Made by a program: the position numbers and the translations under genes
The notes under the pieces: generated by a model
What the model saw: only the letters and a program-made list of their open reading frames with translations
What the model was told of the DNA's origin: nothing
Database searches by the model: none
Part shown: piece by piece, positions 1 through 63,912 of the stretch
Layout: each line of letters opens with the position of its first letter
Numbering within the stretch: the first letter of the stretch is position 1
NCBI GenBank assembly: GCA_947259785.1
Contig: CAMYNQ010000002.1
Span: 1 to 63,912 of the forward strand
DNA from: an uncultured Chromatiaceae bacterium
GTDB lineage: Bacteria > Pseudomonadota > Gammaproteobacteria > Tenderiales > Tenderiaceae
Direction: 5' to 3'
Length of the DNA: 63,912 bases

Positions 1-302
1 TAAATTTGTCCTTCATTGTGATTGTTTCTTTTGTGCTTCTGTTTTGGTGGAACACACTAGGGATCAAGCAGCTTGCCTATCAGGCTGCCCGGGATCATTG
101 TGAAGAGCAAGGAGTGCAGCTACTTGATCAAAGCGTAATGCTAAAACGGGTGCGTTTAAAGCGTAATAATGCTGGTGGCCTTTCTCTGTTGCGTGTGTTT
201 GCTTTCGAGTTTGCTTCGACTGGGGACGAGAGGTACCACGGCGAGGTGAGTTCGTTGGGGCGGGTACCCGTCGGGGTCAAGCTTGATGTGCACCGTATCT
301 GA
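1..302 (+). CDS. DUF3301-family membrane protein (probably 5'-truncated by the window edge)
   Basis: N-terminal TM followed by C...VQLLDQSV...F.FEF.STG.ERY.G, typical of DUF3301; the frame is open to the window start. Confidence 0.7.
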   Translation, partial: NLSFIVIVSFVLLFWWNTLGIKQLAYQAARDHCEEQGVQLLDQSVMLKRVRLKRNNAGGLSLLRVFAFEFASTGDERYHGEVSSLGRVPVGVKLDVHRI

Positions 303-551
303 TTTTAACCTTAGCAGTTGAAATTTCTTAGCGCTTAATTTCCTTTAAGTCATGTTTTTTTGATGCCTTAACGCCCTAGTTATGTTCGGTGGTGTGACGC
401 AAATACCATTCTGTTCATGCAAGTTAGTGCGGGCAATCTATTATGACCCTCTATAATATATAAGCATATTAGTTGTTTTTTCTATAGAATTAGTCTATTT
501 GGCAACTTGCTGATATATCTAAAATAAACTCAAAGTCCCAGGGGGCTAGTT

Positions 552-2590
552 ATGAAGTCACTACGGTTTTTGAATCACGGTATGGCAGGTTTTATGCTGG
601 TTTGTTCTGCATTAGCTGGGCAGGTGGTGGCGGAAGATGCGCTGCCCATCTCAGAGGAGGCTTATTGGGGTGAGGTGCCGGTGATAATGTCGGCGACGCG
701 TATTGCCCAGTCTGTGACTGATGCGCCTGTGGCGGTGACGGTGATTGACAGGCGCATGATCGAGGCCTCGGGGGCGCGTGAAATTCCAGAGTTGTTTCGA
801 ATGGTGCCTGGTTTCATCGTCGGCTACCACGATGGCCATACCCCTTCGGTGAGTTATCACATGTCCGATGAGCGTTATTCTCGCCGCTTGCAGGTGTTGG
901 TGGATGGGCGATCCATTTACACCACTGCGATAGGCGCGGTGCCGTGGGCAACTCTGCATATCACTATGGATGATATCGAGCGAATTGAGGTGGTGCGAGG
1001 ACCCAATTCCGCTAGTTATGGCGCTAATTCATTTTTGGCTGTGATCAATATCATTACCCGTGAGGCAGTGCTGGATTATGGTACTTCTGTAAAGACCAAT
1101 CTAGGTGATGATGGTGTGCATGAGTTGTTTCTGCGTCACGGTGGTGGTGGCGGCAAACTCGATTACCGTGTCACGGCCGGCTTTATTCAAGATGATGGTT
1201 TTGATGATCGGCTTGATTACAAACGTACTCAGCTTGTCTCATTACGGGCTGATTATCAGATCAGCAGTTCTGATGTGCTTAGTTTTCAGGGTGGCGTGGC
1301 GACTGGTCCGAGGGGGGTGGAAAATCGTTTTGCCCCTGACTTGAGTGTCGATCGTGAAAAACGCTGCTTAACCACCATGAGCATATCAAGTGGCAGCGCA
1401 ATCTGGGTTTGAACGAAAGCCTGTCAGTGCAGTTCTATCATATCTTTCAGCGTAATTTTGAGACCTTTTATACCGGCGCTTACTCTATCGCCGGAGTTAC
1501 ATTGGCCCCCAATTATGTTGATTTCAGTCGTCGTACCGATCGTTATGATTTGGAGCTGCAACATAATGTCAATCTGACAGGGACTGTGCGTGTTGCTTGG
1601 GGAGTTGGTGTTCGCGATGACCAGGTTTGGGGGGCAGAGAACTTGATGGGTGATGAGGAGATTCATAATCACCTTAAACATGGTTTTATCAACTTGGAGT
1701 GGGCTCCTGAAGGTGACTGGTTGGTGAATGCCGGGGTCATGGTGGAGGACTACAGCACCACCGGCACCGAAGTATCGCCACGACTGGGCATTAATTACCA
1801 CCTGTCACCTGGCCAGAGTCTACGATTGACGGGTTCAAAGGCTATTCGAGCGCCATCCATGTTTGAGTATGCAGCTGATTATGGCATTTACAATGCTCAG
1901 CTAGATCCATCAGGAACTATGAATCTGTTGTTTTGGAAAGGCACTCAGCAGACAGACGTTGAAAAAGTTACTTCATATGAATTTGGTTATCACCTGGCAC
2001 CGTTACAGGGGGATTTCTCACTAGATTTCAAACTGTTCCATGATGAGTTGAGTGACCTGGTTTTCAAAGTGGGTACAGGCAACTGTGTTACGAGTCATTG
2101 CGATACTTTTCTAAATAGTTATGCCTTCATTATTCAGGGGGCTGAACTGGAGGCAAAATTTACCTTTGTTGACAGTTCTGCGCTTTATTTTGCGTATTCT
2201 TATGTCGATATGAAAGATAATAGCAGTCCGGCATTAGGCGTCGATCCAATGATGGCGCCTGAACACTCTTTCAGTCTGCTTTACATGATGGATCTTGATC
2301 GGGGCGTTAGTGCCGGGGCTGGTTTCTATTTTACCGATAGGATTCAAGGCTGGGAATCAAGTCAACCAGAAGAAGTGCGTGATCCAGTTAGACGACTGGA
2401 TCTAAAAGTTACAAGGCAGCTGGATCTGTTTGGTTACGAGACGGAACTTGCTTTGGCTGCTCGGAATGTTTTGGGTAAATACGAAGAAATGGAAGTGTTG
2501 TCTCATGACTCAAGTTTTCCAGAACTAAACGAGGTAGATTCATCGGCATATGTATCAGTAAAGATCCAATTCGATAGATCAAGGCTTTAA
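552..2590 (+). pseudogene. TonB-dependent receptor split by a 1-bp frameshift (ORFs 552-1412 and 1409-2590)
   Basis: Signal peptide; plug motifs SATR...DAP.AVTVI, VLVDGR, IERIEVVRGP.SA.YG.N; barrel continues in the second ORF (SPRLG, LAARNV). Adding one A to the A5 run at 1357-1361 gives one continuous frame (DREKTLLNHHEHIKWQRNLGLNES). Could be a sequencing indel. Confidence 0.85.
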
Positions 2591-2631
2591 ACCGTGGGGG
2601 CGGGTAGTGATGGATAGGCACGTATAGAGCA

Positions 2632-3546
2632 ATGTTGCTTAGAAGTGTAATTTGGACTGTGTTGCTGTTATTGGGTGTTTGCGCCAACGCCAATGCACGC
2701 CTACTGCTTTTGGCCAGTCAGGACAGCAGTCTTTATCGTTCTTTTCAGCAGGGCTTTGAGGCTGGGCTTACGTCTGCCAGTTTGGATCAGGGAATTACGT
2801 TTACCCTGGCGTCTGAATACAGGCCGGGTGCCCAGGCGAATTCTGGCAATATCATCATCGCAGCGGGTGTAGAGGCCGCCAAAAAAATAGCGACTATCAA
2901 GATTGGTGACAGCCGGGTAATTTACACGATGTTGCCGTTCAGTAGTTATCAGTGGCTACGTAAAAATAATATTCTGGTTGAAGGTCACCAGGTTTTGTTT
3001 GTTGATCAACCGCTAAATAGATTTGTTAATCTGGCCCAGATTGCTTTTCCCTCAATCAAGACATTAGGTTGTATGCATAGTAATGTGTCTGCCAAGCATA
3101 TGGATGACCTTATGCAGGTTACTGCAGCGCATAAAATACAGTTAAACGATGTTGCTCTGCAGTCAGGTCGGCGGCTGACAAAAATACTGGATAAACTGAT
3201 GCTTGATAGTGATGTGGTCTTGGCTTTGCCTGATCCATTTTTATTTAACCGCCGCAGTGTTCAATCTTTATTATTGGCCAGCCTGCGACGTAAAACCCCT
3301 TTGATTGCCTACTCTGAATCGTATGTTAAAGCCGGGGCTTTGTTGGCTTTGTATTCTTCTCCTGAGCAGATCGGTCAGCATACGGCTGAGCTGGTGAATT
3401 GCATAATGGAAGGGTGTGCTGTGGATAGTCAGGAAAATTATCCCAGATATTTTTCTGTGCAGGTCAATAATGTCGTAGCCCGTCAAATGGGCTACACGCT
3501 GGCCCCAGCAAATGAATTGAAAAGCCTGCTTGAGTTATGGGAGTAG
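2632..3546 (+). CDS. ABC-type substrate-binding-like periplasmic protein (ABC_sub_bind family)
   Basis: Signal peptide ending ANA; DVVLALPD...SLLLAS....PLIAYS..YVKAGALLALY..PEQIG and VN..VA..(M/L)G motifs. Confidence 0.7.
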   Translation: MLLRSVIWTVLLLLGVCANANARLLLLASQDSSLYRSFQQGFEAGLTSASLDQGITFTLASEYRPGAQANSGNIIIAAGVEAAKKIATIKIGDSRVIYTMLPFSSYQWLRKNNILVEGHQVLFVDQPLNRFVNLAQIAFPSIKTLGCMHSNVSAKHMDDLMQVTAAHKIQLNDVALQSGRRLTKILDKLMLDSDVVLALPDPFLFNRRSVQSLLLASLRRKTPLIAYSESYVKAGALLALYSSPEQIGQHTAELVNCIMEGCAVDSQENYPRYFSVQVNNVVARQMGYTLAPANELKSLLELWE

Positions 3547-3628
3547 TTGTTGTGTAAAACCGTAGTGTAGGTGTGATGGATTTGTAATTGCCCTTTGCTT
3601 AGCGGTTACTGGCAAGGCCGACGTTCAT

Positions 3629-3655
3629 AAAGGTCTCAATTTGAGGCCTTTTTTT
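3629..3655 (+). terminator. Rho-independent terminator
   Basis: AAAGGTCTCA-ATT-TGAGGCCTTT followed by a T run. Confidence 0.7.
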
Positions 3656-3707
3656 ATGCTAGTGTTAACTGCGTCTAGGGTTTGGAGCTGTTTAGAATCA
3701 AATTGTT

Positions 3708-4433
3708 ATGGGGTTTTCGGTCGAGCCTATTGGAGTTATTCACTCCTGTTTTAAAGACAAGTTTGGTGTGCCGCGGCAGCCTGGGTTGGTGAGTGTTGCT
3801 GACGGTTGGCTGGAACTGTTTGTGCCGTATAACCGTGCCGAAGCCTTTAGTGGGCTTGAGGGTTTCTCCCATATCTGGATTACCTTTGTGTTTCACCATT
3901 GTCTTGATCAAGGCGCACGGTTGAGTGTGCGACCACCGCGTTTAGGGGGTAATCGCAAGGTTGGTGTGTTCGCTAGCCGAGCCACTCATCGCCCCAATCC
4001 CGTCGGTATTTCTGTGGCCGAGTTGGTAGGGATCGAGCAGGATAAAGGCGGTTTGTGTCTGCAGCTGCGGGGAATTGATCTGATTGATGGTACCCCCGTG
4101 CTGGATATCAAACCGTATGTTCCCTATTCGGACTCTATTCCTGAGGCGTTGGCGGATTATGCTCAGCAACCGCCAACCGCCAGCTTTGATGTGGTATTTT
4201 CGGCCAAGGCCGAGCCGCAGTGCGAGAAGTTTAGCCGGCGTTGGCCGGCGTTGCGACAGTTAATCGTCGAGGTGCTGGCACTGGATCCAAGGCCAGCTTA
4301 TCTTGCCGGTCATTCGGTTGAAAAACCGTTTGCCGTTAGGCTGTATGAGCTTGATGTCCGCTGGCGGGTGAAGGATGAATATGTGGTTGAGGTAATATCG
4401 ATTGAGCATGATGACAAATGTCTATTTGATTGA
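3708..4433 (+). CDS. trmO: tRNA m6t6A37 methyltransferase TrmO (TsaA/YaeB)
   Basis: KFGVPRQPGL, VRPPRLGGN..VGVFASR..HRPNP, DLIDGTPVLDIKPY, DPRPAY. Confidence 0.93.
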   Translation: MGFSVEPIGVIHSCFKDKFGVPRQPGLVSVADGWLELFVPYNRAEAFSGLEGFSHIWITFVFHHCLDQGARLSVRPPRLGGNRKVGVFASRATHRPNPVGISVAELVGIEQDKGGLCLQLRGIDLIDGTPVLDIKPYVPYSDSIPEALADYAQQPPTASFDVVFSAKAEPQCEKFSRRWPALRQLIVEVLALDPRPAYLAGHSVEKPFAVRLYELDVRWRVKDEYVVEVISIEHDDKCLFD

Positions 4434-4617
4434 TATATATGGAGTTTGATTGGGATGTGGTGCTGAAAATAAAATTGCGGCATTCTGAAAGGGCATTTCT
4501 GGTAATATGTGCAGCCAAAAAAATAATAATGTAGGGAAGGGGTGTGTCGCTTCGAAACAGTCCCCCGTTGATATTGTCCGCCGGCAATCGCGGCGAAATA
4601 ACAAAAAATAGTTAGAT

Positions 4618-5133
4618 ATGCAAAATAAGGAAAGTTTTACTCGGGATGAGCTGCTGACCTGCGGTCGTGGTGAATTGTTTGGTGAAGGTAATGCTCAGTT
4701 GCCATTGCCGCCGATGCTGATGTTTGATCGCATCACCAAAATCTCCAATGAGGGCGGTTCTAACGGCAAGGGGCAGATCATTGCCGAACTGGATATCAAC
4801 CCCGATCTCTGGTTCTTCGATTGCCATTTTCAGGGCGATCCGGTTATGCCTGGTTGTCTCGGTCTCGATGCCATGTGGCAGCTGATCGGCTTCTTTCTTG
4901 GTTGGAATGGTGGTCCTGGACGCGGCCGTGCCCTGGGTGTGGGTGAGGTCGGTTTTCGCGGTCAGGTTACGCCTGATAAAAAATTGGTGACCTACCGCAT
5001 CGATATGACCCGCGTCATCATGCGCAAGCTCTATATGGGCGTTGGCAATGCTGAAATGGAAGTCGATGGCAGGGTGATCTACACTGCCAAGGACCTGCGA
5101 GTTGGTTTGTTTACCTCAACTGAAAATATGTAA
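4618..5133 (+). CDS. fabA: 3-hydroxyacyl-ACP dehydratase/isomerase FabA
   Basis: [38 protein letters not shown]. Confidence 0.97.
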
Positions 5134-5144
5134 AGGTGTCATCA

Positions 5145-6362
5145 GTGAGACGAGTAGTTGTCACAGGACTGGGAATTGTTTCAAGTATTGGTAATAACCA
5201 AGATGAAGTGACGGAATCATTAAAGTCAGGACGTTCGGGCATTGAATACTGTGAAAAGTTTGCCGAGATGGGTTTTCGTTCTCATGTATATGGCTCAATC
5301 AATATCGATATTGAGGCACTGATCGACCGCAAGAAACGCCGTTTCATGGGTGATGCCGCGGCCTATAATTACATTGCCATGGCTCAAGCTATCGGTGATG
5401 CCGGCTTGAGTGACGAGCAGGTCTCCAACCCGCGCACTGGTGTGGTGGTGGGTTCCGGTGGTGCCTCCCATGCGAATACGGTTGCTGGAGCTGATACCTT
5501 GCGTGAAAAGGGGATCCGCCGTGTCGGACCCTATATGGTTCCCAAGACCATGGGCAGCACCACCTCGGCCAATTTGGCCACCGCCTTCAAAATTAAAGGT
5601 GTGAACTATTCAATGAGTTCGGCTTGTTCCACCAGTGCTCATTGCATTGGCAACGCTATGGAACAAATTCAGTTTGGTAAACAGGATATGGTCTTTGCCG
5701 GTGGTGCCGAAGAGCTGGGCTGGGAAGGTTCAATGATGTTTGATGCTATGGGTGCGCTGTCTTCCAAATACAACGAAGTGCCTGAAAAAGCCTCGCGTGC
5801 CTATGACGCCGACCGCGATGGTTTCGTCATCTCGGGCGGTGGCGGTGTGCTGGTGTTGGAAGAGCTAGAGCATGCTAAGGCCCGCGGTGCCAAAATTTAT
5901 GCCGAGCTGGTTGGTTACGGTGCCACCTCTGATGGTTTTGATATGGTGCAGCCGTCCGGTGAAGGCGCAGTACGATGCATGCAGTTGGCTCTGGAGGGGG
6001 TTGAGGGCAAGGTTGACTACATTAATGCCCACGGTACTAGCACTCCGGCCGGTGATATGAAAGAGCTGCAGGCGATGCGTGAAGTCTTTGGTGATGAGAT
6101 GCCAGCGGTTAGTTCAACCAAGTCGCTGACGGGGCATGCCCTGGGGGCGGCTGGCGTCAATGAAGCTATCTATTCGCTGCTGATGATGAAACACGATTTC
6201 CTCTGTGCTTCAGCCAATATCGAGAACTTGGATGAAGCAGCCGAAGGCATGCCGATCCTGCGCCAGCGCAAGGATAATGCGGGTGCCAACATTATGCTTT
6301 CCAACAGCTTTGGTTTTGGTGGGACTAACGCCTGTCTGGTGTTCCGGCGCTATAGTGATTAG
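5145..6362 (+). CDS. fabB: Beta-ketoacyl-ACP synthase I FabB
   Basis: [50 protein letters not shown]; follows fabA; GTG start at 5145 inferred (track starts at 5136). Confidence 0.96.
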
Positions 6363-6390
6363 TGATTTCACCAACGTCTTTTAATCTTAA

Positions 6391-6480
6391 TGGCCCGGAT
6401 GGAGCGCAGCGAAGTCCGGGTTTATTGATTTTAATATCAGCATATATTTTTCAGATTCCACTGTGTTTCATCCAGGTTAG
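6391..6480. repeat. Degenerate inverted REP-like doublet
   Basis: CCCGGATGGAGCGCAGCGAAGTCCGGG (6394-6420) and a decayed inverted copy TCAGATTCCACTGTGTTTCATCCAGGTTA (6451-6479) around an AT-rich spacer. Confidence 0.55.
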
Positions 6481-6486
6481 CTGCTA

Positions 6487-8658
6487 ATGCAATCACTACA
6501 ACAGTTTTTCGTCACCACCCCGAAGGGTATGGTGGCTGTATTGATGTCCGAGTTGGAGCAGCTGGGGGCGGTTGAGCTGCGTGAGCAACCCGCGGGTGTG
6601 GAATTCAAGGGTGGACTGGAAACCGCCTATCGTGTCTGTCTCTGGTCGCGTTGCGCCGGCCGGGTGTTAATGCCTTTGGGGCGGTTTGCCGCCGATTCGG
6701 CTGAGGCCTTGTATGAGGCCGTGCAGCAAATTGATTGGCAGCAACATCTATCGGGCCGTAGCACCTTGGCGGTGGATTTTACCGGCCGTTCAGATGCCAT
6801 TCACCATAGTCAGTTTGGTGCCCTCAAGGTCAAAGATGCCATCGTCGATCAGCTGCGTGAAACCACTGGCGGGCGCCCCAATATTGACGTTGAGCAGCCG
6901 GATTTGCGTATCAACGCCCATCTGTATCGGGATGAAATCAGCATTGCCATCGATCTCTCCGGCGACAGTCTGCATCGACGCGGCTATCGACAAGAGGGTG
7001 GCGCGGCACCGCTGAAAGAACACCTGGCCGCGGCAATTTTGTTGCGTGCCGGCTGGGCTGAGATTGCAGCGGCCGGCGGCGGCCTGGTGGATCCTATGTG
7101 TGGTTCCGGCACCCTCCTGATCGAGGCGGCGATGATTGCAGCCGATATTGCTCCGGGCCTGTTACGGCAGCACTACGGTTTCCTGGCTTGGCCTCAGCAT
7201 GATGCTGATTTATGGCAGGGGCTGCTGAATGAGGCGCAGCAGCGCCGTCATCAGGGCTTGAAAAAAATAGTGCCTATCGTTGGTTATGACACCCACCCCA
7301 AGGCAATTCAGTTCGCTCAGGTGAATATTACCGCGGCAGGTCTGGAGGATCACATCCGCATTGCTAGACGTGATGTGGCCGAATTGAGTTGTCCTGCGTC
7401 GGTGGCCAAGGGTCTGCTGGTGGTCAATCCGCCTTATGGTGAACGCTTGGGTGAGCGAGATACACTTGAACCTGTCTATCAGTTGTTAGGTGAGCGCATT
7501 AAGCGCGAATTCAGCGGCTGGCAGGCAGCGGTGTTCACTGGTAATCCTGAACTGGCCAAGTTGATGGGTATTCGTGCCCAGAAACAGCACAATATGTTTA
7601 ATGGCCCGTTGCCATGTAAGCTGCTGCGTTTTGATGTCCAGCCGCAATGGTTTATGTCTGAGCAACGTGGTCCACGCCCAGCCAAACAGGAGGACCTGGG
7701 GCCGGGGGCCGAGATGCTGGCCAATCGGCTACGTAAGAATCTGAAACAGCTGGGCCGCTGGGCCAAGCGTGACGAGGTCAGCTGCTATCGTCTCTATGAT
7801 GCCGATCTACCTGAATACGCCGTGGCGATTGATCTTTATCAGGGTGAGCAAACCTGGGTTCATGTGCAGGAATATGAGGCGCCTAAATCAATCGATGTCA
7901 AAAAGGCCAAGTTTCGCCTGCGCGAAGCGATGACGGTGATCCCTGAAGTACTAGGGCTGCCGCAGGAGAATATTTACTTCAAGGTGCGTAAGCAGCAAAA
8001 GGGATCTGCACAGTACACTCGCCAGGCTGAAGAGAAGCAGTTTTTCGAGGTTGAGGAGTACGGTGCTTATTTCCTGGTCAACTTTGCAGATTACCTCGAC
8101 ACCGGCCTGTTTCTCGATCATCGCATTACCCGCAAGTTGGTGAGTGAGATGGCCAAAGGCAAGCGTTTTCTCAACCTGTTTGCCTACACTGGCACGGCTA
8201 CTGTTCATGCTGCCCGCGGTGGGGCTAAATTCACTTTAACGGTGGATATGTCCAACACTTATCTCGATTGGGCCCGCCGCAATATGGAGTTGAATGGCTT
8301 TAATGGCGATGAACATCAGTACCTACAGACCGATTGCCTGGAGTGGTTAGAGCAGGGTGGAGTCTATAAAAGGGCCAAGTTCGACCTGATCTTTCTTGAT
8401 CCGCCGACCTTCTCCACCTCCAAACGCATGAGTGATACCTTTGATGTCCAGCGTGATCATGTTCATCTGATCGAGTCGGCCATGGCCATGCTCGAAAAGG
8501 GGGGTGATTTGATTTTTTCTAATAATTTCAGAAAGTTCAAGCTTGATTCTATGTTGACTGATAAATATACAGTCGAAGATTGGTCGGCCAAAACCCTGCC
8601 CAAAGACTTCGCCCGTAATCCCAAAATCCACGGTTGTTGGCACATTCGCCACAGATAA
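6487..8658 (+). CDS. rlmKL: Bifunctional 23S rRNA m2G2445/m7G2069 methyltransferase RlmKL
   Basis: THUMP region, LHRRGYR...APLKE.LAA, DPMCGSGT, NPPYGERL, YRLYDADLPEY, DTGLFLDHR, FLNLFAYTG, DPPTFS. Confidence 0.96.
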   Translation: MQSLQQFFVTTPKGMVAVLMSELEQLGAVELREQPAGVEFKGGLETAYRVCLWSRCAGRVLMPLGRFAADSAEALYEAVQQIDWQQHLSGRSTLAVDFTGRSDAIHHSQFGALKVKDAIVDQLRETTGGRPNIDVEQPDLRINAHLYRDEISIAIDLSGDSLHRRGYRQEGGAAPLKEHLAAAILLRAGWAEIAAAGGGLVDPMCGSGTLLIEAAMIAADIAPGLLRQHYGFLAWPQHDADLWQGLLNEAQQRRHQGLKKIVPIVGYDTHPKAIQFAQVNITAAGLEDHIRIARRDVAELSCPASVAKGLLVVNPPYGERLGERDTLEPVYQLLGERIKREFSGWQAAVFTGNPELAKLMGIRAQKQHNMFNGPLPCKLLRFDVQPQWFMSEQRGPRPAKQEDLGPGAEMLANRLRKNLKQLGRWAKRDEVSCYRLYDADLPEYAVAIDLYQGEQTWVHVQEYEAPKSIDVKKAKFRLREAMTVIPEVLGLPQENIYFKVRKQQKGSAQYTRQAEEKQFFEVEEYGAYFLVNFADYLDTGLFLDHRITRKLVSEMAKGKRFLNLFAYTGTATVHAARGGAKFTLTVDMSNTYLDWARRNMELNGFNGDEHQYLQTDCLEWLEQGGVYKRAKFDLIFLDPPTFSTSKRMSDTFDVQRDHVHLIESAMAMLEKGGDLIFSNNFRKFKLDSMLTDKYTVEDWSAKTLPKDFARNPKIHGCWHIRHR

Positions 8659-8735
8659 CCAGCCCCACCTTTTTATATCTCCGCAAGTTCAATGGAATAG
8701 GCTTCCTATTCGTCTATTGTTGCAGAAGTCCACTT

Positions 8736-8762
8736 TAAAGCATTGTTAATTAAGGTCGATAG
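8736..8762 (+). promoter_or_regulatory. Putative sigma28 (FliA) promoter
   Basis: TAAA-N15-GTCGATAG against consensus TAAA-N15-GCCGATAA, ~80 bp upstream of the vWA gene. Confidence 0.5.
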
Positions 8763-8840
8763 TCTTTTCGTGGGCTGTCTCCGCCAGCGTGTGGCGGGAT
8801 TGTGAGCGGAGCGATGAATGGATTCATGTGGAGCGTCTAA

Positions 8841-10892
8841 ATGAAATTTAGGATTGCGGTGCTGTTTTGCTTGGGGGTATGGACAACTCCGTTTGCCATG
8901 GCGGCGGAAAATATTTCTGCCGAGACAGAGGAGGTCAGCGATGTTCGTGTTCTGATTGATATGTCTGGCAGCATGAAAAAGAATGACCCCAAAAATCTTC
9001 GTGTCCCTGCTTTACGTCTGATTACCCAATTGATGCCTGAAGGCCAGCAGTCTGGTGTTTGGTCTTTTGGGCAATACGTCAATATGTTGGTCAAGCAGGA
9101 CAAAGTGGATGCAGCCTGGAAAGAAAATGCTTATAAAGTTGCTGAGGGTATTAACTCAAAAGGCCTGTTTACCAATATAGAATCCGTATTAGAAAAATCC
9201 ACCTGGGACTGGAAAACCCCGGATGACAAGATCAATCGCAGCATCATCTTGTTGACCGATGGTGTGGTGGATATCTCAAAAGTTGCTGATAAAAATGCCG
9301 AGTCACGCAGCCGTATCCTCAATGAAATTGTGCCGCGCCTAAAGCAGGCCGGTGTCACTGTGCATAGCATTGCCCTGTCGGATGATGCCGACAAGGCCTT
9401 TTTGCGTCAGTTGTCATCTTCAACCGAGGGTTGGAATGAAATCGCCAAAGACGCCTCACAGCTGGAACGTATCTTCCTCAAATTGTTTGAGAAGTCTGTG
9501 CCGGTTGAAACCCTGCCGATGACGGACAATCGAATTCTGGTGGATGACAGCATTAAAGAATTAACCTTGCTGGTGTTTAGAAAAGAGGGGGCGCAAACGG
9601 CTACCCTGTCTTCGCCCAACGGAGAGAAGCTCAATCACCATACTGAGCAGGATGGGCTGCGCTGGCGTCATGAGGAACGTTATGACCTGATTACCATTGA
9701 TAAGCCGATGGCAGGTGAGTGGGGCGTGGATGCCGAGCTTGATCCTGATAACCGGGTGATGGTGGTGACGGATCTGAAAGTGCGTGCCAGTAGATTACCA
9801 AATTTGATGCTGGTAGAGGATGCGGCCTCCTTTTATGTCGAACTGGCAGAAAAGGGCGAGACTATTCGTAAGCCCGAGTTTCTTGATTTTGTAAACATTT
9901 CACTGGAAAGGTCGAGCCACGATGAACATCAAAAAACGATTCAGGTGACTGATGATGGTGCTGGCCTAGACAAAAAGGCTCATGATGGTCGTTTCAGTAC
10001 CAAGGTTGGTGGTCAGCTGACGGCCGGTGAATATGTTTATGAAATGCAGGTCGATGGCATGACCTTTAAACGTTCCAAGAAAAGCAGTCTTCGCGTTGTC
10101 GATAAACCCATCGCCGTGACTGTCAAAGAGGAAAAGGCAGGTGATCCTGCGCAATACTCTCTAACGCTGACACCTTTTGTCGAATTGATAGACCCCGACT
10201 CACTCCTACTTGAAACCACGGTGGAAAAACAAGGCGGGTCTGCCAAGGCAATCAATATTCCTCGCGCTGGGCCGGGCGAGTGGCGCCTGGATATGAAGGT
10301 CAAGGCGGGTGATATCTATGATGTAAAAATTGCCATGCAGGCAGAGAGAAAAGATGGTCGACAGGTCAATTATGATCTGGGCAGTTTTCAGCTTGGCAGT
10401 GGCTCGGTAGATGTGGCCTTTGATCATTCGGATGAGCCGCCGGCTGATGCAGAGAAAGTGATTGCCAAGGCGATGGCTGATGCCGGCCTGAAACCGCCAA
10501 TGGCGCATGATGAGTCATCGGTAGAAGACAAGCATGCCGTTGCCGCAGATAAGCATGCAGCAACTGAAAATGAGCCTCCAACAGAAGACAAGCATGCTAC
10601 TGATGAACACCCGGCAGAAGATGAGCATGCAGAAGCAACAGATGAAGAGCATGCAGATGAAGAAGCGTCTGCCGAAGGTGGGGATGAACCTGGTGACGAA
10701 TCGCCTAACTGGATTATGGTGGCGGTCAAAATTATTGGCTTGAATGGCGTGTTGGCGGGGCTTGGTTTCTTTGCTTATCGTAAATGGTTTCGGACGCCTA
10801 AAGACCCTGAAGTGGAAGATGAGACAGATAATAAGGACGATGATGCAAAGGATGACGAAGTAAAGGAGGCCAAGGGCGATGATAAAGATTGA
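8841..10892 (+). CDS. Exported vWA-domain protein with C-terminal TM anchor and His/acidic linker
   Basis: Signal peptide (AMA), MIDAS DMSGSM and LLTDG, DDG...D..A.DG.F motif, TM near the C-terminus, acidic tail. Confidence 0.8.
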   Translation: MKFRIAVLFCLGVWTTPFAMAAENISAETEEVSDVRVLIDMSGSMKKNDPKNLRVPALRLITQLMPEGQQSGVWSFGQYVNMLVKQDKVDAAWKENAYKVAEGINSKGLFTNIESVLEKSTWDWKTPDDKINRSIILLTDGVVDISKVADKNAESRSRILNEIVPRLKQAGVTVHSIALSDDADKAFLRQLSSSTEGWNEIAKDASQLERIFLKLFEKSVPVETLPMTDNRILVDDSIKELTLLVFRKEGAQTATLSSPNGEKLNHHTEQDGLRWRHEERYDLITIDKPMAGEWGVDAELDPDNRVMVVTDLKVRASRLPNLMLVEDAASFYVELAEKGETIRKPEFLDFVNISLERSSHDEHQKTIQVTDDGAGLDKKAHDGRFSTKVGGQLTAGEYVYEMQVDGMTFKRSKKSSLRVVDKPIAVTVKEEKAGDPAQYSLTLTPFVELIDPDSLLLETTVEKQGGSAKAINIPRAGPGEWRLDMKVKAGDIYDVKIAMQAERKDGRQVNYDLGSFQLGSGSVDVAFDHSDEPPADAEKVIAKAMADAGLKPPMAHDESSVEDKHAVAADKHAATENEPPTEDKHATDEHPAEDEHAEATDEEHADEEASAEGGDEPGDESPNWIMVAVKIIGLNGVLAGLGFFAYRKWFRTPKDPEVEDETDNKDDDAKDDEVKEAKGDDKD

Positions 10893-12501
10893 TCCCACCT
10901 TGCTGATTATTATTGCCGAGGTTGTTGTTGGCCTGGTAGTGATTCTCGGAGCGGCCCTGCTTTTTTTCATCAAGCGTAGAAAAGCCGATAAACAGGCGGT
11001 TGCCGAGTTGCAGGCACGTTTGAAAGGTAACTCAGGCAAGCGCCAGGAGATGTTTGAAGAGGTTCTCGCAAAAACTGGCGGTGACGAGGAAGACAGCGAA
11101 GAAATGCTGGCCGAGAAGAAGGGGACGGCAAAAGAATGGGTTGATAAGGAAAATGATTTTTACAACCGTTTGGTTGAGATGTACATGCAACGTAATTCTA
11201 GCGCCCTGAAAAGTCTGGATAAGTTGATGCATGAATATACCTCTTCTTACCTGGACGTGGTTTCGCTAATGCGTGAACGGGTTGATGTAGAGCAGACCGT
11301 GCTTTCAGATGAGCTTGCGCAGCAACTTGCGCGTATGGAGGCGGATGGTAAAAAGCTTATTTCTGAAATTGATAGTCTTAAGGGTGAAAATCAACGTTTA
11401 TCGACTGAACTTGAAAAGGCCAATGCCGAGATTGATCAGGCTATGCATGAATATAGCCGTATGGCAGTGACAGGTGCTGCTAATAAAAAAGTGGCTACGG
11501 TAAGCAAAACTGAGCCGATTAAAGAAGCTGTTGCGCCAGTCTCAGGTGTTGAGACTGAAAATGATGCAGAGGTGGTGGTTGATGAGTTGGCGGTAGAGCC
11601 TGAAGCAGGTTTGGACACTTTGGCAAAAGCAGATAGTGAAGAGCCTGTGTCTGACCCGCTCTCTGAACTGGAAGCAGAGTTGCAAACTGAGATGGAGTCT
11701 GTTGTGCCTGAAATGGTGGCTGAACAGGCTGCTGAACAGGTAGAGGCCTCTGCCGACGATGAATTGGTAGATATGTCGATGCTGGATGATTTTGGGGTTG
11801 AAACAACCGCAGTGGACAACCTGGACGAATTGATCGAAGCAGCCGAGTCTAAGACAGTTGAAATCTCTGACGAGGTGAGCGAAGTAGCTGAGCCTGAGGC
11901 GGTTGAGGTTCCCGGTGAAGTAATCGAAGTCGCCGAGCCTGAGGCGGTTGAGGTCGCAGATGAAGTGACCGTAGTAGCTGAGCCTGAGGCGGTTGAGGTT
12001 CCCGATGAAGTAATCGAAGTCGCTGAGCCTGAGGCGGTTGAGGTCGCAGATGAGGTAATCGAAGTCGCTGAGCCTGAGGCGGTTGAGGTCGCAGATGAGG
12101 TAATCGAAGTCGCTGAGCCTGAGGCTGTTGAGATTCCAGAAGAAATAAAGCCTGAAGAAGAGTCTTTGGAAGACGTGGTTTTGCATGCGATGGCAGAAGA
12201 GAGCGCAGCACAAAAAGCCGAGGCTGACGCCGCGCTTGAGGTTGATGAGGAAAATCCAGCGAAGGTCATTGATCTGGCAAAAGATGATGACATCGTGCTG
12301 TCGGCCTTCGCTGAAAATGTCGACGAGTCAGATGTGGATCAGATGCCAGAGACTCAGGCTGGCGATGGCAGTGTTATTGATGAGGATTATCTGTTGGCGC
12401 AGCTGGCCGAGATTGAAGACAGTGATGAGTTCGGCAGCCTCGAAGGTTTTGGTGAGGCAGCAGAGCCTGTCGAGGACGAAGCTAAAAAACCAGCCAGTTA
12501 A
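10879..12501 (+). CDS. Membrane-anchored coiled-coil/acidic low-complexity protein with 15-aa repeats
   Basis: N-terminal TM plus KRRK, heptad-rich segment, Glu/Asp-rich remainder; overlaps the vWA stop. Confidence 0.7.
   Translation: MIKIDPTLLIIIAEVVVGLVVILGAALLFFIKRRKADKQAVAELQARLKGNSGKRQEMFEEVLAKTGGDEEDSEEMLAEKKGTAKEWVDKENDFYNRLVEMYMQRNSSALKSLDKLMHEYTSSYLDVVSLMRERVDVEQTVLSDELAQQLARMEADGKKLISEIDSLKGENQRLSTELEKANAEIDQAMHEYSRMAVTGAANKKVATVSKTEPIKEAVAPVSGVETENDAEVVVDELAVEPEAGLDTLAKADSEEPVSDPLSELEAELQTEMESVVPEMVAEQAAEQVEASADDELVDMSMLDDFGVETTAVDNLDELIEAAESKTVEISDEVSEVAEPEAVEVPGEVIEVAEPEAVEVADEVTVVAEPEAVEVPDEVIEVAEPEAVEVADEVIEVAEPEAVEVADEVIEVAEPEAVEIPEEIKPEEESLEDVVLHAMAEESAAQKAEADAALEVDEENPAKVIDLAKDDDIVLSAFAENVDESDVDQMPETQAGDGSVIDEDYLLAQLAEIEDSDEFGSLEGFGEAAEPVEDEAKKPAS
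11881..12150 (+). repeat. Coding tandem repeat, 6 x 45 bp (EVAEPEAVEV[PA]DEVI)
   Basis: Units start at 11881, 11926, 11971, 12016, 12061 and 12106. Confidence 0.95.
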
Positions 12502-12506
12502 GTGCG

Positions 12507-13511
12507 TTATAAAGGTTGTTTGTAAGGGGTCTGGGCTATCTCTTCGACCAGTTGTGGCACGAGATAGCCAGGCAATATCTTGCGAACCTCTGTGAGTAGA
12601 TGTCTGGCGGTTTTTCTTTCGACGTCAAAATGGGCGGCCCCCTGTACCTTGTCCAACAGATGCAGGTAGTAAGGTAATACACCGGTCTCGAATAGCCGCT
12701 CACTGAGTTGGCTGAGTGCTTCAATATTGTCGTTCACACCGCGTAATAAGACGGCTTGGTTAAGAAGTGTAACCCCGGCAGATTTTAGCTTTGTCATTGC
12801 TGTGCCTACCTCGTCGTCAAACTCATTGGCGTGGTTGCTGTGTATAACCATGACGGTGTTTAACCGCGTTTTTGTCAGCCATTCCAGCATGGCGGCATTG
12901 ATCCGTTGTGGCAGAACAATCGGGTAGCGGCTATGGATGCGCAGGCGTTTTAGTTGCGGCAATCGTTCCAGCATAGCGACCAGTTGCGATAGCTGTGTGT
13001 CAGCCAATGAGAGTGGGTCTCCGCCACTGAGTATGACTTCGTTAATGTTGCTGTCCTTGGCGATCTCATCGCACATCTCTTGCCACTGTGATGGCCTGCT
13101 GCTTTGTTCGCTATAGGGGAAGTGACGCCTGAAACAATAACGGCAATGAATGGCGCAGGCGGCGGTGGTCATGATCAACACCCGGCCCTGGTATTTTTGT
13201 AGCAGTCCACGATTGATGATGGCGTCGTGATCACCGACCGGGTCAAGGCCGAAGCCGGGGATTTCGTTAAGCTCTGCATCCAGTGGCAGCACTTGCCTTA
13301 ATAGTGGGTCGTTGGGATCGCCTTTTTGCATGCGGCTGACGAAGCTGTGTGGCACGCGCAAGGGAAATTGTTGAGTCATTGCGCTGCTGCTAGGCAATAA
13401 TTCAGTGGGCAAATTCAGTTGTCTGAGTAATTCGGCAGGATCGCGAATGGCCTCGGCCAGGGCTTGCTGCCAGCTGTTTTGTGTTTGTTGAATAAGTTTG
13501 TGCTGTAACAT
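12507..13511 (-). CDS. epmB: EF-P beta-lysylation lysine 2,3-aminomutase EpmB
   Basis: CAIHCRYCFRRHFPY radical-SAM motif, EVILSGGDPL, LLNQAVLLRGVND, PYYLH.LD; divergent from efp. Confidence 0.95.
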   Translation of the reverse strand: MLQHKLIQQTQNSWQQALAEAIRDPAELLRQLNLPTELLPSSSAMTQQFPLRVPHSFVSRMQKGDPNDPLLRQVLPLDAELNEIPGFGLDPVGDHDAIINRGLLQKYQGRVLIMTTAACAIHCRYCFRRHFPYSEQSSRPSQWQEMCDEIAKDSNINEVILSGGDPLSLADTQLSQLVAMLERLPQLKRLRIHSRYPIVLPQRINAAMLEWLTKTRLNTVMVIHSNHANEFDDEVGTAMTKLKSAGVTLLNQAVLLRGVNDNIEALSQLSERLFETGVLPYYLHLLDKVQGAAHFDVERKTARHLLTEVRKILPGYLVPQLVEEIAQTPYKQPL

Positions 13512-13625
13512 GGGGCCGATTTTGTCTAAAATAGCGCGTTTTCCGGGAGCGTGTCCGGCCTTGGCTGTGGATAGCGAAGGTTGGCAAGTATAGCCCGGTT
13601 GGCAAGTTGAGAAAAAGAGGACGAT

Positions 13626-14195
13626 ATGGCGACCTATAGCACCAATGAATTTAAGAGTGGTTTGAAGATCATGATAGAAAATGATCCCTGCACAATCGTC
13701 GAAAATGAGTTTGTTAAGCCGGGCAAGGGTCAGGCATTTAGCCGGGTCAAGATCCGTAATCTGAAAACCGGCCGGGTCGTCGAACGCACCTTTAAATCCG
13801 GTGAGTCGGTTGAAGCTGCGGACGTGATGGACACTGATATGCAGTATCTCTATAACGACGGCGAGTTCTGGTACTTCATGGTTCCGGATACCTTCGAGCA
13901 GTATCCCGCTACCAAAGAGGCTGTCGGTGAGGCTGCGCAGTGGATCAAGGGCGAAGAGACTTGTGTTGTGACCCTGTGGAACGATGTGCCGTTGGCCGTT
14001 GCGCCCCCCAATTTTGTTGACTTGGCGGTAAGCGAGACCGATCCTGGTTTGCGTGGCGATACCTCTGGTGGTGGTGGCAAACCGGCGACATTGGAAACGG
14101 GCGCCGTGGTGCGTGTGCCATTGTTTATCAATATCGGTGAGGTGTTGAGAATTGATACCCGCACTGGCGACTATGTCTCCCGCGCCAAGGATTAG
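13626..14195 (+). CDS. efp: Elongation factor P
   Basis: KPGKGQAF (Lys34), PG..GDT..GG.KPA.LETG, VPLFI..GE. Confidence 0.98.
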
Positions 14196-14207
14196 GTCAG
14201 CTAATCC

Positions 14208-15185
14208 TTGAGTAATAATTCTGATTGGCGGCCAACAGCGCCGCTGGAAAATATGAAATTGCGTGCCCGGATCTTGGCTGAGATCCGGGCCTTTTTTTCT
14301 ACGCGTGATGTGATGGAGGTGGAAACGCCGCTGCTGTCATTGGCGGGTTCAACCGATCCCTATCTGGAAAGCTTTACCAGTCACTATCAAGGCCCGCTGT
14401 TTGCTGCAGGCCAGACTGTCTATCTACAGACATCGCCCGAATTTGCTATGAAACGCTTGTTGGCAGCGGGCAGTGGACCTATCTATCAAATCTGTAAGGC
14501 CTTTCGTAATGGCGAGGCCGGTGGTCAGCATAGTCCTGAATTCACCATGCTGGAGTGGTACCGGCCAGGTTTTGATCATCATGTGTTGATGGATGAAGTC
14601 GAAGCCTTGGTTGGTACCGTTTTAAAGACCGGAGCGGCCAAACGGATCACATACCGCGGCCTATTTCTCGAACACGTCGGGCTTGACCCGTTTAAGCTTT
14701 CAGCCGCAGATGCCCGTGCTTGTCTGCAAGCCCGCAATACTAATCCGCCTGAACTGGCTGATGCTGCGATTGATGATTGGCTGTCGCTAATCATGACGCA
14801 TGTCATCGAGCCTGCGCTTGGGGCCGGACTGGTATTTGTTCATGGCTTTCCCGCTTCTCAGGCGATGCTTGCCAGGGTGGTGTCAACCGACGAGCCGCCA
14901 GTGGCGCAGCGCTTTGAGCTTTACATCAATGGCATGGAGTTGGCCAATGGCTTTTACGAACTGGCAGATGCGGTTGAGCAGCGGCGACGTTTCGAGGCCG
15001 ACTTACAGCAGCGTCAACAACTGGGCTTAACTGAGGTTTGTATGAATCAGGCATTGATTGATGCCTTGGAATACGGTCTGCCGGATTGTTCAGGTGTTGC
15101 TCTTGGTGTGGATCGTCTACTGATGTTGGCAGCAGGGGCTGAAAATATTGATGAGGTGTTGGCATTTCCTGTTAATCGCAGCTAG
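14208..15185 (+). CDS. epmA: EF-P lysine-34 aminoacylase EpmA (GenX/PoxA)
   Basis: YLQTSPEFAMKRLLA, FRNGE.G..HSPEFTMLEWY, ELANGF.EL, GVALGVDRL. Confidence 0.95.
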   Translation: MSNNSDWRPTAPLENMKLRARILAEIRAFFSTRDVMEVETPLLSLAGSTDPYLESFTSHYQGPLFAAGQTVYLQTSPEFAMKRLLAAGSGPIYQICKAFRNGEAGGQHSPEFTMLEWYRPGFDHHVLMDEVEALVGTVLKTGAAKRITYRGLFLEHVGLDPFKLSAADARACLQARNTNPPELADAAIDDWLSLIMTHVIEPALGAGLVFVHGFPASQAMLARVVSTDEPPVAQRFELYINGMELANGFYELADAVEQRRRFEADLQQRQQLGLTEVCMNQALIDALEYGLPDCSGVALGVDRLLMLAAGAENIDEVLAFPVNRS

Positions 15186-15349
15186 TCTATTTTTCGTGTC
15201 GGGAAAATTAACAGTTGTTATATGCTGATTGAAATATTTGTATAAACCAATGGGGTTATGTTTGTTGAAACTGTTTATTTCTTCGCTAATCCATTGAGTG
15301 TTAATGTAAATATGACGTGCCTTTAATTAATTTACCCCGAACATGGTTT

Positions 15350-15365
15350 TGGCGTGAATTATGCG
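15350..15365 (+). promoter_or_regulatory. Possible sigma54 promoter for the PilZ gene
   Basis: TGGCGTGAATTATGCG (GG-N10-GC) in an AT-rich intergenic region. Confidence 0.4.
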
Positions 15366-15429
15366 TATGAATAGCAATCGATGGGATTGAGGTTAGTTAA
15401 TCTAGGCATATGGAGGCTTGGAGGTTTAG

Positions 15430-15738
15430 ATGGAAAAGCGTTGGGCCGCAAGGCGAGATGTGCAGATCAGTGTTGATCTGAAATGTAAGGATGTCGAGGT
15501 TGTAAATTGCCAGACTCGTGACGTCAGTTTAAGTGGTGCCTTTGTTGAAGTGCAGCAAGTACAGCCGTCGATTGATGCGGCGCTTGATCTTGTTTTTCGG
15601 TTGGGTGAGCCGGGTCGCCAAACCAAGTACAAGGTGCAGGCCAAGGTCGCCCGAACCACAGGTGACGGTATTGGTGTAATGTTTGAGGAGCTTGGCGTGT
15701 CTTCTTTTCGTTCGCTTAGGGAAGTGTTGAGTAACTGA
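15430..15738 (+). CDS. Stand-alone PilZ-domain protein
   Basis: RxxxR (RWAAR) and DxSxxG (DVSLSG) c-di-GMP motifs; G.GV.F end. Confidence 0.85.
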   Translation: MEKRWAARRDVQISVDLKCKDVEVVNCQTRDVSLSGAFVEVQQVQPSIDAALDLVFRLGEPGRQTKYKVQAKVARTTGDGIGVMFEELGVSSFRSLREVLSN

Positions 15739-16608
15739 TCAAGCGTTTGATCTTATTTGACCGATTGACTGTCCCATTTTGACTGTTTGGTCTGCTTGTA
15801 GGCCCTTATCCCAGTTCATCTGTTCAGGGCCGAATAACAAAACGACGGTGGAGCCCATATTAAATCTCCCTAGCTCTGCGCCTTTTTCAAGTGAGATATC
15901 AGGCAAGTTCTTGCCGATGAAATGTTCAAACGGGCGGAATGTTTGCTCGCCATAATTACCGCTCCAGACAGTCTCGATACCTGCGACAAAAATCGCTCCC
16001 ACCAAAATCACCGCCATCGGCCCATGCCCTGTTTCATAAATCGTCACCATCCGTTCATTGCGGGCGAATAGCCCCGGAATGGTGCGGGTTGTGGCAGGAT
16101 TGACGCTGAATAGTCGGCCAGGCACATAGACGGTTTCCGATAGTTTGCCGGTCAGGGGCATGTGGATGCGGTGGTAATCCCGTGGTGACAGATAGATGGT
16201 GGCAAATTGGCCGCCGGCAAAGCGCTCTTGCAGGTGGTCGAGTCCCCCCAGCAGGGTCTTGAGGCTATAGTTATGGCCCTTGGCCTGATAGACCCGGCCA
16301 TCCTCAATGGGCCCCAGCTGACTGATGGTGCCATCCACAGGGCAGGCGATGGCGTCGACTTCGCTGGCAATGGGGCGTGCCTCTGGCTTCAGTGGGCGGG
16401 TGAAAAACTCATTGAAGTGTTGATAGCTGTCCAGGTCTTGCTCGGCAGCAATGCTCATGTCGATGTCAAAACGTTTGATGATGAAGCGGGTAAAGGCGAG
16501 TTTGAATGGTCGCCAGCGACAACGGGTGACCCAGAACATCAGCTTTGATAGCAGGTGATGGGGCAACGGATATTGAATTAGGGCTGTTAAGCGATCGCTT
16601 AGTGACAT
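15739..16608 (-). CDS. psd: Phosphatidylserine decarboxylase proenzyme
   Basis: FNEFFTR, PVDG.ISQ, YLSPRDYHRIHMP, RNER, GRFNMGST autocleavage motif. Confidence 0.95.
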   Translation of the reverse strand: MSLSDRLTALIQYPLPHHLLSKLMFWVTRCRWRPFKLAFTRFIIKRFDIDMSIAAEQDLDSYQHFNEFFTRPLKPEARPIASEVDAIACPVDGTISQLGPIEDGRVYQAKGHNYSLKTLLGGLDHLQERFAGGQFATIYLSPRDYHRIHMPLTGKLSETVYVPGRLFSVNPATTRTIPGLFARNERMVTIYETGHGPMAVILVGAIFVAGIETVWSGNYGEQTFRPFEHFIGKNLPDISLEKGAELGRFNMGSTVVLLFGPEQMNWDKGLQADQTVKMGQSIGQIRSNA

Positions 16609-16689
16609 AGTGGTTAGTGTTCAGACTATTCAGGCTGGCGTATCCTACCCTATTAAATGAGATTAATAAAATTCAGGGAGGTTGATGAA

Positions 16690-17175
16690 ATGGATCTTCT
16701 TCAGCAAGCAGAGCGGCTCGGTGAGGCGCTGAGCAGGCAGGGACTAATGGTGGCCACTGCTGAGTCTTGTACCGGTGGTTGGGTGGCGCAGGTTATGACC
16801 GCAGTGAAAGGTAGCTCAGCCTGGTTCGAGCGTGGTTTCGTTACTTATAGCAATGAGTCCAAGCAGGAGATGCTGGCAGTCTCTGCCGTTACCCTGGCAC
16901 AGTTCGGGGCGGTGTCTGAAGAGGTTGTGGTTGAAATGGCTTTGGGGGCTTTACAGCACAGTCGGGCGCAACTGGCTGTGGCCATCAGTGGTGTGGCCGG
17001 ACCGGGCGGTGGTTCGATCGAAAAACCTGTTGGCACGGTTTGTTTTGGCTGGGCCAGAGAGGGAGGCGGGGTGAGTAGTCGCAGACAGTATTTTGAAGGT
17101 GGTCGTGAGGCAGTGCGCCGTCAAGCTGTGGTTATGGCCATGCAAGGCTTGTCTGACTTGATTGGCGATGATTAG
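16690..17175 (+). CDS. pncC: Nicotinamide-nucleotide amidohydrolase PncC (CinA C-terminal domain)
   Basis: TAESCTGG, GSSAWFERGFVTYSN.SK, GAVSEE, SGVAGP.GG..EKPVGTV; start placed after GGGAGG. Confidence 0.9.
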   Translation: MDLLQQAERLGEALSRQGLMVATAESCTGGWVAQVMTAVKGSSAWFERGFVTYSNESKQEMLAVSAVTLAQFGAVSEEVVVEMALGALQHSRAQLAVAISGVAGPGGGSIEKPVGTVCFGWAREGGGVSSRRQYFEGGREAVRRQAVVMAMQGLSDLIGDD

Positions 17176-17701
17176 AACTGAGCGACTCTTTTTTGCGCTC
17201 TGGCCAGAGCCTGAGCAGCAAAAGGCGTGGGCTGCAATGGCGAGTGAGCTGTTGCCTGCAGGGGGTGGCCGACTAGTGCCTGCCGCGAACCTTCATATGA
17301 CCCTGCTTTATATTGGCGGGGTTGGGGCAGAGCAATGTAAGGCGCTGAAGGCGATGGCGGATGGAATCAGCTTCAGCCCATTTGTACTGCGGTTGGATAA
17401 GTTCGGTTATTGGCGCAAGCCTCGAGTGTGGTGGTGGGGGGCAAGTCAAACACCAGAGGCCTTGCATGGGTTGGTTGGGTCGCTGCAAGCAGGGGCGCGG
17501 CGCTGTGGGATTGGGATTGATCCACGGCCCTATAAGGCGCATATGACCCTGGCCCGTAAAGTTGTCCGTGCGCCGGAGCAAGTTGACATTCAGTCTTGTG
17601 ACTGGGCGGTTGATCATTTCGCGCTGCTGCGTTCTGTTTCGACACCAACAGGTGTTCATTATGAGCCGTTGCAATACTGGTCAGCACAGCAAAAGGGCTG
17701 A
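17168..17701 (+). CDS. thpR: RNA 2',3'-cyclic phosphodiesterase ThpR (2H family)
   Basis: RLFFALWP, two HxT motifs (NLHMTL, AHMTLAR); cinA-thpR-recA order. Confidence 0.9.
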   Translation: MIRTERLFFALWPEPEQQKAWAAMASELLPAGGGRLVPAANLHMTLLYIGGVGAEQCKALKAMADGISFSPFVLRLDKFGYWRKPRVWWWGASQTPEALHGLVGSLQAGARRCGIGIDPRPYKAHMTLARKVVRAPEQVDIQSCDWAVDHFALLRSVSTPTGVHYEPLQYWSAQQKG

Positions 17702-17735
17702 TTTAAATGGTATTTTTTGAGCTGTAAAGCAGACG

Positions 17736-17781
17736 TTGCCAGTCGGATTGTTTGCTTGTATAGTACTGTACGAATGAACAG
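17736..17781 (+). promoter_or_regulatory. recA sigma70 promoter with LexA (SOS) box
   Basis: TTGCCA(17736)-N17-TATAGT(17759); CTGTACGAATGAACAG at 17766-17781 matches CTG-N10-CAG. Confidence 0.85.
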
Positions 17782-17813
17782 TTAATCTTGAATTTATTTA
17801 GCGGAGAGTAAAT

Positions 17814-18854
17814 ATGGATGATAACAAGCGTAAGGCGCTAAACGCAGCGTTGGGCCAGATCGAACGTCAGTTTGGTAAGGGTTCTATTATGCGTATGGGT
17901 GATGAAGGCGTGGTACGCAATATCGATGCCGTATCTACTGGTTCGCTGGGGCTGGATGTGGCGCTGGGAATAGGTGGTCTGCCGCGTGGTCGTGTCATCG
18001 AAATCTACGGTCCTGAGTCTTCCGGTAAAACCACGATGACCCTGCATGTCGTTGCTGAGATGCAGAAGCTGGGTGGCACAGCGGCCTTTGTTGATGCCGA
18101 GCATGCACTTGATCCTAGTTATGCCGAAAAGCTGGGTGTGAATGTGGATGAGCTGTTGGTATCGCAGCCGGACACAGGTGAGCAGGCGTTGGAAATCGTC
18201 GACATGCTGGTGCGCTCCGCTGCGGTTGACGTGGTGGTTGTCGACTCGGTAGCGGCCTTGACACCCAAGGCTGAGATTGAAGGTGATATGGGCGATACTC
18301 ATGTTGGTCTGCAGGCCCGCTTGATGTCACAGGCGTTGCGTAAGCTGACCGCCAATATTAAACGCTCCAATACGATGGTGATCTTCATTAATCAGATTCG
18401 TATGAAGATTGGTGTCATGTTTGGGTCGCCTGAAACCACCACTGGCGGTAACGCACTTAAATTTTATTCTTCGGTTCGTCTTGATATTCGCCGCATTGGC
18501 GCAATCAAAAAGGGTGACGAGGTTCTGGGTAACGAGACCCGCGTTAAAGTGGTTAAGAATAAAGTAGCGCCTCCATTTAAACAGGTTCAATTCGATATCC
18601 TCTATGGCGAAGGCATTTCGCGTGAGGGTGAGATTATTGACATGGGTGTTAATGAAGGCTTTGTCGATAAATCGGGTGCTTGGTATAGCTATGACGGTAC
18701 GCGTATTGGTCAGGGTAAGGACAATGTGCGTAATTTCCTTAAGGAACACCCTGATATGGCCAAGGAAATTGAGGATAAGGTTCGTGCCAAGCTGCTGGTA
18801 AAGGCAGCTCCGAAGGCCGATGAAGAGCCAACTGAGTTGAAGGCTGAGGCTTAG
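17814..18854 (+). CDS. recA: Recombinase RecA
   Basis: [39 protein letters not shown]. Confidence 0.99.
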
Positions 18855-18881
18855 CTTAAACCAGTGAGTATGATGTTTTAT

Positions 18882-18904
18882 AACGCCCCGAAAGGGGCGT
18901 TTTT
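18882..18904 (+). terminator. Rho-independent terminator after recA
   Basis: AACGCCCC-GAAA-GGGGCGTT followed by Ts. Confidence 0.85.
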
Positions 18905-19012
18905 GGATTTAGTGTAATTGAAATATCAATAAGTTAGGTCATTGCTTCTTGCCTAAATGAGGACTTTTCTCTACCATCGGCGGCAAGGAATTCATCAAAA
19001 TATTTGGGGCGA

Positions 19013-19474
19013 ATGTCGGACTCTCAAAAGCAGGACTGTCAGGCAGCAGCAATAAGACTGCTGAGTCGGCGCGAGCACTCAAGCAAAGAGCTGAAACGGA
19101 AGTTGCTTGAACGTGAATTTGACTCCCACACAATTGATAACACACTGATTTCGTTGCAAGATGAAAATCTGCAGTCAGACGATCGTTTTGCCGAGTGTTA
19201 TGTGCGCTCCAAGGTTCAAAAAGGCGTCGGCCCGGTTCGTTTGCGACGTGATCTGCGTGAGCATGAGATCTGTGATGAAATGATTGATTGTTATTTGCAT
19301 GACCAGCAATGGCGGCAGTTGGCCGTTGAGGTGAGGCGAAAACGATTTGGTTCTGCCTTGCCAGAAAGCTTTGAAGAGCGTGCCAAACAGATGCGTTTTT
19401 TGCAGTATCGTGGTTTTAGTAGCGAGCAGATCAATGCGGCGATGAAACATGATGAATGGGAATTCAACGAGTAG
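19013..19474 (+). CDS. recX: Regulatory protein RecX
   Basis: AIRLLSRREHS..EL..KL, QSDDRFAE, RFLQYRGF. Confidence 0.93.
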   Translation: MSDSQKQDCQAAAIRLLSRREHSSKELKRKLLEREFDSHTIDNTLISLQDENLQSDDRFAECYVRSKVQKGVGPVRLRRDLREHEICDEMIDCYLHDQQWRQLAVEVRRKRFGSALPESFEERAKQMRFLQYRGFSSEQINAAMKHDEWEFNE

Positions 19475-19490
19475 GATGTAAAGAATTGCA

Positions 19491-22115
19491 ATGAAGAGTG
19501 CAGAAATTCGCCAGGCCTTTCTGGAATATTTTCGTGAGCACGGCCACACGGTGGTCGCCAGTAGCCCGTTAGTGCCCGGCAATGACCCGACCTTATTGTT
19601 CACCAATGCCGGCATGGTGCCGTTCAAAGAGACCTTTCTTGGTCTAGAGCAACGCCCCTATCACCGTGCTACATCAACGCAACGTTGCGTTCGTGCCGGT
19701 GGTAAACACAATGATTTAGAGAATGTCGGTTATACCGCTCGTCATCACACCTTCTTTGAAATGTTGGGCAACTTCAGCTTTGGCGATTATTTCAAGCGTG
19801 AAGCGATTCAGTACGCCTGGCAGTTTCTGACCCAGACTTTGAGCTTGCCAGCCGAAAAACTGTGGGTGACAGTCTACGAAGATGACGATGAGGCGGCTGA
19901 AATCTGGCTCAAGGAGATTGGCGTTAGTCCCGGTCGCCTGACTCGTATCGGTGATAAGCCAGGCAAGAAATACGACAGCGATAATTTCTGGTCCATGGGC
20001 GATACCGGTCCCTGTGGTCCTTGTACTGAAATATTTTTTGATCATGGCCCTGATGTTGCCGGTGGCCCACCTGGTACGCCAGAAGAAGACGGCGATCGTT
20101 ACATCGAGATTTGGAACCTGGTCTTTATGCAGTACAACCGCGGAGCTGATGGAACCATGACACCGCTGCCTAAACCTTCGGTGGATACTGGTATGGGCAT
20201 GGAACGCCTGGCAGCCGTGATGCAAGGTGTGCATAGTAACTACGAGATTGATTTATTTCAGAACCTAATCAAGGCGGCAGCTGCAGCGGTGAATAGTTCT
20301 GATCTGGGCAATAATTCGCTCAAGGTTATTGCTGACCATATCCGTTCCTGCGCCTTTCTGATTGTTGATGGTGTGCTGCCGTCTAACGAAGGTCGCGGCT
20401 ACGTGTTGCGCCGCGTTATTCGTCGTGCCATTCGTCATGGTTACAAGCTGGGCATGAACGACCCCTTCTTTTATAAAATCGTTGCTGCGCTGGTAGCCGA
20501 GATGGGTGAGGCCTATCCAGAGCTAGTCAAAGCTCAGGCACAGGTTGAAAAAATTCTGCGTCTGGAAGAAGAGCGTTTCGCCGAAACCCTGGATCAGGGC
20601 ATGAAGATTCTCGAAGACGATATTGCTAAATTGTCAGGCAAGCAGATTCCTGGTGATGTAGTTTTTAAGCTGTATGACACTTATGGGTTTCCTGCTGATT
20701 TGACGGCCGATATTGCCCGTGAACGTGGCCTGACAGTCGATGAGACCGGCTTTGATAAAGAGATGCAAGCTCAGCGTGAGCGCGCCCGTGCCGCCAGTAG
20801 TTTCGGCACTGCATATCCCGGCAAACTCGATATCAATGCCGAGTCTGAATTTACCGGTTACGACCACCTGAATGATGAGGCAGAGGTTGTCGCTTTGTTC
20901 GTAGGCGAAAAGCCCGTTGATAACCTAAATGCCGGCCAAGAAGGGTTGGTGATTTTGTCGCAAACACCTTTTTATGCCGAATCTGGTGGTCAGGTTGGTG
21001 ACCAGGGCCAGCTGATTGCCAATAGCACTGCGTTTGAAGTTGTCGATTGTCAAAAGCAAGGCCAGCAGGGTGTTAATGCCCATATCGGTAAAGTCGTAGC
21101 AGGGTCGATTAAGCTGGGTGACAAGCTCAAGGCTGAAGTTGATGCAACACGGCGACAAGCAATAATTCTGAATCACTCAGCCACTCACTTGTTGCATGCG
21201 GCCTTGCGCCAGGTATTGGGTGAGCATGTGGCGCAGAAGGGTTCATTGGTAAAGGCGGACAGTTTGCGTTTTGATTTCTCTCACTTTGAGGCTCTGACCG
21301 CTGAAGAAATAGAGCAGGTCGAGCAATTGGTGAACCAGCAGATCCGTGCCAATGATGAAGTCGCCACCCGGCTGATGAATTATGATCAGGCGGTCGAGGC
21401 GGGCGCCATGGCGCTGTTCGGTGAGAAATATGGCGATGATGTCCGCGTATTAAGTATTGGTGAGTTCTCCACCGAGCTGTGTGGTGGTGTGCATGCCAAG
21501 CGTGCTGGCGATATTGGCCTATTCAAGATTATAGTCGAGGCGGGCACAGCAGCTGGTGTTCGCCGTATTGAGGCCGTAACGGGTCAAGCTGCGCTGGAAT
21601 ATGTTGGCGAAACAGAAAAGAATTTGGCAGGTATTGCTGGCCTGCTGAAATCAGGTCGTGATGATGCGGCAACTAAGGTTGAGCAGCTGATCGAGCGTAG
21701 CCGCAAGCTGGAAAAAGAACTTGACCAGCTCAAGGCCAAGCTGGCTAGCAGTCAGGGGTCGGATATGGCTAGCCAGGCAATTGAGATTGACGGTATTAAG
21801 ATTCTAGCGGCCAAGCTTGAGGGCGGTGATACCAAGGGGTTGCGCGACATTGTTGATCAACTCAAGAATAAGCTTGGTGCTGCAGCGGTGGTGCTGGCTA
21901 CAGTTGATGGCGATAAGGTTTCTCTGGCTGCAGGTGTGACTAAAGACGAAACCAAACGCATCAAGGCCGGTGAGTTGGTTAATCATGTCGCTCAACAGGT
22001 CGGCGGCAAGGGAGGGGGACGTCCCGATATGGCGATGGCGGGTGGCAATAATCCAGCGGCACTTGATGGGGCGCTGGCCTCGGTTGAGGCTTGGGTGCGA
22101 GCACAAATGAGCTGA
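19491..22115 (+). CDS. alaS: Alanine--tRNA ligase
   Basis: [56 protein letters not shown]. Confidence 0.99.
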
Positions 22116-22191
22116 TAAGCCTGTGCTTGCAGGTGATTTCTGCTGCGCAGTGCAGTAAACTGCGCACTTTTTTAGATAACGCTGAAGTCAA

Positions 22192-23415
22192 ATGGCATTA
22201 ATCGTACAGAAATATGGTGGCACCTCGGTTGGTACGGTCGAGCGTATTGAAGCCGTCGCCGATAAAATCAAGGGCTGGCGCGATCAAGGTAATGATGTAA
22301 TCGTGGTGGTATCGGCCATGAGTGGCGAGACCAATCGCTTACTTGGTTTGGCTCATGAGATACAGGCTAACCCCGTGCCCCGTGAGCTAGATGTACTGCT
22401 CTCCACCGGCGAGCAAGTCACCATCGCCCTGTTGAGTATGGCGCTGGAAAAACGCGGTTGTTCGGCTCGTTCCTACACCGGTCACCAAGTCCACATTCGT
22501 ACCGACAACGTTCACAATAAGGCACGCATTCTTGATATTGACGATGCATCTATCCGTCGTGATCTAGATAAAGGTCGGGTGGTCGTTGTTGCTGGTTTTC
22601 AAGGCTCTGATGACGAGGGTAATATCACCACCTTAGGTCGTGGTGGTTCCGATACTTCGGCCGTCGCCCTGGCGGCAGCACTGAAAGCTGATGAATGTCA
22701 GATCTATACTGATGTCGATGGTGTCTATACCACTGACCCTCGCGTTGTCCCAGAGGCTCGTCGTCTTGAACGCATCACCTTTGAAGAAATGTTGGAAATG
22801 GCATCGCTAGGTTCTAAGGTGTTGCAAATTCGAGCAGTTGAATTCGCCGGAAAATACAATGTACCCCTGCGGGTACTGTCTAGTTTTAAAGAGGGTGAAG
22901 GCACCCTGATTACCTATGAGGAAGAGGAAATGGAAGAAGCGCTGATTTCCGGAATCGCCTTTAATCGCGACGAGGCCAAACTGACCATCGTTGGTGTGCC
23001 GGATCAACCTGGTGTCGCCTCGAAGATCTTGAGCCCGATCGGCAAGGCCAATATCGAAATTGATATGATCATCCAGAATGTCGGCGTTGATGGCACCACC
23101 GATTTTACCTTTACCGTACATCGCAATGATTACGACAAGGCACTTGCCGTGCTGGAACAGAGCAAGCAAGAGCTGGGTGCGCGTGAAGTTACTGGCGATA
23201 ATAAGATCGTTAAAATTTCACTGGTTGGAGTAGGCATGCGCTCACATGCGGGCATCGCTGGCACCATGTTTGAGGCCCTGGCAAATGAGGGGATTAACAT
23301 TCGCATGATCTCTACTTCCGAGATCAAGATTTCTGTTGTCGTTGATGAGAAGTACCTTGAGCTTGGTGTTAGAGCTTTGCATGCAGTCTTTGATTTGGAA
23401 AATAAGCCACAATAA
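22192..23415 (+). CDS. lysC: Aspartate kinase
   Basis: VQKYGGTSV, TTLGRGGSDT, YTDVDGVYTTDPR, two ACT domains. Confidence 0.96.
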   Translation: MALIVQKYGGTSVGTVERIEAVADKIKGWRDQGNDVIVVVSAMSGETNRLLGLAHEIQANPVPRELDVLLSTGEQVTIALLSMALEKRGCSARSYTGHQVHIRTDNVHNKARILDIDDASIRRDLDKGRVVVVAGFQGSDDEGNITTLGRGGSDTSAVALAAALKADECQIYTDVDGVYTTDPRVVPEARRLERITFEEMLEMASLGSKVLQIRAVEFAGKYNVPLRVLSSFKEGEGTLITYEEEEMEEALISGIAFNRDEAKLTIVGVPDQPGVASKILSPIGKANIEIDMIIQNVGVDGTTDFTFTVHRNDYDKALAVLEQSKQELGAREVTGDNKIVKISLVGVGMRSHAGIAGTMFEALANEGINIRMISTSEIKISVVVDEKYLELGVRALHAVFDLENKPQ

Positions 23416-23488
23416 ATCAATGAGTTGTAGCGAGGGCCATCGCTGGCCCCTGATTTCCTTTCGCAGGGTATTGAATTCTAGCTTTTTC

Positions 23489-23515
23489 TTCAGTTATTAG
23501 ATTGATGGTCGATAA
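23489..23515 (+). promoter_or_regulatory. Possible sigma28 promoter upstream of csrA
   Basis: TTCA-N15-GTCGATAA. Confidence 0.35.
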
Positions 23516-23602
23516 CTTAATGCAAGATAGGTGGGACAGCCTGGTTGAGTAGTAACTGCTTAACAGATGGACCTACAGAATTATGCAGACAAGGAGATCG
23601 AT

Positions 23603-23827
23603 ATGCTGATATTGACCCGGCGTGTGGGAGAGACGCTGATCATTGGAGATAACGTCACAGTGACTGTGCTTGGCGTTAAAGGCAACCAGGTAAGGATAGG
23701 CGTAAACGCTCCTAAAGAAGTATCCGTCCACCGTGAAGAAATCTATCAGCGCATTCAGCAGGAAAAAGCTGATGAGCAAGCTTCAGACAGTCAGGCCGAT
23801 TCCCAAGAAGCCTCTGGAAATTCATAA
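23603..23827 (+). CDS. csrA: Carbon storage regulator CsrA
   Basis: [16 protein letters not shown]...[19 protein letters not shown]; SD AAGGAG before ATG 23603. Confidence 0.98.
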
Positions 23828-23863
23828 ACTCTCAAGAATCATCCTTAAATAACAAAAAGATAC

Positions 23864-23901
23864 TTTACTGCCAGTGCATCAAACGGTATCCTTACGCCCG
23901 C
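23864..23901 (+). promoter_or_regulatory. Stable-RNA-type sigma70 promoter for tRNA-Ser
   Basis: TTTACT-N17-TATCCT followed by GC-rich discriminator CGCCCGC; A-tract UP element. Confidence 0.55.
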
Positions 23902-23956
23902 GTGTTTAGGGATGCTCGCTGAGTGATTTGTGATCAGCTATAATCCCACGCAGAAC

Positions 23957-24046
23957 GGAGAGCTGGCCGAGTGGCTGAAGGCGCACCCCTGCTAAGGGTG
24001 TATAGGGGTAACTCTATCGAGGGTTCGAATCCCTCGCTCTCCGCCA
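23957..24046 (+). tRNA. tRNA-Ser(GCT)
   Basis: GGAGAGC...GCTCTCC-GCCA acceptor, anticodon arm CACCC-CT-GCT-AA-GGGTG, long variable arm, GGTTCGAATCC. Confidence 0.97.
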
Positions 24047-24088
24047 TTTTTGAACCAAGAAATATATTTCCTGTTTCAAATGGTTATC

Positions 24089-24117
24089 TTGACAGATAGT
24101 GTCATTGTCGGGATAAT
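24089..24117 (+). promoter_or_regulatory. sigma70 promoter for tRNA-Arg
   Basis: TTGACA-N17-GATAAT. Confidence 0.7.
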
Positions 24118-24133
24118 CCCGACCTCAAAATAA

Positions 24134-24210
24134 GCGCCCGTAGCTCAGCTGGATAGAGTACCTGGCTACGAACCAGGCGGTCGCACGTTCGAATCGTGCC
24201 GGGCGCGCCA
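24134..24210 (+). tRNA. tRNA-Arg(ACG)
   Basis: 77 nt; GCGCCCG...CGGGCGC-GCCA, CCTGG-CT-ACG-AA-CCAGG, GTTCGAATC. Confidence 0.97.
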
Positions 24211-24227
24211 TATTTAGTAACAAAATC

Positions 24228-24261
24228 AGCCGGTTAGAGAGTTTCTCTGATCGGCTTTTTT
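24228..24261 (+). terminator. Terminator downstream of tRNA-Arg
   Basis: AGCCGGTTAGAGA-GTT-TCTCTGATCGGCT followed by a T run. Confidence 0.75.
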
Positions 24262-24348
24262 GTGTCCGAAATAACCGTGCGGTCATTTTGCGGACACCTT
24301 GCCAAATGCTGGTCTCGTCGCGACTTCGGTACTGTCAGGGTGGGCGTT

Positions 24349-25469
24349 TGGCAAGCCCCTAGTATTCTAGACACCTTATAGCGTTACAATTAACGCAACA
24401 ATGAGGTGTGAAAAATGAGCGGAAAACGCTATCCAGATGAATTTAAAATAGAAGCAGTCAAACAGGTGGTTGATCGAGGTTATAAAGTTGGCGAAGTAGC
24501 GAAGCGGTTAGGTGTTACCACAAAAAGCCTGCATGACTGGATTAAGAAGTACGGTGACACCGGGACGCAACATCAGACTATCACCAGCCAGCAAGATGAA
24601 CTTCGTCGCCTCAAGGCTGAGCTGAGGCGAGTCACTGAAGAGCGAAACATCTTAAAGGAGGCCGCCGCGTTCTTTGCAAGCGAGTCAAAGAAAAGTACGC
24701 GTACATAAAATCACGACTCAATAAATATTCAATTGCAGCCATGTGTCGTGTGTTTCAAATTCAGCGTAGTGGTTTCTATGCTTGGCTCAAGCAGCCTTTG
24801 AGTGATCGTGCAATCGAGGATAAACGGCTCCTTGGGTATATCAAGCAATTCTGGCTGGAAACTGGGTGTTCATATGGATACAGAAATATCACCCTGGATT
24901 TAAAAGATCAGGGTGAAACCTGTGGCAAAAACCGCGTGTACAGAGTGATGAGTAATGCTGGCATACAGGCACAACGTGGCTACAAACGGCATCGAGGTTT
25001 TAAGGGTGGTGACTTAAGCCATGTTGCACCCAACACATTAAATCGTGACTTTAAAGTGCATCAGCCTAACCAAGTGTGGGTCACCGATTTCACCTATATC
25101 CGCACACATGAAGGCTGGCTGTATTTGACGATTGTATTAGATTTGTTCTCCCGCCAGATTGTTGGCTGGAGTATGAAAAACAACCCAAAGGCTGATCTTG
25201 TGATCGATGCGTTGCTGATGGCTTTGTGGCGTCGAAAACCGAAAGCTAAAGTAATGATACATTCCGATCAGGGCGTGCAATACACCTGTTCTGACTGGCG
25301 CAAGTTTTTATCTGATAACAACTTAGAAGCCAGTATGAGTCGGCGGGGAAACTGTCACGATAATGCCGTCGCAGAAAGCTTCTTCTCGCTGCTCAAGACG
25401 GAACGCATCAAGCGGAAGATATTTAAAACCAGGGCTGAGGCTAGATCCGAAATATTTAATTATATTGAG
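24349..25469 (+). mobile_element. IS3-family insertion sequence, 3'-truncated
   Basis: Left end TGGCAAGCCCCTAG...; orfA HTH/leucine zipper plus overlapping orfB with DDE; similarity stops at EIFNYIE and no right IR is seen. Confidence 0.85.
24415..24708 (+). CDS. IS3 transposase OrfA
   Basis: RYPDEFKIEAVKQV...EL.RLKAEL.RV.EER.ILKEAAAFFA. Confidence 0.9.
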   Translation: MSGKRYPDEFKIEAVKQVVDRGYKVGEVAKRLGVTTKSLHDWIKKYGDTGTQHQTITSQQDELRRLKAELRRVTEERNILKEAAAFFASESKKSTRT

Positions 25470-25520
25470 TCCTCTATACAGTTTTCGGCAAAGTCAGCTA
25501 CGGAGCCGCTAACAATATAG
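24708..25520 (+). pseudogene. IS3 transposase OrfB, C-terminally truncated
   Basis: PNQVWVTDFTYI, LDLFSR.IVGW, HSDQG.QY, GNCHDNAVAESFF; lacks the FYN..RRH tail. Confidence 0.85.
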
Positions 25521-25740
25521 CCGTCATCGCCACTACGAAGGGGTTCAAGTGCACCAGTTAAGTTATTCCCTTAAGAATGCTGCACCTGTAATAAAGTTCT
25601 ACCTATTCTGTGTCCTCTAGGTCTTCAATCTCTTCAAACCAAAAGGATAAGGTAGCCTGGTTAATGCTGCATGCTGAGAACAGCTCCGATAGCTCTCCAT
25701 CTATAAAGTCTATTTCATATTCCTCTACTGGCTTCTTCTG
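25470..25740 (-). pseudogene. ArdA-like antirestriction protein remnant
   Basis: PVEEYEIDFIDGELSELFSACSINQATL..WFEEIEDL, then after a stop and shift YIVSGSVADFAENCIED; acidic; family recalled from memory, not searched. Confidence 0.5.
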
Positions 25741-25764
25741 CTTTGATGCTGTGTTATTTCGGAA

Positions 25765-25802
25765 TTGATCCAAAGACAATAGTTGCATTATAGTGCAACT
25801 AT
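25765..25802 (+). promoter_or_regulatory. ArsR operator palindrome overlapping promoter and start codon
   Basis: ATAGTTGCATTA|TAGTGCAACTAT (25779-25802, 11/12 symmetric); TTGATC(25765)-N18-TATAGT(25789). Confidence 0.75.
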
Positions 25803-26202
25803 GCAAATGATTATTATCCAGCCCGAAGCATTTTTCCAGGCCCTGGCCGACGAGGTCCGTCTGCGGATCATCCGCCTGATGGTGGCGAGCGGTGAGGAGT
25901 CTTGTCTATGTGAACTGGTGGACAGTCTGCTGGAACCCTCGTACAAACTTTCCCGTCACCTGAAGATTCTGCGCCAGGCCGGTCTGCTGACTTCTCAAAA
26001 AGAGGGACGCTGGGTCTATCACCGCCTGGTGGTGGAGCCTCCTTACCTGGAGCTGCTGTACGCCACAGTGCAGGCACTGCCTGACCCAGGTGGGGTCTAC
26101 AGTGCAGATTTAAAACGTTTCCGAGAACGCCTTTGTCTGCGCGAAGGCGGGCGTTGTAGGATCGGCATCCAGTCTGATGGATTCAAGGTGGAGGTGGAGT
26201 AA
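25801..26202 (+). CDS. ArsR/SmtB-family transcriptional repressor
   Basis: FQALADEVRLRII, CLCELV, LSRHLKILRQAGLL...KEGRWVYH; C-terminal Cys pair. Confidence 0.9.
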   Translation: MQMIIIQPEAFFQALADEVRLRIIRLMVASGEESCLCELVDSLLEPSYKLSRHLKILRQAGLLTSQKEGRWVYHRLVVEPPYLELLYATVQALPDPGGVYSADLKRFRERLCLREGGRCRIGIQSDGFKVEVE

Positions 26203-26204
26203 CT

Positions 26205-26819
26205 ATGTCCGGTTGTGGTTGTGAAATAGAGATCGAAGACAAAGCGCAAAGCCGCACACTGATTATCTTACTGGCCATCAATGGCGTGATGTTTGTCGCT
26301 GAAATCATCGCCGGTGTCGTCGCTGACTCGACAGCCTTGATTGCCGATTCGCTGGATATGCTCGCTGACGCTTCGGTCTATGCGATTGGTCTATACGCCG
26401 TGGGCAGAAGTCTGCTGGTCAAAGCAAGGGCCGCCCATATCAGTGGTGTTTTTCAGGTGCTGTTGGGGTTGGGCGTTTTGTTCGATATTGTGCGCCGCAC
26501 AATCGTTGGCAGTGAACCGGAATCACTGATGATGATGACGGTGGGCCTAGTGGCGTTGATCGCGAACAGTATTTGCCTGATGCTGATCTATAAACACCGC
26601 CAGGGTGAGGTACACATGCGGGCCAGTTGGATATTTTCCAAAAACGATGTCATCGCCAACCTGGGTGTGATAGGCGGTGGTGTGCTGGTGGCGTGGCTAG
26701 GGTCACCCTGGCCTGATCTGATTATTGGCTTGGTGATTGCGGTAATTGTAGTGCGAGGTGGGGTTCTCATTATCAAAGATGCCAACAACGGGAAGGAGGA
26801 ACAGGGGGCAAAGGCGTGA
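26205..26819 (+). CDS. Short CDF-type cation transporter (Cation_efflux TM domain only)
   Basis: N-terminal SGCGC, STALIADSLDMLADA, HMRASWIFSKNDVIAN, WPDLIIG. Confidence 0.85.
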   Translation: MSGCGCEIEIEDKAQSRTLIILLAINGVMFVAEIIAGVVADSTALIADSLDMLADASVYAIGLYAVGRSLLVKARAAHISGVFQVLLGLGVLFDIVRRTIVGSEPESLMMMTVGLVALIANSICLMLIYKHRQGEVHMRASWIFSKNDVIANLGVIGGGVLVAWLGSPWPDLIIGLVIAVIVVRGGVLIIKDANNGKEEQGAKA

Positions 26820-27454
26820 GTGGAAAATCACGACAGACGATGCAAGGCGCAGTCAGGCAAAAAATGTTGCCGATGGTTATTGCTGTGACCTGTATTGCTG
26901 CCATTGCTGCGAGCTTCATTTGGTGGTGGCAAACAAAAGCTCCGCCTATCCCCGAACACCTGCAAAACATGGGCGGTGATTTTACCTTGCAATCGGCGGA
27001 TGGACCGGTGGCTTTGCAAGGCTTTCGCGGCAAGGTTGTGCTGATCTATTTTGGTTATACCCACTGCCCCGATGCCTGCCCCATGACCATGGCCAACTGG
27101 GCCAGTGCATTCCAACGCTTGACTGAGAAAGAACGGGCACGGGTTAGGGGGTTGCTGGTCAGCGTTGATCCGGAGCGTGACACGCCCGAAACGCTCAAGG
27201 AGTACGCCACTTTTTTTCATTCCAATATCATCGGTGTGACCGGCACACTAGACGCGTTGAGGGACATCACCGGGCTCTATCGTTCCGACTTTGTCGTCGA
27301 AAAAGAGGGAGAGTCTGAAGACTACGAAGTGGGCCACATGTCCTTCGTCTACGTGATTGATCCCCAAGGCAAGGTGAGAGGCTTGCTGGCCCATGACAGT
27401 CCGCTGCAGGATGTCATCGAGCAGATTCGCAACGCGTTACGAGTGGCGTCATGA
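26816..27454 (+). CDS. SCO1/SenC-family copper chaperone
   Basis: N-terminal TM, YFGYTHCPDACP, SVDPERDTPE, distal His (VGHMS). Confidence 0.9.
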   Translation: MSGKSRQTMQGAVRQKMLPMVIAVTCIAAIAASFIWWWQTKAPPIPEHLQNMGGDFTLQSADGPVALQGFRGKVVLIYFGYTHCPDACPMTMANWASAFQRLTEKERARVRGLLVSVDPERDTPETLKEYATFFHSNIIGVTGTLDALRDITGLYRSDFVVEKEGESEDYEVGHMSFVYVIDPQGKVRGLLAHDSPLQDVIEQIRNALRVAS

Positions 27455-27497
27455 GTGTTAAGCCGGGAAAATCCAGCATCTCACAGGGAGAAAGGTA

Positions 27498-28112
27498 GTG
27501 AGCAGAAAGAGCCACTGGGATACAGTTTATAAAGGAAAAGCGGACAATGAGGTGAGCTGGTATCAAAGCAAACCTGAACTGTCGTTGAGGTTGATTGCGG
27601 ACTCAGGCATGTCACGCTCAGGCAGTATCATTGATGTTGGTGGCGGAGCATCTCTGCTGGTTGATTATCTTGTTCATGATGGTTTTAAAAATATCACCGT
27701 ACTTGATATTTCCAGTGCCGCGCTTCGTGTTGCCCAAAAGCGCTTGGGAGAAAGCGCGAAATCTGTCGATTGGATTGAGGCGGATATCACTCAGTTTCAG
27801 TGCGCACAGGCATTCGACCTTTGGCATGACAGGGCGGTATTTCATTTTCTGATTCAGGCGTCAGATCGAAAAAAATATATCGATCTTTTGCATCAGGCGA
27901 TCAGGCCGGGAGGTCACCTTATCATCGCCGCCTTCGCTATCGGCGGGCCGAAAAAATGCAGCGGTCTCGATATTGTTCAGTATGATGCGGCGAAGTTATC
28001 CCGAGAGTTGGGAGAGGCGTTCATTCTTGTAGAACAGGAGGATGAAGCACATATCACGCCCGGCGGGAAGGTGCAGGCGTTTGGGTACTATCGCTTTAAG
28101 AAGCAGGGATAA
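27498..28112 (+). CDS. Class I SAM-dependent methyltransferase
   Basis: HWDTVY...VSWYQ, IIDVGGGAS, VLDIS, WHDRAVFHFL, GP..CSGL. Confidence 0.85.
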   Translation: MSRKSHWDTVYKGKADNEVSWYQSKPELSLRLIADSGMSRSGSIIDVGGGASLLVDYLVHDGFKNITVLDISSAALRVAQKRLGESAKSVDWIEADITQFQCAQAFDLWHDRAVFHFLIQASDRKKYIDLLHQAIRPGGHLIIAAFAIGGPKKCSGLDIVQYDAAKLSRELGEAFILVEQEDEAHITPGGKVQAFGYYRFKKQG

Positions 28113-28385
28113 AATAGATGGGAGCGGGTCTGTTCGCCCCCCGCGGACATCATGGACGACGAGAAGCGAGCTGTTAACATAAAACTTCACGCCTTTATCG
28201 GGTAGCAGGAGGTTTAGGAGCTCACCATATCGTCCTTGCCGCACCAACCTTTTTTGAAAGAGTGGGGTTTAACTTCGACCTGTATCTGCAAAGCCAGGGA
28301 GTGATATCAATGCAATGATGACCAATGCTGGAATGTTAATAAGCATTTTTCTGATTTCTCGTTCTCCTTAGGTTACACGAACAGA

Positions 28386-31300
28386 TTAAAAGCGATATCC
28401 CACGCCGACATCCCAGGCATTCACCGCAGTATCGTCAAAGCGATAACTGCGCCATCCAAGCCTTACGGGCAGCTGGTCTGTTGCCATTGCCTCAACACCT
28501 AGGGCAAACCGCACGCCCATGCCGTTCTCACTAAATACACGGCTAACGTTACTCCCGCCCAGTTGATATTCGGCCTGCCAGATGAATGCCCCTATGCTGG
28601 CCTGAAAGCTCAACCAATGAGATGTCTGCCAACCTTTACCGACTGAGAGTGTCCAGAAGTCGGCGGTGGCTGGATAGACGTTGGCTATGTTATTCACGAA
28701 ATCATCTACGTCAACCGCCGTGCCGTTGATGCTCGTAGATACCTCGCCTGCATCTGCATATTCCAGCTCGATCTGCACATTGTTTTGCAGCCTATAACCA
28801 ACATAGACGGACAGGCCGTTACGGTTCAGGTCAGTTTGGCTGACATTCCCGGTCAGCCCCAGATTTTCGAGTTCACGATTGAAGTCATCACTGCGATCCT
28901 TGCCCGATACCTTGAGATAACTCACGCCGACATAATCCGGCCAGTAATCCGCAGCGACGGGTTCCTCGGGTGGCATACCAATCGCAGCGGCCTGCGCCAA
29001 ATTTGGTAAACAAATCATGGCAACGGCAATGGCGCCATATCGGCGTGAACGGCGGATAAGCAACAGCGCGCCCAGCACACTCAATAGCCATGGGCTGAAG
29101 GCACCACCGCCGGTGATGGTAATATTGACAGGTTCTAGGACACGCACGGCTACGCCGCCGGGGTCCTGCACCTGTTGATTGGCTGCATTGTCGGCATCGT
29201 TGGGGCCTCCGTCCTCAATGGTCAATTGTATGCACCAGTGGTCTTCGCTCAGACCAGCGCTGTAGGTGCTGTCACCGGGCGGCGGACAATAGCCTTCGGC
29301 CCCTGCGGTGGAGGCCAGGCTGTTATTGCCATCCTCAACGAAGGTGGCCCAGCCGCTCGGCTGCAACTTGCGATAAAGCGCATCCGCCGGTATCGCCACT
29401 TGCTGCGGGATGACCACACTCACCGACTGACCAGCAATGGGCAGATCGCTCACTTCAAAGTCAAACAGGCTACCGTCATAAGCATACTCATCATCGGCGA
29501 AGGCGCCGGCGCCGCCATTGGCATGTGAACCAATCTCGGCTGTCGTCACCTTGGCTTTGTTGTCGCCGGTACGAAAGGCGACCTCGCCCAGCTTCAGGCT
29601 CAGCCCCGGTTCGGTCTCGAGCACAAACTGGTCGGCGATACCGGCCTGCGCCTGCAGGGCGTTGACCTGGAGGGCGGAGTGATCCAGATAATCGGGCACG
29701 CCGTCACTGTCGCTGTCGCCCGAGCCTTCCACGTTGTCATTGCTGCCATCGCTATCCGAGTCAGTCGCTGCCAGTGTCGGCAGCGCGGCCAGCACTCTGA
29801 CAATCAATTCAGCAGTGTCGCTCAGGTTACCGTTGCTGTTGTCGATAACGGTGACCCGCAGCGTATAGATGCCGATGGTGGTTGGGCTGAAGGTGAAGGC
29901 ATCAACGGCACCGTCACTATCGCTTAGAGCGTTGTCGGTGGCGCTCCAGTCATAGGTATGGGTATCGCCCGGATTGGGATCGGCTACTGAGGCAGTCACA
30001 ACCACATCGGCCGCACCCTGCTCAACCAAGCGCGTAGAACCCGCACCCTGATCGGCCGACAGTGTCACAGCGGGGGCGACATTGCCTTCCTGGATCCGCA
30101 TGGTGTGGCTGGACTTCGGTCCAACCACAGCGTTGGTCGGTGAAGCGCCCAGCGTGACAATCAGGGTTTCCATGCCCTCGGCAACGTCTGCATCGACAAT
30201 GTTAACGGTTACGTCCGTCGACTGACCGGAAGCTATCACTATGTCGCTACTGACCAGATCGTGGTCAGTGCTATCGGCGGTTCCAGATATGCTAATTGGC
30301 ACTGCTACCGGATAGCTCACTGCCGGGCCGTTGAGAATCACCTTGAAGGTCGCAGCGGCCCCTTCGGCCGTGGTCTGGTCTTTACTTAGTTCCACCAGCG
30401 GTACCACATTTACCATCTGGCTTGCGGTCGCGGTGTTACCGGCAGTGTCGGTAGCACTCCAGGTCACGGTGTTAGCACCAGGACGGAAATAGGCCGGCGC
30501 ATCGGAGCTGACGCTCACACTGCCGTCCAGTGCGTCGTTGGCACTTGCCGTACCGACGTCTACTGGCGTGAATAACCCAACTGCATCAACGGTGATATCC
30601 GCTGGCACGCTGATCACCGGCGGGTAATCATCGGCGCCAGCATCGGTAGCGGCGACGGATTCGTCATAGTTGCTGACACCGTCACCATCGAGGTCGCTAT
30701 TTCGGTCGGCGGCACTCAATTTATTAAGACCATTGGCATCCTCGTAGCTATTGCTCATGCCGTCGCCATCGATGTCGGGATCACTGCCATCGACAACTGC
30801 ATCGTTATCGAGGTCTCCCTGCACAGCGCTGGTTGTGGCGCTGGTCACTGTTTCACTTGTACCGCCACCATCGCTGTAACTCGCGACTACGCTGATGGCA
30901 GCGCCGACATCGGCCCGCACCAGGGTGTAGTTTGCACTGGTGGCGCCGGCGATTGTGCTGTCGTTACGTTTCCACTGATAGTTGAATGTGCCCAAACCAT
31001 CGGCATCTGACACAGCGGAGGCATCGGCACTCAATTGCAGATGCTCGATGGCGCTACCATTGATGGTGACCGAGCCTACGGGTGAATCATTAGAGCTACT
31101 TATGCTGATTTCTGCCGTTGATATTGCGCCGGCATGATCATCATTATCCACCGCCATAAAGCTAATTCTGCGATTTGTAGTATCCGGCAGGTCTGACGTG
31201 TTGTTGTAGCGGATCGACTGCATCAACATCTCAATGGTTGCCGCGACTGCCGAGCCATCATTAACCGAAATAGTTAACTCGCCAGTTCCACTGTTATATG

Positions 31301-34300
31301 CACCAATGGTGACCTCTTCATCATTAACCTTCGGGACATCCACGCCATAAGTAGAAACCAAGCTCTCGGCCGCACCACCATCAGGACGATTAATCAATGT
31401 CACGGTCAACGACTTAAAGCTACCATCATCACTAATGGTGCTATCGCTGTCTGCTGCCGCAACAGCGCCACCATCTTCAGAAAAACTGCCGTGGTAACTG
31501 CCGTTGGTTGCACCACTGCTGTCATCGCCATCGAGATCGATGATTGGAGCACGTAGCAAGGTCACGAAGACATTTTGATCGGCTGAAGTGGCACTTCCGC
31601 CATCGCCATCATTAACAGTGATGCGTACTGTTCTGGTATTGGTATTCAAGGTTCCCGCGTCGATATCGCGATATTGCAGCGCGGAGAGCAGATCTCGCAC
31701 GCGGGTAAGGGTGGCATTGGCATTGAGCGCAACCCCCAGAACGTTGCCTCCTGCACCGCCGGCAAAAGTACCTATAGATACGCTATTAGATACGTCATCA
31801 GTGTGGATCACGTTACTACCCGAGGTGGATATATTGCCCACAGAGCCGATTTGCAGCAGGTCTTCACTATTTTCGGCGTTGATAGTGATGCTTGCAGTTA
31901 CATTGCCACCGCTGAAATTGGCAGAGTCGATATCACTCAAGGCGGCATTACCATTGGCATCCAGCACGACAGCATTGCCACCTATACTGAAGCTCACACT
32001 ATCACCATTAAGATGGGTGATCGTAGGCGCATCATTCACCGGCGTAATGGCAATGGTTGCGCTTGCACTGCCGACAGACAAGCCGCCGCCAGAACTATTT
32101 GTAGCCGCCTGTACAGAGAAGACACCATCGGCAGTTCTATTGATGGCCGGGGTAAACTTCAGTCCGGCATTGCCTTCCGCGATGGTGATGAGTCTATTGT
32201 TGCTGATGGGCGTAATGCCGTTATTTTTATACAGCGTCCCGCCAGTGACACCCGTGATCTTGAAGTGGGTCACCTCATCACCGTCATTGATATTACGACT
32301 GATTACCAAGCCAGCGCTGCTTTGAGTATCTTCATTCGTGCTGGCATTGGTCACGCTAGGCACATCACCGATGGCTGTAATGGTAATCGTCGCCGTTGCG
32401 CTGCCTGCAGACAAACCACCGCCAGAACCATCAGTGCCTGCTTGTACATTAAAACTGCCTGAGCCAAAACTGTTGGCTGTCGGGGTAAACTTCAGCCCGG
32501 CATTACCTTCGGCAACGGTGATGAAGCTGTTGTTGCTGATAGACGTTGTGCCGTTATTTTTATACAGCGTCCCACCAGTGATATTGGTGATTTTGAAATG
32601 GGTCACCTCATTGGTGTCATTAATGTTGCGACTGATCACCAGACCACTTGTGCTTTGTGTATCCTCATTGGTCGACGTATTCGTCACTCTAGGTGTGTCG
32701 CCTACCGGTGAAATGGTAATAGTCGCCATTGCACTGCCCACAGACAAACCAACGTCAGATTCATTTGTAGCAGACTGAACATTAAACGAACCGTTGCTAC
32801 TGCTGTTCGCTGTTGGAGTAAACTTCAGCCCGGCATCGCCTTCAGCAAAGGTGATGAAGCTATCATCGTCAATAGCAGTGGTGCCATCATTTTTGTACAG
32901 CGTCCCACCAGTGATATTGGTGATCTTGAAATGGGTCACCTCTGTACCGTCATTCACGTTGCGACTAATCACCAGACCAGTTGTGCTTTGCGTATCCTCA
33001 TTGGTCGACGTATTCGTCACTCTAGGTGTGTCGCCTATCGGTGTAATGGTAATGGTCGCCGTTGCACTGCCCGCAGACAAACCGCCGCCAGACCCATCTG
33101 TGCCGGCCTGCACATCAAAACTGCCTGAGCTAAGACTGTTGACTGTCGGCGTAAACTTCAGTCCGGCATTGCCTTCGACGAAGGTAATAAAACTATTATT
33201 AGCAATGGCAGTGGTGCCATCATTTTTATACAGCGTACCGCCGCTGATACTGCTGATCTTGAAGTGGGTCACCTCATTGCCGTCATTAATGTTACGGCTG
33301 ATCACCAGACCAGTTGTGCTTTGCGTATCCTCATTGGTCGACGTATTCGTCACACTGGGTGTGTCGCCTATCGGTGTAATAGTAATGGTCGCCGTTGCAC
33401 TGCCGACAGACAACCCACTGCCAACAACATCCGTAGCGGCCTGAACATTAAACGAACCGTTGCTACTGCTGTTTGCTGTTGGGGTAAACTTTAGTCCGGC
33501 ATTGCCTTCAGCGACAGTAATAAAGCTATTATTGGCAATGGCAGTGGTGCCATCATTTTTATACAGCGTTCCACCAGTGATACTGTTGATCTTGAAATGG
33601 GTCACCTCATTGCCGTCATTAATGTTACGACTAATCACGAGGCCACCTGTGCTTTGCGTATCCTCACTGGTCGACGTATTCGTCACTCTAGGTGTGTCGC
33701 CTACCGGTGAAATGGTAATGGTCGCCGTTGCACTGACTGCAGACAACCCACTGCCAACATCATCCGTAGCGGCCTGAACATTAAACGAACCGTTGCTACT
33801 GCTGTTCGCTGTTGGGGTAAACTTCAGTCCGGCATTGCCTTCGACGAAGGTAATAAAACTATTATTGGCAATGGCAGTGGTGCCATCATTTTTGTACAGC
33901 GTCCCACCAGTGATATTGGTGATCTTGAAATGGGTCACCTCTGTACCGTCATTCACGTTGCGACTGATCACCAGACCAGTTGTGCTTTGCGTATCTTCAA
34001 TCGTGCTGGCATTGGTCACGCTAGGACCATCACCAATAACCGTAATGGTAATGGTCGCCGTTGCACTGCCCGCAGACAAACCACTGCCAACACCATCCAT
34101 AGCGGCCTGAACATCAAATGAACCGTTGCTACTGCTGTTTTCTGTTGGAGTAAACTTCAGCCCGGCATTGCCTTCGGCGACGGTGATGAAGCTATCATCG
34201 TCAATAGCAGTGGTGCCATCATTTTTGTACAGCGTCCCACCAGTGATATTGGTGATCTTGAAATGGGTCACCTCTGTACCGTCATTCACGTTGCGACTAA

Positions 34301-37300
34301 TCACCAGACCAGTTGTGCTTTGCGTATCCTCATTGGTCGACGTATTCGTCACTCTAGGTGTGTCGCCTATCGGTGTAATGGTAATGGTCGCCGTTGCACT
34401 GCCCGCAGACAAACCGCCGCCAGACCCATCTGTGCCGGCCTGCACATCAAAACTGCCTGAGCTAAGACTGTTGACTGTCGGCGTAAACTTCAGTCCGGCA
34501 TTGCCTTCGACGAAGGTAATAAAACTATTATTAGCAATGGCAGTGGTGCCATCATTTTTATACAGCGTACCGCCGCTGATACTGCTGATCTTGAAGTGAG
34601 TCACCTCTGTACCGTCATTCACGTTGCGACTAATCACCAGACCAGTTGTGCTTTGCGTATCTTCATCCGTGCTGGTATTGGTCACGCTAGGCGCATCACC
34701 AATGACTGTAATGGTAATGGTCGCTGTTGCACTGCCGACAGACAACCCACTGCCAACATCATCCGTAGCGGCCTGAACATTAAACGAACCGTTGTTGTTG
34801 CTGTTCGCTGTTGGAGTAAACTTCAGTCCGGCATTGCCCTCGGGGAAGGTAATAAAACTATTATTGGCAATGGCAGTGGTTCCATCATTTTTATACAGCG
34901 TCCCGCCAGTGATACCCGTGATCTTGAAGTGGGTAACCTCGTTACCGTCATTGGCATTTCGACTGATTACCAAGCCAGCGCTGCTTTGCGTATCTTCATT
35001 CGTGTTGGCATTGGTCACGCTAGGCACATCAGCAATGGCTGCAATGCTTATCGTCGCCGTTACGCTGCCTGCAGACAAACCACCGCCAGAACCATCTGTG
35101 CTTGCCTGTACATTAAAACTGCCTGAGCTAATGCTGTTTGCAGTCGGAGTAAACTTCAATCCGGCATTGCCTTCGGCGAAGGTGATGAAGCTATTGTTGC
35201 TGATGGGCGTTGTGCCGTTGTTTTGATACAGCGCCCCGCCAGTGATATCGGTGATCTTGAAGTGGGTCACCTCGGTGCTGTCATTGGTATTACGACTAAT
35301 CACCAGGCCAGCGCTGCTTTGCTGATCTTCATCCGTGCTGGCATTGGTCACGCTAGGTACATCACCAATGGCTGTAATAGTAATCGTCGCCGTTGTACTG
35401 CCTGCAGATAAACCACCGCCAGAATCATCTGTGCCTGCCTGCACCTCAAAACTGCCTGAGCTAATGCTGTTTGCAGTCGGAGTAAACTTCAATCCGGCAT
35501 TACCTTCAGCGAAGGTGATGAAGCTATTATTGCTGATAGGCGTTGTGCCATCATTCTTATACAGCGTACCGCCGCTGATATTGGTGATCTTGAAGTGGGT
35601 CACCTCGGTGCCATCATTGGTATTTCGACTGATTACCAAGCCACTTGTGCTTTGCGTATCTTCATTCGTGCTGGCATTGGTCACACTTGGCGTATCCGCA
35701 GTTGCTGACACCGTAATCGTTGCCGTGGCAGTGCCTGTAGAGAGGCCACCACCAATAGCATCCGTTGCCGCTTGAATATCAAACGAACCATTGATATTGC
35801 TGTTGGCTGTTGGGGTAAACTTCAGCCCGGCATTGCCTTCGGCAACGGTGATGAAGCTGTTGTTGCTGATGGGCGTTGTGCCGTTATTTTTAAACAGCGT
35901 CCCGCCAGTGATATCGGTGACCTTAAAATGGGTCACCTCATTGCCATCATTTACATTACGACTGATCACCAGCCCCGATGTGGTTTGGGTATCTTCATTG
36001 GTTGAAGCCCCTGTTACACTGGGTGTATCGCCTATAGGTGTAATGATAATCGTCGCCGTTGTACTGCCTGCAGATAAACCACCGCCAGAACCATCTGTGC
36101 CTGCCTGCACCTCAAAACTGCCTGAGCTAATGCTGTTTGCAGTCGGAGTAAACTTCAATCCGGCATTACCTTCAGCGAAGGTGATGAAGCTATTATTGCT
36201 GATAGGCGTTGTGCCATCATTCTTATACAGCGTACCGCCGCTGATATTGGTGGTCTTGAAATGGGTCACCTCGGTGCCATCATTGGTATTTCGACTGATT
36301 ACCAAGCCACTTGTGCTTTGCGTATCTTCATTCGTGCTGGCATTGGTCACACTTGGCGTATCCGCAGCTGCTGACACCGTAATCGTTGCCGTGGCAGTGC
36401 CTGTAGAGAGGCCACCACCAATAGCATCCGTTGCCGCTTGAATATCAAACGAACCATTGATATTGCTGTTGGCTGTTGGGGTAAACTTCAGCCCGGCATT
36501 GCCTTCGGCAACAGTGATGAAGCTATTGTTGCTTATGGGCGTTGTGCCGTTGTTTTGATACAGCGTACCGCCGCTGATACCGGTGATCTTGAAGTGGGTC
36601 ACCTCGGTGCCATCATTGGTATTTCGACTGATTACCAAGCCACTTGTGCTTTGCGTATCTTCATTCGTGCTGGCATTGGTCACACTTGGCGTATCCGCAG
36701 TTGCTGACACCGTAATCGTTGCCGTGGCAGTGCCTGTAGAGAGGCCACCACCAATAGCATCCGTTGCCGCTTGAATATCAAACGAACCATTGATATTGCT
36801 GTTGGCTGTTGGGGTAAACTTCAGCCCGGCATTGCCTTCGGCAACGGTGATGAAGCTGTTGTTGCTGATGGGCGTTGTGCCGTTATTTTTAAACAGCGTC
36901 CCGCCAGTGATATCGGTGACCTTAAAATGGGTCACCTCATTGCCATCATTTACATTACGACTGATCACCAGCCCCGATGTGGTTTGGGTATCTTCATTGG
37001 TTGAAGCCCCTGTTACACTGGGTGTATCGCCTATAGGTGTAATGATAATCGTCGCCGTTGTACTGCCTGCAGATAAACCACCGCCAGAACCATCTGTGCC
37101 TGCCTGCACCTCAAAACTGCCTGAGCTAATGCTGTTTGCAGTCGGAGTAAACTTCAATCCGGCATTACCTTCAGCGAAGGTGATGAAGCTATTATTGCTG
37201 ATAGGCGTTGTGCCATCATTCTTATACAGCGTACCGCCGCTGATATTGGTGGTCTTGAAATGGGTCACCTCGGCATCGTCATTTACATTACGACTGATCA

Positions 37301-38663
37301 CCAGGCCAGCGCTGCTTTGAATATCTTCGTTAGTGGTCGTATCGGTAACGTTCGGTATATCCGCTACTGCAGTGATATCCACATTTACGGTTCCCAAAGA
37401 GATATCTGTCCCACCACCGCTACCGGTATTACCAGCATCGTTGGCAGTAAGCGTTAAAATAGCGGCATTATTACCCGTTGCATTGCTGGCACCGGTGTAT
37501 TTAATGTTTGATGTGGTATCCAGGAAGGTATCAATATTGACTACAGTGCCGGTCAAGGTAATGGTAGTCGTGCCGGAACCAGCGATTGTTACGCCACCCC
37601 CAGAGGTGGCGGTCAGGGTGCCTGTTCCGGCAGCAATGGTCAGGGTGATGCTGGCCGATGCAGAATCCACATCACTCAGGGTGGCGGCGCTGAGATCCAC
37701 ATTGCTTGCGGTATCTTCGGTAACGGTGACCATTGCTGGCAATGAAGCGATGGTCGGATCATCGTTGACGGCAGTCACACTGGTTTCCACTGAAACTCCG
37801 GCGGCAGACACCTTTGACGTATCGTCGTCAGAGGTGGTGTCAAAGGTTTGTTGGGTAGCATCACTGGTAAAGGTGGTGGCGCTGGAGTTATCCACGGCAT
37901 ACACCGTTAAGGAACCAGGTGTGCCGTTATAGTGATTAAAAGGTACGAAGCGGAGTTTTGAAGTGCTAGGCAGTAGCAGGGCAGATGAAGTAGAGACTGT
38001 GCCAATGTCAAACCAGGTACTGCCGTCAGTAGTATATTCCCAGTCCCCTTCCACACCGGTTGAAGAGGCGTCTGCAGTCACTGCAATCCCCGCCATGCTG
38101 CTACTCGGATCAACATCGCTGAAACTGGCATCCAGCAAAGAGGTGACAGTTGTGCCTGCAGGTGAGGCGGCGTCTTCATTAACCGGCGCAAGGGTCGTTC
38201 CAGCATTGAATGATGGAGCGTCATTGATTGATGTGGCCGTGATTTGAGTCGCGCTATCGGCAGAGCCATCCTGCGTGCCATCATTGGGTGTCAGTGTAAA
38301 CGTAGTTACCACCGTAGAACCGACAGCCACCTGGTTGGCCGTCGGCGTAAACACGATGCCTTGCAGATTAATGGTTGCAGTGTCGGGCGCTGCGGATGTC
38401 ACCGTGTAGTTGCCTGCAATCCCTGTTATCCCTGTGCCACTTAATGTGCCATTCGCCGCGGTATAGATAATGGTTACACTAACATTATCAATATCGGGGT
38501 CTGATACCGTTACGTCGCTGAATGGATTGGTTGTTGTATTGTCATTAACAGCGCCGGCAGAGGTGCCGACGAGAGTAGGGGCAGCCGCTAGACTGGTTTC
38601 TGAAAGCATCATTAACATCATAGATGTAAACAAAAAACTTATAGATGATCTTGATTTATTCAT
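28386..38663 (-). CDS. Giant (3425 aa) repetitive surface protein/adhesin: signal peptide, Ig/cadherin-like repeats, TSP3-like Ca motifs, internal GlyGly-CTERM-like anchor, C-terminal beta-barrel
   Basis: Signal peptide; xNDAP-delimited modules; 16 x 111-aa repeats; DxDxDG motifs; IEDGGPNDAD..N..V.DPGG; GGGAFSPWLL...RRSRR; C-terminus GVGYRF. Confidence 0.9.
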   Translation of the reverse strand: MNKSRSSISFLFTSMMLMMLSETSLAAAPTLVGTSAGAVNDNTTTNPFSDVTVSDPDIDNVSVTIIYTAANGTLSGTGITGIAGNYTVTSAAPDTATINLQGIVFTPTANQVAVGSTVVTTFTLTPNDGTQDGSADSATQITATSINDAPSFNAGTTLAPVNEDAASPAGTTVTSLLDASFSDVDPSSSMAGIAVTADASSTGVEGDWEYTTDGSTWFDIGTVSTSSALLLPSTSKLRFVPFNHYNGTPGSLTVYAVDNSSATTFTSDATQQTFDTTSDDDTSKVSAAGVSVETSVTAVNDDPTIASLPAMVTVTEDTASNVDLSAATLSDVDSASASITLTIAAGTGTLTATSGGGVTIAGSGTTTITLTGTVVNIDTFLDTTSNIKYTGASNATGNNAAILTLTANDAGNTGSGGGTDISLGTVNVDITAVADIPNVTDTTTNEDIQSSAGLVISRNVNDDAEVTHFKTTNISGGTLYKNDGTTPISNNSFITFAEGNAGLKFTPTANSISSGSFEVQAGTDGSGGGLSAGSTTATIIITPIGDTPSVTGASTNEDTQTTSGLVISRNVNDGNEVTHFKVTDITGGTLFKNNGTTPISNNSFITVAEGNAGLKFTPTANSNINGSFDIQAATDAIGGGLSTGTATATITVSATADTPSVTNASTNEDTQSTSGLVISRNTNDGTEVTHFKITGISGGTLYQNNGTTPISNNSFITVAEGNAGLKFTPTANSNINGSFDIQAATDAIGGGLSTGTATATITVSAAADTPSVTNASTNEDTQSTSGLVISRNTNDGTEVTHFKTTNISGGTLYKNDGTTPISNNSFITFAEGNAGLKFTPTANSISSGSFEVQAGTDGSGGGLSAGSTTATIIITPIGDTPSVTGASTNEDTQTTSGLVISRNVNDGNEVTHFKVTDITGGTLFKNNGTTPISNNSFITVAEGNAGLKFTPTANSNINGSFDIQAATDAIGGGLSTGTATATITVSATADTPSVTNASTNEDTQSTSGLVISRNTNDGTEVTHFKITNISGGTLYKNDGTTPISNNSFITFAEGNAGLKFTPTANSISSGSFEVQAGTDDSGGGLSAGSTTATITITAIGDVPSVTNASTDEDQQSSAGLVISRNTNDSTEVTHFKITDITGGALYQNNGTTPISNNSFITFAEGNAGLKFTPTANSISSGSFNVQASTDGSGGGLSAGSVTATISIAAIADVPSVTNANTNEDTQSSAGLVISRNANDGNEVTHFKITGITGGTLYKNDGTTAIANNSFITFPEGNAGLKFTPTANSNNNGSFNVQAATDDVGSGLSVGSATATITITVIGDAPSVTNTSTDEDTQSTTGLVISRNVNDGTEVTHFKISSISGGTLYKNDGTTAIANNSFITFVEGNAGLKFTPTVNSLSSGSFDVQAGTDGSGGGLSAGSATATITITPIGDTPRVTNTSTNEDTQSTTGLVISRNVNDGTEVTHFKITNITGGTLYKNDGTTAIDDDSFITVAEGNAGLKFTPTENSSSNGSFDVQAAMDGVGSGLSAGSATATITITVIGDGPSVTNASTIEDTQSTTGLVISRNVNDGTEVTHFKITNITGGTLYKNDGTTAIANNSFITFVEGNAGLKFTPTANSSSNGSFNVQAATDDVGSGLSAVSATATITISPVGDTPRVTNTSTSEDTQSTGGLVISRNINDGNEVTHFKINSITGGTLYKNDGTTAIANNSFITVAEGNAGLKFTPTANSSSNGSFNVQAATDVVGSGLSVGSATATITITPIGDTPSVTNTSTNEDTQSTTGLVISRNINDGNEVTHFKISSISGGTLYKNDGTTAIANNSFITFVEGNAGLKFTPTVNSLSSGSFDVQAGTDGSGGGLSAGSATATITITPIGDTPRVTNTSTNEDTQSTTGLVISRNVNDGTEVTHFKITNITGGTLYKNDGTTAIDDDSFITFAEGDAGLKFTPTANSSSNGSFNVQSATNESDVGLSVGSAMATITISPVGDTPRVTNTSTNEDTQSTSGLVISRNINDTNEVTHFKITNITGGTLYKNNGTTSISNNSFITVAEGNAGLKFTPTANSFGSGSFNVQAGTDGSGGGLSAGSATATITITAIGDVPSVTNASTNEDTQSSAGLVISRNINDGDEVTHFKITGVTGGTLYKNNGITPISNNRLITIAEGNAGLKFTPAINRTADGVFSVQAATNSSGGGLSVGSASATIAITPVNDAPTITHLNGDSVSFSIGGNAVVLDANGNAALSDIDSANFSGGNVTASITINAENSEDLLQIGSVGNISTSGSNVIHTDDVSNSVSIGTFAGGAGGNVLGVALNANATLTRVRDLLSALQYRDIDAGTLNTNTRTVRITVNDGDGGSATSADQNVFVTLLRAPIIDLDGDDSSGATNGSYHGSFSEDGGAVAAADSDSTISDDGSFKSLTVTLINRPDGGAAESLVSTYGVDVPKVNDEEVTIGAYNSGTGELTISVNDGSAVAATIEMLMQSIRYNNTSDLPDTTNRRISFMAVDNDDHAGAISTAEISISSSNDSPVGSVTINGSAIEHLQLSADASAVSDADGLGTFNYQWKRNDSTIAGATSANYTLVRADVGAAISVVASYSDGGGTSETVTSATTSAVQGDLDNDAVVDGSDPDIDGDGMSNSYEDANGLNKLSAADRNSDLDGDGVSNYDESVAATDAGADDYPPVISVPADITVDAVGLFTPVDVGTASANDALDGSVSVSSDAPAYFRPGANTVTWSATDTAGNTATASQMVNVVPLVELSKDQTTAEGAAATFKVILNGPAVSYPVAVPISISGTADSTDHDLVSSDIVIASGQSTDVTVNIVDADVAEGMETLIVTLGASPTNAVVGPKSSHTMRIQEGNVAPAVTLSADQGAGSTRLVEQGAADVVVTASVADPNPGDTHTYDWSATDNALSDSDGAVDAFTFSPTTIGIYTLRVTVIDNSNGNLSDTAELIVRVLAALPTLAATDSDSDGSNDNVEGSGDSDSDGVPDYLDHSALQVNALQAQAGIADQFVLETEPGLSLKLGEVAFRTGDNKAKVTTAEIGSHANGGAGAFADDEYAYDGSLFDFEVSDLPIAGQSVSVVIPQQVAIPADALYRKLQPSGWATFVEDGNNSLASTAGAEGYCPPPGDSTYSAGLSEDHWCIQLTIEDGGPNDADNAANQQVQDPGGVAVRVLEPVNITITGGGAFSPWLLSVLGALLLIRRSRRYGAIAVAMICLPNLAQAAAIGMPPEEPVAADYWPDYVGVSYLKVSGKDRSDDFNRELENLGLTGNVSQTDLNRNGLSVYVGYRLQNNVQIELEYADAGEVSTSINGTAVDVDDFVNNIANVYPATADFWTLSVGKGWQTSHWLSFQASIGAFIWQAEYQLGGSNVSRVFSENGMGVRFALGVEAMATDQLPVRLGWRSYRFDDTAVNAWDVGVGYRF
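32035..37362 (-). repeat. 16 tandem 333-bp (111-aa) coding repeats
   Basis: GLVISRN and GLKFTP counted 16 times each; antisense ORFs recur at 333-, 999- and 1332-bp offsets. Confidence 0.92.
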
Positions 38664-39228
38664 ACCTACACACCTTCAAACCAGTCTTCTGCTTCTAGTT
38701 GCAGAAGATCTTGTATCACCTTGTACTAACAGTAAAATTATATCGAAAACACAGGTCGCGACATCGCCAAAAACAAAAACCGCAAACACCACAAGCTTGC
38801 CCCGAAACAGGTTGTCAACCATTTCTAAAGAGGTTGCTTACAAACAATCGCTAACCTTTATATCCAACTCCAGCAGTCAGCTCTCAGGCATCACTGCCAG
38901 CACTTATTGCGATATTTTACCTCGTTTATACAAAACGGGCGACGGTGGCCGCTTAGTGGCTGCACTGCGAACCGCGCAGTCCTGAAAAAACAGTGCTTTA
39001 TCCTAATCATTCAAGAGCATATCGAGCCCCCTCATCATTAGATTGAAATGGAAACAGGCCAATCCTTGCCGGTATTTGTTCGCATTCCAGTGCGGAGTAT
39101 TGGCGCATGCTTGTCTGAGGGCGAAATACGAAGGTTGCTGTTAAGAGACGCTGATCGCACTTAGCTGAAAGTGTCGGGTTTTTGCCGCTCTAGTGGTGCC
39201 AGGCGGGCTATATTTAAATGGTAAATTT

Positions 39229-39259
39229 AAGGGTTGCAAGGTTTCCTGTAACCCTTTTT
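39229..39259. terminator. Hairpin terminator right after the degenerate att copy (may also serve the lipase gene)
   Basis: AAGGGTTGCAAG-GTTT-CCTGTAACCCTT followed by Ts. Confidence 0.6.
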
Positions 39260-39349
39260 ATATTTATTTAGTCCTTGAGATTAATGCTTAACTTACACTC
39301 TTCATGGGTAAAAAAATGACATTCAGAGTGGGTCTATATTTTTCCTAGC

Positions 39350-40192
39350 TTAAAACCCCTTAAGTTTTAACTCTCTTACCCAGTCGACATAGAGCATAGG
39401 GATGCTGATGTTGCTAACCCTGTCAGTTATAGAGTCGGTCATTTGCAGGTGCGAAACCTCCTCTGTGATACCGCGAAAGTCCCCCCATTGGCATGACTGC
39501 TCGGACACCATGCCATCATTATGGCCTTCATATTTCTTCAGCAAGCGATAGCTGATGGCGTATAGTGGGTCGTCAACTGCGCTCAGCATTTGTGCGCCGT
39601 AACTCTGATACAACACCCCATCGGCATCAATAATTTCTTCATTAAATGCCTTCATGTATTTATGGCTAAGCTGTTTAATGGCCAAACTGCTGTCTGGGTT
39701 TTTGTCACCCATAAAACGGGCAAATAAATTCACCAGCGCATACACGGCAGTTTTATCTTCTGGCATATAGTGGCAAACAATATCGGCAATACAGGTGCCA
39801 TAGTGGGGCGTGCAGACTGTGGTCAGGCTGGCAACCTTGTTTGCCATACCTAGTTTTGAAATGGCATACCGGGCATCCAATCCGCCCTTAGAATGGGCAA
39901 TAATGTTGACCTTTTTGGCATGGGTTTCGGTCAGGATGGACTCAATCCGGTTTTTAAGCTGCTTGGCATTATTCTCAAACGAAGACCATGCCTCAGCCTC
40001 GCCGAGAAATACTCTGGCTCCGCCATGGTGTAAATATTCAGGAATTCGGCCCCAAGATGAGATAACCATGTCGTCGCGATAAGCAATGCCATGTACAAGC
40101 AGGATCGGGTATTTGGTGTTACAACTATTGGCCTCAACACTTTTTAAAAAGTGGCCTGAAAAATGGTCGGCGAATTTCCGAAAATTAAACAT
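39350..40192 (-). CDS. Triacylglycerol lipase-like alpha/beta hydrolase
   Basis: TKYPILLVHG, KVNIIAHSKGGLDAR, ASLTT..TPH.G, NDGMV....WG, SHLQ. Confidence 0.85.
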   Translation of the reverse strand: MFNFRKFADHFSGHFLKSVEANSCNTKYPILLVHGIAYRDDMVISSWGRIPEYLHHGGARVFLGEAEAWSSFENNAKQLKNRIESILTETHAKKVNIIAHSKGGLDARYAISKLGMANKVASLTTVCTPHYGTCIADIVCHYMPEDKTAVYALVNLFARFMGDKNPDSSLAIKQLSHKYMKAFNEEIIDADGVLYQSYGAQMLSAVDDPLYAISYRLLKKYEGHNDGMVSEQSCQWGDFRGITEEVSHLQMTDSITDRVSNISIPMLYVDWVRELKLKGF

Positions 40193-40310
40193 GGCGCTTA
40201 AGCTTGTAGGTACCGGTTCTCAAAATATGTAGAGTTAATAACACCATCTGCCCCGCTTGTTCCAATCCACCTCTCAGTGCCGGAATAGATTGTCTTTTTG
40301 TTACGTTCCG

Positions 40311-40625
40311 CTATCTAAGTAATTCTCCTGGACTGTAAAGCAGGCCACGCTCAGATAAGCCCGGTCGGTGTCTATCTTGCTGATAACAATTATCTGTTAT
40401 GTAGCCTTGTGGTGTGGGATTTCCAGCATATCCCCAAAGTCCACTATTTATGTCCAACCAATAGTCGCCATTTTCAATTGGCCCACAATGAACCTGTTCC
40501 AAATGTTGGATTTGTTCAAGACCAAGTCGCTGGCCATTTACAATGATAGTTTTCTCAGCGTAGACGCAGGTTGCACTGAAAACCAGGATAAGTCCTGCCA
40601 AATAATGTACGTTAGCCATTTTCAT
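40311..40625 (-). CDS. Small exported hypothetical protein
   Basis: SD AAAGGAG before ATG 40625; signal peptide ending VYA; IIVNG...G.YWLD..SG.WG motif. Confidence 0.6.
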   Translation of the reverse strand: MKMANVHYLAGLILVFSATCVYAEKTIIVNGQRLGLEQIQHLEQVHCGPIENGDYWLDINSGLWGYAGNPTPQGYITDNCYQQDRHRPGLSERGLLYSPGELLR

Positions 40626-41029
40626 CGCATGATCTCCTTTGAAATACATGTGATGCTTGCGTAACCCATTGCGCGGGATACAACCATCTAAATCAACTAT
40701 AGGAAACTCCATACGGCTTTTCTATTTTTCTCATTCCTTCTATCCGTATTGGCCTACTACACCTTGCCTTTGTTAAAAGGCATTAAATACGTAAGCGAGA
40801 AGAAAAACAGCACTCGGTAACGGTTAGCGCTGTTTAAGTGCCATGTGGTGACAATCTATAGTCCGATAGAAATATGCCGTTACTGCCTATTCACGGACTA
40901 ACCCCCCCTTGAACTAGAGGTTTACAGCAGTGGTTATTCACTCGTATAAGCAGTTAATTTGTTATATGGAAATAAACTGTTATATCGGGTAATTCTGCCT
41001 GTAATTGGCTTGCTAAAGTAGGGAAATGT

Positions 41030-42510
41030 ATGAGGTTGGGCTCTAAAATTATACTTGGGTATGTATTGCCTGCCTGTCTCGTCATCGTGCTTGGTGTTGT
41101 CAACTATCAGGCTACAGAGCGCATCGAGCAGCAAAATGCATTGGTGGTTGGCATAGTGATGCCCAATATTCAGGCCCTGCAAAAGATAGAAACCGGTGGC
41201 CTGCGTATTATCGCTATTACCAGTGAATTGATCTAGATGCATGGCTAAGACATTAATGTTTTTGATACCGAGTATTCAATCAGCCAAAGCGCACGAAACT
41301 TAGGAACTGAAACTCGAAACAGAAAATCTGCAGCGAGGCCTAATTGGAGACAAGCAAAACAGTATTTTTGGCAGCGGAATCGCCTTTGTCAGCGTTATTT
41401 TGCTCGGTTTGTTTTTGGCTCGTTCAGTCAGTCGGCCGATAATTGAGCTGAAAGATGCAGCGGTCGCTCTGGGGCAGGGTGATTTGAATGCGCGAGTCAA
41501 AATTAGATCAAATGATGAAGTGGGCACTCTGGCCGGTTCATTTAATGTCATGGGTGATGAGCTGGGTATGGCCGCGACCGTATTCGAAAATACCAGCGAA
41601 GCGATACTGATAACGGATGCCAATGCCAATATTGTTGCGGCCAATAAAGCGTTTGAATCTATCACCGGCTATCAGGAAACGGAGGTGGTTGGTAATAAGC
41701 CAGGCCATATTAAATCCAACCGCCATGATAAATCGTTTTATCAACAGCTATGGTCAGAATTGCTTGATACCGGGGTGTGGCGTGGTGAGCTCTGGAATCA
41801 GCGCAAGAATGGTGAACAGTTTCCTGTCTGGCAATCGATTCGTGCAATTGAAAATAAAAATGGTGATGTTAGTCATTATGTATCGGTATTTTCCGATATC
41901 AGTGCGCTCAAACAGTTACAGGAGAAGCTCGATTATCTAGTCTACCATGACCCGCTAACCGGCTTGCCCAACCGCCTGTTGTTTGAAGATCGGCTTGAAC
42001 AAGCGCTTAAACATGGCAAACGCGAAACCCATGATGTCGTACTGTTTTTTTGGATATGGATCGGTTAAAAAATATCAATGACAGTCTGGGACACCCGGTT
42101 GGGGATGCCTTGCTAGTGGAAATTTCGAAATGTTTGAATAAGCTGGTGTGGCAAGAGGACACCGTTGCCCGTTTGGGGGTGATGAATTTGTTGTCATTCT
42201 AAAACGGATTGAAAAACCGAAAGATGGGGCCAAATTGGCGCACAAGATTCTCGACGCCTTTAATGAGTCGATTGTGACAGAAGGCCACGAATTACTTGTC
42301 ACCTTGAGTATCGGTATTAGCCAGTATCCGGTTGACGGGAGGGAGGCGCACGCTGGTCAGAAATGGTGATTCGGCACTCTACTGAGCCAAGGAAGAGGGG
42401 CGTAATTGCTCGCAGTTTTACACCTCGGAGATGACCACAAATGTAGCTGCAAAGTTAATGACGGAAACGGCGCTGAGAGCAGAGCAATTAACACTATATT
42501 ACCAGCCATT
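41030..42510 (+). pseudogene. Decayed HAMP-PAS-GGDEF(-EAL) signalling gene
   Basis: HAMP (DEVGTLAGSFN), PAS (W.GE.WN.RKNGE), HDPLTGLPNR, NDSLGH.VGD, GGDEF; several stops, frameshifts and deletions. Confidence 0.85.
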
Positions 42511-42646
42511 TAATGTCACAACGCGCTAGTCAAAACTATGCATTTTAGTGCAAAACTTCAGTATTTTAATATGAATACATCGTGTAGCGACACATTGCTT
42601 CATCGCGGTGCGACTTTCAGTCGCAGTTAAAACAACCTATGGACTT

Positions 42647-43867
42647 TCAGTCCATAGTCGCTGAGTTCTTTGTCTGTTTCCGCAAACGAAATAGTCCATG
42701 GGTCTCGCTGTCGCTGCTGAAATAGAGCGCCCCATCGGGGCCAATTGCCACGCCCACCGGTCGTGCCCACCGGTTTCCATTAGCTAACTGGAAGCCTGTC
42801 ACTAACTCATCGACCCTTAGTGCTACACCATTATGAAAACGCACTACAACTAGTTTTGGATGCCGTCGAGTTGAAGGCAAGCCGATAAAACCACCCAGCG
42901 GCTGGGTGCCCCAAGAACCGCGCAGAGCAACAATGGCATCATGCTGCAGAGATTTATCCATCGCCCCAGCCGGCACAAACACCACCGCCATAGGTGCATT
43001 TCGCGATGCAAAAGTAACTACCGGTTGCTGCACATCAGTGATTGGCCGTGGTGGCGGGCTGTCGATGCAATCGTCACGTTTGATTTTCTTGCCGTCATAC
43101 CAAAACCATGGCATGCCGTGAAAAGAGCCGGGTAATAAACGACTGAAATATTCAGGCGGCAGATTAAAACCATGATGATCCGGGCCATTGTTGCTGGCAT
43201 AGAGTTCTTTAGTTTGAGGATGCCAGGCAAAACCAATTGGATTACGCAAGCCACTGGCAAAGGTTTGCCATTGTGCTTGATCATTAGATTCATCCAGCAC
43301 CAAAACACCACCACGGCGTTTATCAAACGGGTAGGACTCATCCAGATATTCTGCACTGCAATTACCAGTAATGCCTAAACTGACATAGACTCTTCCATCT
43401 GGTCCTACAGCAACAGTGCGACTGGAATGGCCGCCACCGCCGGGCAAGGCTGCCAACAACTTAACCGACCTAGGAGGAATGGATTCTTGGCCTGGTTGAT
43501 ATGGGGCAACATAGATGCCGTCAGTTTTGGCAATCAGGATTTCACCAGGACGAAACGCAACGCTGTGCGGGTAACCGCCAGTACGCAGTAATACCTGTGG
43601 CTGAGTGTAGGGTGGCGTTAAACGATAGATATAACCAGACTTAGCACCAATAAACAGATCGCCATTAGTGGCAAAACTTAACAGGCGTGGGCCTTTTAAT
43701 TTGTCGCTTAACAATTCCAGGGTGTAACCAATAGGTAAACGCACGGAATAATTTTTACCGTTAATCGCTACAGATTGATCAACTCTTTCAAGCGCAGCAG
43801 GTGGGGCCGCCTGGCTAGCGACAGTGCTAAATAACAGAATGAAAAGAGCGCGAACCATTCGAGTCAT
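42647..43867 (-). CDS. PQQ-dependent sugar/L-sorbosone dehydrogenase-like beta-propeller
   Basis: Signal peptide, PR.L, GH.SRT...GPDG..YVS.G..GN, GLRNPIG, ALRGSW, RPVGVA.GPDGALY.S. Confidence 0.8.
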   Translation of the reverse strand: MTRMVRALFILLFSTVASQAAPPAALERVDQSVAINGKNYSVRLPIGYTLELLSDKLKGPRLLSFATNGDLFIGAKSGYIYRLTPPYTQPQVLLRTGGYPHSVAFRPGEILIAKTDGIYVAPYQPGQESIPPRSVKLLAALPGGGGHSSRTVAVGPDGRVYVSLGITGNCSAEYLDESYPFDKRRGGVLVLDESNDQAQWQTFASGLRNPIGFAWHPQTKELYASNNGPDHHGFNLPPEYFSRLLPGSFHGMPWFWYDGKKIKRDDCIDSPPPRPITDVQQPVVTFASRNAPMAVVFVPAGAMDKSLQHDAIVALRGSWGTQPLGGFIGLPSTRRHPKLVVVRFHNGVALRVDELVTGFQLANGNRWARPVGVAIGPDGALYFSSDSETHGLFRLRKQTKNSATMD

Positions 43868-44084
43868 ACCCCTGGAAAAAGACGGAATTACGACTAGTTA
43901 AATGAGCAGTGGAAAATTTTAAGCCTTATGATGAATAGGGAAGCCTTCCATATTGCTTGAATGACGACTGTGGATTGTTCCCAGAGTTTTAAAAATTAGT
44001 CACTATTTTTCTGTCCTGAGTCATTACACCTTAGTTAAAAAAATAATCAATAGCGAGGCCTAGTTGGTTGTGACTGCTGCTTGA

Positions 44085-45581
44085 TCAATTCTCTACGGGG
44101 CACTCATGAGTCATCTCATAGTCGCCTTTGTCATTCAGGCTTTCAATCCGTACGGTGAACCCCCATAGGCGCGACAGGTGTTTTAGGGTTTCGCCGGTTT
44201 GCTCGTTTAATGGTCTTCTATTGTGGGTCTCGTAGCGCAGAGTCATTGATCTGTCGCCGCGCATGTCTACATTGTAGACCTGTAGGTTAGGTTCGCGGCT
44301 GCCGAGGTTGTAATGCTCTGAAAGGGCGTGGCGAATATGACGATAACCGTTGTCGTCGTGTATGGCGGATACCGTGAGTGTGTTTTCGTTGTCGTCATCC
44401 AATACCGAGAACAGCTTAAGGTTCCTGATAACGTTGGGTGACAGGTATTGCGAGATGAAGCTCTCATCCTTGAAATTACGCATGGCAAAGTCCAATACTT
44501 TTAGCCAGTCACCGCCGGCAATGTCAGGAAACCAGTGTTTATCTTCATCGGTTGGATGCTCGCAGATCCTTCTCAGATCCTGAAAGATATTAAAGCCAAG
44601 AGTGTAGGGGTTCAGGCCGCTATAAAATTGGCTGTCAAACGGTGGCTGATAAATGACATTGGTATGTGACTGGAGGAATTCCATCATAAAACCATCGTTT
44701 ACCAGGCCTTCGTCATAAAGCTTGTTGAGCAGGGTGTAATGCCAGAATGTGGCCCAGCCTTCATTCATCACCTGGGTTTGCCGTTGGGGATAAAAATATT
44801 GGGCAATCTTCCTTACGATGCGAACGATCTCACGTTGCCATGTTTCGAGGATGGGGGAGTTTTTCTCAATAAAGTAGAGCAGGTTTTCTTGTGGCTCTTC
44901 AGGCCATACCTTGGCCTTTTGCTCTGAACTGTCCTTCTCAGAACTTGGCAGTGTTCGCCATAGATCATTTACCTGTGATTGTAGGTAATCTTCACGTTCC
45001 CTTTGATTGCCTTCTTCACCGTGGAGGGAGACCTTTTGCTGGCGTTTATACCTGTCAACACCAAAGTTCATTAAGGCATGGCATGAATCGATAAGTTGCT
45101 CGACTTCCTCTGCGCCATAACGCTGTTCACATTTGGATACATAATTTTTTGCAAACAGTAGGTAGTCAACGATTGAGTCGGCGACAGTCCAAGATCTAAA
45201 TAAATAATTGTTTTTGAAAAATGAGTTGTGACCATATGAGGCATGGGCAATCACCAGTGCCTGCATGGGCATAGTATTTTCTTCCATCAGGTAGGCAATG
45301 CAGGGGTCTGAGTTAATGACTATTTCATAGGCCAGCCCCATATGACCGCGTTTATAGTTTTGTTCAACGCTTAAAAATTGTTTTCCGAATGACCAGTGAT
45401 GATAACCGACCGGCATGCCGACGGTCGAGTAGGCGTCCATCATTTGCTCTGCTGAGATAACCTCAATCTGGTTGGGATAGGTATCTAGGCCAAATTCCGC
45501 GGCGATTCTGGCTATCTCACGGTCATAGTCGAGCAGCAGGTCAAAGGTCCATTCCGAGGTTTCTGATATATATTTACTCAT
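44085..45581 (-). CDS. ycgB: SpoVR-family protein (YcgB)
   Basis: [53 protein letters not shown]. Confidence 0.92.
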
Positions 45582-46843
45582 GATGCATTCTTTTCAAAAA
45601 GTCTTTTAAAGACGGGATATATCTCAGAAATTTCGGTGAGTTTCTGCATGGCAAAGTTTGGGCATGTCGCCGATACATTTTCATACTCGAACCATAGGTT
45701 GCCGATAGGTGTGTCTTCATTGATTTCGATGTAGGCATAGTATTGTAAAAACGGCATGATTGAATTGACCAGCAGGTCTCGGCAGACGGGCGAATCATCT
45801 GTCCAGTTGTCACCATCAGAGGCCTGTGCGGCATAGATATTCCACTCTGAGGTCGGGTAGCGCTGCTGGATGATGTCGCGCATCATTTTTAGGGCGCTGG
45901 AGACAACGGTGCCGCCGGTTTCGCGGGAATAAAAGAATTCCTCTTCATTCACCTCTTTGGCAATGGTGTGATGGCGGATAAAGACTAGTTCGATATGCTC
46001 ATATGAGCGGGTTAGAAACAAGTAGAGCAGGGTGAAAAAGCGCTTGGCGACATCTTTTTCGAATTCCCCCATCGAGCCTGATACATCCATAAGGCAAAAC
46101 ATAACGGCTTGGGTGGTGGGTACGGGTTCATCGATACGGTTGTTGTAACGCAGGTCAAAGGTATCGATGTAGGGGATTTTTTTTATTTTCGCCCTTAGCT
46201 CAGCGATTTCATCTTCTAGACGGCTTATCCGGCCCAAGTCTGGAGCCGCTGATGACTTTTCTTTTAATAAAGCCTCTTCAAGCGGTTTGATCTGATTACG
46301 GTATGGGCCAGATAGCGCGATTCTTCGCGCCAGAGAGCCTTTCATTGATCTGATAACGTTGATGTTTGATGGTGTGCCGCTGGTGGTGTAACCGGCACGC
46401 ACCTTCTTGAACTGCATTTCCTTGGCGAGCTGAGTTTTTATCATATTGGGCAATTCAAGATCTTCAAAGAAAAGGTCCATGAATTCTTCCCGTGACAGGG
46501 TGAAGCTAAACTCATCCTCTCCTTCGCCAGAATCGCTGGCTTGCTTGCCACCTTTTCCTGCACCTTCTTTGGGACGGTCGATAGAATCGCCGCGGGTAAA
46601 TTCTTTGTTGCCTGGGTATACGCCGTCTCTAACGCCACCCTGGCCGGTGCCAAAGGTGGGTTCGGAGATGTCTTTTGCGGGGATGTTTACACTTTCGCCA
46701 TGTTCCATATCGGCGATGCTGCGTTTAGCGACCGCTTCTTCAACGGCTTTTTTCAGGTGCCTTTTATAACGCCGAATAAATTTCTGGCGGTTAACCGCAC
46801 TTTTATTTTTACCGTTTACACGCCGGTCTATTATTTGGCTCAC
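45578..46843 (-). CDS. yeaH: YeaH/YhbH-family vWA-like protein
   Basis: [46 protein letters not shown]. Confidence 0.93.
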
Positions 46844-46880
46844 TGTCCATCACCTTATGGGGTTGTGTGTGGCACTGGAT

Positions 46881-48803
46881 CTATGACGATTTCCGTGTTC
46901 TTAGATGCCATTCACACAGCAACCTTACCTGCTTAGGTGTGTAGCCTTTTGAGACCATTCTATCGACAAACTCTTTGTGTTTCTGTTGGTCCTCGGTTGA
47001 GGATTTAGCACTAAATGAAATGACCGGCAGAATATCTTCGGTGGTGGAGAACATCTTCTTCTCAATCACGCCGCGAATCTTTTCATAGCTGGTCCAAACC
47101 GGGTTTTTACCCTCATTGTTGGCACGTGCGCGTAAGGTGAAGTTGACAATCTCGTTTCTGAAATCCTTGGGATTACTAATGCCGGCCGGTTTTTCAATTT
47201 TTTCCAACTCGTCATTCAATGCTGCGCGGTCAAGCATTTCACCGGTGTCTGGGTCTCTGAATTCAGAATCCTGAATCCAGTAATCGGCATAGGTGACATA
47301 ACGATCAAAAACATTCTGACCATACTCGCTATATGATTCGAGGTAGGCAGTTTGAAGCTCTTTGGTAATGAACTCTGAATAATTGGTGGCCAGATAACCT
47401 TTCAGGAAGCCAATGTACTTATCTCTGATTTCAGGTGCGTACTGCTCTTGTTCTACCTGTTGTTCAAGGATGTAGAGCAAGTGAACAGGATTAGCCGCTA
47501 CTTCAGTGTGGTCATAGTTAAATACCTTTGACAAAATCTTGAATGCAAACCGGGTAGACAGCCCCGTCATGCCTTCGTCGGGACCGGCAGCATCCTTGTA
47601 TTCCTGTATCGACTTGGCTTTCGGGTCAATATCTTTTAGGTTTTCGCCGTCATAGATCCGCATTTTTGAGAATATGCTGGAATTCTCGGGTTCTACCAGA
47701 CGTGTCAGAGCAGCAAATTGCGCCATCATCTCCAGGGTGTCAGGTGCACATGGCGCATCTTTCAGCGAACTTTCCCTAAGCAGTTTTTCATAGATCTTTA
47801 CTTCTTCGGAAACACGTAGGCAGTAAGGCACCTTGACGATATAGATTCGATCAAGGAAGGCCTCATTGTTTTTGTTGTTTTTAAAAGAAGTCCATTCAGA
47901 TTCATTGGAATGCGCAAGAATAACGCCATTAAAAGGGATGGCAGGGAAGCCTTCCGTACCCTTATAGTTACATTCCTGAGTGGCGGTGAGCAGGGGGTGC
48001 AATACCTTGATAGGGGCTTTGAACATCTCCACGAACTCAAGCATGCCCTGGTTGGCCTGGCACAGGCCGCCTGAAAAACTATAAGCGTCAGGGTCATCCT
48101 GCGAATACTGCTCCAGCATTCTGATATCAACCTTGCCCACCAATGCTGAAATATCCTGGTTGTTTTCATCACCGGGTTCTGTTTTGGCAATACCAACCTG
48201 TTGCAATACCGATGGGGTTAGTTTTACGACTCTGAATTTAGATAGGTCACCATTGTGTTCATGCAGACGCTTCACAGCCCATGGTGACATGATGCCTGGC
48301 AAATAACGGCGTTCTATGCCGTAGTCTTCTTCGAGAATTTTGCCATCTTCATCTGGTGAAAACAGTCCCAGTGGCGACTCATTCACCGGCGAGCCCTTAA
48401 TGGCATAGAAGGGGATTTTTTCCATCAATGATTTTAGTTTTTCTGCCAACGACGATTTGCCCCCACCAACGGGGCCGAGCAGATAGAGGATCTGTTTCTT
48501 CTCTTCCAAGCCTTGAGCGGCATGTTTGTAGAAAGAAACAATTTGCTCAATGGTTTCTTCCATGCCGTAAAACTCTTTAAAGGCTGGATAGATTTTAATG
48601 ACCTTGTTAGAAAAGATTCGGCTGAGCCTGGGATCATCACGTGTATCGACAAGCTCAGGTTCGCCAATAGCCATTAGCATGCGTTCCGCTGCTGTTGCAT
48701 ATACAGAGGGGTCTGACTTACAGAGATCCAGATACTCCTGGAGACTCATCTCATCCTCTTTGGCTTCCTCGTATCGTTCTTGAAACTGATTGAAGATACT
48801 CAT
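46881..48803 (-). CDS. yeaG: PrkA-family AAA+ serine kinase YeaG
   Basis: LLGPVGGGKSS, PGDENNQDIS, EFVEMFKAPIK, AHSNESEW. Confidence 0.96.
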   Translation of the reverse strand: MSIFNQFQERYEEAKEDEMSLQEYLDLCKSDPSVYATAAERMLMAIGEPELVDTRDDPRLSRIFSNKVIKIYPAFKEFYGMEETIEQIVSFYKHAAQGLEEKKQILYLLGPVGGGKSSLAEKLKSLMEKIPFYAIKGSPVNESPLGLFSPDEDGKILEEDYGIERRYLPGIMSPWAVKRLHEHNGDLSKFRVVKLTPSVLQQVGIAKTEPGDENNQDISALVGKVDIRMLEQYSQDDPDAYSFSGGLCQANQGMLEFVEMFKAPIKVLHPLLTATQECNYKGTEGFPAIPFNGVILAHSNESEWTSFKNNKNNEAFLDRIYIVKVPYCLRVSEEVKIYEKLLRESSLKDAPCAPDTLEMMAQFAALTRLVEPENSSIFSKMRIYDGENLKDIDPKAKSIQEYKDAAGPDEGMTGLSTRFAFKILSKVFNYDHTEVAANPVHLLYILEQQVEQEQYAPEIRDKYIGFLKGYLATNYSEFITKELQTAYLESYSEYGQNVFDRYVTYADYWIQDSEFRDPDTGEMLDRAALNDELEKIEKPAGISNPKDFRNEIVNFTLRARANNEGKNPVWTSYEKIRGVIEKKMFSTTEDILPVISFSAKSSTEDQQKHKEFVDRMVSKGYTPKQVRLLCEWHLRTRKSS

Positions 48804-49212
48804 TGCCGCTCACCTCGCTAAGTTGTTCTGTCCCTAAATCTATAGTCTGTAATTGCACCTTATGACAGTTCTCAACTAATTTGGCTTTCCATGTTATCTG
48901 TGGATAGGGAAAGCATGTTGTATCCAAACCAATGCACGGTTGAGAGCAATCGCAGGATTTTCAAAAATCTATAATATTTATCGGCACACTTCATATAAGT
49001 CGTTAATGCCAATATATCTACTAAATCAGAGTGTCGTCTCGCTAATAGAGTTCAATCTAATTTTTGTGGTGTTTTTGTTGCGACCGCTGTTGGGCTTTCT
49101 GTTTTGAATAGAGTTACGCAGATGTGGGTATATCTGAATTGTTTATAAACGTAGTTTTAGTCTGAAAAAATATATATCAGAAGTGTCTTTTGTGTGCATA
49201 ATTTTAAATACC

Positions 49213-49330
49213 TGCGTTTGGTTGGTGCATACATACATTGTGCTGCGATGATAGTTACATGATTTTAAATTAAAACATTTTTAAATCATCTACTTATAAA
49301 AGATATCAGTGTGCTGGCACAGCTGTTGCA
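49213..49330 (+). promoter_or_regulatory. sigma54 promoter with upstream NtrC-like enhancer
   Basis: TGGCACAGCTGTTGCA at 49315-49330 (consensus TGGCAC-N5-TTGCA); TGCGTT-N5-GGTGCA at 49213-49229. Confidence 0.85.
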
Positions 49331-49371
49331 ATTCATTAAATCAAACACTTTGGTGAGATGGTTAAACAACG

Positions 49372-51360
49372 ATGCCAATTACGAAACAACAATATCAGTA
49401 CCCGGCTTCTGAGTTGAATAATGTCTGTGTAGTGGTTGTTGGCACTGGGCCGGTTGGTATGCGCACCGTACAGGAGTTGTTTCGACTAAAACCAGATCAA
49501 AAAATTGTGATTTACGGAGATGAACCATGGGAGCCCTATAACCGCGTTCGTTTGACGCAGATGCTGGCAGGTCATTCTACCTGGGCTGATATCTTTCAAT
49601 CCTTAAAACTGCCTGAGCAGGCCAGCATAGAAAAGCGTTACAACTGTTCCGTGGTTGGCATTGATCCTGAGGCTAAAAAGGTGACTGATGCCGCAGGTGG
49701 CTCGCAAAATTATTCAAAATTAGTACTGGCTTTAGGTTCCAGGCCTCACATACCAAATATAACCGGTGTTGGTCTCGATGGTGTTTTTACGCTCCGTAAT
49801 ATGTCTGATGTTCAGGGGCTGTTGGCGCGGCGCGTCCGCAGCCGGAAGACGTTGGTCATTGGTGGTGGTCTGTTGGGCATAGAAGCCGCCAAGGCTTTGC
49901 AGCGCAGTCATGTTGAGGTCTCGATTATTGAGCACGGCAGTCGTTTAATGGAGCGGCAGCTAGATGATGCTGCCTCCGAATTCATTCGCGAATATGTACT
50001 GGAATTGGGTATTAAGGTCTATCTAGCTGATGGCGTACAACAGATATTGGGTGAGCGTCTGGTTCAGGGGGTGCGTTTGCGCAGTGGCCGTGAACTCGAT
50101 TTCGATACAATAGTCATTGCCAGCGGCATTATTCCCAACACCAAACTGGCACGTGAGTCTGGTATTGCCGTTGGCCGGGGCATTCGTGTTGATGACACAC
50201 TGCAAACCTCGGTACCTGATATCTATGCTGTTGGTGAGTGCACGGAACATCGAGGTCAAATATATGGACTGGTGGCCCCAGGACTTGAACAGGCCTCTGT
50301 TGCCGCCCACCACATTTTGGCTAAAAAGGCTGTTTACAAAGGCAGCATTGCGGCAGCCCACCTTAAAGTCGTTGGCAAAAGTGTGTTCAGCATTGGTTGT
50401 GTCAGTGATGTAGATATTGGCAATCTTGATGAGCAGATTTCATATCGTTCCACAGCGAATGATAGCTATAGAAAATTAGTCATTCGCCATAACAAGCTCG
50501 TGGGAGCTGTCGCGATTGGTGAATGGAATGAAGTTGGTCGTATTCAGGAGGCTGTTGTTTCAAACCGCCATGTTTGGCCTTGGCACAAATTACGCTTTAA
50601 ACGAACTGGGGAACTATGGCCAGCACAGGTCAGTGATGATATTCGTCGGTGGCCGGTTTCTGCCGCCGTTTGCAACTGCACTGGCGTGACTCGTGGTGCG
50701 TTGAGTGCGGCAGTGGCTGGTGGTTGTCAAACAGTGGCACAACTGGCTGAGTGTACGGGGGCTTCGACAGTGTGTGGCACATGTAAGCCTAAGTTGGCAC
50801 AACTGCTTGGCCAGCAGGTAGAGCCAGTTGAGCAGAAGGCTATGAGGCCACTAATGATCATGTCAATTGCGGCACTGCTTGTGGCTGGTTTGACTGCGCT
50901 AGTTGAGCCAATAACAAATGCAAAAACAGTGCAGGGTGGCTGGCATGTGAGTCAATTGTGGCATGACAGCTGGGCCAAGCAGGTAACCGGTTTTGGTCTG
51001 TTGGGTGTTACGGCTATTGCCTTGCTGATCTCGTTGAGAAAACGGTTATCTAAATTTGCGCTATTTGATTTTTCATATTGGCGTGTCCTGCACGCAGGGC
51101 TGGGGCTGGTTACGCTGTTGCTGTTATTGCTGCACACAGGCTTGCGTTTTGGTGACAACCTCAATTTTTATCTGATGTTCTGTTTTGTCGGTATTGTAAT
51201 TGTCGGGACGGTCGCTGGGGTTGTTACTGCGTATGAGGGGGGCAAGACCAGTCTGGTGATTGGCCGCTGGCGTCGTTGCTCTACTTGGGCACATATTTTT
51301 CTATTTTGGCCTTTGCCGGTGTTGCTTGGCTTTCACATTCTTAAGTCGTATTACTACTAG
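49372..51360 (+). CDS. NirB-like FAD/NAD(P)H oxidoreductase plus BFD [2Fe-2S], fused to a 5-TM putative di-haem-b domain
   Basis: GTGPVG, PYNRV.L, VIGGGLLGIEAA, IYAVGEC, LKVVG; CNC...CGTC; TM3 and TM5 each carry H-x13-H (codons 51091/51133 and 51292/51334); no sirohaem/4Fe-4S domain. Confidence 0.85.
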   Translation: MPITKQQYQYPASELNNVCVVVVGTGPVGMRTVQELFRLKPDQKIVIYGDEPWEPYNRVRLTQMLAGHSTWADIFQSLKLPEQASIEKRYNCSVVGIDPEAKKVTDAAGGSQNYSKLVLALGSRPHIPNITGVGLDGVFTLRNMSDVQGLLARRVRSRKTLVIGGGLLGIEAAKALQRSHVEVSIIEHGSRLMERQLDDAASEFIREYVLELGIKVYLADGVQQILGERLVQGVRLRSGRELDFDTIVIASGIIPNTKLARESGIAVGRGIRVDDTLQTSVPDIYAVGECTEHRGQIYGLVAPGLEQASVAAHHILAKKAVYKGSIAAAHLKVVGKSVFSIGCVSDVDIGNLDEQISYRSTANDSYRKLVIRHNKLVGAVAIGEWNEVGRIQEAVVSNRHVWPWHKLRFKRTGELWPAQVSDDIRRWPVSAAVCNCTGVTRGALSAAVAGGCQTVAQLAECTGASTVCGTCKPKLAQLLGQQVEPVEQKAMRPLMIMSIAALLVAGLTALVEPITNAKTVQGGWHVSQLWHDSWAKQVTGFGLLGVTAIALLISLRKRLSKFALFDFSYWRVLHAGLGLVTLLLLLLHTGLRFGDNLNFYLMFCFVGIVIVGTVAGVVTAYEGGKTSLVIGRWRRCSTWAHIFLFWPLPVLLGFHILKSYYY

Positions 51361-51368
51361 GTTGCACC

Positions 51369-52715
51369 ATGAAGCATGCAAATATGAAATGGTGGATCTT
51401 GTGGTTGTTCAGTAGTCTTAGCTTGGCTGGTTATTTTGCTTATGCACTGGTTATGGGCGAAGACAAAACGGTTTACCTACCCGGTGATAGTAGTCATGGG
51501 CATTATCAAATCGAAATGGCATGTAATAGTTGCCACGGCGAAGCCTTTGATGACCAGGAGGTCATGCAAACGGCCTGTGTCAATTGTCATGCTGATGAAC
51601 TTAAGAGGGTGGATGACTCACACCCAAAACGTAAATTTACCGACCCGCGCAACGCAGATCGCGTTGCTATTTTGGATGCACGCTATTGCATCACTTGTCA
51701 CAGTGAGCATGACCAGGAAATCACTGCTGACATGGGCGTGACCCTGGCAAGTGATTTCTGTGCTTTATGCCACGAAAATATTGCTACTGATCGTGTTAGC
51801 CATAAGCTTTTACCATTTGATGGTTGTGCTAGTGCCGGCTGCCACAATTATCACGATAACAAAGCGCTTTACGAAGACTTCCTTGTTAAACATGCCAACG
51901 AACCAGTTGTCATGGCTGAGCCAAAAGTCGCTGAACGTAATTATTCTGACTGGGTGGTAAAGGTAGAGGGCAGGAAACCAACATCGCTGACACGGAGTGA
52001 TGTCGATGCCCCTTCAGAGATAGAGCTTGATCCGTTGGAAATGAGTCGTTGGCAGGGATCTGCTCATGCTCGCGGCGGTATTAACTGTTCAGGTTGTCAT
52101 GTTGATGACAATAAGTGGCTAAGAAAACCTGGATTAGCCATTTGCCAAACCTGTCATAACTCGGAAACAGAGGGTTTTAAACAGGGAAAACATGGCATGC
52201 GCATTGCCGTTGGTCTCGATCCGCTGAGGCCAAAAGATGCGCGTCTGGCCATGAATAAAGATGTCCACAACAGTCAGTTAGCTTGTAATAGCTGTCATGA
52301 GGGCCATGCCTATTATATTAAAAAAGCCGCAGCTGAAGCTTGTCTTGCTTGTCATGATGATGGGCATAGCAAGGCATATCTAAGATCTAAACACAATATT
52401 CTTTGGCAGCAGGAGATCGAGGGTTTAATTGATCCAGGTCAGGGTGTCTCCTGTGCTACCTGCCACATGCCTCGCCAACGGGTCCGTAGTCAAGGTCATG
52501 AGCGGGTAATGGTTAGTCATAATCAAAACCTCAATCTGCGTCCCAATGAAAAGATGCTGCGTGGTGTTTGTATGAATTGTCATGGCTATGAATTTTCGGT
52601 CAATGCATTGGCCGATGTTGAATTAGTAAAAACAAATTTCAATGGTAAACCGAAAGTGATGATTGAAAGCGTCAAGATGGCGCTGAAACGCGAACGGACT
52701 GAGAAATCTGAGTAG
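51369..52715 (+). CDS. Membrane-anchored multihaem cytochrome c (10 CxxCH plus one CX4CH)
   Basis: CNSCH, CVNCH, CITCH, CALCH, CASAGCH, CSGCH, CQTCH, CNSCH, CLACH, CATCH, CMNCH; N-terminal hydrophobic helix. Confidence 0.92.
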   Translation: MKHANMKWWILWLFSSLSLAGYFAYALVMGEDKTVYLPGDSSHGHYQIEMACNSCHGEAFDDQEVMQTACVNCHADELKRVDDSHPKRKFTDPRNADRVAILDARYCITCHSEHDQEITADMGVTLASDFCALCHENIATDRVSHKLLPFDGCASAGCHNYHDNKALYEDFLVKHANEPVVMAEPKVAERNYSDWVVKVEGRKPTSLTRSDVDAPSEIELDPLEMSRWQGSAHARGGINCSGCHVDDNKWLRKPGLAICQTCHNSETEGFKQGKHGMRIAVGLDPLRPKDARLAMNKDVHNSQLACNSCHEGHAYYIKKAAAEACLACHDDGHSKAYLRSKHNILWQQEIEGLIDPGQGVSCATCHMPRQRVRSQGHERVMVSHNQNLNLRPNEKMLRGVCMNCHGYEFSVNALADVELVKTNFNGKPKVMIESVKMALKRERTEKSE

Positions 52716-52758
52716 TAAATCCAAATCGACGTTTAATTTAATCCACCATAGGAGAAGT

Positions 52759-53346
52759 ATGATGAAATATGTAAATAAGGCGATAGCCGTCGTGACTCTG
52801 GCAAGTTCAACGCTTTTACTGAGCGCTTGTGGTGACGAGCCGTCAACCGCAGCGCCTGTTGGTGTGTCGCCGCAAAAGATGTCTGATGCGCTGCATGCGG
52901 TAATGGAAGCCGATCGCGCCATCTATACCAAAAAGGTCATTGCCAGATTAGTGAAGCAAGAAAAACTGATTAAGGCCAGCGAACACTGGGAAGATGAAAA
53001 GGCTTTGCCACTGCCGGCGCAAATGTTCCGCATGGGCTCTGAACGTGTGGCTGAAAATACTTCTGACTTCAGTTACTCGTTGATATCAGCCTGGCCAATC
53101 AATAAGCAGAATGAACCCAAGACCGACGCTGAGAAAGAGGGCTTGAAGTATATCGAGGATAATCCGGGTAAAAATTTTTATAAGACTGAAAGTTTAGGTG
53201 GGCAGGCCTATTTCACTGCGATTTACCCTGATGTGGCGGTCGCTGCGCCCTGTGCCGATTGCCATAACGATCACAAAGATTCACCTAAGACTGATTTCAA
53301 AATTGGTGACACCATGGGCGGTGTAGTGATTCGCATACCTTTATAA
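52759..53346 (+). CDS. DUF3365 (Tll0287-like) monohaem c lipoprotein
   Basis: Lipobox LSAC; LPLPAQM, Y.LIS.WPIN..N.P, CADCH, F..GD..GGVVI. Confidence 0.82.
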   Translation: MMKYVNKAIAVVTLASSTLLLSACGDEPSTAAPVGVSPQKMSDALHAVMEADRAIYTKKVIARLVKQEKLIKASEHWEDEKALPLPAQMFRMGSERVAENTSDFSYSLISAWPINKQNEPKTDAEKEGLKYIEDNPGKNFYKTESLGGQAYFTAIYPDVAVAAPCADCHNDHKDSPKTDFKIGDTMGGVVIRIPL

Positions 53347-53368
53347 ATCTAAACTGGGCGTTATAAAC

Positions 53369-53403
53369 ATCCCTAGGCTGAGTAAATCTGTCTAGGGATT
53401 TTT
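53369..53403 (+). terminator. Terminator closing the three-gene redox operon
   Basis: ATCCCTAGGC...GTCTAGGGAT followed by Ts. Confidence 0.75.
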
Positions 53404-53425
53404 GTGTGCACAGATGATGGATATA

Positions 53426-53541
53426 CGCGTTAATTTGGTGCGACAGCAGAATTTAATTATTTGTAAATAGATGTTGTTGTATATATCTTGTTGTTTAGTA
53501 AAAGAAAATTAAAAAAATTTTACAGTGGAATGGTTTTTGCG
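53426..53541 (+). promoter_or_regulatory. sigma54 promoter and NtrC-like site for nasT
   Basis: TGGAATGGTTTTTGCG at 53526-53541; CGCGTT-N5-GGTGCG at 53426-53442. Confidence 0.65.
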
Positions 53542-53593
53542 ATGGGTTTATATAGGTAACTAGATAAAGTAAAAGTGGAATAGCAGGTTTACT

Positions 53594-54172
53594 ATGAATA
53601 TAAGACTGATGCTGGTCTATCAATCCAGACAACGACAGCAGCTTTTGCAACAGGCTGCAGACGAAAGTGGCTATCAGGTGGCAGTATGTGTTGCGCTGGA
53701 TGCTGATCTTCAACAAACGCTGCAGGCAGCTCAGGCAGATGTCATCATCTTTGATATTGATCAACCTGATCAACAATTGTTGGCCCGCACGCATAACCTG
53801 AATCAGCTGCATGCCATACCGATTATCATGTTTGCTGAACGGGGCGACCAAAAAACAATCATAGAGGCGGTTAATGCCGGGGTCACTTCTTATGTGGTTG
53901 ATGGCCTGCAGCCTAAGCGTCTGCGGCCGATTGTAGAAGCAGCCATGGCCCGTTTTAAGGCCTTTCAATCGTTACGCCAAGAGTTGCAGGAGACCAAGAG
54001 CAAACTGGAAGACCGTAAACATATCGACAAGGCCAAGGGCATCCTGATCCAGCAAAAAAACATCAGTGAGGATCAGGCTTATCAGGCGCTACGTAAACTG
54101 GCCATGGATAGGAACATCAAGCTTGGTGACGCGGCCTGTAATGTCATTGCCATGGCTGATATTTTTAAATGA
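53594..54172 (+). CDS. nasT: ANTAR-domain pseudo-receiver antiterminator (NasT-like)
   Basis: REC-like fold lacking the acidic pocket and Lys (LVYQS; SYVVDG), coiled coil, ANTAR RK.IDKAKG.L...E..AY..LR..AM. Confidence 0.85.
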   Translation: MNIRLMLVYQSRQRQQLLQQAADESGYQVAVCVALDADLQQTLQAAQADVIIFDIDQPDQQLLARTHNLNQLHAIPIIMFAERGDQKTIIEAVNAGVTSYVVDGLQPKRLRPIVEAAMARFKAFQSLRQELQETKSKLEDRKHIDKAKGILIQQKNISEDQAYQALRKLAMDRNIKLGDAACNVIAMADIFK

Positions 54173-54205
54173 TCGCCCTGTGTGCAATATGTTTTTGCGA
54201 CAAAG

Positions 54206-54343
54206 TGCACGGCAATAGTGCAGTAAGTTTTTAATGTTGCACTTTGATGGCGCTCTCATTTCTTCGTAAACAAAAAAATTTCTATCGAGGCGATTAATAT
54301 TAACTAAAAACAACTAGATAGAAAAAGTGGTACGGGCTTTGCT
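54206..54343 (+). promoter_or_regulatory. sigma54 promoter with tandem NtrC-like sites for the porin gene
   Basis: TGCACG-N5-AGTGCA (54206) and TGCACT-N5-GGCGCT (54238), 32 bp apart; TGGTACGGGCTTTGCT at 54328-54343. Confidence 0.8.
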
Positions 54344-54363
54344 ATCTAACTGATTATGAACTT

Positions 54364-54463
54364 GCTGGCTAATGGTGGCTAGCGGGGAATTAAAAAATAC
54401 TTTGGACAACGACGTCCACTCGTTTGGCAGCTCCCTAACTGCCAGCGTGTGGGCGTTTTTTTT
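54364..54463 (+). ncRNA. ANTAR-target leader RNA (two hexaloop hairpins plus overlapping terminator)
   Basis: GCTGGCT-AATGGT-GGCTAGC; GGAC-AACGAC-GTCC whose 3' side pairs with GTGGGCGT-T-run terminator; loops have A1/G4. Confidence 0.85.
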
Positions 54464-54488
54464 GTTGTAATTTTGAGGAAGGACTTAG

Positions 54489-55718
54489 ATGAAAACAGTA
54501 ATGGGCTTTAAGAAAAAAATCACTCCTGCACTATTAGTGGCATCAGCTTTGGCGGGCAGCAATGTTTCGACAGCAAGTGCCGCAACACTGGCTGAAGCCA
54601 TATCGGACGGTAAGGCAGGGCTGGATTTGCGCTACCGTTTTGAAACGGTTGATCAAGACGGTGCTAGCAATGATGCAACAGCTTCAACGCTGAAAACTCG
54701 TCTTAACTATGCCACTGGTGATTACAACGATTTCAGTGCCTTTATCGAATTTGATGACGTCATGGCCCTGGGTGATGTTGAATATAATGATGCAACCGGG
54801 TCTGCGACGGCCCAAACCAGCTATCCAGTAGTGGCTGACCCAGAAGGTACCGAAGTAAATCAGGCCAAAATCAGTTACAAGGGCGTTGATGACACAACCA
54901 TGACCTTGGGACGTCAGCGGGTAATTTTTGATAATGCCCGTTTTATTGGCAACGTTGGCTGGCGTCAAAATGAGCAGACCTATGATGCCTTCACGATAGC
55001 CAATACTTCACTGGCAGATACCAGCATCGTTTATGGTTATGTCACTAACGTCAATCGCATCTTTGGTGAAGCCTCGACAAAGGGTGATATTGATACAGAA
55101 ACTCACCTTGTGAATATCGCCTACAGCGGTCTTGAAGCCGGCAAGCTGACTGGTTATGGTTATTTTTTAGATCTACTTGATTCACCCGCGGCATCGAATT
55201 CAACGCTTGGCCTTCGTTTTGCCGGTGGTACAAAAGTAAGCGAGGCCGCTAAGGTGCTCTACACCCTAGAGTTCGCTAACCAGTCTGATTACTCGGATGG
55301 TGCCTCAACGATTGATGCCGATTACAGTTTGATCGAGGTAGGTGGAAAGGCCGGTGGTGTAACCGCCAAGCTGGGTGTTGAAACTCTGAGTGGCGACGGA
55401 ACCTATGCTTTTAGTACACCACTGGCCACGGCGCATGCCTTTAATGGCTGGGCTGATAAATTTTTAGGCACACCGGCCAATGGTCTGGTTGATGCCTATG
55501 TCAGTGTTGGCGGCAAGGTTTCGGGTGTGAAGCTGGTGGCTGTGTATCATGATTTTACTTCCGATACTGGCAGCACCGACTACGGCACAGAGTTTGATTT
55601 GTTGGCGGCCAAGAAGATTGGCAACTATACCGTGTTAGCTAAATACGCCAGTTACTCAGCTGATAGCTTTGCCACTGACACAGACAAGCTATGGTTGATG
55701 GGTCAGGCTAAATTCTAA
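54489..55718 (+). CDS. Alginate-export-family outer-membrane porin (nitrate-cluster associated)
   Basis: Signal peptide, LRYRFE.V, GRQR...DN.RFIGNVGWRQNEQT.D, F.TPLAT.HAFNGWAD.F, C-terminal Phe. Confidence 0.82.
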   Translation: MKTVMGFKKKITPALLVASALAGSNVSTASAATLAEAISDGKAGLDLRYRFETVDQDGASNDATASTLKTRLNYATGDYNDFSAFIEFDDVMALGDVEYNDATGSATAQTSYPVVADPEGTEVNQAKISYKGVDDTTMTLGRQRVIFDNARFIGNVGWRQNEQTYDAFTIANTSLADTSIVYGYVTNVNRIFGEASTKGDIDTETHLVNIAYSGLEAGKLTGYGYFLDLLDSPAASNSTLGLRFAGGTKVSEAAKVLYTLEFANQSDYSDGASTIDADYSLIEVGGKAGGVTAKLGVETLSGDGTYAFSTPLATAHAFNGWADKFLGTPANGLVDAYVSVGGKVSGVKLVAVYHDFTSDTGSTDYGTEFDLLAAKKIGNYTVLAKYASYSADSFATDTDKLWLMGQAKF

Positions 55719-55740
55719 GCCGTTAGCACCAATCAACCTG

Positions 55741-55823
55741 GGCCGGTATGGATGCCTCATGTTATGCGCATGCTTAAAGCAAATGCTGCGCATGATTATG
55801 AGGCAATCCCTACCGGCCTTTTT
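55741..55823 (+). terminator. Long imperfect hairpin terminator
   Basis: GGCCGGTA.GGAT-GCCTCAT...ATGAGGC-AATCC.TACCGGCC followed by Ts. Confidence 0.7.
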
Positions 55824-55828
55824 CTTTC

Positions 55829-55947
55829 TGCTCAAATATAGTGCTAAGCATTTCCCTTAAAGCAGGGCCCTAGCTGGTTCATAATTATAAAGTTCTTTTT
55901 AAATAACAAGTTAGTGATGTTTTGTTGTTATTGGCATAGTGGTTGCA
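55829..55947 (+). promoter_or_regulatory. sigma54 promoter and NtrC-like site for nrtABC
   Basis: TGGCATAGTGGTTGCA at 55932-55947; TGCTCA-N5-AGTGCT at 55829-55845. Confidence 0.8.
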
Positions 55948-55965
55948 TTAGTTTATTCAAGACAA

Positions 55966-56127
55966 GGCCCAACGTAGGGTTAGCTAAACAAAACAACGGT
56001 TAGGCTCCAACGGCGGACACTAAACCGGAAAATAAAAAACAGTCGCGGCCAGAGTAGGGCCTGAACAGGACAACGACGTCCATCGGCAACACGCTATCAG
56101 TGTGTCTGCGGGTGGGCGTTTTTTTTT
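55966..56127 (+). ncRNA. ANTAR-target leader RNA with 3-4 hexaloop hairpins plus terminator
   Basis: CCC-AACGTA-GGG (55968), TCC-AACGGC-GGA (56006), CC-AGAGTA-GG (56049, weak), GGAC-AACGAC-GTCC (56068), then GTGGGCG-T9. Confidence 0.85.
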
Positions 56128-56155
56128 GATTTGTAAACGTAAACGGAGTGGAACA

Positions 56156-57574
56156 ATGAAGTTGGAAACACAAACACAGATGAACCTGACTTGCCGGGGT
56201 TTTATGAAAAAGGCATCGGCTGCCGTGCTGTCAGCAATGATGGTGATGGGCGGTTCTGTTATTTTGCCAGGCAGTGCAGCCTATGCGATTGATGATCTGG
56301 AAAAGGAGGATCTGAAAATTGGTTTTATCAAACTGACAGACATGGCGCCCTTGGCGATTGCCTATGAAAAGGGTTTCTTCGAAGATGAAGGTCTGTACGT
56401 CACTCTGGAAGCGCAGGCCAACTGGAAGGTGTTGCTTGACCGTGTTATCGATGGCGAGCTTGACGGTGCCCACATGCTGGCCGGTCAACCGTTGGGTGCA
56501 ACCATTGGTTTTGGTACCCAGGATCACATCATCACTGCCTTCTCCATGGACCTGAATGGTAATGCCATCACTGTTTCCAACAAGGTCTGGGGCGAGATGA
56601 AAAAACACATTCCGCATGAAGGCGGCAAACCCGTTCACCCCATCAAGGCTGATGCACTGAAACCTGTGATTGAGCAATACAAAGACGCAGGCAAGCCTTT
56701 CAAGATGGGCATGGTGTTCCCAGTCTCTACCCATAACTATGAGCTTCGTTACTGGTTGGCTGCGGGTGGTATCCACCCAGGTTATTACGCACCACACAAG
56801 GGCGATACCTCAGGCACCATCGATGCAGAAGCGTTGTTGTCTGTAACGCCACCACCACAAATGCCATCGACTATGGAGGCCGGCACGATTGATGGATACT
56901 GCGTCGGTGAACCCTGGAACCAGCAGGCTGTATTTAAGGGCATAGGTGTGCCGGTGGTGACCGATTATGAGATCTGGAAAGACAACCCTGAAAAAGTATT
57001 TGGTGTCAGCAAGAAGTGGGCAGATAAAAACCCCAACACGCATATTGCTGTCGTCAAGGCCATGATCCGTGCTGCCAAATGGTTGGATGACAATAACAAC
57101 GCCAATCGTCCTGAGGCGGTTAAAATTCTGTCACAGCCAAACTATGTGGGTGCTGACTACGACGTAATCGCCAACTCCATGACCGGTACTTTTGAGTATG
57201 AGAAGGGTGACAAGCGTGCGGTGCCAGACTTCAATGTCTTCTTTCGTTATAACGCCACCTATCCCTATTACTCAGATGCAATCTGGTACCTGACGCAGAT
57301 GCGTCGTTGGGGTCAGGTGGCGGATGAGAAGCCGGATAGCTGGTTCATGGATATCGCCAAGAAAGTTTATCGTCCAGACATTTATACAATCGCTGCGAAA
57401 GAACTGATTGCCGAAGGCAAGATTGCTGCAAGCGAGTTTCCGGACTTTGCCAAGGAAGATGGTTTTCGTGCGCCACAAACGCACTTCATCGATGGCATTA
57501 CCTATGACGGTAAAAAACCGAATGACTATCTGAAGAAATTCAATATTGGCCTGAAGGGTAGTGAAAAGATCTAA
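56156..57574 (+). CDS. nrtA: CmpA/NrtA-family nitrate/nitrite ABC substrate-binding protein
   Basis: [54 protein letters not shown]. Confidence 0.9.
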
Positions 57575-57645
57575 AGCAAGTTCTCCCCCTCCCGTTAGGA
57601 GGGGGAATTAAAGCCTAACCCCAACACTTGAAGCAGGGTGAAGTA

Positions 57646-58665
57646 ATGAAAACCAAAATTATCAACACGCTCGAAATGACTGGTCTCTCATGGCTGGTGC
57701 CCGTGGTGCGTTTGAGCAGCGGAGAAAATCCACGTGACCAACTCAACGAAATGATGACAGTGATTGGTCTGCCGCTGATCGCCATCGCCGCCTTTTTGTT
57801 TATCTGGGCCGGTGCCGCTGCCCAGGTTAAAACCAGCCTGGGTGAACTGCCGGGTCCGAGTCAGGTATGGCAACAGGCCCAAGGCTTGTATGAAGAACAC
57901 CTGGCCGAGCGTGAAAAAGAGGCGGCCTTTTATGAACGCCAGGAACAACGCAATGCCAAGAAACTGGCCAAGAACCCTGATGCTGAAATCAAGGTGCGTG
58001 ATTATACCGGTCGCGACACGTTTATCGACCAAATATGGACCAGCTTGGGCACTGTCTTTACAGGATTCTTTTTTGGCGCACTGATTGCCATTCCCATCGG
58101 TGTCGCCTGTGGTCTGAGCCAAAAACTCTATGGCGCCATCAGTCCACTGGTGCAGATATTCAAACCCGTATCACCACTGGCCTGGCTCCCCATCGTGACC
58201 ATGATTGTTAGTGCTGTTTACATCACTGACGATCCTATGTTCGAAAAGGCCTTTATTACCTCGGCCATCACGGTGACGCTGTGTTCGCTGTGGCCAACGC
58301 TGATTAACACGGCTGTCGCTGTCGCCTCAATCGACAAAGACTTGATCAATGTTGGCCGTGTGATTCGTCTGCATTGGTTAACTCAGGTATTCAAAATTGC
58401 CATCCCCGCTGCACTGCCAATGATCTTTACTGGCCTGCGTATCTCACTGGGTATCGGCTGGATGGTATTGATTGCCGCTGAGATGCTGGCGCAAAACCCA
58501 GGCCTGGGCAAGTTCGTCTGGGATGAATTCCAGAATGGCAGTTCCAATTCCCTGGGCCGCATCATGGTCGCGGTGATTAGCATAGGCCTGATTGGTTTCT
58601 TGTTGGACTGGATGATGATGACACTGCAAAAAGTGTTGTCACATGACAAGACTGCAGGTGCTTAA
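57646..58665 (+). CDS. nrtB: Nitrate ABC transporter permease
   Basis: PVSPLAWLP, WPTLINT, FTGLRISLGIGWMVLIAAEML, GLGKFVWDE. Confidence 0.9.
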   Translation: MKTKIINTLEMTGLSWLVPVVRLSSGENPRDQLNEMMTVIGLPLIAIAAFLFIWAGAAAQVKTSLGELPGPSQVWQQAQGLYEEHLAEREKEAAFYERQEQRNAKKLAKNPDAEIKVRDYTGRDTFIDQIWTSLGTVFTGFFFGALIAIPIGVACGLSQKLYGAISPLVQIFKPVSPLAWLPIVTMIVSAVYITDDPMFEKAFITSAITVTLCSLWPTLINTAVAVASIDKDLINVGRVIRLHWLTQVFKIAIPAALPMIFTGLRISLGIGWMVLIAAEMLAQNPGLGKFVWDEFQNGSSNSLGRIMVAVISIGLIGFLLDWMMMTLQKVLSHDKTAGA

Positions 58666-58756
58666 TTGCCTAAGGGTAAAAGTGTCAATTAAAAAAATAT
58701 GTAGTGCGGATTTCAGCCGCCCTACAAGATGATCAAAGAGATTAGAGGGCAACACA

Positions 58757-59620
58757 ATGTCAGTAGTACAAATGTTGAAAACAGAAGCAATAGTTGATGA
58801 GGCTATGGACAAGCCAAGAGAACACTACCAGCGAGCGTTCCTTGATCTCAGCGGAATCTCAATTGAGTTCCCCACCAAAAAGGGGCCATTCAAAGCGCTG
58901 GACAACGTCAACCTGAAGATTGCCAAGGGTGAGTTTGTTTCCATTATTGGTCACTCCGGTTGCGGTAAATCAACGGTTTTGAACATCGTTGCCGGTCTTT
59001 ACAAGGCGACAACCGGTGGTGTGATTCTTAACGGTAAAGAGGTGGACGAACCCGGGCCTGATCGGGCAGTAGTGTTTCAGAATCATTCACTGTTGCCATG
59101 GCTGACCTGTTATCAGAATGTTGAGATTGCGGTGAAGGCCATCTTTAAGGGCAAAAAGAGCAAACTTGAGATGAAGCAGTGGATTGAACACAATCTGCAC
59201 CTTGTGCACATGGATCATGCCATGCACAAATATCCGGCTGAAATTTCTGGCGGCATGAAACAGCGTATCGGTATTGCCCGGGCATTGGCGATGGAGCCAA
59301 CGGTACTGCTGATGGATGAGCCTTTTGGTGCCCTGGACGCCCTGACCCGTGCCCATCTGCAAGATTCGGTGATGGAGATTCAGGCTGATCTTAATAGCAC
59401 CGTCATCATGATTACCCATGATGTCGATGAGTCTGTGTTGTTGTCAGACAAAATTGTGATGATGACAAATGGCCCGGCGGCAACGGTTGGCGAGGTATTG
59501 AACATCGAGTTGGAACGGCCGCGTAATCGGTTGGAACTGGCAGATGACCCGCAATACAACAAATATCGCGCCGAGGTGTTGAAGTTTCTTTATGAGCGTC
59601 AACGTCGACCACAGGAGTAG
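58757..59620 (+). CDS. Nitrate ABC transporter ATP-binding protein (NrtC/NrtD type)
   Basis: GHSGCGKST, PGPDRAVVFQNHSLLPW, ISGGMKQR, LMDEPFGALD, ITHDVDE, MMTNGP.A. Confidence 0.92.
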   Translation: MSVVQMLKTEAIVDEAMDKPREHYQRAFLDLSGISIEFPTKKGPFKALDNVNLKIAKGEFVSIIGHSGCGKSTVLNIVAGLYKATTGGVILNGKEVDEPGPDRAVVFQNHSLLPWLTCYQNVEIAVKAIFKGKKSKLEMKQWIEHNLHLVHMDHAMHKYPAEISGGMKQRIGIARALAMEPTVLLMDEPFGALDALTRAHLQDSVMEIQADLNSTVIMITHDVDESVLLSDKIVMMTNGPAATVGEVLNIELERPRNRLELADDPQYNKYRAEVLKFLYERQRRPQE

Positions 59621-59647
59621 TGGGTGATTTAAATTCTGTAGTCGCCC

Positions 59648-60905
59648 CACTAGTGTCCCGTTAAGAAATAAATGAAGAGGCCTGATTCAATCTTGAATTA
59701 GCACAATAGATTTATCACAACTCATTGACACCAAAAGAAGAGTCAGGCCATAGCACATAATAATGTGTTGATTTCTAACTACTAAGACATGAATTCGAAA
59801 GCCTGGCAAAACAACATCATTCAGGGCGAGCATTCTGTAAAGCCCCGTGCTGGTCACAGTTTGTGACGATGATAGTAGCTCAGCTTTGAGGCCGGAACAG
59901 TCTTCGTGATACGGTTGAGGGCCTGTCATCCCAGGCCCATCGCCTCTATCATTTGGGTTGCAGTAAGTTGTCTCGATCAAACCTATCGCGAATCAATGTC
60001 CCCCCCTATGAGCTGTCCCAAGCGCTCTTCGGTAAACTGTTGGCACGTTGCCAATCAATGGCGCCCGGGATGGGTTTCGTTTCAAAAACAAATTGATCTC
60101 CCTGGATGCATCGACGATTGACCTATATTTAGAGGTGGTTCCCTGGGCACGTTTTCGCAGCACCAAGGGGGCTGTGAAACTGTATATCGGTCTGAACCAT
60201 GACGGCTATCTGCCGGAGTTCATTAAAATCACGGATGGTAAAACCAGTGATATTGCCGCAGTGCCTAGCTTTGCCTTTCCCAAAGGAAGCAGCGTCGTTT
60301 GTGACCGGGGATACAATGACTGTTCATAATATAACAAATTGAAAACAAAGGGTTTTTTTATATTTAACACGTCAGAAAAGCACTGCTAAATACCGGGTTG
60401 TGGAGCGTTGAGAAGTTTGCATGAAGCAAAGGCTAAGCAGTGACCAGACAATAAGATTTACCGGTGTTCAGACGCAGAAGAAATATCTTGCCCCAATCCG
60501 TCGAATTGGCTATCGATGCCCTGAGGTAGACAGACGCTATATCTTTTTAACCAATAACTTCTCCCTATCGGCTCACACTATCACGAATATCTATAAGTTA
60601 CGCTGGCAGGTGGAGCTTTTTTCAAATAGCTAAAACAAAACCTGAAAATTAAACGTTTTGTCGGCACCACGAGAAATGCCGTGATGACACAGGTTTGGAT
60701 TGCCATGTGCGCCTATCGGCTGATCGCCTTCATCAAGTTGCAATCAAAGGTTGGAAAAAGCATGCAGCAGACACTCCGGCTATACCTGCTTAATCTATTG
60801 GTGAAAATCGTGAGCTATTCTCATTCTTGCAAGGTGCCCCGCCTATGATCAAAGTGAGGACACGAGACAAGTGGAATTTTGGTCAAAGTTAACGGGATAC
60901 CAGTG
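59648..60905 (+). mobile_element. Degenerate IS4-family element (transposase in fragments)
   Basis: Terminal IRs CACTAGTGTCCCGTTAA / TTAACGGGATACCAGTG (15/17); fragments LDASTIDL...WARFR.TKGAVKL, DRGY, FLTN...IYK.RWQVELF; many stops. Confidence 0.85.
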
Positions 60906-61123
60906 ATTTAATAAACACCGTTATCAATCGCATCATGATCACCAATATTGGGTTTGAAGTTTCTTCGAGAAAGGTGATTAAGTCACATACAACTGCCTTG
61001 CTCCTATTTATATTAAAGGAAATAGCCAAAAACGTATAAGTCAAAACAGGGCTATGTAAAGAAATATGCAGGTGAAAAGGTATGGAAACTAAATTTCTAA
61101 CTTAGCAACGAGGAAAACTTCAA

Positions 61124-61684
61124 ATGTATAAAAAGCTATTGGCAATCACTGTGAGTTCGTTGGCACTAAACATGAGTGCGAGTGCTGAAGAAAAGGACTG
61201 GAACTGGTTTGCGGGTGCCGATGACGACTATGTGATGGAATCGACGGCGTCAATTTTGGTGGGCAGTATGTCACCCACAGACGGTATCTCAGGCAATATC
61301 ACGGGTATTGAACTTGCGTTTAACTGCCCACTGCTGCAACCTCCAGCAAATAAAATACGTCAACAACTAAGCTATGCCCAATACGATGAGGACGGTACAG
61401 AAGTGACTAGCATTGAGATCAATCCTCACTATGTCACTGAGATTAGTCCCGGTCTATCTATTGGCGCTGGTCCAGGGCTAGGCTACGTTTCCGTTGATAA
61501 TGCCGTCAAAGATACCAGTTTGTTCGCACTACAAGTTGGTGGCAGCTTGCATTACAAGGTATCAGATCCTTTGTTTTTAGGGGCCGATGTGCGCTATCAA
61601 TTGACAAATAACAAGAACCTTGGCGGATCAATACAAGGTATGGATAACTGGGGCGTTGCGCTCAAAGCTGGAGTTAATTTCTAA
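61124..61684 (+). CDS. Small outer-membrane beta-barrel protein
   Basis: Signal peptide (ASA), amphipathic strands, C-terminal KAGVNF. Confidence 0.7.
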
Positions 61685-61890
61685 TGATGAATATAGATCG
61701 CATTGTTTTCGCCTTTGCCGGTACAGTGGTATTGGCTAGTTTGGCTTTGAGTCACTTCCACTCAGTCAATTGGCTATGGTTGACGGCCTTTGTTGGCGCT
61801 AACATGTTTCAGGCGGCATTCACTGGCTTTTGTCCACTGGCAAAAATTCTTAAATTCCTAGGTAATAAACCTGGTGCAGCATTTGGCTAG
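61684..61890 (+). CDS. DUF2892/YgaP-family membrane protein
   Basis: [25 protein letters not shown]. Confidence 0.85.
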
Positions 61891-61976
61891 GATTAAGTAC
61901 CACCTGGTCATTACTGAATGGCAAGTTTGTTTGATGTCACCGTTCATTTCGTCAATCTACTAAAGAGGACATTACA

Positions 61977-62336
61977 ATGAAAAAACTAATAATTGTTTCT
62001 GCATTTGCCTGTTTCTTGATTGTCCCGACACCTGCAATATTGGCCGACAGCGATAACCAGACACAGTCTCAAAATCAGGAAGGAATCTACGGTAGCCAGC
62101 TGATGACAGCAGAAGAGCGCAATGAATATCGAAAAAAGATACGCTCCGCCAAAACCGCTAAAGAAAGAGAACAAATTCGCAACGAACATCATCAACTGAT
62201 GCTGAAAAGAGCTAAACAGCAGGGCGTAACCATACCGGATAAACCGCCTGCGATGGGCGCTCATCGTGGCATGCAATCTGAAGGGGCCATGAGGCCAAGA
62301 GGTGGCATGGGCCCCGGCGGGGGACAAGGTCGCTAA
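61977..62336 (+). CDS. Small periplasmic helical protein with Gly/Met-rich tail
   Basis: Signal peptide, YGSQLMT.EER.EYR..R...T..ERE..R.EHH..M..RA. Confidence 0.7.
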   Translation: MKKLIIVSAFACFLIVPTPAILADSDNQTQSQNQEGIYGSQLMTAEERNEYRKKIRSAKTAKEREQIRNEHHQLMLKRAKQQGVTIPDKPPAMGAHRGMQSEGAMRPRGGMGPGGGQGR

Positions 62337-62464
62337 GCGCCGAAGCTTTATATTTTGTTCTGCCAAGGCTGGTCAGGGGTTCCCACTCGGCGAAACCATA
62401 ACCGTTAATGAAACAGCCTTGGCTAAATAAACCAAATCAGATTCATCAAGTCAGGAGAATTAAT

Positions 62465-63061
62465 ATGCTACTGAAAGCTGGTATTTCTACTCTCGTTTTA
62501 TCCCTGGGTATGACCTTTGCAAACATGAGTTCAAGCGTCGCCGACAGCAGCCCTCAACACCAAGCCGCTGCGAAAACCAGCCAGGAGTTTGTTCAGCAAC
62601 TGGGGCGTACCATGAAAGCTGAGATGAAGAGTAACGGTCCAGTGGTCGCCATAAAGGTTTGTAGCGAAATGTCGCCAAAGATGGCAGGCGACATTTCTCG
62701 CCAAAAAGGCTGGAAAGTCACTCGTGTAGGCACCCGTGTGCGCAATCCCATGCTTGCCACGCCAGATGCATGGGAACAAAAGGTGTTGGCTCAGTTTCAG
62801 GCTCGTGCCAATAGCGGCGAATCATTTCAAAATATGGCTTACTCAGAATGGGTCGATGAGCCCAACGGAAAACATTTTCGTTTCATGAAGGCCATTGGCG
62901 TGAAACCAGGATGCCTGACCTGTCATGGCAGCCAATCAGACATTCCAGAAGCAGTGAAGTCCATACTGCGCGAACGTTATCCCCATGACCAGGCGACTGA
63001 TTATAAGGTAGGCGACCTGAGGGGTGCAGTCAGCATTAAACAGCCGTCCAATAAGATGTAA
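62465..63061 (+). CDS. DUF3365/Tll0287-like c-type haem protein
   Basis: SD AGGAG; signal peptide; GPV.AI.VC, RNP...PDAWE, CLTCHG, YP.D.A..YKVGDLRGA.S. Confidence 0.88.
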   Translation: MLLKAGISTLVLSLGMTFANMSSSVADSSPQHQAAAKTSQEFVQQLGRTMKAEMKSNGPVVAIKVCSEMSPKMAGDISRQKGWKVTRVGTRVRNPMLATPDAWEQKVLAQFQARANSGESFQNMAYSEWVDEPNGKHFRFMKAIGVKPGCLTCHGSQSDIPEAVKSILRERYPHDQATDYKVGDLRGAVSIKQPSNKM

Positions 63062-63099
63062 CTATTTTGTTAACACGCTAGCAAGATACTCTTGAAACT

Positions 63100-63121
63100 T
63101 TGCCGGGTATTTCCCCGGCAA
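63100..63121 (+). terminator. Hairpin after the DUF3365 gene
   Basis: TTGCCGGG-TATTTC-CCCGGCAA. Confidence 0.5.
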
Positions 63122-63339
63122 TACATTAGATCCGGCGCCAGAATCAGTAATTATGGCTGGATAACGGGGTATTAAAATCAGCTAAGAAAGTTTTTCTATA
63201 TAAAGCAACGATGGAACAAATTTTTCCAGTTTTGACTTGCCAGGCCATGGATATCCGTAATGCTTTCTTTCAACCCAATAATTTATTGCGTCAAGGAACG
63301 GATCAAAGCAATGAAAATAAGCAAAGATTGTATGATTAT

Positions 63340-63510
63340 CGTGGCTTCGTAAAAAATAATTTTTGGAGCAGAAGATCCGTATCTGAATAAATCAGCTGCG
63401 CAAGGGTTTCACGATCTATTTCTAAATACAATACTTTCATTAATCGATCAGGCTGCTCATTTTTTTCAACTAGACAGACCCAACCGGTTAGCAGAAGAAA
63501 TCTTAAGTCC
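63340..63510 (+). pseudogene. C-terminal remnant of an alpha/beta hydrolase
   Basis: Hand translation across frameshifts: IIFGAEDPYLN...LIDQAAHFFQLD.P..LAEEI (acid and His motifs). Confidence 0.45.
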
Positions 63511-63634
63511 GATAAAGCATAATTATATTTCTGAAGCCGTATTTCTTATTAGATCCAGGAGGCGTTTGCCCTGATGATGCGAACGTATAAACTATAGGGC
63601 AATGATTCATCATCAAATCTGAGGTAGCAGCGTC

Positions 63635-63912
63635 ATAAATTATTACCTGAAAATATTGTTTATGCTGGTGGCATTGCATCCTGTAAGCATACAGGCACAA
63701 GAAATGTCGTTTCCTAGCACCAGGCCAACATCACTGGACGCATCCCTCAACAAAGAAATTGACCATGAAAAGGGGTTGCCGGCTACGGAGATCCGGGCAG
63801 AGCGGGCTTTCGCAGTAACTAGTGACGAAAAGACCGCGGAACATCCTTTCTATGGCCACGGCAGTAAGATGGGGTTTGCTGTGGATGGCATACAGGGCAA
63901 GGAATTGGTGCT
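63635..63912 (+). CDS. Partial exported protein running off the window (start codon uncertain)
   Basis: Stop-free frame from 63623 to the end: signal-like NYYLKILFMLVALHPVSIQA, then KTAEHPFYGHGSKMGFAVDGIQGKELV; SD GAGGT precedes ATA at 63635. Confidence 0.45.
   Translation, partial: MNYYLKILFMLVALHPVSIQAQEMSFPSTRPTSLDASLNKEIDHEKGLPATEIRAERAFAVTSDEKTAEHPFYGHGSKMGFAVDGIQGKELV

Follow-up and report, generated by a model that had tools for sequence, protein, structure and literature searches.

In the GlyGly-CTERM sorting pathway as described for VesB, rhombosortase cleaves the substrate at its tag, a phosphoethanolamine lipid is attached to the newly formed C-terminus, and the T2SS (type II secretion system) carries the product to the cell surface (PMC6219818). 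A related arrangement, treated in one Discussion paragraph of PMC11980579, is MXAN_5598 of Myxococcus xanthus, in which an adhesin with an internal MYXO-CTERM is followed by an outer-membrane barrel and an OmpA domain; its authors propose that the N-terminal part is processed and surface-anchored, and call the fusion rare and atypical. In the TraA/TraB system, a sorted surface adhesin and its partner barrel are encoded by overlapping open reading frames (ORFs), and their 1:1 colocalisation has been reported; TraB is said to associate with TraA and to be required for a functional adhesin (PMC6626042, PMC12045341).

Here we analyze a gene of an uncultured Chromatiaceae bacterium (assembly GCA_947259785.1, contig CAMYNQ010000002.1; the window, i.e. 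the whole stretch of DNA analyzed, comprises 63,912 nucleotides) in which a giant adhesin, a sorting tag, a second signal peptide and a β-barrel succeed one another. We consider it probable that the product is a polyprotein that would be cut by rhombosortase and signal peptidase I (SPase I), yielding a lipid-anchored adhesin and a separate barrel as its outer-membrane partner. Taken by itself, the polyprotein part appears highly probable; that the barrel associates with the adhesin or steadies it in the outer membrane is the weakest step, for which we put the chances at about even. Cleavage by signal peptidase at an internal signal peptide that follows a membrane anchor divides viral envelope polyproteins into two proteins, and reportedly the fbcH cytochrome b-c1 precursor of Bradyrhizobium; to our knowledge, bacterial polyproteins that are split in this manner have rarely been described.

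Layout of the gene and its junction

The reading frame is uninterrupted, with zero internal stops, and its motifs lie, all in one frame, where the earlier note, made from the letters alone, had placed them (Table 1). Within the stalk, a Big_9 match (E 4.4e-6) is located at the end of the array, and most copies of the 111-aa repeat go unrecognized by Pfam. The DNA of repeats 1-2 and 4-5 is 100% identical and that of repeats 9 and 13 is 99.7% identical, which reflects either recent duplication or an uncertain assembly of the copy number. The gene is flanked (window positions 24741-28112 and 41400-42068) on one side by an IS3-type integrase fragment and a cluster of ArsR, cation-efflux, SCO and methyltransferase genes, and on the other by a HAMP-PAS ORF that ends 36 aa into a GGDEF domain and is possibly broken.

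Table 1. Positions of the features of the adhesin-barrel gene within the window.
Feature	Position	Strand	Remark
Whole ORF	28386..38663	-	3425 aa; proposed precursor of adhesin and barrel
N-terminal Sec-type signal peptide, aa1-26	38586..38663	-	ends SLA; from sequence, putative cleavage site placed by eye
16 tandem 111-aa repeats	31941..37268	-	Ig/cadherin-like stalk; 70-100% identical; boundaries from VTHFK register
Calx-beta-like and PKD-like domains	29784..30563	-	PF22352 and PF18911 over cut-off; PF03160 weak
Choice-of-anchor U domain, aa3063-3173	29145..29477	-	NF041766, 38-43 bits (cut-off 32)
DPGGVAV motif, aa3167-3173	29165-29145	-	from sequence
GGG motif, aa3185-3187	29103..29111	-	predicted rhombosortase cut and lipidation site, by analogy with VesB (PMC6219818)
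GGGAFSPW, aa3185-3192	29111-29088	-	from sequence
Helix 1 (GlyGly-CTERM membrane helix), aa3188-3203	29055..29102	-	predicted stop-transfer
Basic loop RRSRR, aa3204-3208	29040..29054	-	predicted cytoplasmic; end of tag and n-region of second signal
Internal signal peptide, h- and c-regions, aa3209-3225	28989..29039	-	ends AQA; predicted SPase I site
AQA, aa3223-3225	28997-28989	-	from sequence
Predicted mature outer-membrane protein, aa3226-3425	28389..28988	-	200 aa; 8-stranded OmpA-type barrel, C-terminal Phe
GVGYRF, aa3420-3425	28406-28389	-	C-terminal end of ORF

At the junction, a Gly-rich motif, a membrane helix and a basic cluster follow in the order of a sorting tag (GGG-AFSPWLLSVLGALLLI-RRSRR). 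The two junction helices are the top two 11-mers for hydrophobicity in the whole protein (KD 2.92 at aa3193 and 2.28 at aa3209), and the N-terminal signal segment ranks third (aa10). By the TIGR03501 profile the tag is borderline: A 29-aa piece scores 16.2 bits against a cut-off of 15.5, longer pieces of the junction score 13.4-15.0 and the genome scan gives 14.4, and these values below cut-off in longer contexts count against our model. The scores of three terminal GlyGly tags encoded elsewhere in the genome (14.4, 12.4 and 11.2) do not exceed that of the internal tag, and among nine inspected frames of this genome, seven others have a conventional GlyGly tag at their terminus. With TIGR03901 (MYXO-CTERM) the tag reaches 18.3 bits, below the cut-off of 20, and its motif is without Cys. 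The internal tag does not occupy the extreme C-terminus, as 217 aa follow the basic cluster. Cys3218 was considered as a lipoprotein site and rejected because AMIC is not a lipobox. A scan for promoters and terminators around the junction returned chance-level signals only.

The C-terminal ~200 aa were matched by PF13505 (E 1.6e-13) and by PF01389. In the predicted fold of this tail (mean pLDDT 88.8) there are eight membrane strands, and loops 1-3 are long, with two helices and extra strands; the nearest structures are OmpA, Ail, OprF and OmpX. Profiles, fold and structure matches hence agree with the proposed ~8-stranded outer-membrane protein, with eight amphipathic strands and a C-terminal aromatic residue. 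A Pfam scan of the tail found no OmpA wall-binding domain in this gene, and the U domain gave zero matches to PDB sequences. The rhombosortase and the T2SS that the earlier note had suggested looking for are both encoded in the genome: Profile searches identified a rhombosortase (TIGR03902, 157.6 bits), GspD (592.5) and GspL (300) as well as an SPase I gene, all over cut-off.

Fused and split forms among relatives

A search with the last 366 aa returned 2318 matches, and among the best 150 cluster representatives of these the barrel resides in the same chain in 119. Relatives share the in-frame junction at 30-53% identity; it is found in three genomes of the same family (49-52% identity), and the fused form also occurs in complete chromosomes and type strains; Cellvibrio mixtus, Shewanella abyssi and Moritella dasanensis are among the species that carry it. 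The junction was examined in a set of 151 barrels, non-redundant at 70%, of which eight were dropped (seven partial profile starts, one truncated) and 143 analyzed. A GlyGly helix lies within 100 aa of the barrel in 138 of the 143. Signal peptides were called by a rule of our own that considers n-, h- and c-regions and small residues at -3 and -1. This n-h-AxA rule is passed by 134 of the 138 non-redundant junctions, compared to 18.6 (maximum 30) in shuffles, 2.2% of 2000 random adhesin-body windows and one of 25 read-throughs past real terminal tags; with a stricter parse of helix 1, 130 of 132 pass (shuffles 23.6, maximum 36). In 128 of 130 homologues, the loop is positively charged, with a net value of at least +2. 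Small-x-A is found 3-12 residues past the h-region in 130 of 136, compared to 85.7 ± 5.0 when only downstream residues are shuffled, and x-Q-A was observed 58 times, compared to 18.6 when n and h are fixed and the downstream part is shuffled. Moreover, the GlyGly motif and its helix are retained across the homologue set, with a hydrophobicity like that of terminal tags (median 2.44 vs 2.23). The second n-h-AxA segment that the earlier note had postulated behind the GlyGly helix is thus present here and recurs in the homologues, which keep the AxA site.

From the species genomes, the best 80 of 452 related stretches were combined with the family loci to give 100 U-domain loci: 60 are fused (our gene and some duplicates included), 13 are split (12 distinct), 25 have a terminal tag without a nearby barrel, and two are cut by contig ends, numbers that, like those of the cluster representatives, are not frequencies because the order of both sets follows similarity to a query of the fused form. 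Both natural forms envisaged beforehand, fused and split, hence exist. In the 12 distinct split loci, a normal terminal GlyGly-CTERM followed by a stop codon closes the adhesin, and the next gene downstream encodes the barrel, with a clear ATG and signal peptide in ten; one has a broken start, one an uncertain start, and one barrel gene is ~700 nt away. The two genes share an ATGA overlap in five split loci, and the Shine-Dalgarno (SD) energy is -4 kcal/mol or better in seven of the ten checked. In one split barrel gene (L079), the signal peptide and the body of the barrel are encoded in different frames, owing to a frameshift or a sequencing error. From the natural two-gene forms it follows that the products work as separate proteins, and since the join is kept in more than 100 relatives while others have two adjacent genes, the chain is likely cut in two.

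On a tree of 47 fused and 11 split barrels, the state changes five times, at least four times forced by well-supported branches, and as the tree is unrooted, the order of fusion and fission is not assignable from it. Monophyly of the split form is rejected (p-AU 0.001), and the barrel of our gene belongs to an all-fused clade of eight (support 100/99). Rhombosortase was found in 48 of the 51 genomes with a fused form and in 11 of the 12 with a split form vs 64 of 200 class-wide, with the relatives not being independent. In an evenly drawn set of 200 genomes from the class, 20 contained a barrel match. The nine best of these (E <= 2e-35), all from genomes with rhombosortase, comprise eight fused via the same junction and one stand-alone barrel; the weaker matches are mostly ordinary stand-alone barrels. 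A low-sensitivity word-index search for stand-alone barrels gave 0 of 87 candidates and, from 3484, one that is a partial fused protein.

The relatives also display variations of the layout. The five homologues of the 143 that lack a GlyGly helix near the barrel were considered as direct Ig-barrel fusions without helices; this was rejected because the junction sits further upstream, followed by Ig domains and then the barrel. Two of the five were scanned, and each has an OmpA domain of the peptidoglycan-binding kind. A longer second product after the same type of junction, consisting of Ig domains, an OmpA peptidoglycan-binding domain and then the barrel, is seen in P0079, P0087, P0117, P0131, P0135 and L133. 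The profile of this domain, PF00691, was found in second products of P0087, P0117, P0169 and P0121, and in P0121 and P0169 it sits after the barrel in a TraB-like order. Second products with this domain must be periplasmic, which matches TraB (PMC6626042, PMC12045341). In P0086 and P0160, one merged helix without a basic loop lies between the GlyGly motif and AxA, and this is not explained by the proposed topology. P0018 and L093 have a Cys-type tag (GGC...DP), which we take to be JDVT-CTERM-like, in GlyGly's place after the U domain; in P0018 it is followed in the same chain by a signal-like segment and then by a long tail with an OmpA-like domain at the end. A tandem pair of U-domain proteins with terminal GlyGly tags is located at G000:C8:33427-36137, and similar ~690-aa U-domain genes recur across the family.

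Proposed processing and competing readings

In the mechanism that we propose, the N-terminal signal would take the adhesin through Sec until helix 1 halts the transfer; the RRSRR loop would remain cytoplasmic and helix 2 would restart export, giving the helical hairpin suggested by the motif pattern. SPase I would cut after AQA3225, whereupon BAM may insert the 200-aa barrel, and rhombosortase would cut at GGG3185-3187. By homology with VesB, the new C-terminus would receive a phosphoethanolamine lipid and the T2SS would carry the ~3160-aa adhesin to the surface. In the outer membrane, the barrel may bind or steady the adhesin, in a role like that of TraB towards TraA.

It is the last step that is at issue if the chain is cut as proposed but the barrel is merely co-produced, being a porin or adhesin of the OmpA/Ail type that acts independently and does not physically serve the giant protein. 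We consider this unlikely, since the linkage survives repeated fusion and fission, a GlyGly protein is tied to eight of the nine best barrels of the even sample, and some of the second products carry wall-binding OmpA domains. It is compatible with the 25 of 100 U-domain loci that have no barrel nearby, with the stand-alone relatives of the barrel (G202 and the weaker matches) and with the covariation analysis (167 rows, Neff 121), in which the best U-barrel pair has z 4.2 and zero such pairs are in the top 30, under a shuffle control that breaks shared ancestry. Two fused barrels, in turn, have no U domain within 1.5 kb, so that neither is a strict partner of the other; the many U-domain proteins without barrel count against a strict adhesin-barrel partnership. 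The role that we tentatively assign to the barrel recalls TraB because of the tight linkage and the occasional wall-binding domains.

A separate barrel could also originate from an internal in-frame start, with the junction as a relic overlap and the long chain's copy being cut off and degraded. Split loci start at exactly this position, an in-frame start with an SD of -4 or better exists in 14 of 48 fused loci (some strong, in Cellvibrio), and 22 of 69 candidate starts (32%) have a good SD vs ~20% background; internal initiation may therefore contribute. In three Cellvibrio loci (L077, L098, L100), the codons for the Gly-Gly pair that closes helix 1 provide a strong SD (-9 to -11 kcal/mol) before in-frame ATGs, which makes internal initiation also possible there. 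As a general route, however, it is contradicted by the 31 of 48 fused loci without an ATG able to start the barrel, by the 13 of 48 without any ATG, GTG or TTG, and by our gene, which offers one TTG with a weak SD (-2.4) and an ATG (M3216) that sits within the h-region of the internal signal. We therefore judge this origin of the barrel to be very unlikely.

Just as slender is the chance that SPase I alone acts at the junction, so that the barrel is freed, whereas for the adhesin either the uncut hairpin keeps it fixed in the inner membrane or another protease cuts it. This reading presupposes that the internal tag is a poor rhombosortase substrate. The borderline TIGR03501 score points in this direction, as does the remark by Haft and Varghese that the extreme C-terminal location may aid substrate recognition by rhombosortase, which counts against our model (PMC3237569). 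On the other hand, homologues keep the GlyGly motif and a helix as hydrophobic as in terminal tags, rhombosortase co-occurs with the fused form, and a 3100-aa repeat stalk would presumably be too long for the periplasm.

An uncut chain whose barrel exports and anchors its own passenger, in the manner of an autotransporter, would account for the order of passenger and barrel and for the C-terminal Phe. It is nevertheless extremely unlikely: The best matches of the barrel, to OmpA, Ail and OprF, have E values of 1e-10 to 1e-8, and autotransporter structures reach only ~2e-5 (TM 0.33), two membrane helices and an Arg loop separate the parts, and split forms exist. Type Va autotransporters have a 12-stranded barrel and a soluble linker, whereas eight strands and a two-helix membrane linker are found here, so that the earlier objection to a 12-stranded autotransporter stands. 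Finally, an artefact or a recent stop-codon loss in this assembly, a draft of 296 contigs, has a negligible probability, being refuted by the conservation of the fused form in the family, in complete chromosomes and type strains, and in the cluster representatives.

With these alternatives weighed, we return to the polyprotein processed by rhombosortase and SPase I, whose broadest form is a widespread gammaproteobacterial display cassette: Rhombosortase would act on internal tags, the hairpin would be cut on both sides by two proteases, and a dedicated 8-stranded barrel subfamily, sometimes wall-anchored, would be the outer-membrane receptor for giant GlyGly adhesins, as a TraAB-like polyprotein. 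We regard this generalization as possible, if somewhat doubtful.

Comparison with known systems

The precedents for division by an internal signal peptide, fbcH and the viral polyproteins, differ from the proposed precursor in that their products are inner-membrane or viral proteins and a sortase-type second cut is missing. With OmpA, OmpX and Ail (PF01389, PF13505), the barrel shares eight strands, the C-terminal Phe and the best structure matches, but it differs from them by its long, helix-bearing loops 1-3 and by being made as the tail of a giant precursor.

GlyGly-CTERM/rhombosortase sorting (TIGR03501, TIGR03902) is matched by the Gly-rich motif, helix, basic cluster and N-terminal signal, and by the presence of rhombosortase and T2SS. 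In contrast to the substrates described in the available text of PMC3237569 and PMC6219818, the tag here is separated from the C-terminus by 217 aa, with a second signal and a barrel behind it. The gene product would work like a GlyGly-CTERM substrate, although the 'C-terminal' feature is lacking, and it is not an autotransporter; as GlyGly-CTERM is C-terminal by definition, the internal position departs from that definition. The words 'barrel' and 'internal' are absent from the main text of PMC3237569 and PMC13393428, and the layout is not described in the available text of PMC3237569, PMC13393428, PMC11980579, 10.1101/2023.06.07.544157, PMC6219818, PMC12153261, 10.64898/2026.01.27.701733 and PMC7876108. 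We found no description of a GlyGly-type tag-signal-barrel fusion in the literature; one may exist in the supplements of PMC3237569 or in subscription journals.

Should both cuts indeed occur, each of more than 100 annotated 'giant OmpA-domain proteins' (from Cellvibrio, Hahella, Shewanella, Moritella and other genera) would be two proteins. The layout also suggests a protein that could be the partner of lipid-anchored T2SS adhesins in the outer membrane. With fused and split pairs available in nature, it is directly testable whether rhombosortase needs the C-terminal position and whether the barrel is needed for holding a 3000-aa adhesin.

MXAN_5598 resembles our gene in that an adhesin with an internal sorting tag is followed by an outer-membrane barrel. 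It carries a Cys-type MYXO-CTERM, a substrate of myxosortase, and an OmpA wall-binding domain, and the paragraph devoted to it mentions neither a second signal peptide nor a release of the barrel (PMC11980579). The form described here, in contrast, is of the GlyGly type, common in Gammaproteobacteria and usually without wall-binding domain. From TraA/TraB it differs as well: That system consists of two genes, uses another tag and protease and has a wall-binding domain on TraB throughout (PMC6626042, PMC12045341), the invariant Cys of its MYXO-CTERM type is missing from our tag, and nothing here points to outer-membrane exchange. The likeness to Myxococcus TraA/TraB rests on layout, in that the split loci share its gene arrangement (PMC6626042, PMC12045341).

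Follow-up and report, generated by a model that had tools for sequence, protein, structure and literature searches.

The window (the whole stretch of 63,912 nucleotides of DNA that was analysed) contains an operon of three genes that very probably encode a conduit moving electrons from cytoplasmic NADH to periplasmic haem proteins. It represents a widespread, conserved three-gene system of which no earlier description seems to exist. The first-pass annotation had suspected novelty, and in agreement with this neither a published description nor a characterised orthologous complex was found in full-text literature searches or in searches of solved structures.

Organization and conservation of the operon

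The three-gene operon is flanked by a sigma-54 promoter and a terminator hairpin and has the following features.

49213..49229, + strand: weak NtrC-like inverted repeat, TGCGTTTGGTTGGTGCA, with 3 mismatches to TGCACC-N5-GGTGCA (motif scan)
49315..49330, + strand: sigma-54 (-24/-12) promoter, TGGCACAGCTGTTGCA, an exact match to TGGCAC-N5-TTGCW
49372..50667, + strand: gene 1 residues 1-432, cytoplasmic NirB-type FAD/NAD(H) flavoprotein module (Pfam, TIGR02374)
50668..50811, + strand: gene 1 residues 433-480, BFD-like [2Fe-2S] domain (Fer2_BFD 6.8e-10, invariant Cys)
50812..51360, + strand: gene 1 residues 481-662, five-helix membrane domain with two H-x13-H pairs (AlphaFold2, conservation)
51369..52715, + strand: gene 2, inner-membrane-anchored 11-haem cytochrome c (448 aa, haem motifs)
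52759..53346, + strand: gene 3, one-haem-c lipoprotein of the Tll0287-like/DUF3365 (sCache_haem) fold family (PF11845)
53369..53403, + strand: intrinsic-terminator-like hairpin and U-run (folding against shuffles)

The intergenic gaps are 8 bp between genes 1 and 2 and 43 bp between genes 2 and 3. The promoter, TGGCAC-N5-TTGCA without a mismatch, lies 41 bp before the ATG of gene 1 and is the one exact match to TGGCAC-N5-TTGCW in the whole window. When the motif was relaxed, 23 of 68 related loci had a match in the 350 bp preceding gene 1, against 0.0125 expected per stretch. The hairpin has a folding energy of -23 kcal/mol (z = -4.1), and none of 200 shuffles was as stable. The consensus promoter and the terminator proposed in the first-pass annotation were thus both borne out, and the NtrC-like site that accompanied them proved weak: matches of its quality numbered 17 in the window against 35.6 expected, not above chance. 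Only its position, about 100 bp upstream of the promoter, favours this repeat.

Of 582 confirmed loci, the 80 best were surveyed for gene order. The membrane domain of gene 1 adjoins gene 2 in all 76 loci with sufficient upstream sequence; where the contig allows, the flavoprotein part is adjacent in 69 of 71 and gene 3 in 75 of 75. The expected linkage of the three genes in homologues was therefore observed. The order is retained across several phyla, with median gaps of 4 and 28 bp across related loci, and gene 2 is present in at least 582 species genomes.

Gene 1 joins a NirB-type flavoprotein to a membrane domain

Gene 1 (49372-51360, +) encodes 662 residues. Pfam matches were obtained for Pyr_redox_2 (residues 20-312, 5.6e-57), with Pyr_redox also matched in the flavoprotein module, for Rubredoxin_C (330-397), and for a single Fer2_BFD domain (433-480); past residue 480 no Pfam family was matched. 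A search of the last 182 residues at E<=10 gave no Pfam match, its sole two rows having E-values of 2.1 and 6.2. The NirB model TIGR02374 aligned over model positions 1-469 of 794 only, with 385 bits, below the cut-off of 578. In the AlphaFold2 model the C-terminal part forms five long helices (pLDDT 92.5). These data agree with the original reading of gene 1 as the FAD/NADH part of NirB and one BFD domain, with five transmembrane helices replacing the sirohaem domain. The warning that such proteins would be mislabelled as nirB was also justified, since the 120 best matches include 23 named proteins, of which 18 are called nitrite reductase large subunit.

Both His pairs of the membrane domain have the spacing H-x13-H, H574/H588 in TM3 and H641/H655 in TM5. 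The four His had been singled out beforehand as haem ligands, and they are invariant in all 69 full-length gene 1 representatives, whose mutual identity is at most 50%; Cys residues 434, 436, 468 and 471 of the BFD domain are likewise invariant in 69 of 69. In the AlphaFold2 model TM3 is parallel to TM5, each His pair spanning the membrane, and the Lys and Arg residues of the domain favour the loops assigned as cytoplasmic. On this basis the membrane domain is the proposed site for two haems b. It forms its own sequence family of 580 representatives, and elsewhere it stands behind a BFD domain and FAD_binding_6/NAD_binding_1, with EF-hands or cNMP-binding domains. Since an alternative NAD(P)H-flavin module can also precede the membrane domain, its constant partner is best described as a flavin reductase plus BFD.

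Gene 2 resembles a wire and is modelled on the periplasmic face of gene 1

The 11-haem count given to gene 2 in the earlier annotation was right: 10 CxxCH motifs and 1 CxxxxCH follow a hydrophobic N-terminal helix. Across 82 sequences every one of these motifs is invariant, as are 11 further His; the N-terminal half has five of each and the C-terminal half six. CxxCK is absent from the 448 residues in a motif scan, a pattern that, together with the 11 invariant spare His, fits a wire better than a catalyst.

A gene 2 profile matched NrfA (7.4e-9) and octahaem nitrite reductases (about 1e-6) locally, and the best Foldseek match of its model was hydroxylamine oxidoreductase (6t5e, E 7e-3, TM 0.29). 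The profile matches span single haem-motif stretches only. Such likenesses would favour a periplasmic assimilatory reductase, in which gene 2 or gene 3 takes nitrite or hydroxylamine to ammonium in the manner of NrfA or HAO with NADH as donor. We consider this quite unlikely, because the matches are so confined and because each of the 11 haems, none bound by CxxCK, has an invariant spare His as a possible sixth ligand.

To model the complex, the gene 1 membrane domain, gene 2, gene 3 and two haems were folded together with ESMFold2, and gene 2 was scored as the partner. The ipSAE was 0.69 in three of three runs compared to 0.22 for the best of three controls; the runs shared at least 88% of contacts, and the pLDDT of the partner was at least 79. 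Of 80 solved complexes 58 attained the mark, as did 2 of 110 mismatched pairs; with our own alignments and a riding ligand in the runs, these counts apply only roughly here. On the gene 1 side the contacts involve the periplasmic loops and the outer half of TM5, and on the gene 2 side the anchor (residues 12-27) together with C52/H56 of haem 1. The model thus puts the anchor and first haem of gene 2 on the periplasmic face of the gene 1 membrane domain, consistent with the passage of electrons from gene 1 to gene 2 postulated in the first-pass annotation.

Gene 3 is a conserved sCache_haem lipoprotein

Gene 3 (195 aa) matches PF11845 (Tll0287-like) with 75 bits against a cut-off of 24.1. It has a lipobox (LSAC) and one CxxCH, as expected for the DUF3365 monohaem lipoprotein that it had been called. 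The lipobox is present in 55 of 67 relatives, and CxxCHNxHKD, LPAQMFR and WP are invariant. No further Cys is available in gene 3 as a distal haem ligand and a comparison with solved structures gave zero matches, so the haem pocket cannot be read.

According to a recent preprint (bioRxiv 10.64898/2026.02.01.703092), sCache_haem domains are haem-c proteins, half of the family is fused to signalling domains, and one signalling member, an NO sensor, binds NO tightly. Gene 3 might by this token sense NO or redox state, with the rest of the operon tuning it. This is highly improbable: a signalling output domain is absent from the operon and none is conserved beside it, a flavoprotein, two haems b and eleven haems c would be superfluous for sensing, and gene 3 is as strongly conserved across phyla (52-79% identity to the window's protein) as a fixed subunit would be.

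Among the 55 lipobox-bearing sequences, 48 have G, S or N directly behind the lipidated Cys, and none has Asp there. Under the E. coli sorting rule, G, S or N at this position would direct the protein to the outer membrane. There gene 3 would be an adaptor, and the wire would serve either an enzyme encoded elsewhere, in the periplasm or the outer membrane, or an extracellular acceptor, as MsrQ feeds MsrP. Eleven haems could bridge much of the periplasm, and MsrQ and bacterial NOX are reported examples of such export modules (PMC5676040, PMC12525009). Such a role is nonetheless very unlikely. The 80 loci show no conserved candidate acceptor next to the operon, be it a porin-cytochrome, a molybdoenzyme or another protein, the linked porin is of a small-solute type, and the lipoprotein sorting rule varies by species.

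The operon adjoins nitrate-assimilation genes

As had been noted, the operon lies directly upstream of nasT, porin and nrtABC-like genes. ANTAR and porin families were matched, and the nrtABC names are those of the first-pass annotation.

53594..54172, + strand: nasT, receiver and ANTAR antiterminator (ANTAR 1.3e-19, Response_reg)
54206-54222 and 54238-54254: NtrC-like repeats ahead of the porin gene (motif scan)
54328..54343, + strand: sigma-54-like motif before the porin gene, 1 mismatch (motif scan)
54489..55718, + strand: outer-membrane porin, Alginate_exp / Opr-type (family matches)
55932..55947, + strand: sigma-54-like motif before nrtA, 1 mismatch (motif scan)
56102..59620, + strand: putative nrtA, nrtB and nrtC, nitrate/nitrite ABC transporter (ORFs)

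Homologues of nrtA, nrtB and nrtC occur in 32, 30 and 31 of the 80 best loci, nasT in 22 and the porin in 16, with a median porin-to-gene-1 gap of 45 bp (9 loci). In one even sample of the class, true NirB scored above cut-off in 18 of 20 carrier genomes versus 101 of 280 non-carriers (Fisher p about 2e-6, with non-carriers entered as 281 instead of 280, and with relatives that are not independent). The window's genome has nirBD-nasA. We conclude that the system is probably linked to nitrogen assimilation. This neighbourhood would also suit the periplasmic reductase, but that enzyme would be set beside a complete cytoplasmic NirB, which is kept in nearly all carrier genomes and in that of the window.

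Relatives' operons continue into globin and cytochrome c genes

Most relatives' operons continue into genes for a monohaem cytochrome c and a globin, the latter single-domain or truncated plus reductase. These downstream genes are the strongest functional clue and were missed in the first-pass annotation. A same-strand globin gene lies within 3.5 kb downstream in 60 of the 80 best loci; among the 47 with full flanks, 39 have a downstream globin and 3 more a truncated globin and reductase just upstream. Pfam matches in this region were to Globin, Bac_globin and a Fer2-FAD-NAD reductase, and the gaps are operon-sized (11-50 bp). In 42 of the 80, the genes that follow include one for a class-I monohaem cytochrome c.

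These partners narrow the 'N compound' of the first-pass annotation towards NO/O2 chemistry, and they are left unexplained by the periplasmic reductase. NO or a reactive N-oxide is a tentative target, somewhat short of an even chance. Since NO diffuses freely across membranes, it is not obvious that a dedicated periplasmic system would be required. In favour of this target, a globin and flavoprotein NO-detoxifying pair is established within the nitrate-assimilation operon of Bradyrhizobium (PMC4724949), nnrS follows nasA in the window's genome, and the fold family of gene 3 includes the signalling sCache_haem protein, noted above, that binds NO tightly (bioRxiv 10.64898/2026.02.01.703092).

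The frequent cytochrome c would also fit an NADH:cytochrome c bypass, in which NADH feeds the periplasmic cytochrome c pool, and hence terminal oxidases or peroxidases, skipping the quinone pool and bc1; this would be a low-yield 'spill' route under carbon excess and nitrogen shortage. All gene 2 haems look like electron carriers, many carriers of the operon are oil or polysaccharide degraders and typically short of nitrogen, and the operon has a sigma-54 promoter. In the same preprint, the one stand-alone sCache_haem protein studied so far behaves as an ordinary electron carrier, at +123 mV (bioRxiv 10.64898/2026.02.01.703092). We regard the bypass as unlikely, however, since oxidase or peroxidase genes are not linked in any of the 80 loci, it would leave unexplained why the operon co-occurs specifically with NirB, nrtABC and NO-type globins, and eleven haems and a dedicated lipoprotein exceed what a simple bypass needs.

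Proposed mechanism

Building on the observed domains, motifs, conservation, synteny and co-occurrence, we propose that NADH would reduce the FAD of gene 1, from which electrons would pass to its BFD [2Fe-2S] cluster. They would cross the membrane by way of two haems b held between TM3 and TM5, with H574/H641 as predicted ligands towards the cytoplasm and H588/H655 towards the periplasm. The next acceptor would be haem 1 of gene 2, whose anchor helix is modelled as packed on gene 1 TM5, and electrons would then run along eleven putative bis-His haems and reach the one haem c in the gene 3 lipoprotein. In most other genomes, the monohaem cytochrome c may join this path. The conduit is assumed to be independent of the quinone pool, an assumption weakened because the analogous MsrQ was recently reported to hold a ubiquinone (PMC12525009).

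The module would be an accessory of nitrate and nitrite assimilation, turned on from the sigma-54 promoter, most likely through NtrC under nitrogen limitation. The window's genome encodes NtrC above cut-off and no NorR above cut-off. The case for NtrC is weakened because its site is weak and the genome has about a dozen sigma-54 activators. The most likely job would be to keep a periplasmic haem site reduced for consuming NO, or a closely related reactive N-oxide, arising from the assimilation of nitrate and nitrite; the cytoplasmic globins of the relatives' operons would do the matching job inside the cell. We give the whole reading, conduit, nitrogen-assimilation accessory and consumption of NO or a reactive N-oxide together, about an even chance; within it, the bound cofactors, the direction in which electrons flow, the regulator and the substrate are predicted.

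Several observations weigh against this reading. Neither a globin nor a monohaem cytochrome gene lies beside the window's own operon (both occur elsewhere in the draft genome), a second operon copy in this genome, on contig C76, has no nitrogen-related gene beside it, and only about 40% of the 80 best loci adjoin nrtABC. The stand-alone sCache_haem protein mentioned above binds NO weakly (bioRxiv 10.64898/2026.02.01.703092).

Comparison with known systems

The first-pass annotation had compared the gene 1 membrane domain with those of the ferric-reductase/NOX type. Membership in this superfamily was undetectable in Pfam and solved-structure searches, and the comparison was accordingly reduced to one of analogues: the likeness to ferric reductases and NOX is by analogy only. 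Gene 1 differs from NirB in that NirB carries a sirohaem domain, whereas gene 1 carries at that place a five-helix membrane domain belonging to no Pfam family.

Results

Conservation of the three-gene operon

The operon consists of three ORFs that fill positions 49372-53346 on the + strand, with gaps of 8 and 43 bp between them:

49372-51360, + strand: gene 1, 662 aa, flavoprotein with a C-terminal membrane domain (by Pfam, Pyr_redox_2 at residues 20-312, Rubredoxin_C at residues 330-397 and one BFD-like [2Fe-2S] domain, Fer2_BFD, at residues 433-480)
51369-52715, + strand: gene 2, 448 aa, cytochrome c with an N-terminal hydrophobic helix, 10 CxxCH motifs and one CxxxxCH, and no CxxCK
52759-53346, + strand: gene 3, 195 aa, Tll0287-like/DUF3365 lipoprotein (PF11845, 75 bits against a cut-off of 24.1) with the lipobox LSAC and one CxxCH

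These features bear out the first-pass annotation, which had described a NirB-type FAD/NADH module with a single BFD domain, an 11-haem cytochrome and a one-haem DUF3365 lipoprotein. That the three genes should also be linked in homologues had been set beforehand as a test of the proposal. A scan of one genome per species yielded at least 598 related stretches, at least 582 of which encode a relative of gene 2; the best 80 were kept, and gene order was counted among these wherever the contig extended far enough. The membrane domain was found directly upstream of gene 2 at 76 of 76 loci and the flavoprotein part upstream of gene 2 at 69 of 71, while gene 3 lay directly downstream of gene 2 at all 75 loci; the linkage therefore held. 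The two exceptions were a Bryobacterales locus (L048), where adjacent ORFs of 451 and 191 aa encode the flavoprotein and the membrane domain separately, and locus L038, where the gene 1 ORF is shortened. The best 80 loci come from Gammaproteobacteria (Alcanivorax, Cellvibrionaceae, Porticoccus, Hahella, Marinobacter, Pseudomonas benzenivorans and Catenovulum), Betaproteobacteria (Thiobacillus, Methylophilaceae and Gallionellaceae), Alphaproteobacteria, Nitrospirota, Poribacteria, Verrucomicrobiota and Bryobacterales. At one Thiohalomonadales locus (L010, 2690-12042) the whole operon is duplicated in tandem; a truncated globin comes after the first copy, and nrtABC after the second.

Gene 1 encodes a NirB-type flavoprotein fused to a separate family of membrane domain

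The top curated family for residues 20-483 of gene 1 was NirB (TIGR02374), but the match reached 385 bits against a cut-off of 578.35 and covered only positions 1-469 of the 794 in the model. By Pfam, gene 1 lacks the NIR_SIR_ferr and NIR_SIR (sirohaem/[4Fe-4S]) domains that are present in the true NirB encoded elsewhere in the same draft genome, in agreement with the claim that the sirohaem catalytic domain is missing. Gene 1 cannot be a NirB-type nitrite reductase. The four Cys of its BFD domain were invariant in 69 of 69 full-length representatives sharing no more than about 50% mutual identity. It had been anticipated that the family would be mislabelled as nirB, and this was indeed the case: of the 23 entries with a name in the top 120 hits, 18 were called 'nitrite reductase (NADH) large subunit', and the remaining 5 'FAD-dependent oxidoreductase' or similar.

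The last 182 residues of gene 1 matched no Pfam family even at E<=10. When these residues were searched with HMMER against 1.84 billion representatives, 580 proteins were recovered at E<=0.001, and almost all of the 150 matches listed were either C-terminal parts of proteins some 660 aa long or fragments of these. This position indicates that the membrane domain forms a separate family. In rare longer relatives the domain follows a BFD and an FNR-type FAD/NAD module, together with EF-hands or three cNMP-binding domains; the flavin module in front of it can thus be of two kinds, and its constant neighbour is therefore a flavin reductase plus BFD cluster, which is what a role in electron entry predicts. 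Two such relatives, P0352 and P0387 (951 and 1013 aa), combine the membrane domain with BFD and an FNR-type reductase and have EF-hands or three cNMP-binding domains in front, a layout that we take to recall the calcium-regulated NOX5 (FNR-type reductase plus EF-hands).

The first-pass annotation had placed five transmembrane helices in this domain, with H-x13-H pairs on TM3 and TM5, and had made conservation of the four His a test. AlphaFold2 (54-row alignment) modeled five helices with a pLDDT of 92.5, and H574, H588, H641 and H655 were invariant in all 69 of the full-length representatives. The two remaining His of the domain, H525 and H531, were kept in 17% and 61%, respectively. The pairs H574/H588 and H641/H655 sit on two parallel transmembrane helices at the H-x13-H spacing. 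Such a pair on each of two parallel helices is the classical means of holding two haems b, as in cytochrome b of the bc1 complex and in NOX. In the model, a cytoplasmic flavoprotein would have both TM3 and TM5 running from inside to outside, which would place H574/H641 within the inner leaflet of the membrane and H588/H655 within the outer; the Lys and Arg residues of the domain cluster in the loops assigned to the inside.

We also examined this domain for homology to the ferric-reductase/NOX superfamily, whose paired His the first-pass annotation had invoked, and detected none. PF01794 gave no match to the membrane domain at E<=10, and alignment with hhalign to seven MsrQ-type proteins of related genomes, a comparison that had no positive control, returned a probability of 0.3%. 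Foldseek against the PDB gave 0 matches at E<=0.001, the best being a talin rod (E 0.27), and NOX, STEAP and MsrQ were not among the 207 matches listed at E<=10; Foldseek handles helical bundles poorly, so a distant relation to NOX, STEAP or MsrQ may escape it. In the ESM Atlas, the domain matched only its own family, at 0.84, with all others below 0.8.

Gene 2 has the features of an electron wire

Gene 2 matched Cytochrom_c3_2 (Pfam, 65 bits) but scored well short of all family cut-offs, and it has no relative among solved structures. All eleven haem motifs were invariant in 82 sequences, as were exactly eleven further His, five of these in the N-terminal half, which holds five haems, and six in the C-terminal half, which holds six. 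This pattern fits a predicted all-bis-His ligation, and hence a wire rather than a catalytic cytochrome. A rival explanation of the operon is that it encodes a periplasmic nitrite or hydroxylamine reductase. The catalytic haem of NrfA, the octahaem nitrite reductases and HAO has no counterpart in gene 2, which has no CxxCK and no haem without a spare His, and the family fold of these enzymes was likewise not recovered; the gene 2 profile gave only local haem-motif matches to NrfA and the octahaem nitrite reductases. Within the N-terminal helix, W12 and Y22 did not vary among 17 sequences and were retained in at least 90% of 82, a conservation that argues for a retained anchor as opposed to a cleaved signal peptide.

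Gene 3 is a lipoprotein of the sCache_haem family

The haem-binding residues C165, C168 and H169 of gene 3 were invariant in 48 sequences, and a lipobox was present in 55 of 67. Relatives across phyla were 52-79% identical to the protein of the window, with LPAQMFR, WP, QN and CxxCHNxHKD as invariant segments. The only Cys of gene 3 are the lipobox Cys24 and the two of the CxxCH, leaving no candidate for a distal Cys ligand as in Tll0287; according to a recent preprint (bioRxiv 10.64898/2026.02.01.703092), a distal Cys is not universal in the sCache_haem family. Neither phmmer nor a 48-sequence profile matched gene 3 to any PDB sequence.

In that preprint, DUF3365 domains are shown to be Cache domains with covalently bound haem c. 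A signalling member binds NO tightly; a stand-alone member, with a potential of +123 mV, has only weak affinity for NO and resembles a redox protein (10.64898/2026.02.01.703092). The role of the stand-alone class, to which gene 3 belongs, is called redox-related and unknown by the authors, who saw for its genes none of the genetic association that marks other stand-alone sensors; operon, neighbor, nitrate and multiheme do not appear as words in the text. A sensor is a further rival explanation of the operon. A paper on Idiomarina (PMC9230427) that merely lists an unrelated DUF3365 protein was set aside as not relevant.

A second protein of this family is encoded in the window:

62408-63061, + strand: stand-alone Tll0287-like/DUF3365 haem-c protein, 217 aa (PF11845, 1.6e-27)

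Its N-terminal part contains an extra Cys that gene 3 lacks, and BLASTP aligned the two proteins only over the C-terminal 65 residues.

Modeled contact between genes 1 and 2

A joint model was folded from the membrane domain, two haems, gene 2 (the scored partner) and gene 3 lacking its signal peptide. The complex score was 0.69 in all three runs, compared to 0.22 for the best of three controls; at least 88% of contacts were common to the runs and the partner pLDDT was at least 79. Of 80 solved complexes 58 reach the pass mark, as do 2 of 110 mismatched pairs, a calibration that is rough here (own alignments, riding ligand). On the gene 1 side, the confident contacts involve both loops facing the periplasm (36-41 and 114-118 in domain numbering) together with the outer half of TM5 (166-182); on the gene 2 side, they involve the anchor helix (12-27), the following segment (34-40), and C52 and H56 of the first haem motif. 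As modeled, this contact geometry would be what a conduit needs. Replacing the membrane domain lowered the score to 0.22, indicating that the pass rests on the gene 1-gene 2 contact; for a modeled contact between genes 2 and 3, the pass gives no separate support.

Promoter, terminator and regulators

An exact TGGCAC-N5-TTGCA is found at 49315-49330, 41 bp before gene 1, and is the only exact match in the window. The match has GG at -24 and GC at -12 (TGGCAC-N5-TTGCW context), consistent with the sigma-54 promoter that had been claimed at this location. A sigma-54 motif was present no more than 350 bp upstream of gene 1 at 23 of 68 related loci, compared to 0.0125 expected per stretch. The predicted terminator was likewise confirmed as a stable hairpin with a U-run downstream of gene 3 (-23 kcal/mol; 0 of 200 shuffles fold as well). 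The NtrC-like site claimed upstream of gene 1 is weak, with 3 mismatches, and such a match is not above chance. One-mismatch sigma-54-like motifs also precede the porin gene and nrtA, and better NtrC-like repeats are found about 100 bp upstream of the motif at the porin gene. The genome of the window encodes NtrC over its cut-off; NorR was not found over its cut-off in this genome (95% complete), and inspection of 49190-49230 by eye showed no NsrR-type repeat.

A divergent operon shares a 568-bp intergenic region with gene 1, and reads away from it:

44085-48803, - strand: prkA, DUF444 (yeaH-like) and spoVR

In enterobacteria this trio is linked to nitrogen starvation. A search of its strand at up to 1 mismatch gave no sigma-54 motif.

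Gene neighbors of the operon and the genomic context

A survey of the neighborhood for nasT and nrtABC had been suggested at the outset; among the best 80 loci it recovered nrtA at 32, nasT at 22 and a porin at 16, with a median gap of 45 bp between the porin end and gene 1 (nine loci). Additional partners were identified by clustering all ORFs of the same 80 loci. These were a single-domain globin (44/80), a monohaem class-I cytochrome c lipoprotein (42/80), and a truncated globin (16/80) followed by a Fer2-FAD-NAD reductase (16/80), none of which is in the operon of the window; they lie on the same strand at gaps of 11-50 bp. A rival explanation to be set beside the cytochrome c partner is that the operon is an NADH:cytochrome c bypass. 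A globin was present within 3.5 kb downstream at 60 of the best 80 loci and at 39 of the 47 with full flanks, and at 3 more of these 47 a truncated globin and reductase were found just upstream. The neighbors thus tie the operon to nitrate/nitrite assimilation and, more generally, to globins. Globins of these kinds are known NO dioxygenases.

Two other features of the window were noted:

60048-60633, + strand: short, disrupted ORFs immediately downstream of nrtC, with part of a DDE transposase (PF01609); apparently an IS remnant that ends the nitrate-uptake cluster
28386-38663, - strand: giant ORF, 3425 aa, with a C-terminal OmpA-like beta-barrel, a PKD-like domain and internal DNA repeats (the same 17-mer at 35440, 36106 and 37105); probably a repetitive surface adhesin

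Contig C67 of the draft genome (296 contigs, 95% complete, 5% contaminated) encodes a full-length NirB of 815 aa, with NIR_SIR and two BFD domains, together with nirD, a nitrate reductase of the nasA type and nnrS, and gene 1 is therefore no stand-in for NirB. The order at this locus (2-11420) is nirB-nirD, a molybdoenzyme with an Fe-S/DmsC-type fusion, the nasA-type reductase with a C-terminal BFD, and then nnrS, which we take to encode an NO-stress membrane protein. A potential complication is a second three-gene copy on contig C76 (6880-10902; 40-64% identity), which has no nitrogen-related neighbors and might belong to another organism, given the contamination of 5%; its flanks encode a HEAT-repeat protein, a PLP enzyme and an NqrA fragment. 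Three truncated-globin genes in tandem are found on contig C4 (52484-53677), and a truncated globin followed by a Fer2-FAD-NAD reductase at the end of contig C164 (3-961); these are partners that in other genomes are located inside the operon. That the operon is a feeder for an unlinked acceptor is another rival explanation.

Co-occurrence with NirB had also been proposed for survey. In an even sample of 300 scored genomes from the class of the window, gene 2 was present in 20 (about 1 in 15). NirB exceeded its curated cut-off in 18 of the 20 carriers, uncorrected for kinship, compared to 101 of 280 non-carriers. The Fisher p value of about 2e-6 (computed with 281 non-carriers) overstates the case because relatives are not independent. 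Removal of three unpublished genomes (G051, G153 and G307) from the non-carriers gave 99 of 277 and left the result unchanged.

Discussion

Proposed function

The anatomy of genes 1-3 supports a predicted electron path in which NADH would reduce FAD, followed in turn by the [2Fe-2S] cluster, the two haems b, the eleven haems c of gene 2 and the haem c of the lipoprotein. Taken together with the gene neighbors, the DUF3365 preprint and the report from Bradyrhizobium of a globin and flavoprotein inside a nitrate-assimilation operon that remove NO arising from assimilation (PMC4724949), this suggests that the operon is most likely the periplasmic arm of the handling of NO or reactive N-oxides alongside nitrate assimilation.

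A more specific version, which as a whole we regard as improbable, is that the operon supplies the periplasmic half of a pathway for salvaging nitric oxide. NADH electrons would keep the haem c of the sCache lipoprotein ferrous, and the ferrous haem would turn NO and O2, or superoxide made on site, into periplasmic nitrate; NrtABC would import this nitrate, and the operon-encoded globins would do the same job inside the cell. If this were true, NO would be a nitrogen source or a recovered nitrogen leak besides a poison, and the membrane domain would be a new transmembrane di-haem family in which the NOX solution was reached independently.

To our knowledge, the periplasmic redox chemistry of bacteria is thought to be powered almost entirely via the quinone pool, and the few direct NAD(P)H-to-outside routes that we know of (NOX, and MsrQ with Fre) belong to one protein superfamily. 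Judged from its sequence, the operon appears to do the NOX/MsrQ job with unrelated parts, namely a flavoprotein of the NirB type, an iron-sulfur step, a new five-helix domain predicted to hold two haems, and a wire of eleven haems. The operon is carried by at least 582 species genomes from several phyla, including the cultivable Alcanivorax, Cupriavidus necator, Hahella and Pseudomonas benzenivorans. The routine annotation of the gene 1 family as nirB distorts nitrogen-cycle inventories of metagenomes. The company of nitrate-uptake genes and NO-type globins makes two questions testable, namely how aerobic nitrate assimilators handle their own NO and what purpose the stand-alone DUF3365 haem proteins serve.

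Comparison with known systems

The first-pass annotation knew of no characterized system with this layout, and we found in the open full-text literature no account in which a membrane flavoprotein like NirB, a cytochrome with 11 haems and a DUF3365 protein occur together, a mention in a supplementary table being possible. Gene 1 shares with NirB the FAD/NAD(H) module of two dinucleotide folds, the Rubredoxin_C-type domain and the first BFD [2Fe-2S] domain, but it has one BFD domain where NirB has two, and a membrane domain in place of the sirohaem/[4Fe-4S] domains.

Many bis-His haems c in one chain, the ligation predicted for gene 2, are also found in NrfB, MtrA/DmsE and the undecahaem UetJ; the match of gene 2 to the DmsE family is weak (49 bits against a cut-off of 192). 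The 'undecahaem' Uet complex was considered as a known equivalent and rejected as a different porin-cytochrome system. The Uet partners that have been described, which are tri- and tetrahaem cytochromes, NHL proteins and the porin UetC (PMC10734462), were not found beside the operon. Gene 3 and the stand-alone sCache_haem proteins both belong to PF11845 with the defining CxxCH. Gene 3 differs from Tll0287 and the P. putida protein in lacking their distal Cys, and from the stand-alone proteins in being a lipoprotein in a fixed operon.

In the Bjgb-Flp-NasC system of Bradyrhizobium (PMC4724949), an NAD(P)H flavoprotein and a single-domain globin are likewise found in a cluster with nrtABC, under NasS-NasT control; that system is wholly cytoplasmic, however, and has no membrane domain, multihaem cytochrome or sCache_haem protein (Flp and gene 1 being compared by description).

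NAD(P)H-driven export of electrons via membrane haems is known from bacterial NOX (PMC5676040, PMC11031084) and MsrQ (PMC12525009). By analogy, the operon would share with NOX/SpNOX and MsrQ plus Fre the logic of passing electrons from cytoplasmic NAD(P)H through flavin and haems b to an outside acceptor, and His pairs on two parallel helices (TM3 and TM5) are common to gene 1 and the NOX/ferric-reductase proteins. The gene 1 domain has five helices whereas the NOX/ferric-reductase domain has six; its flavoprotein is of the NirB type rather than the FNR type; it has an additional [2Fe-2S] step relative to NOX/MsrQ; and its acceptor is a multihaem cytochrome c in place of O2 or MsrP. The kind of system is thus known, whereas its parts and acceptor differ and are not detectably related to those of NOX/MsrQ.
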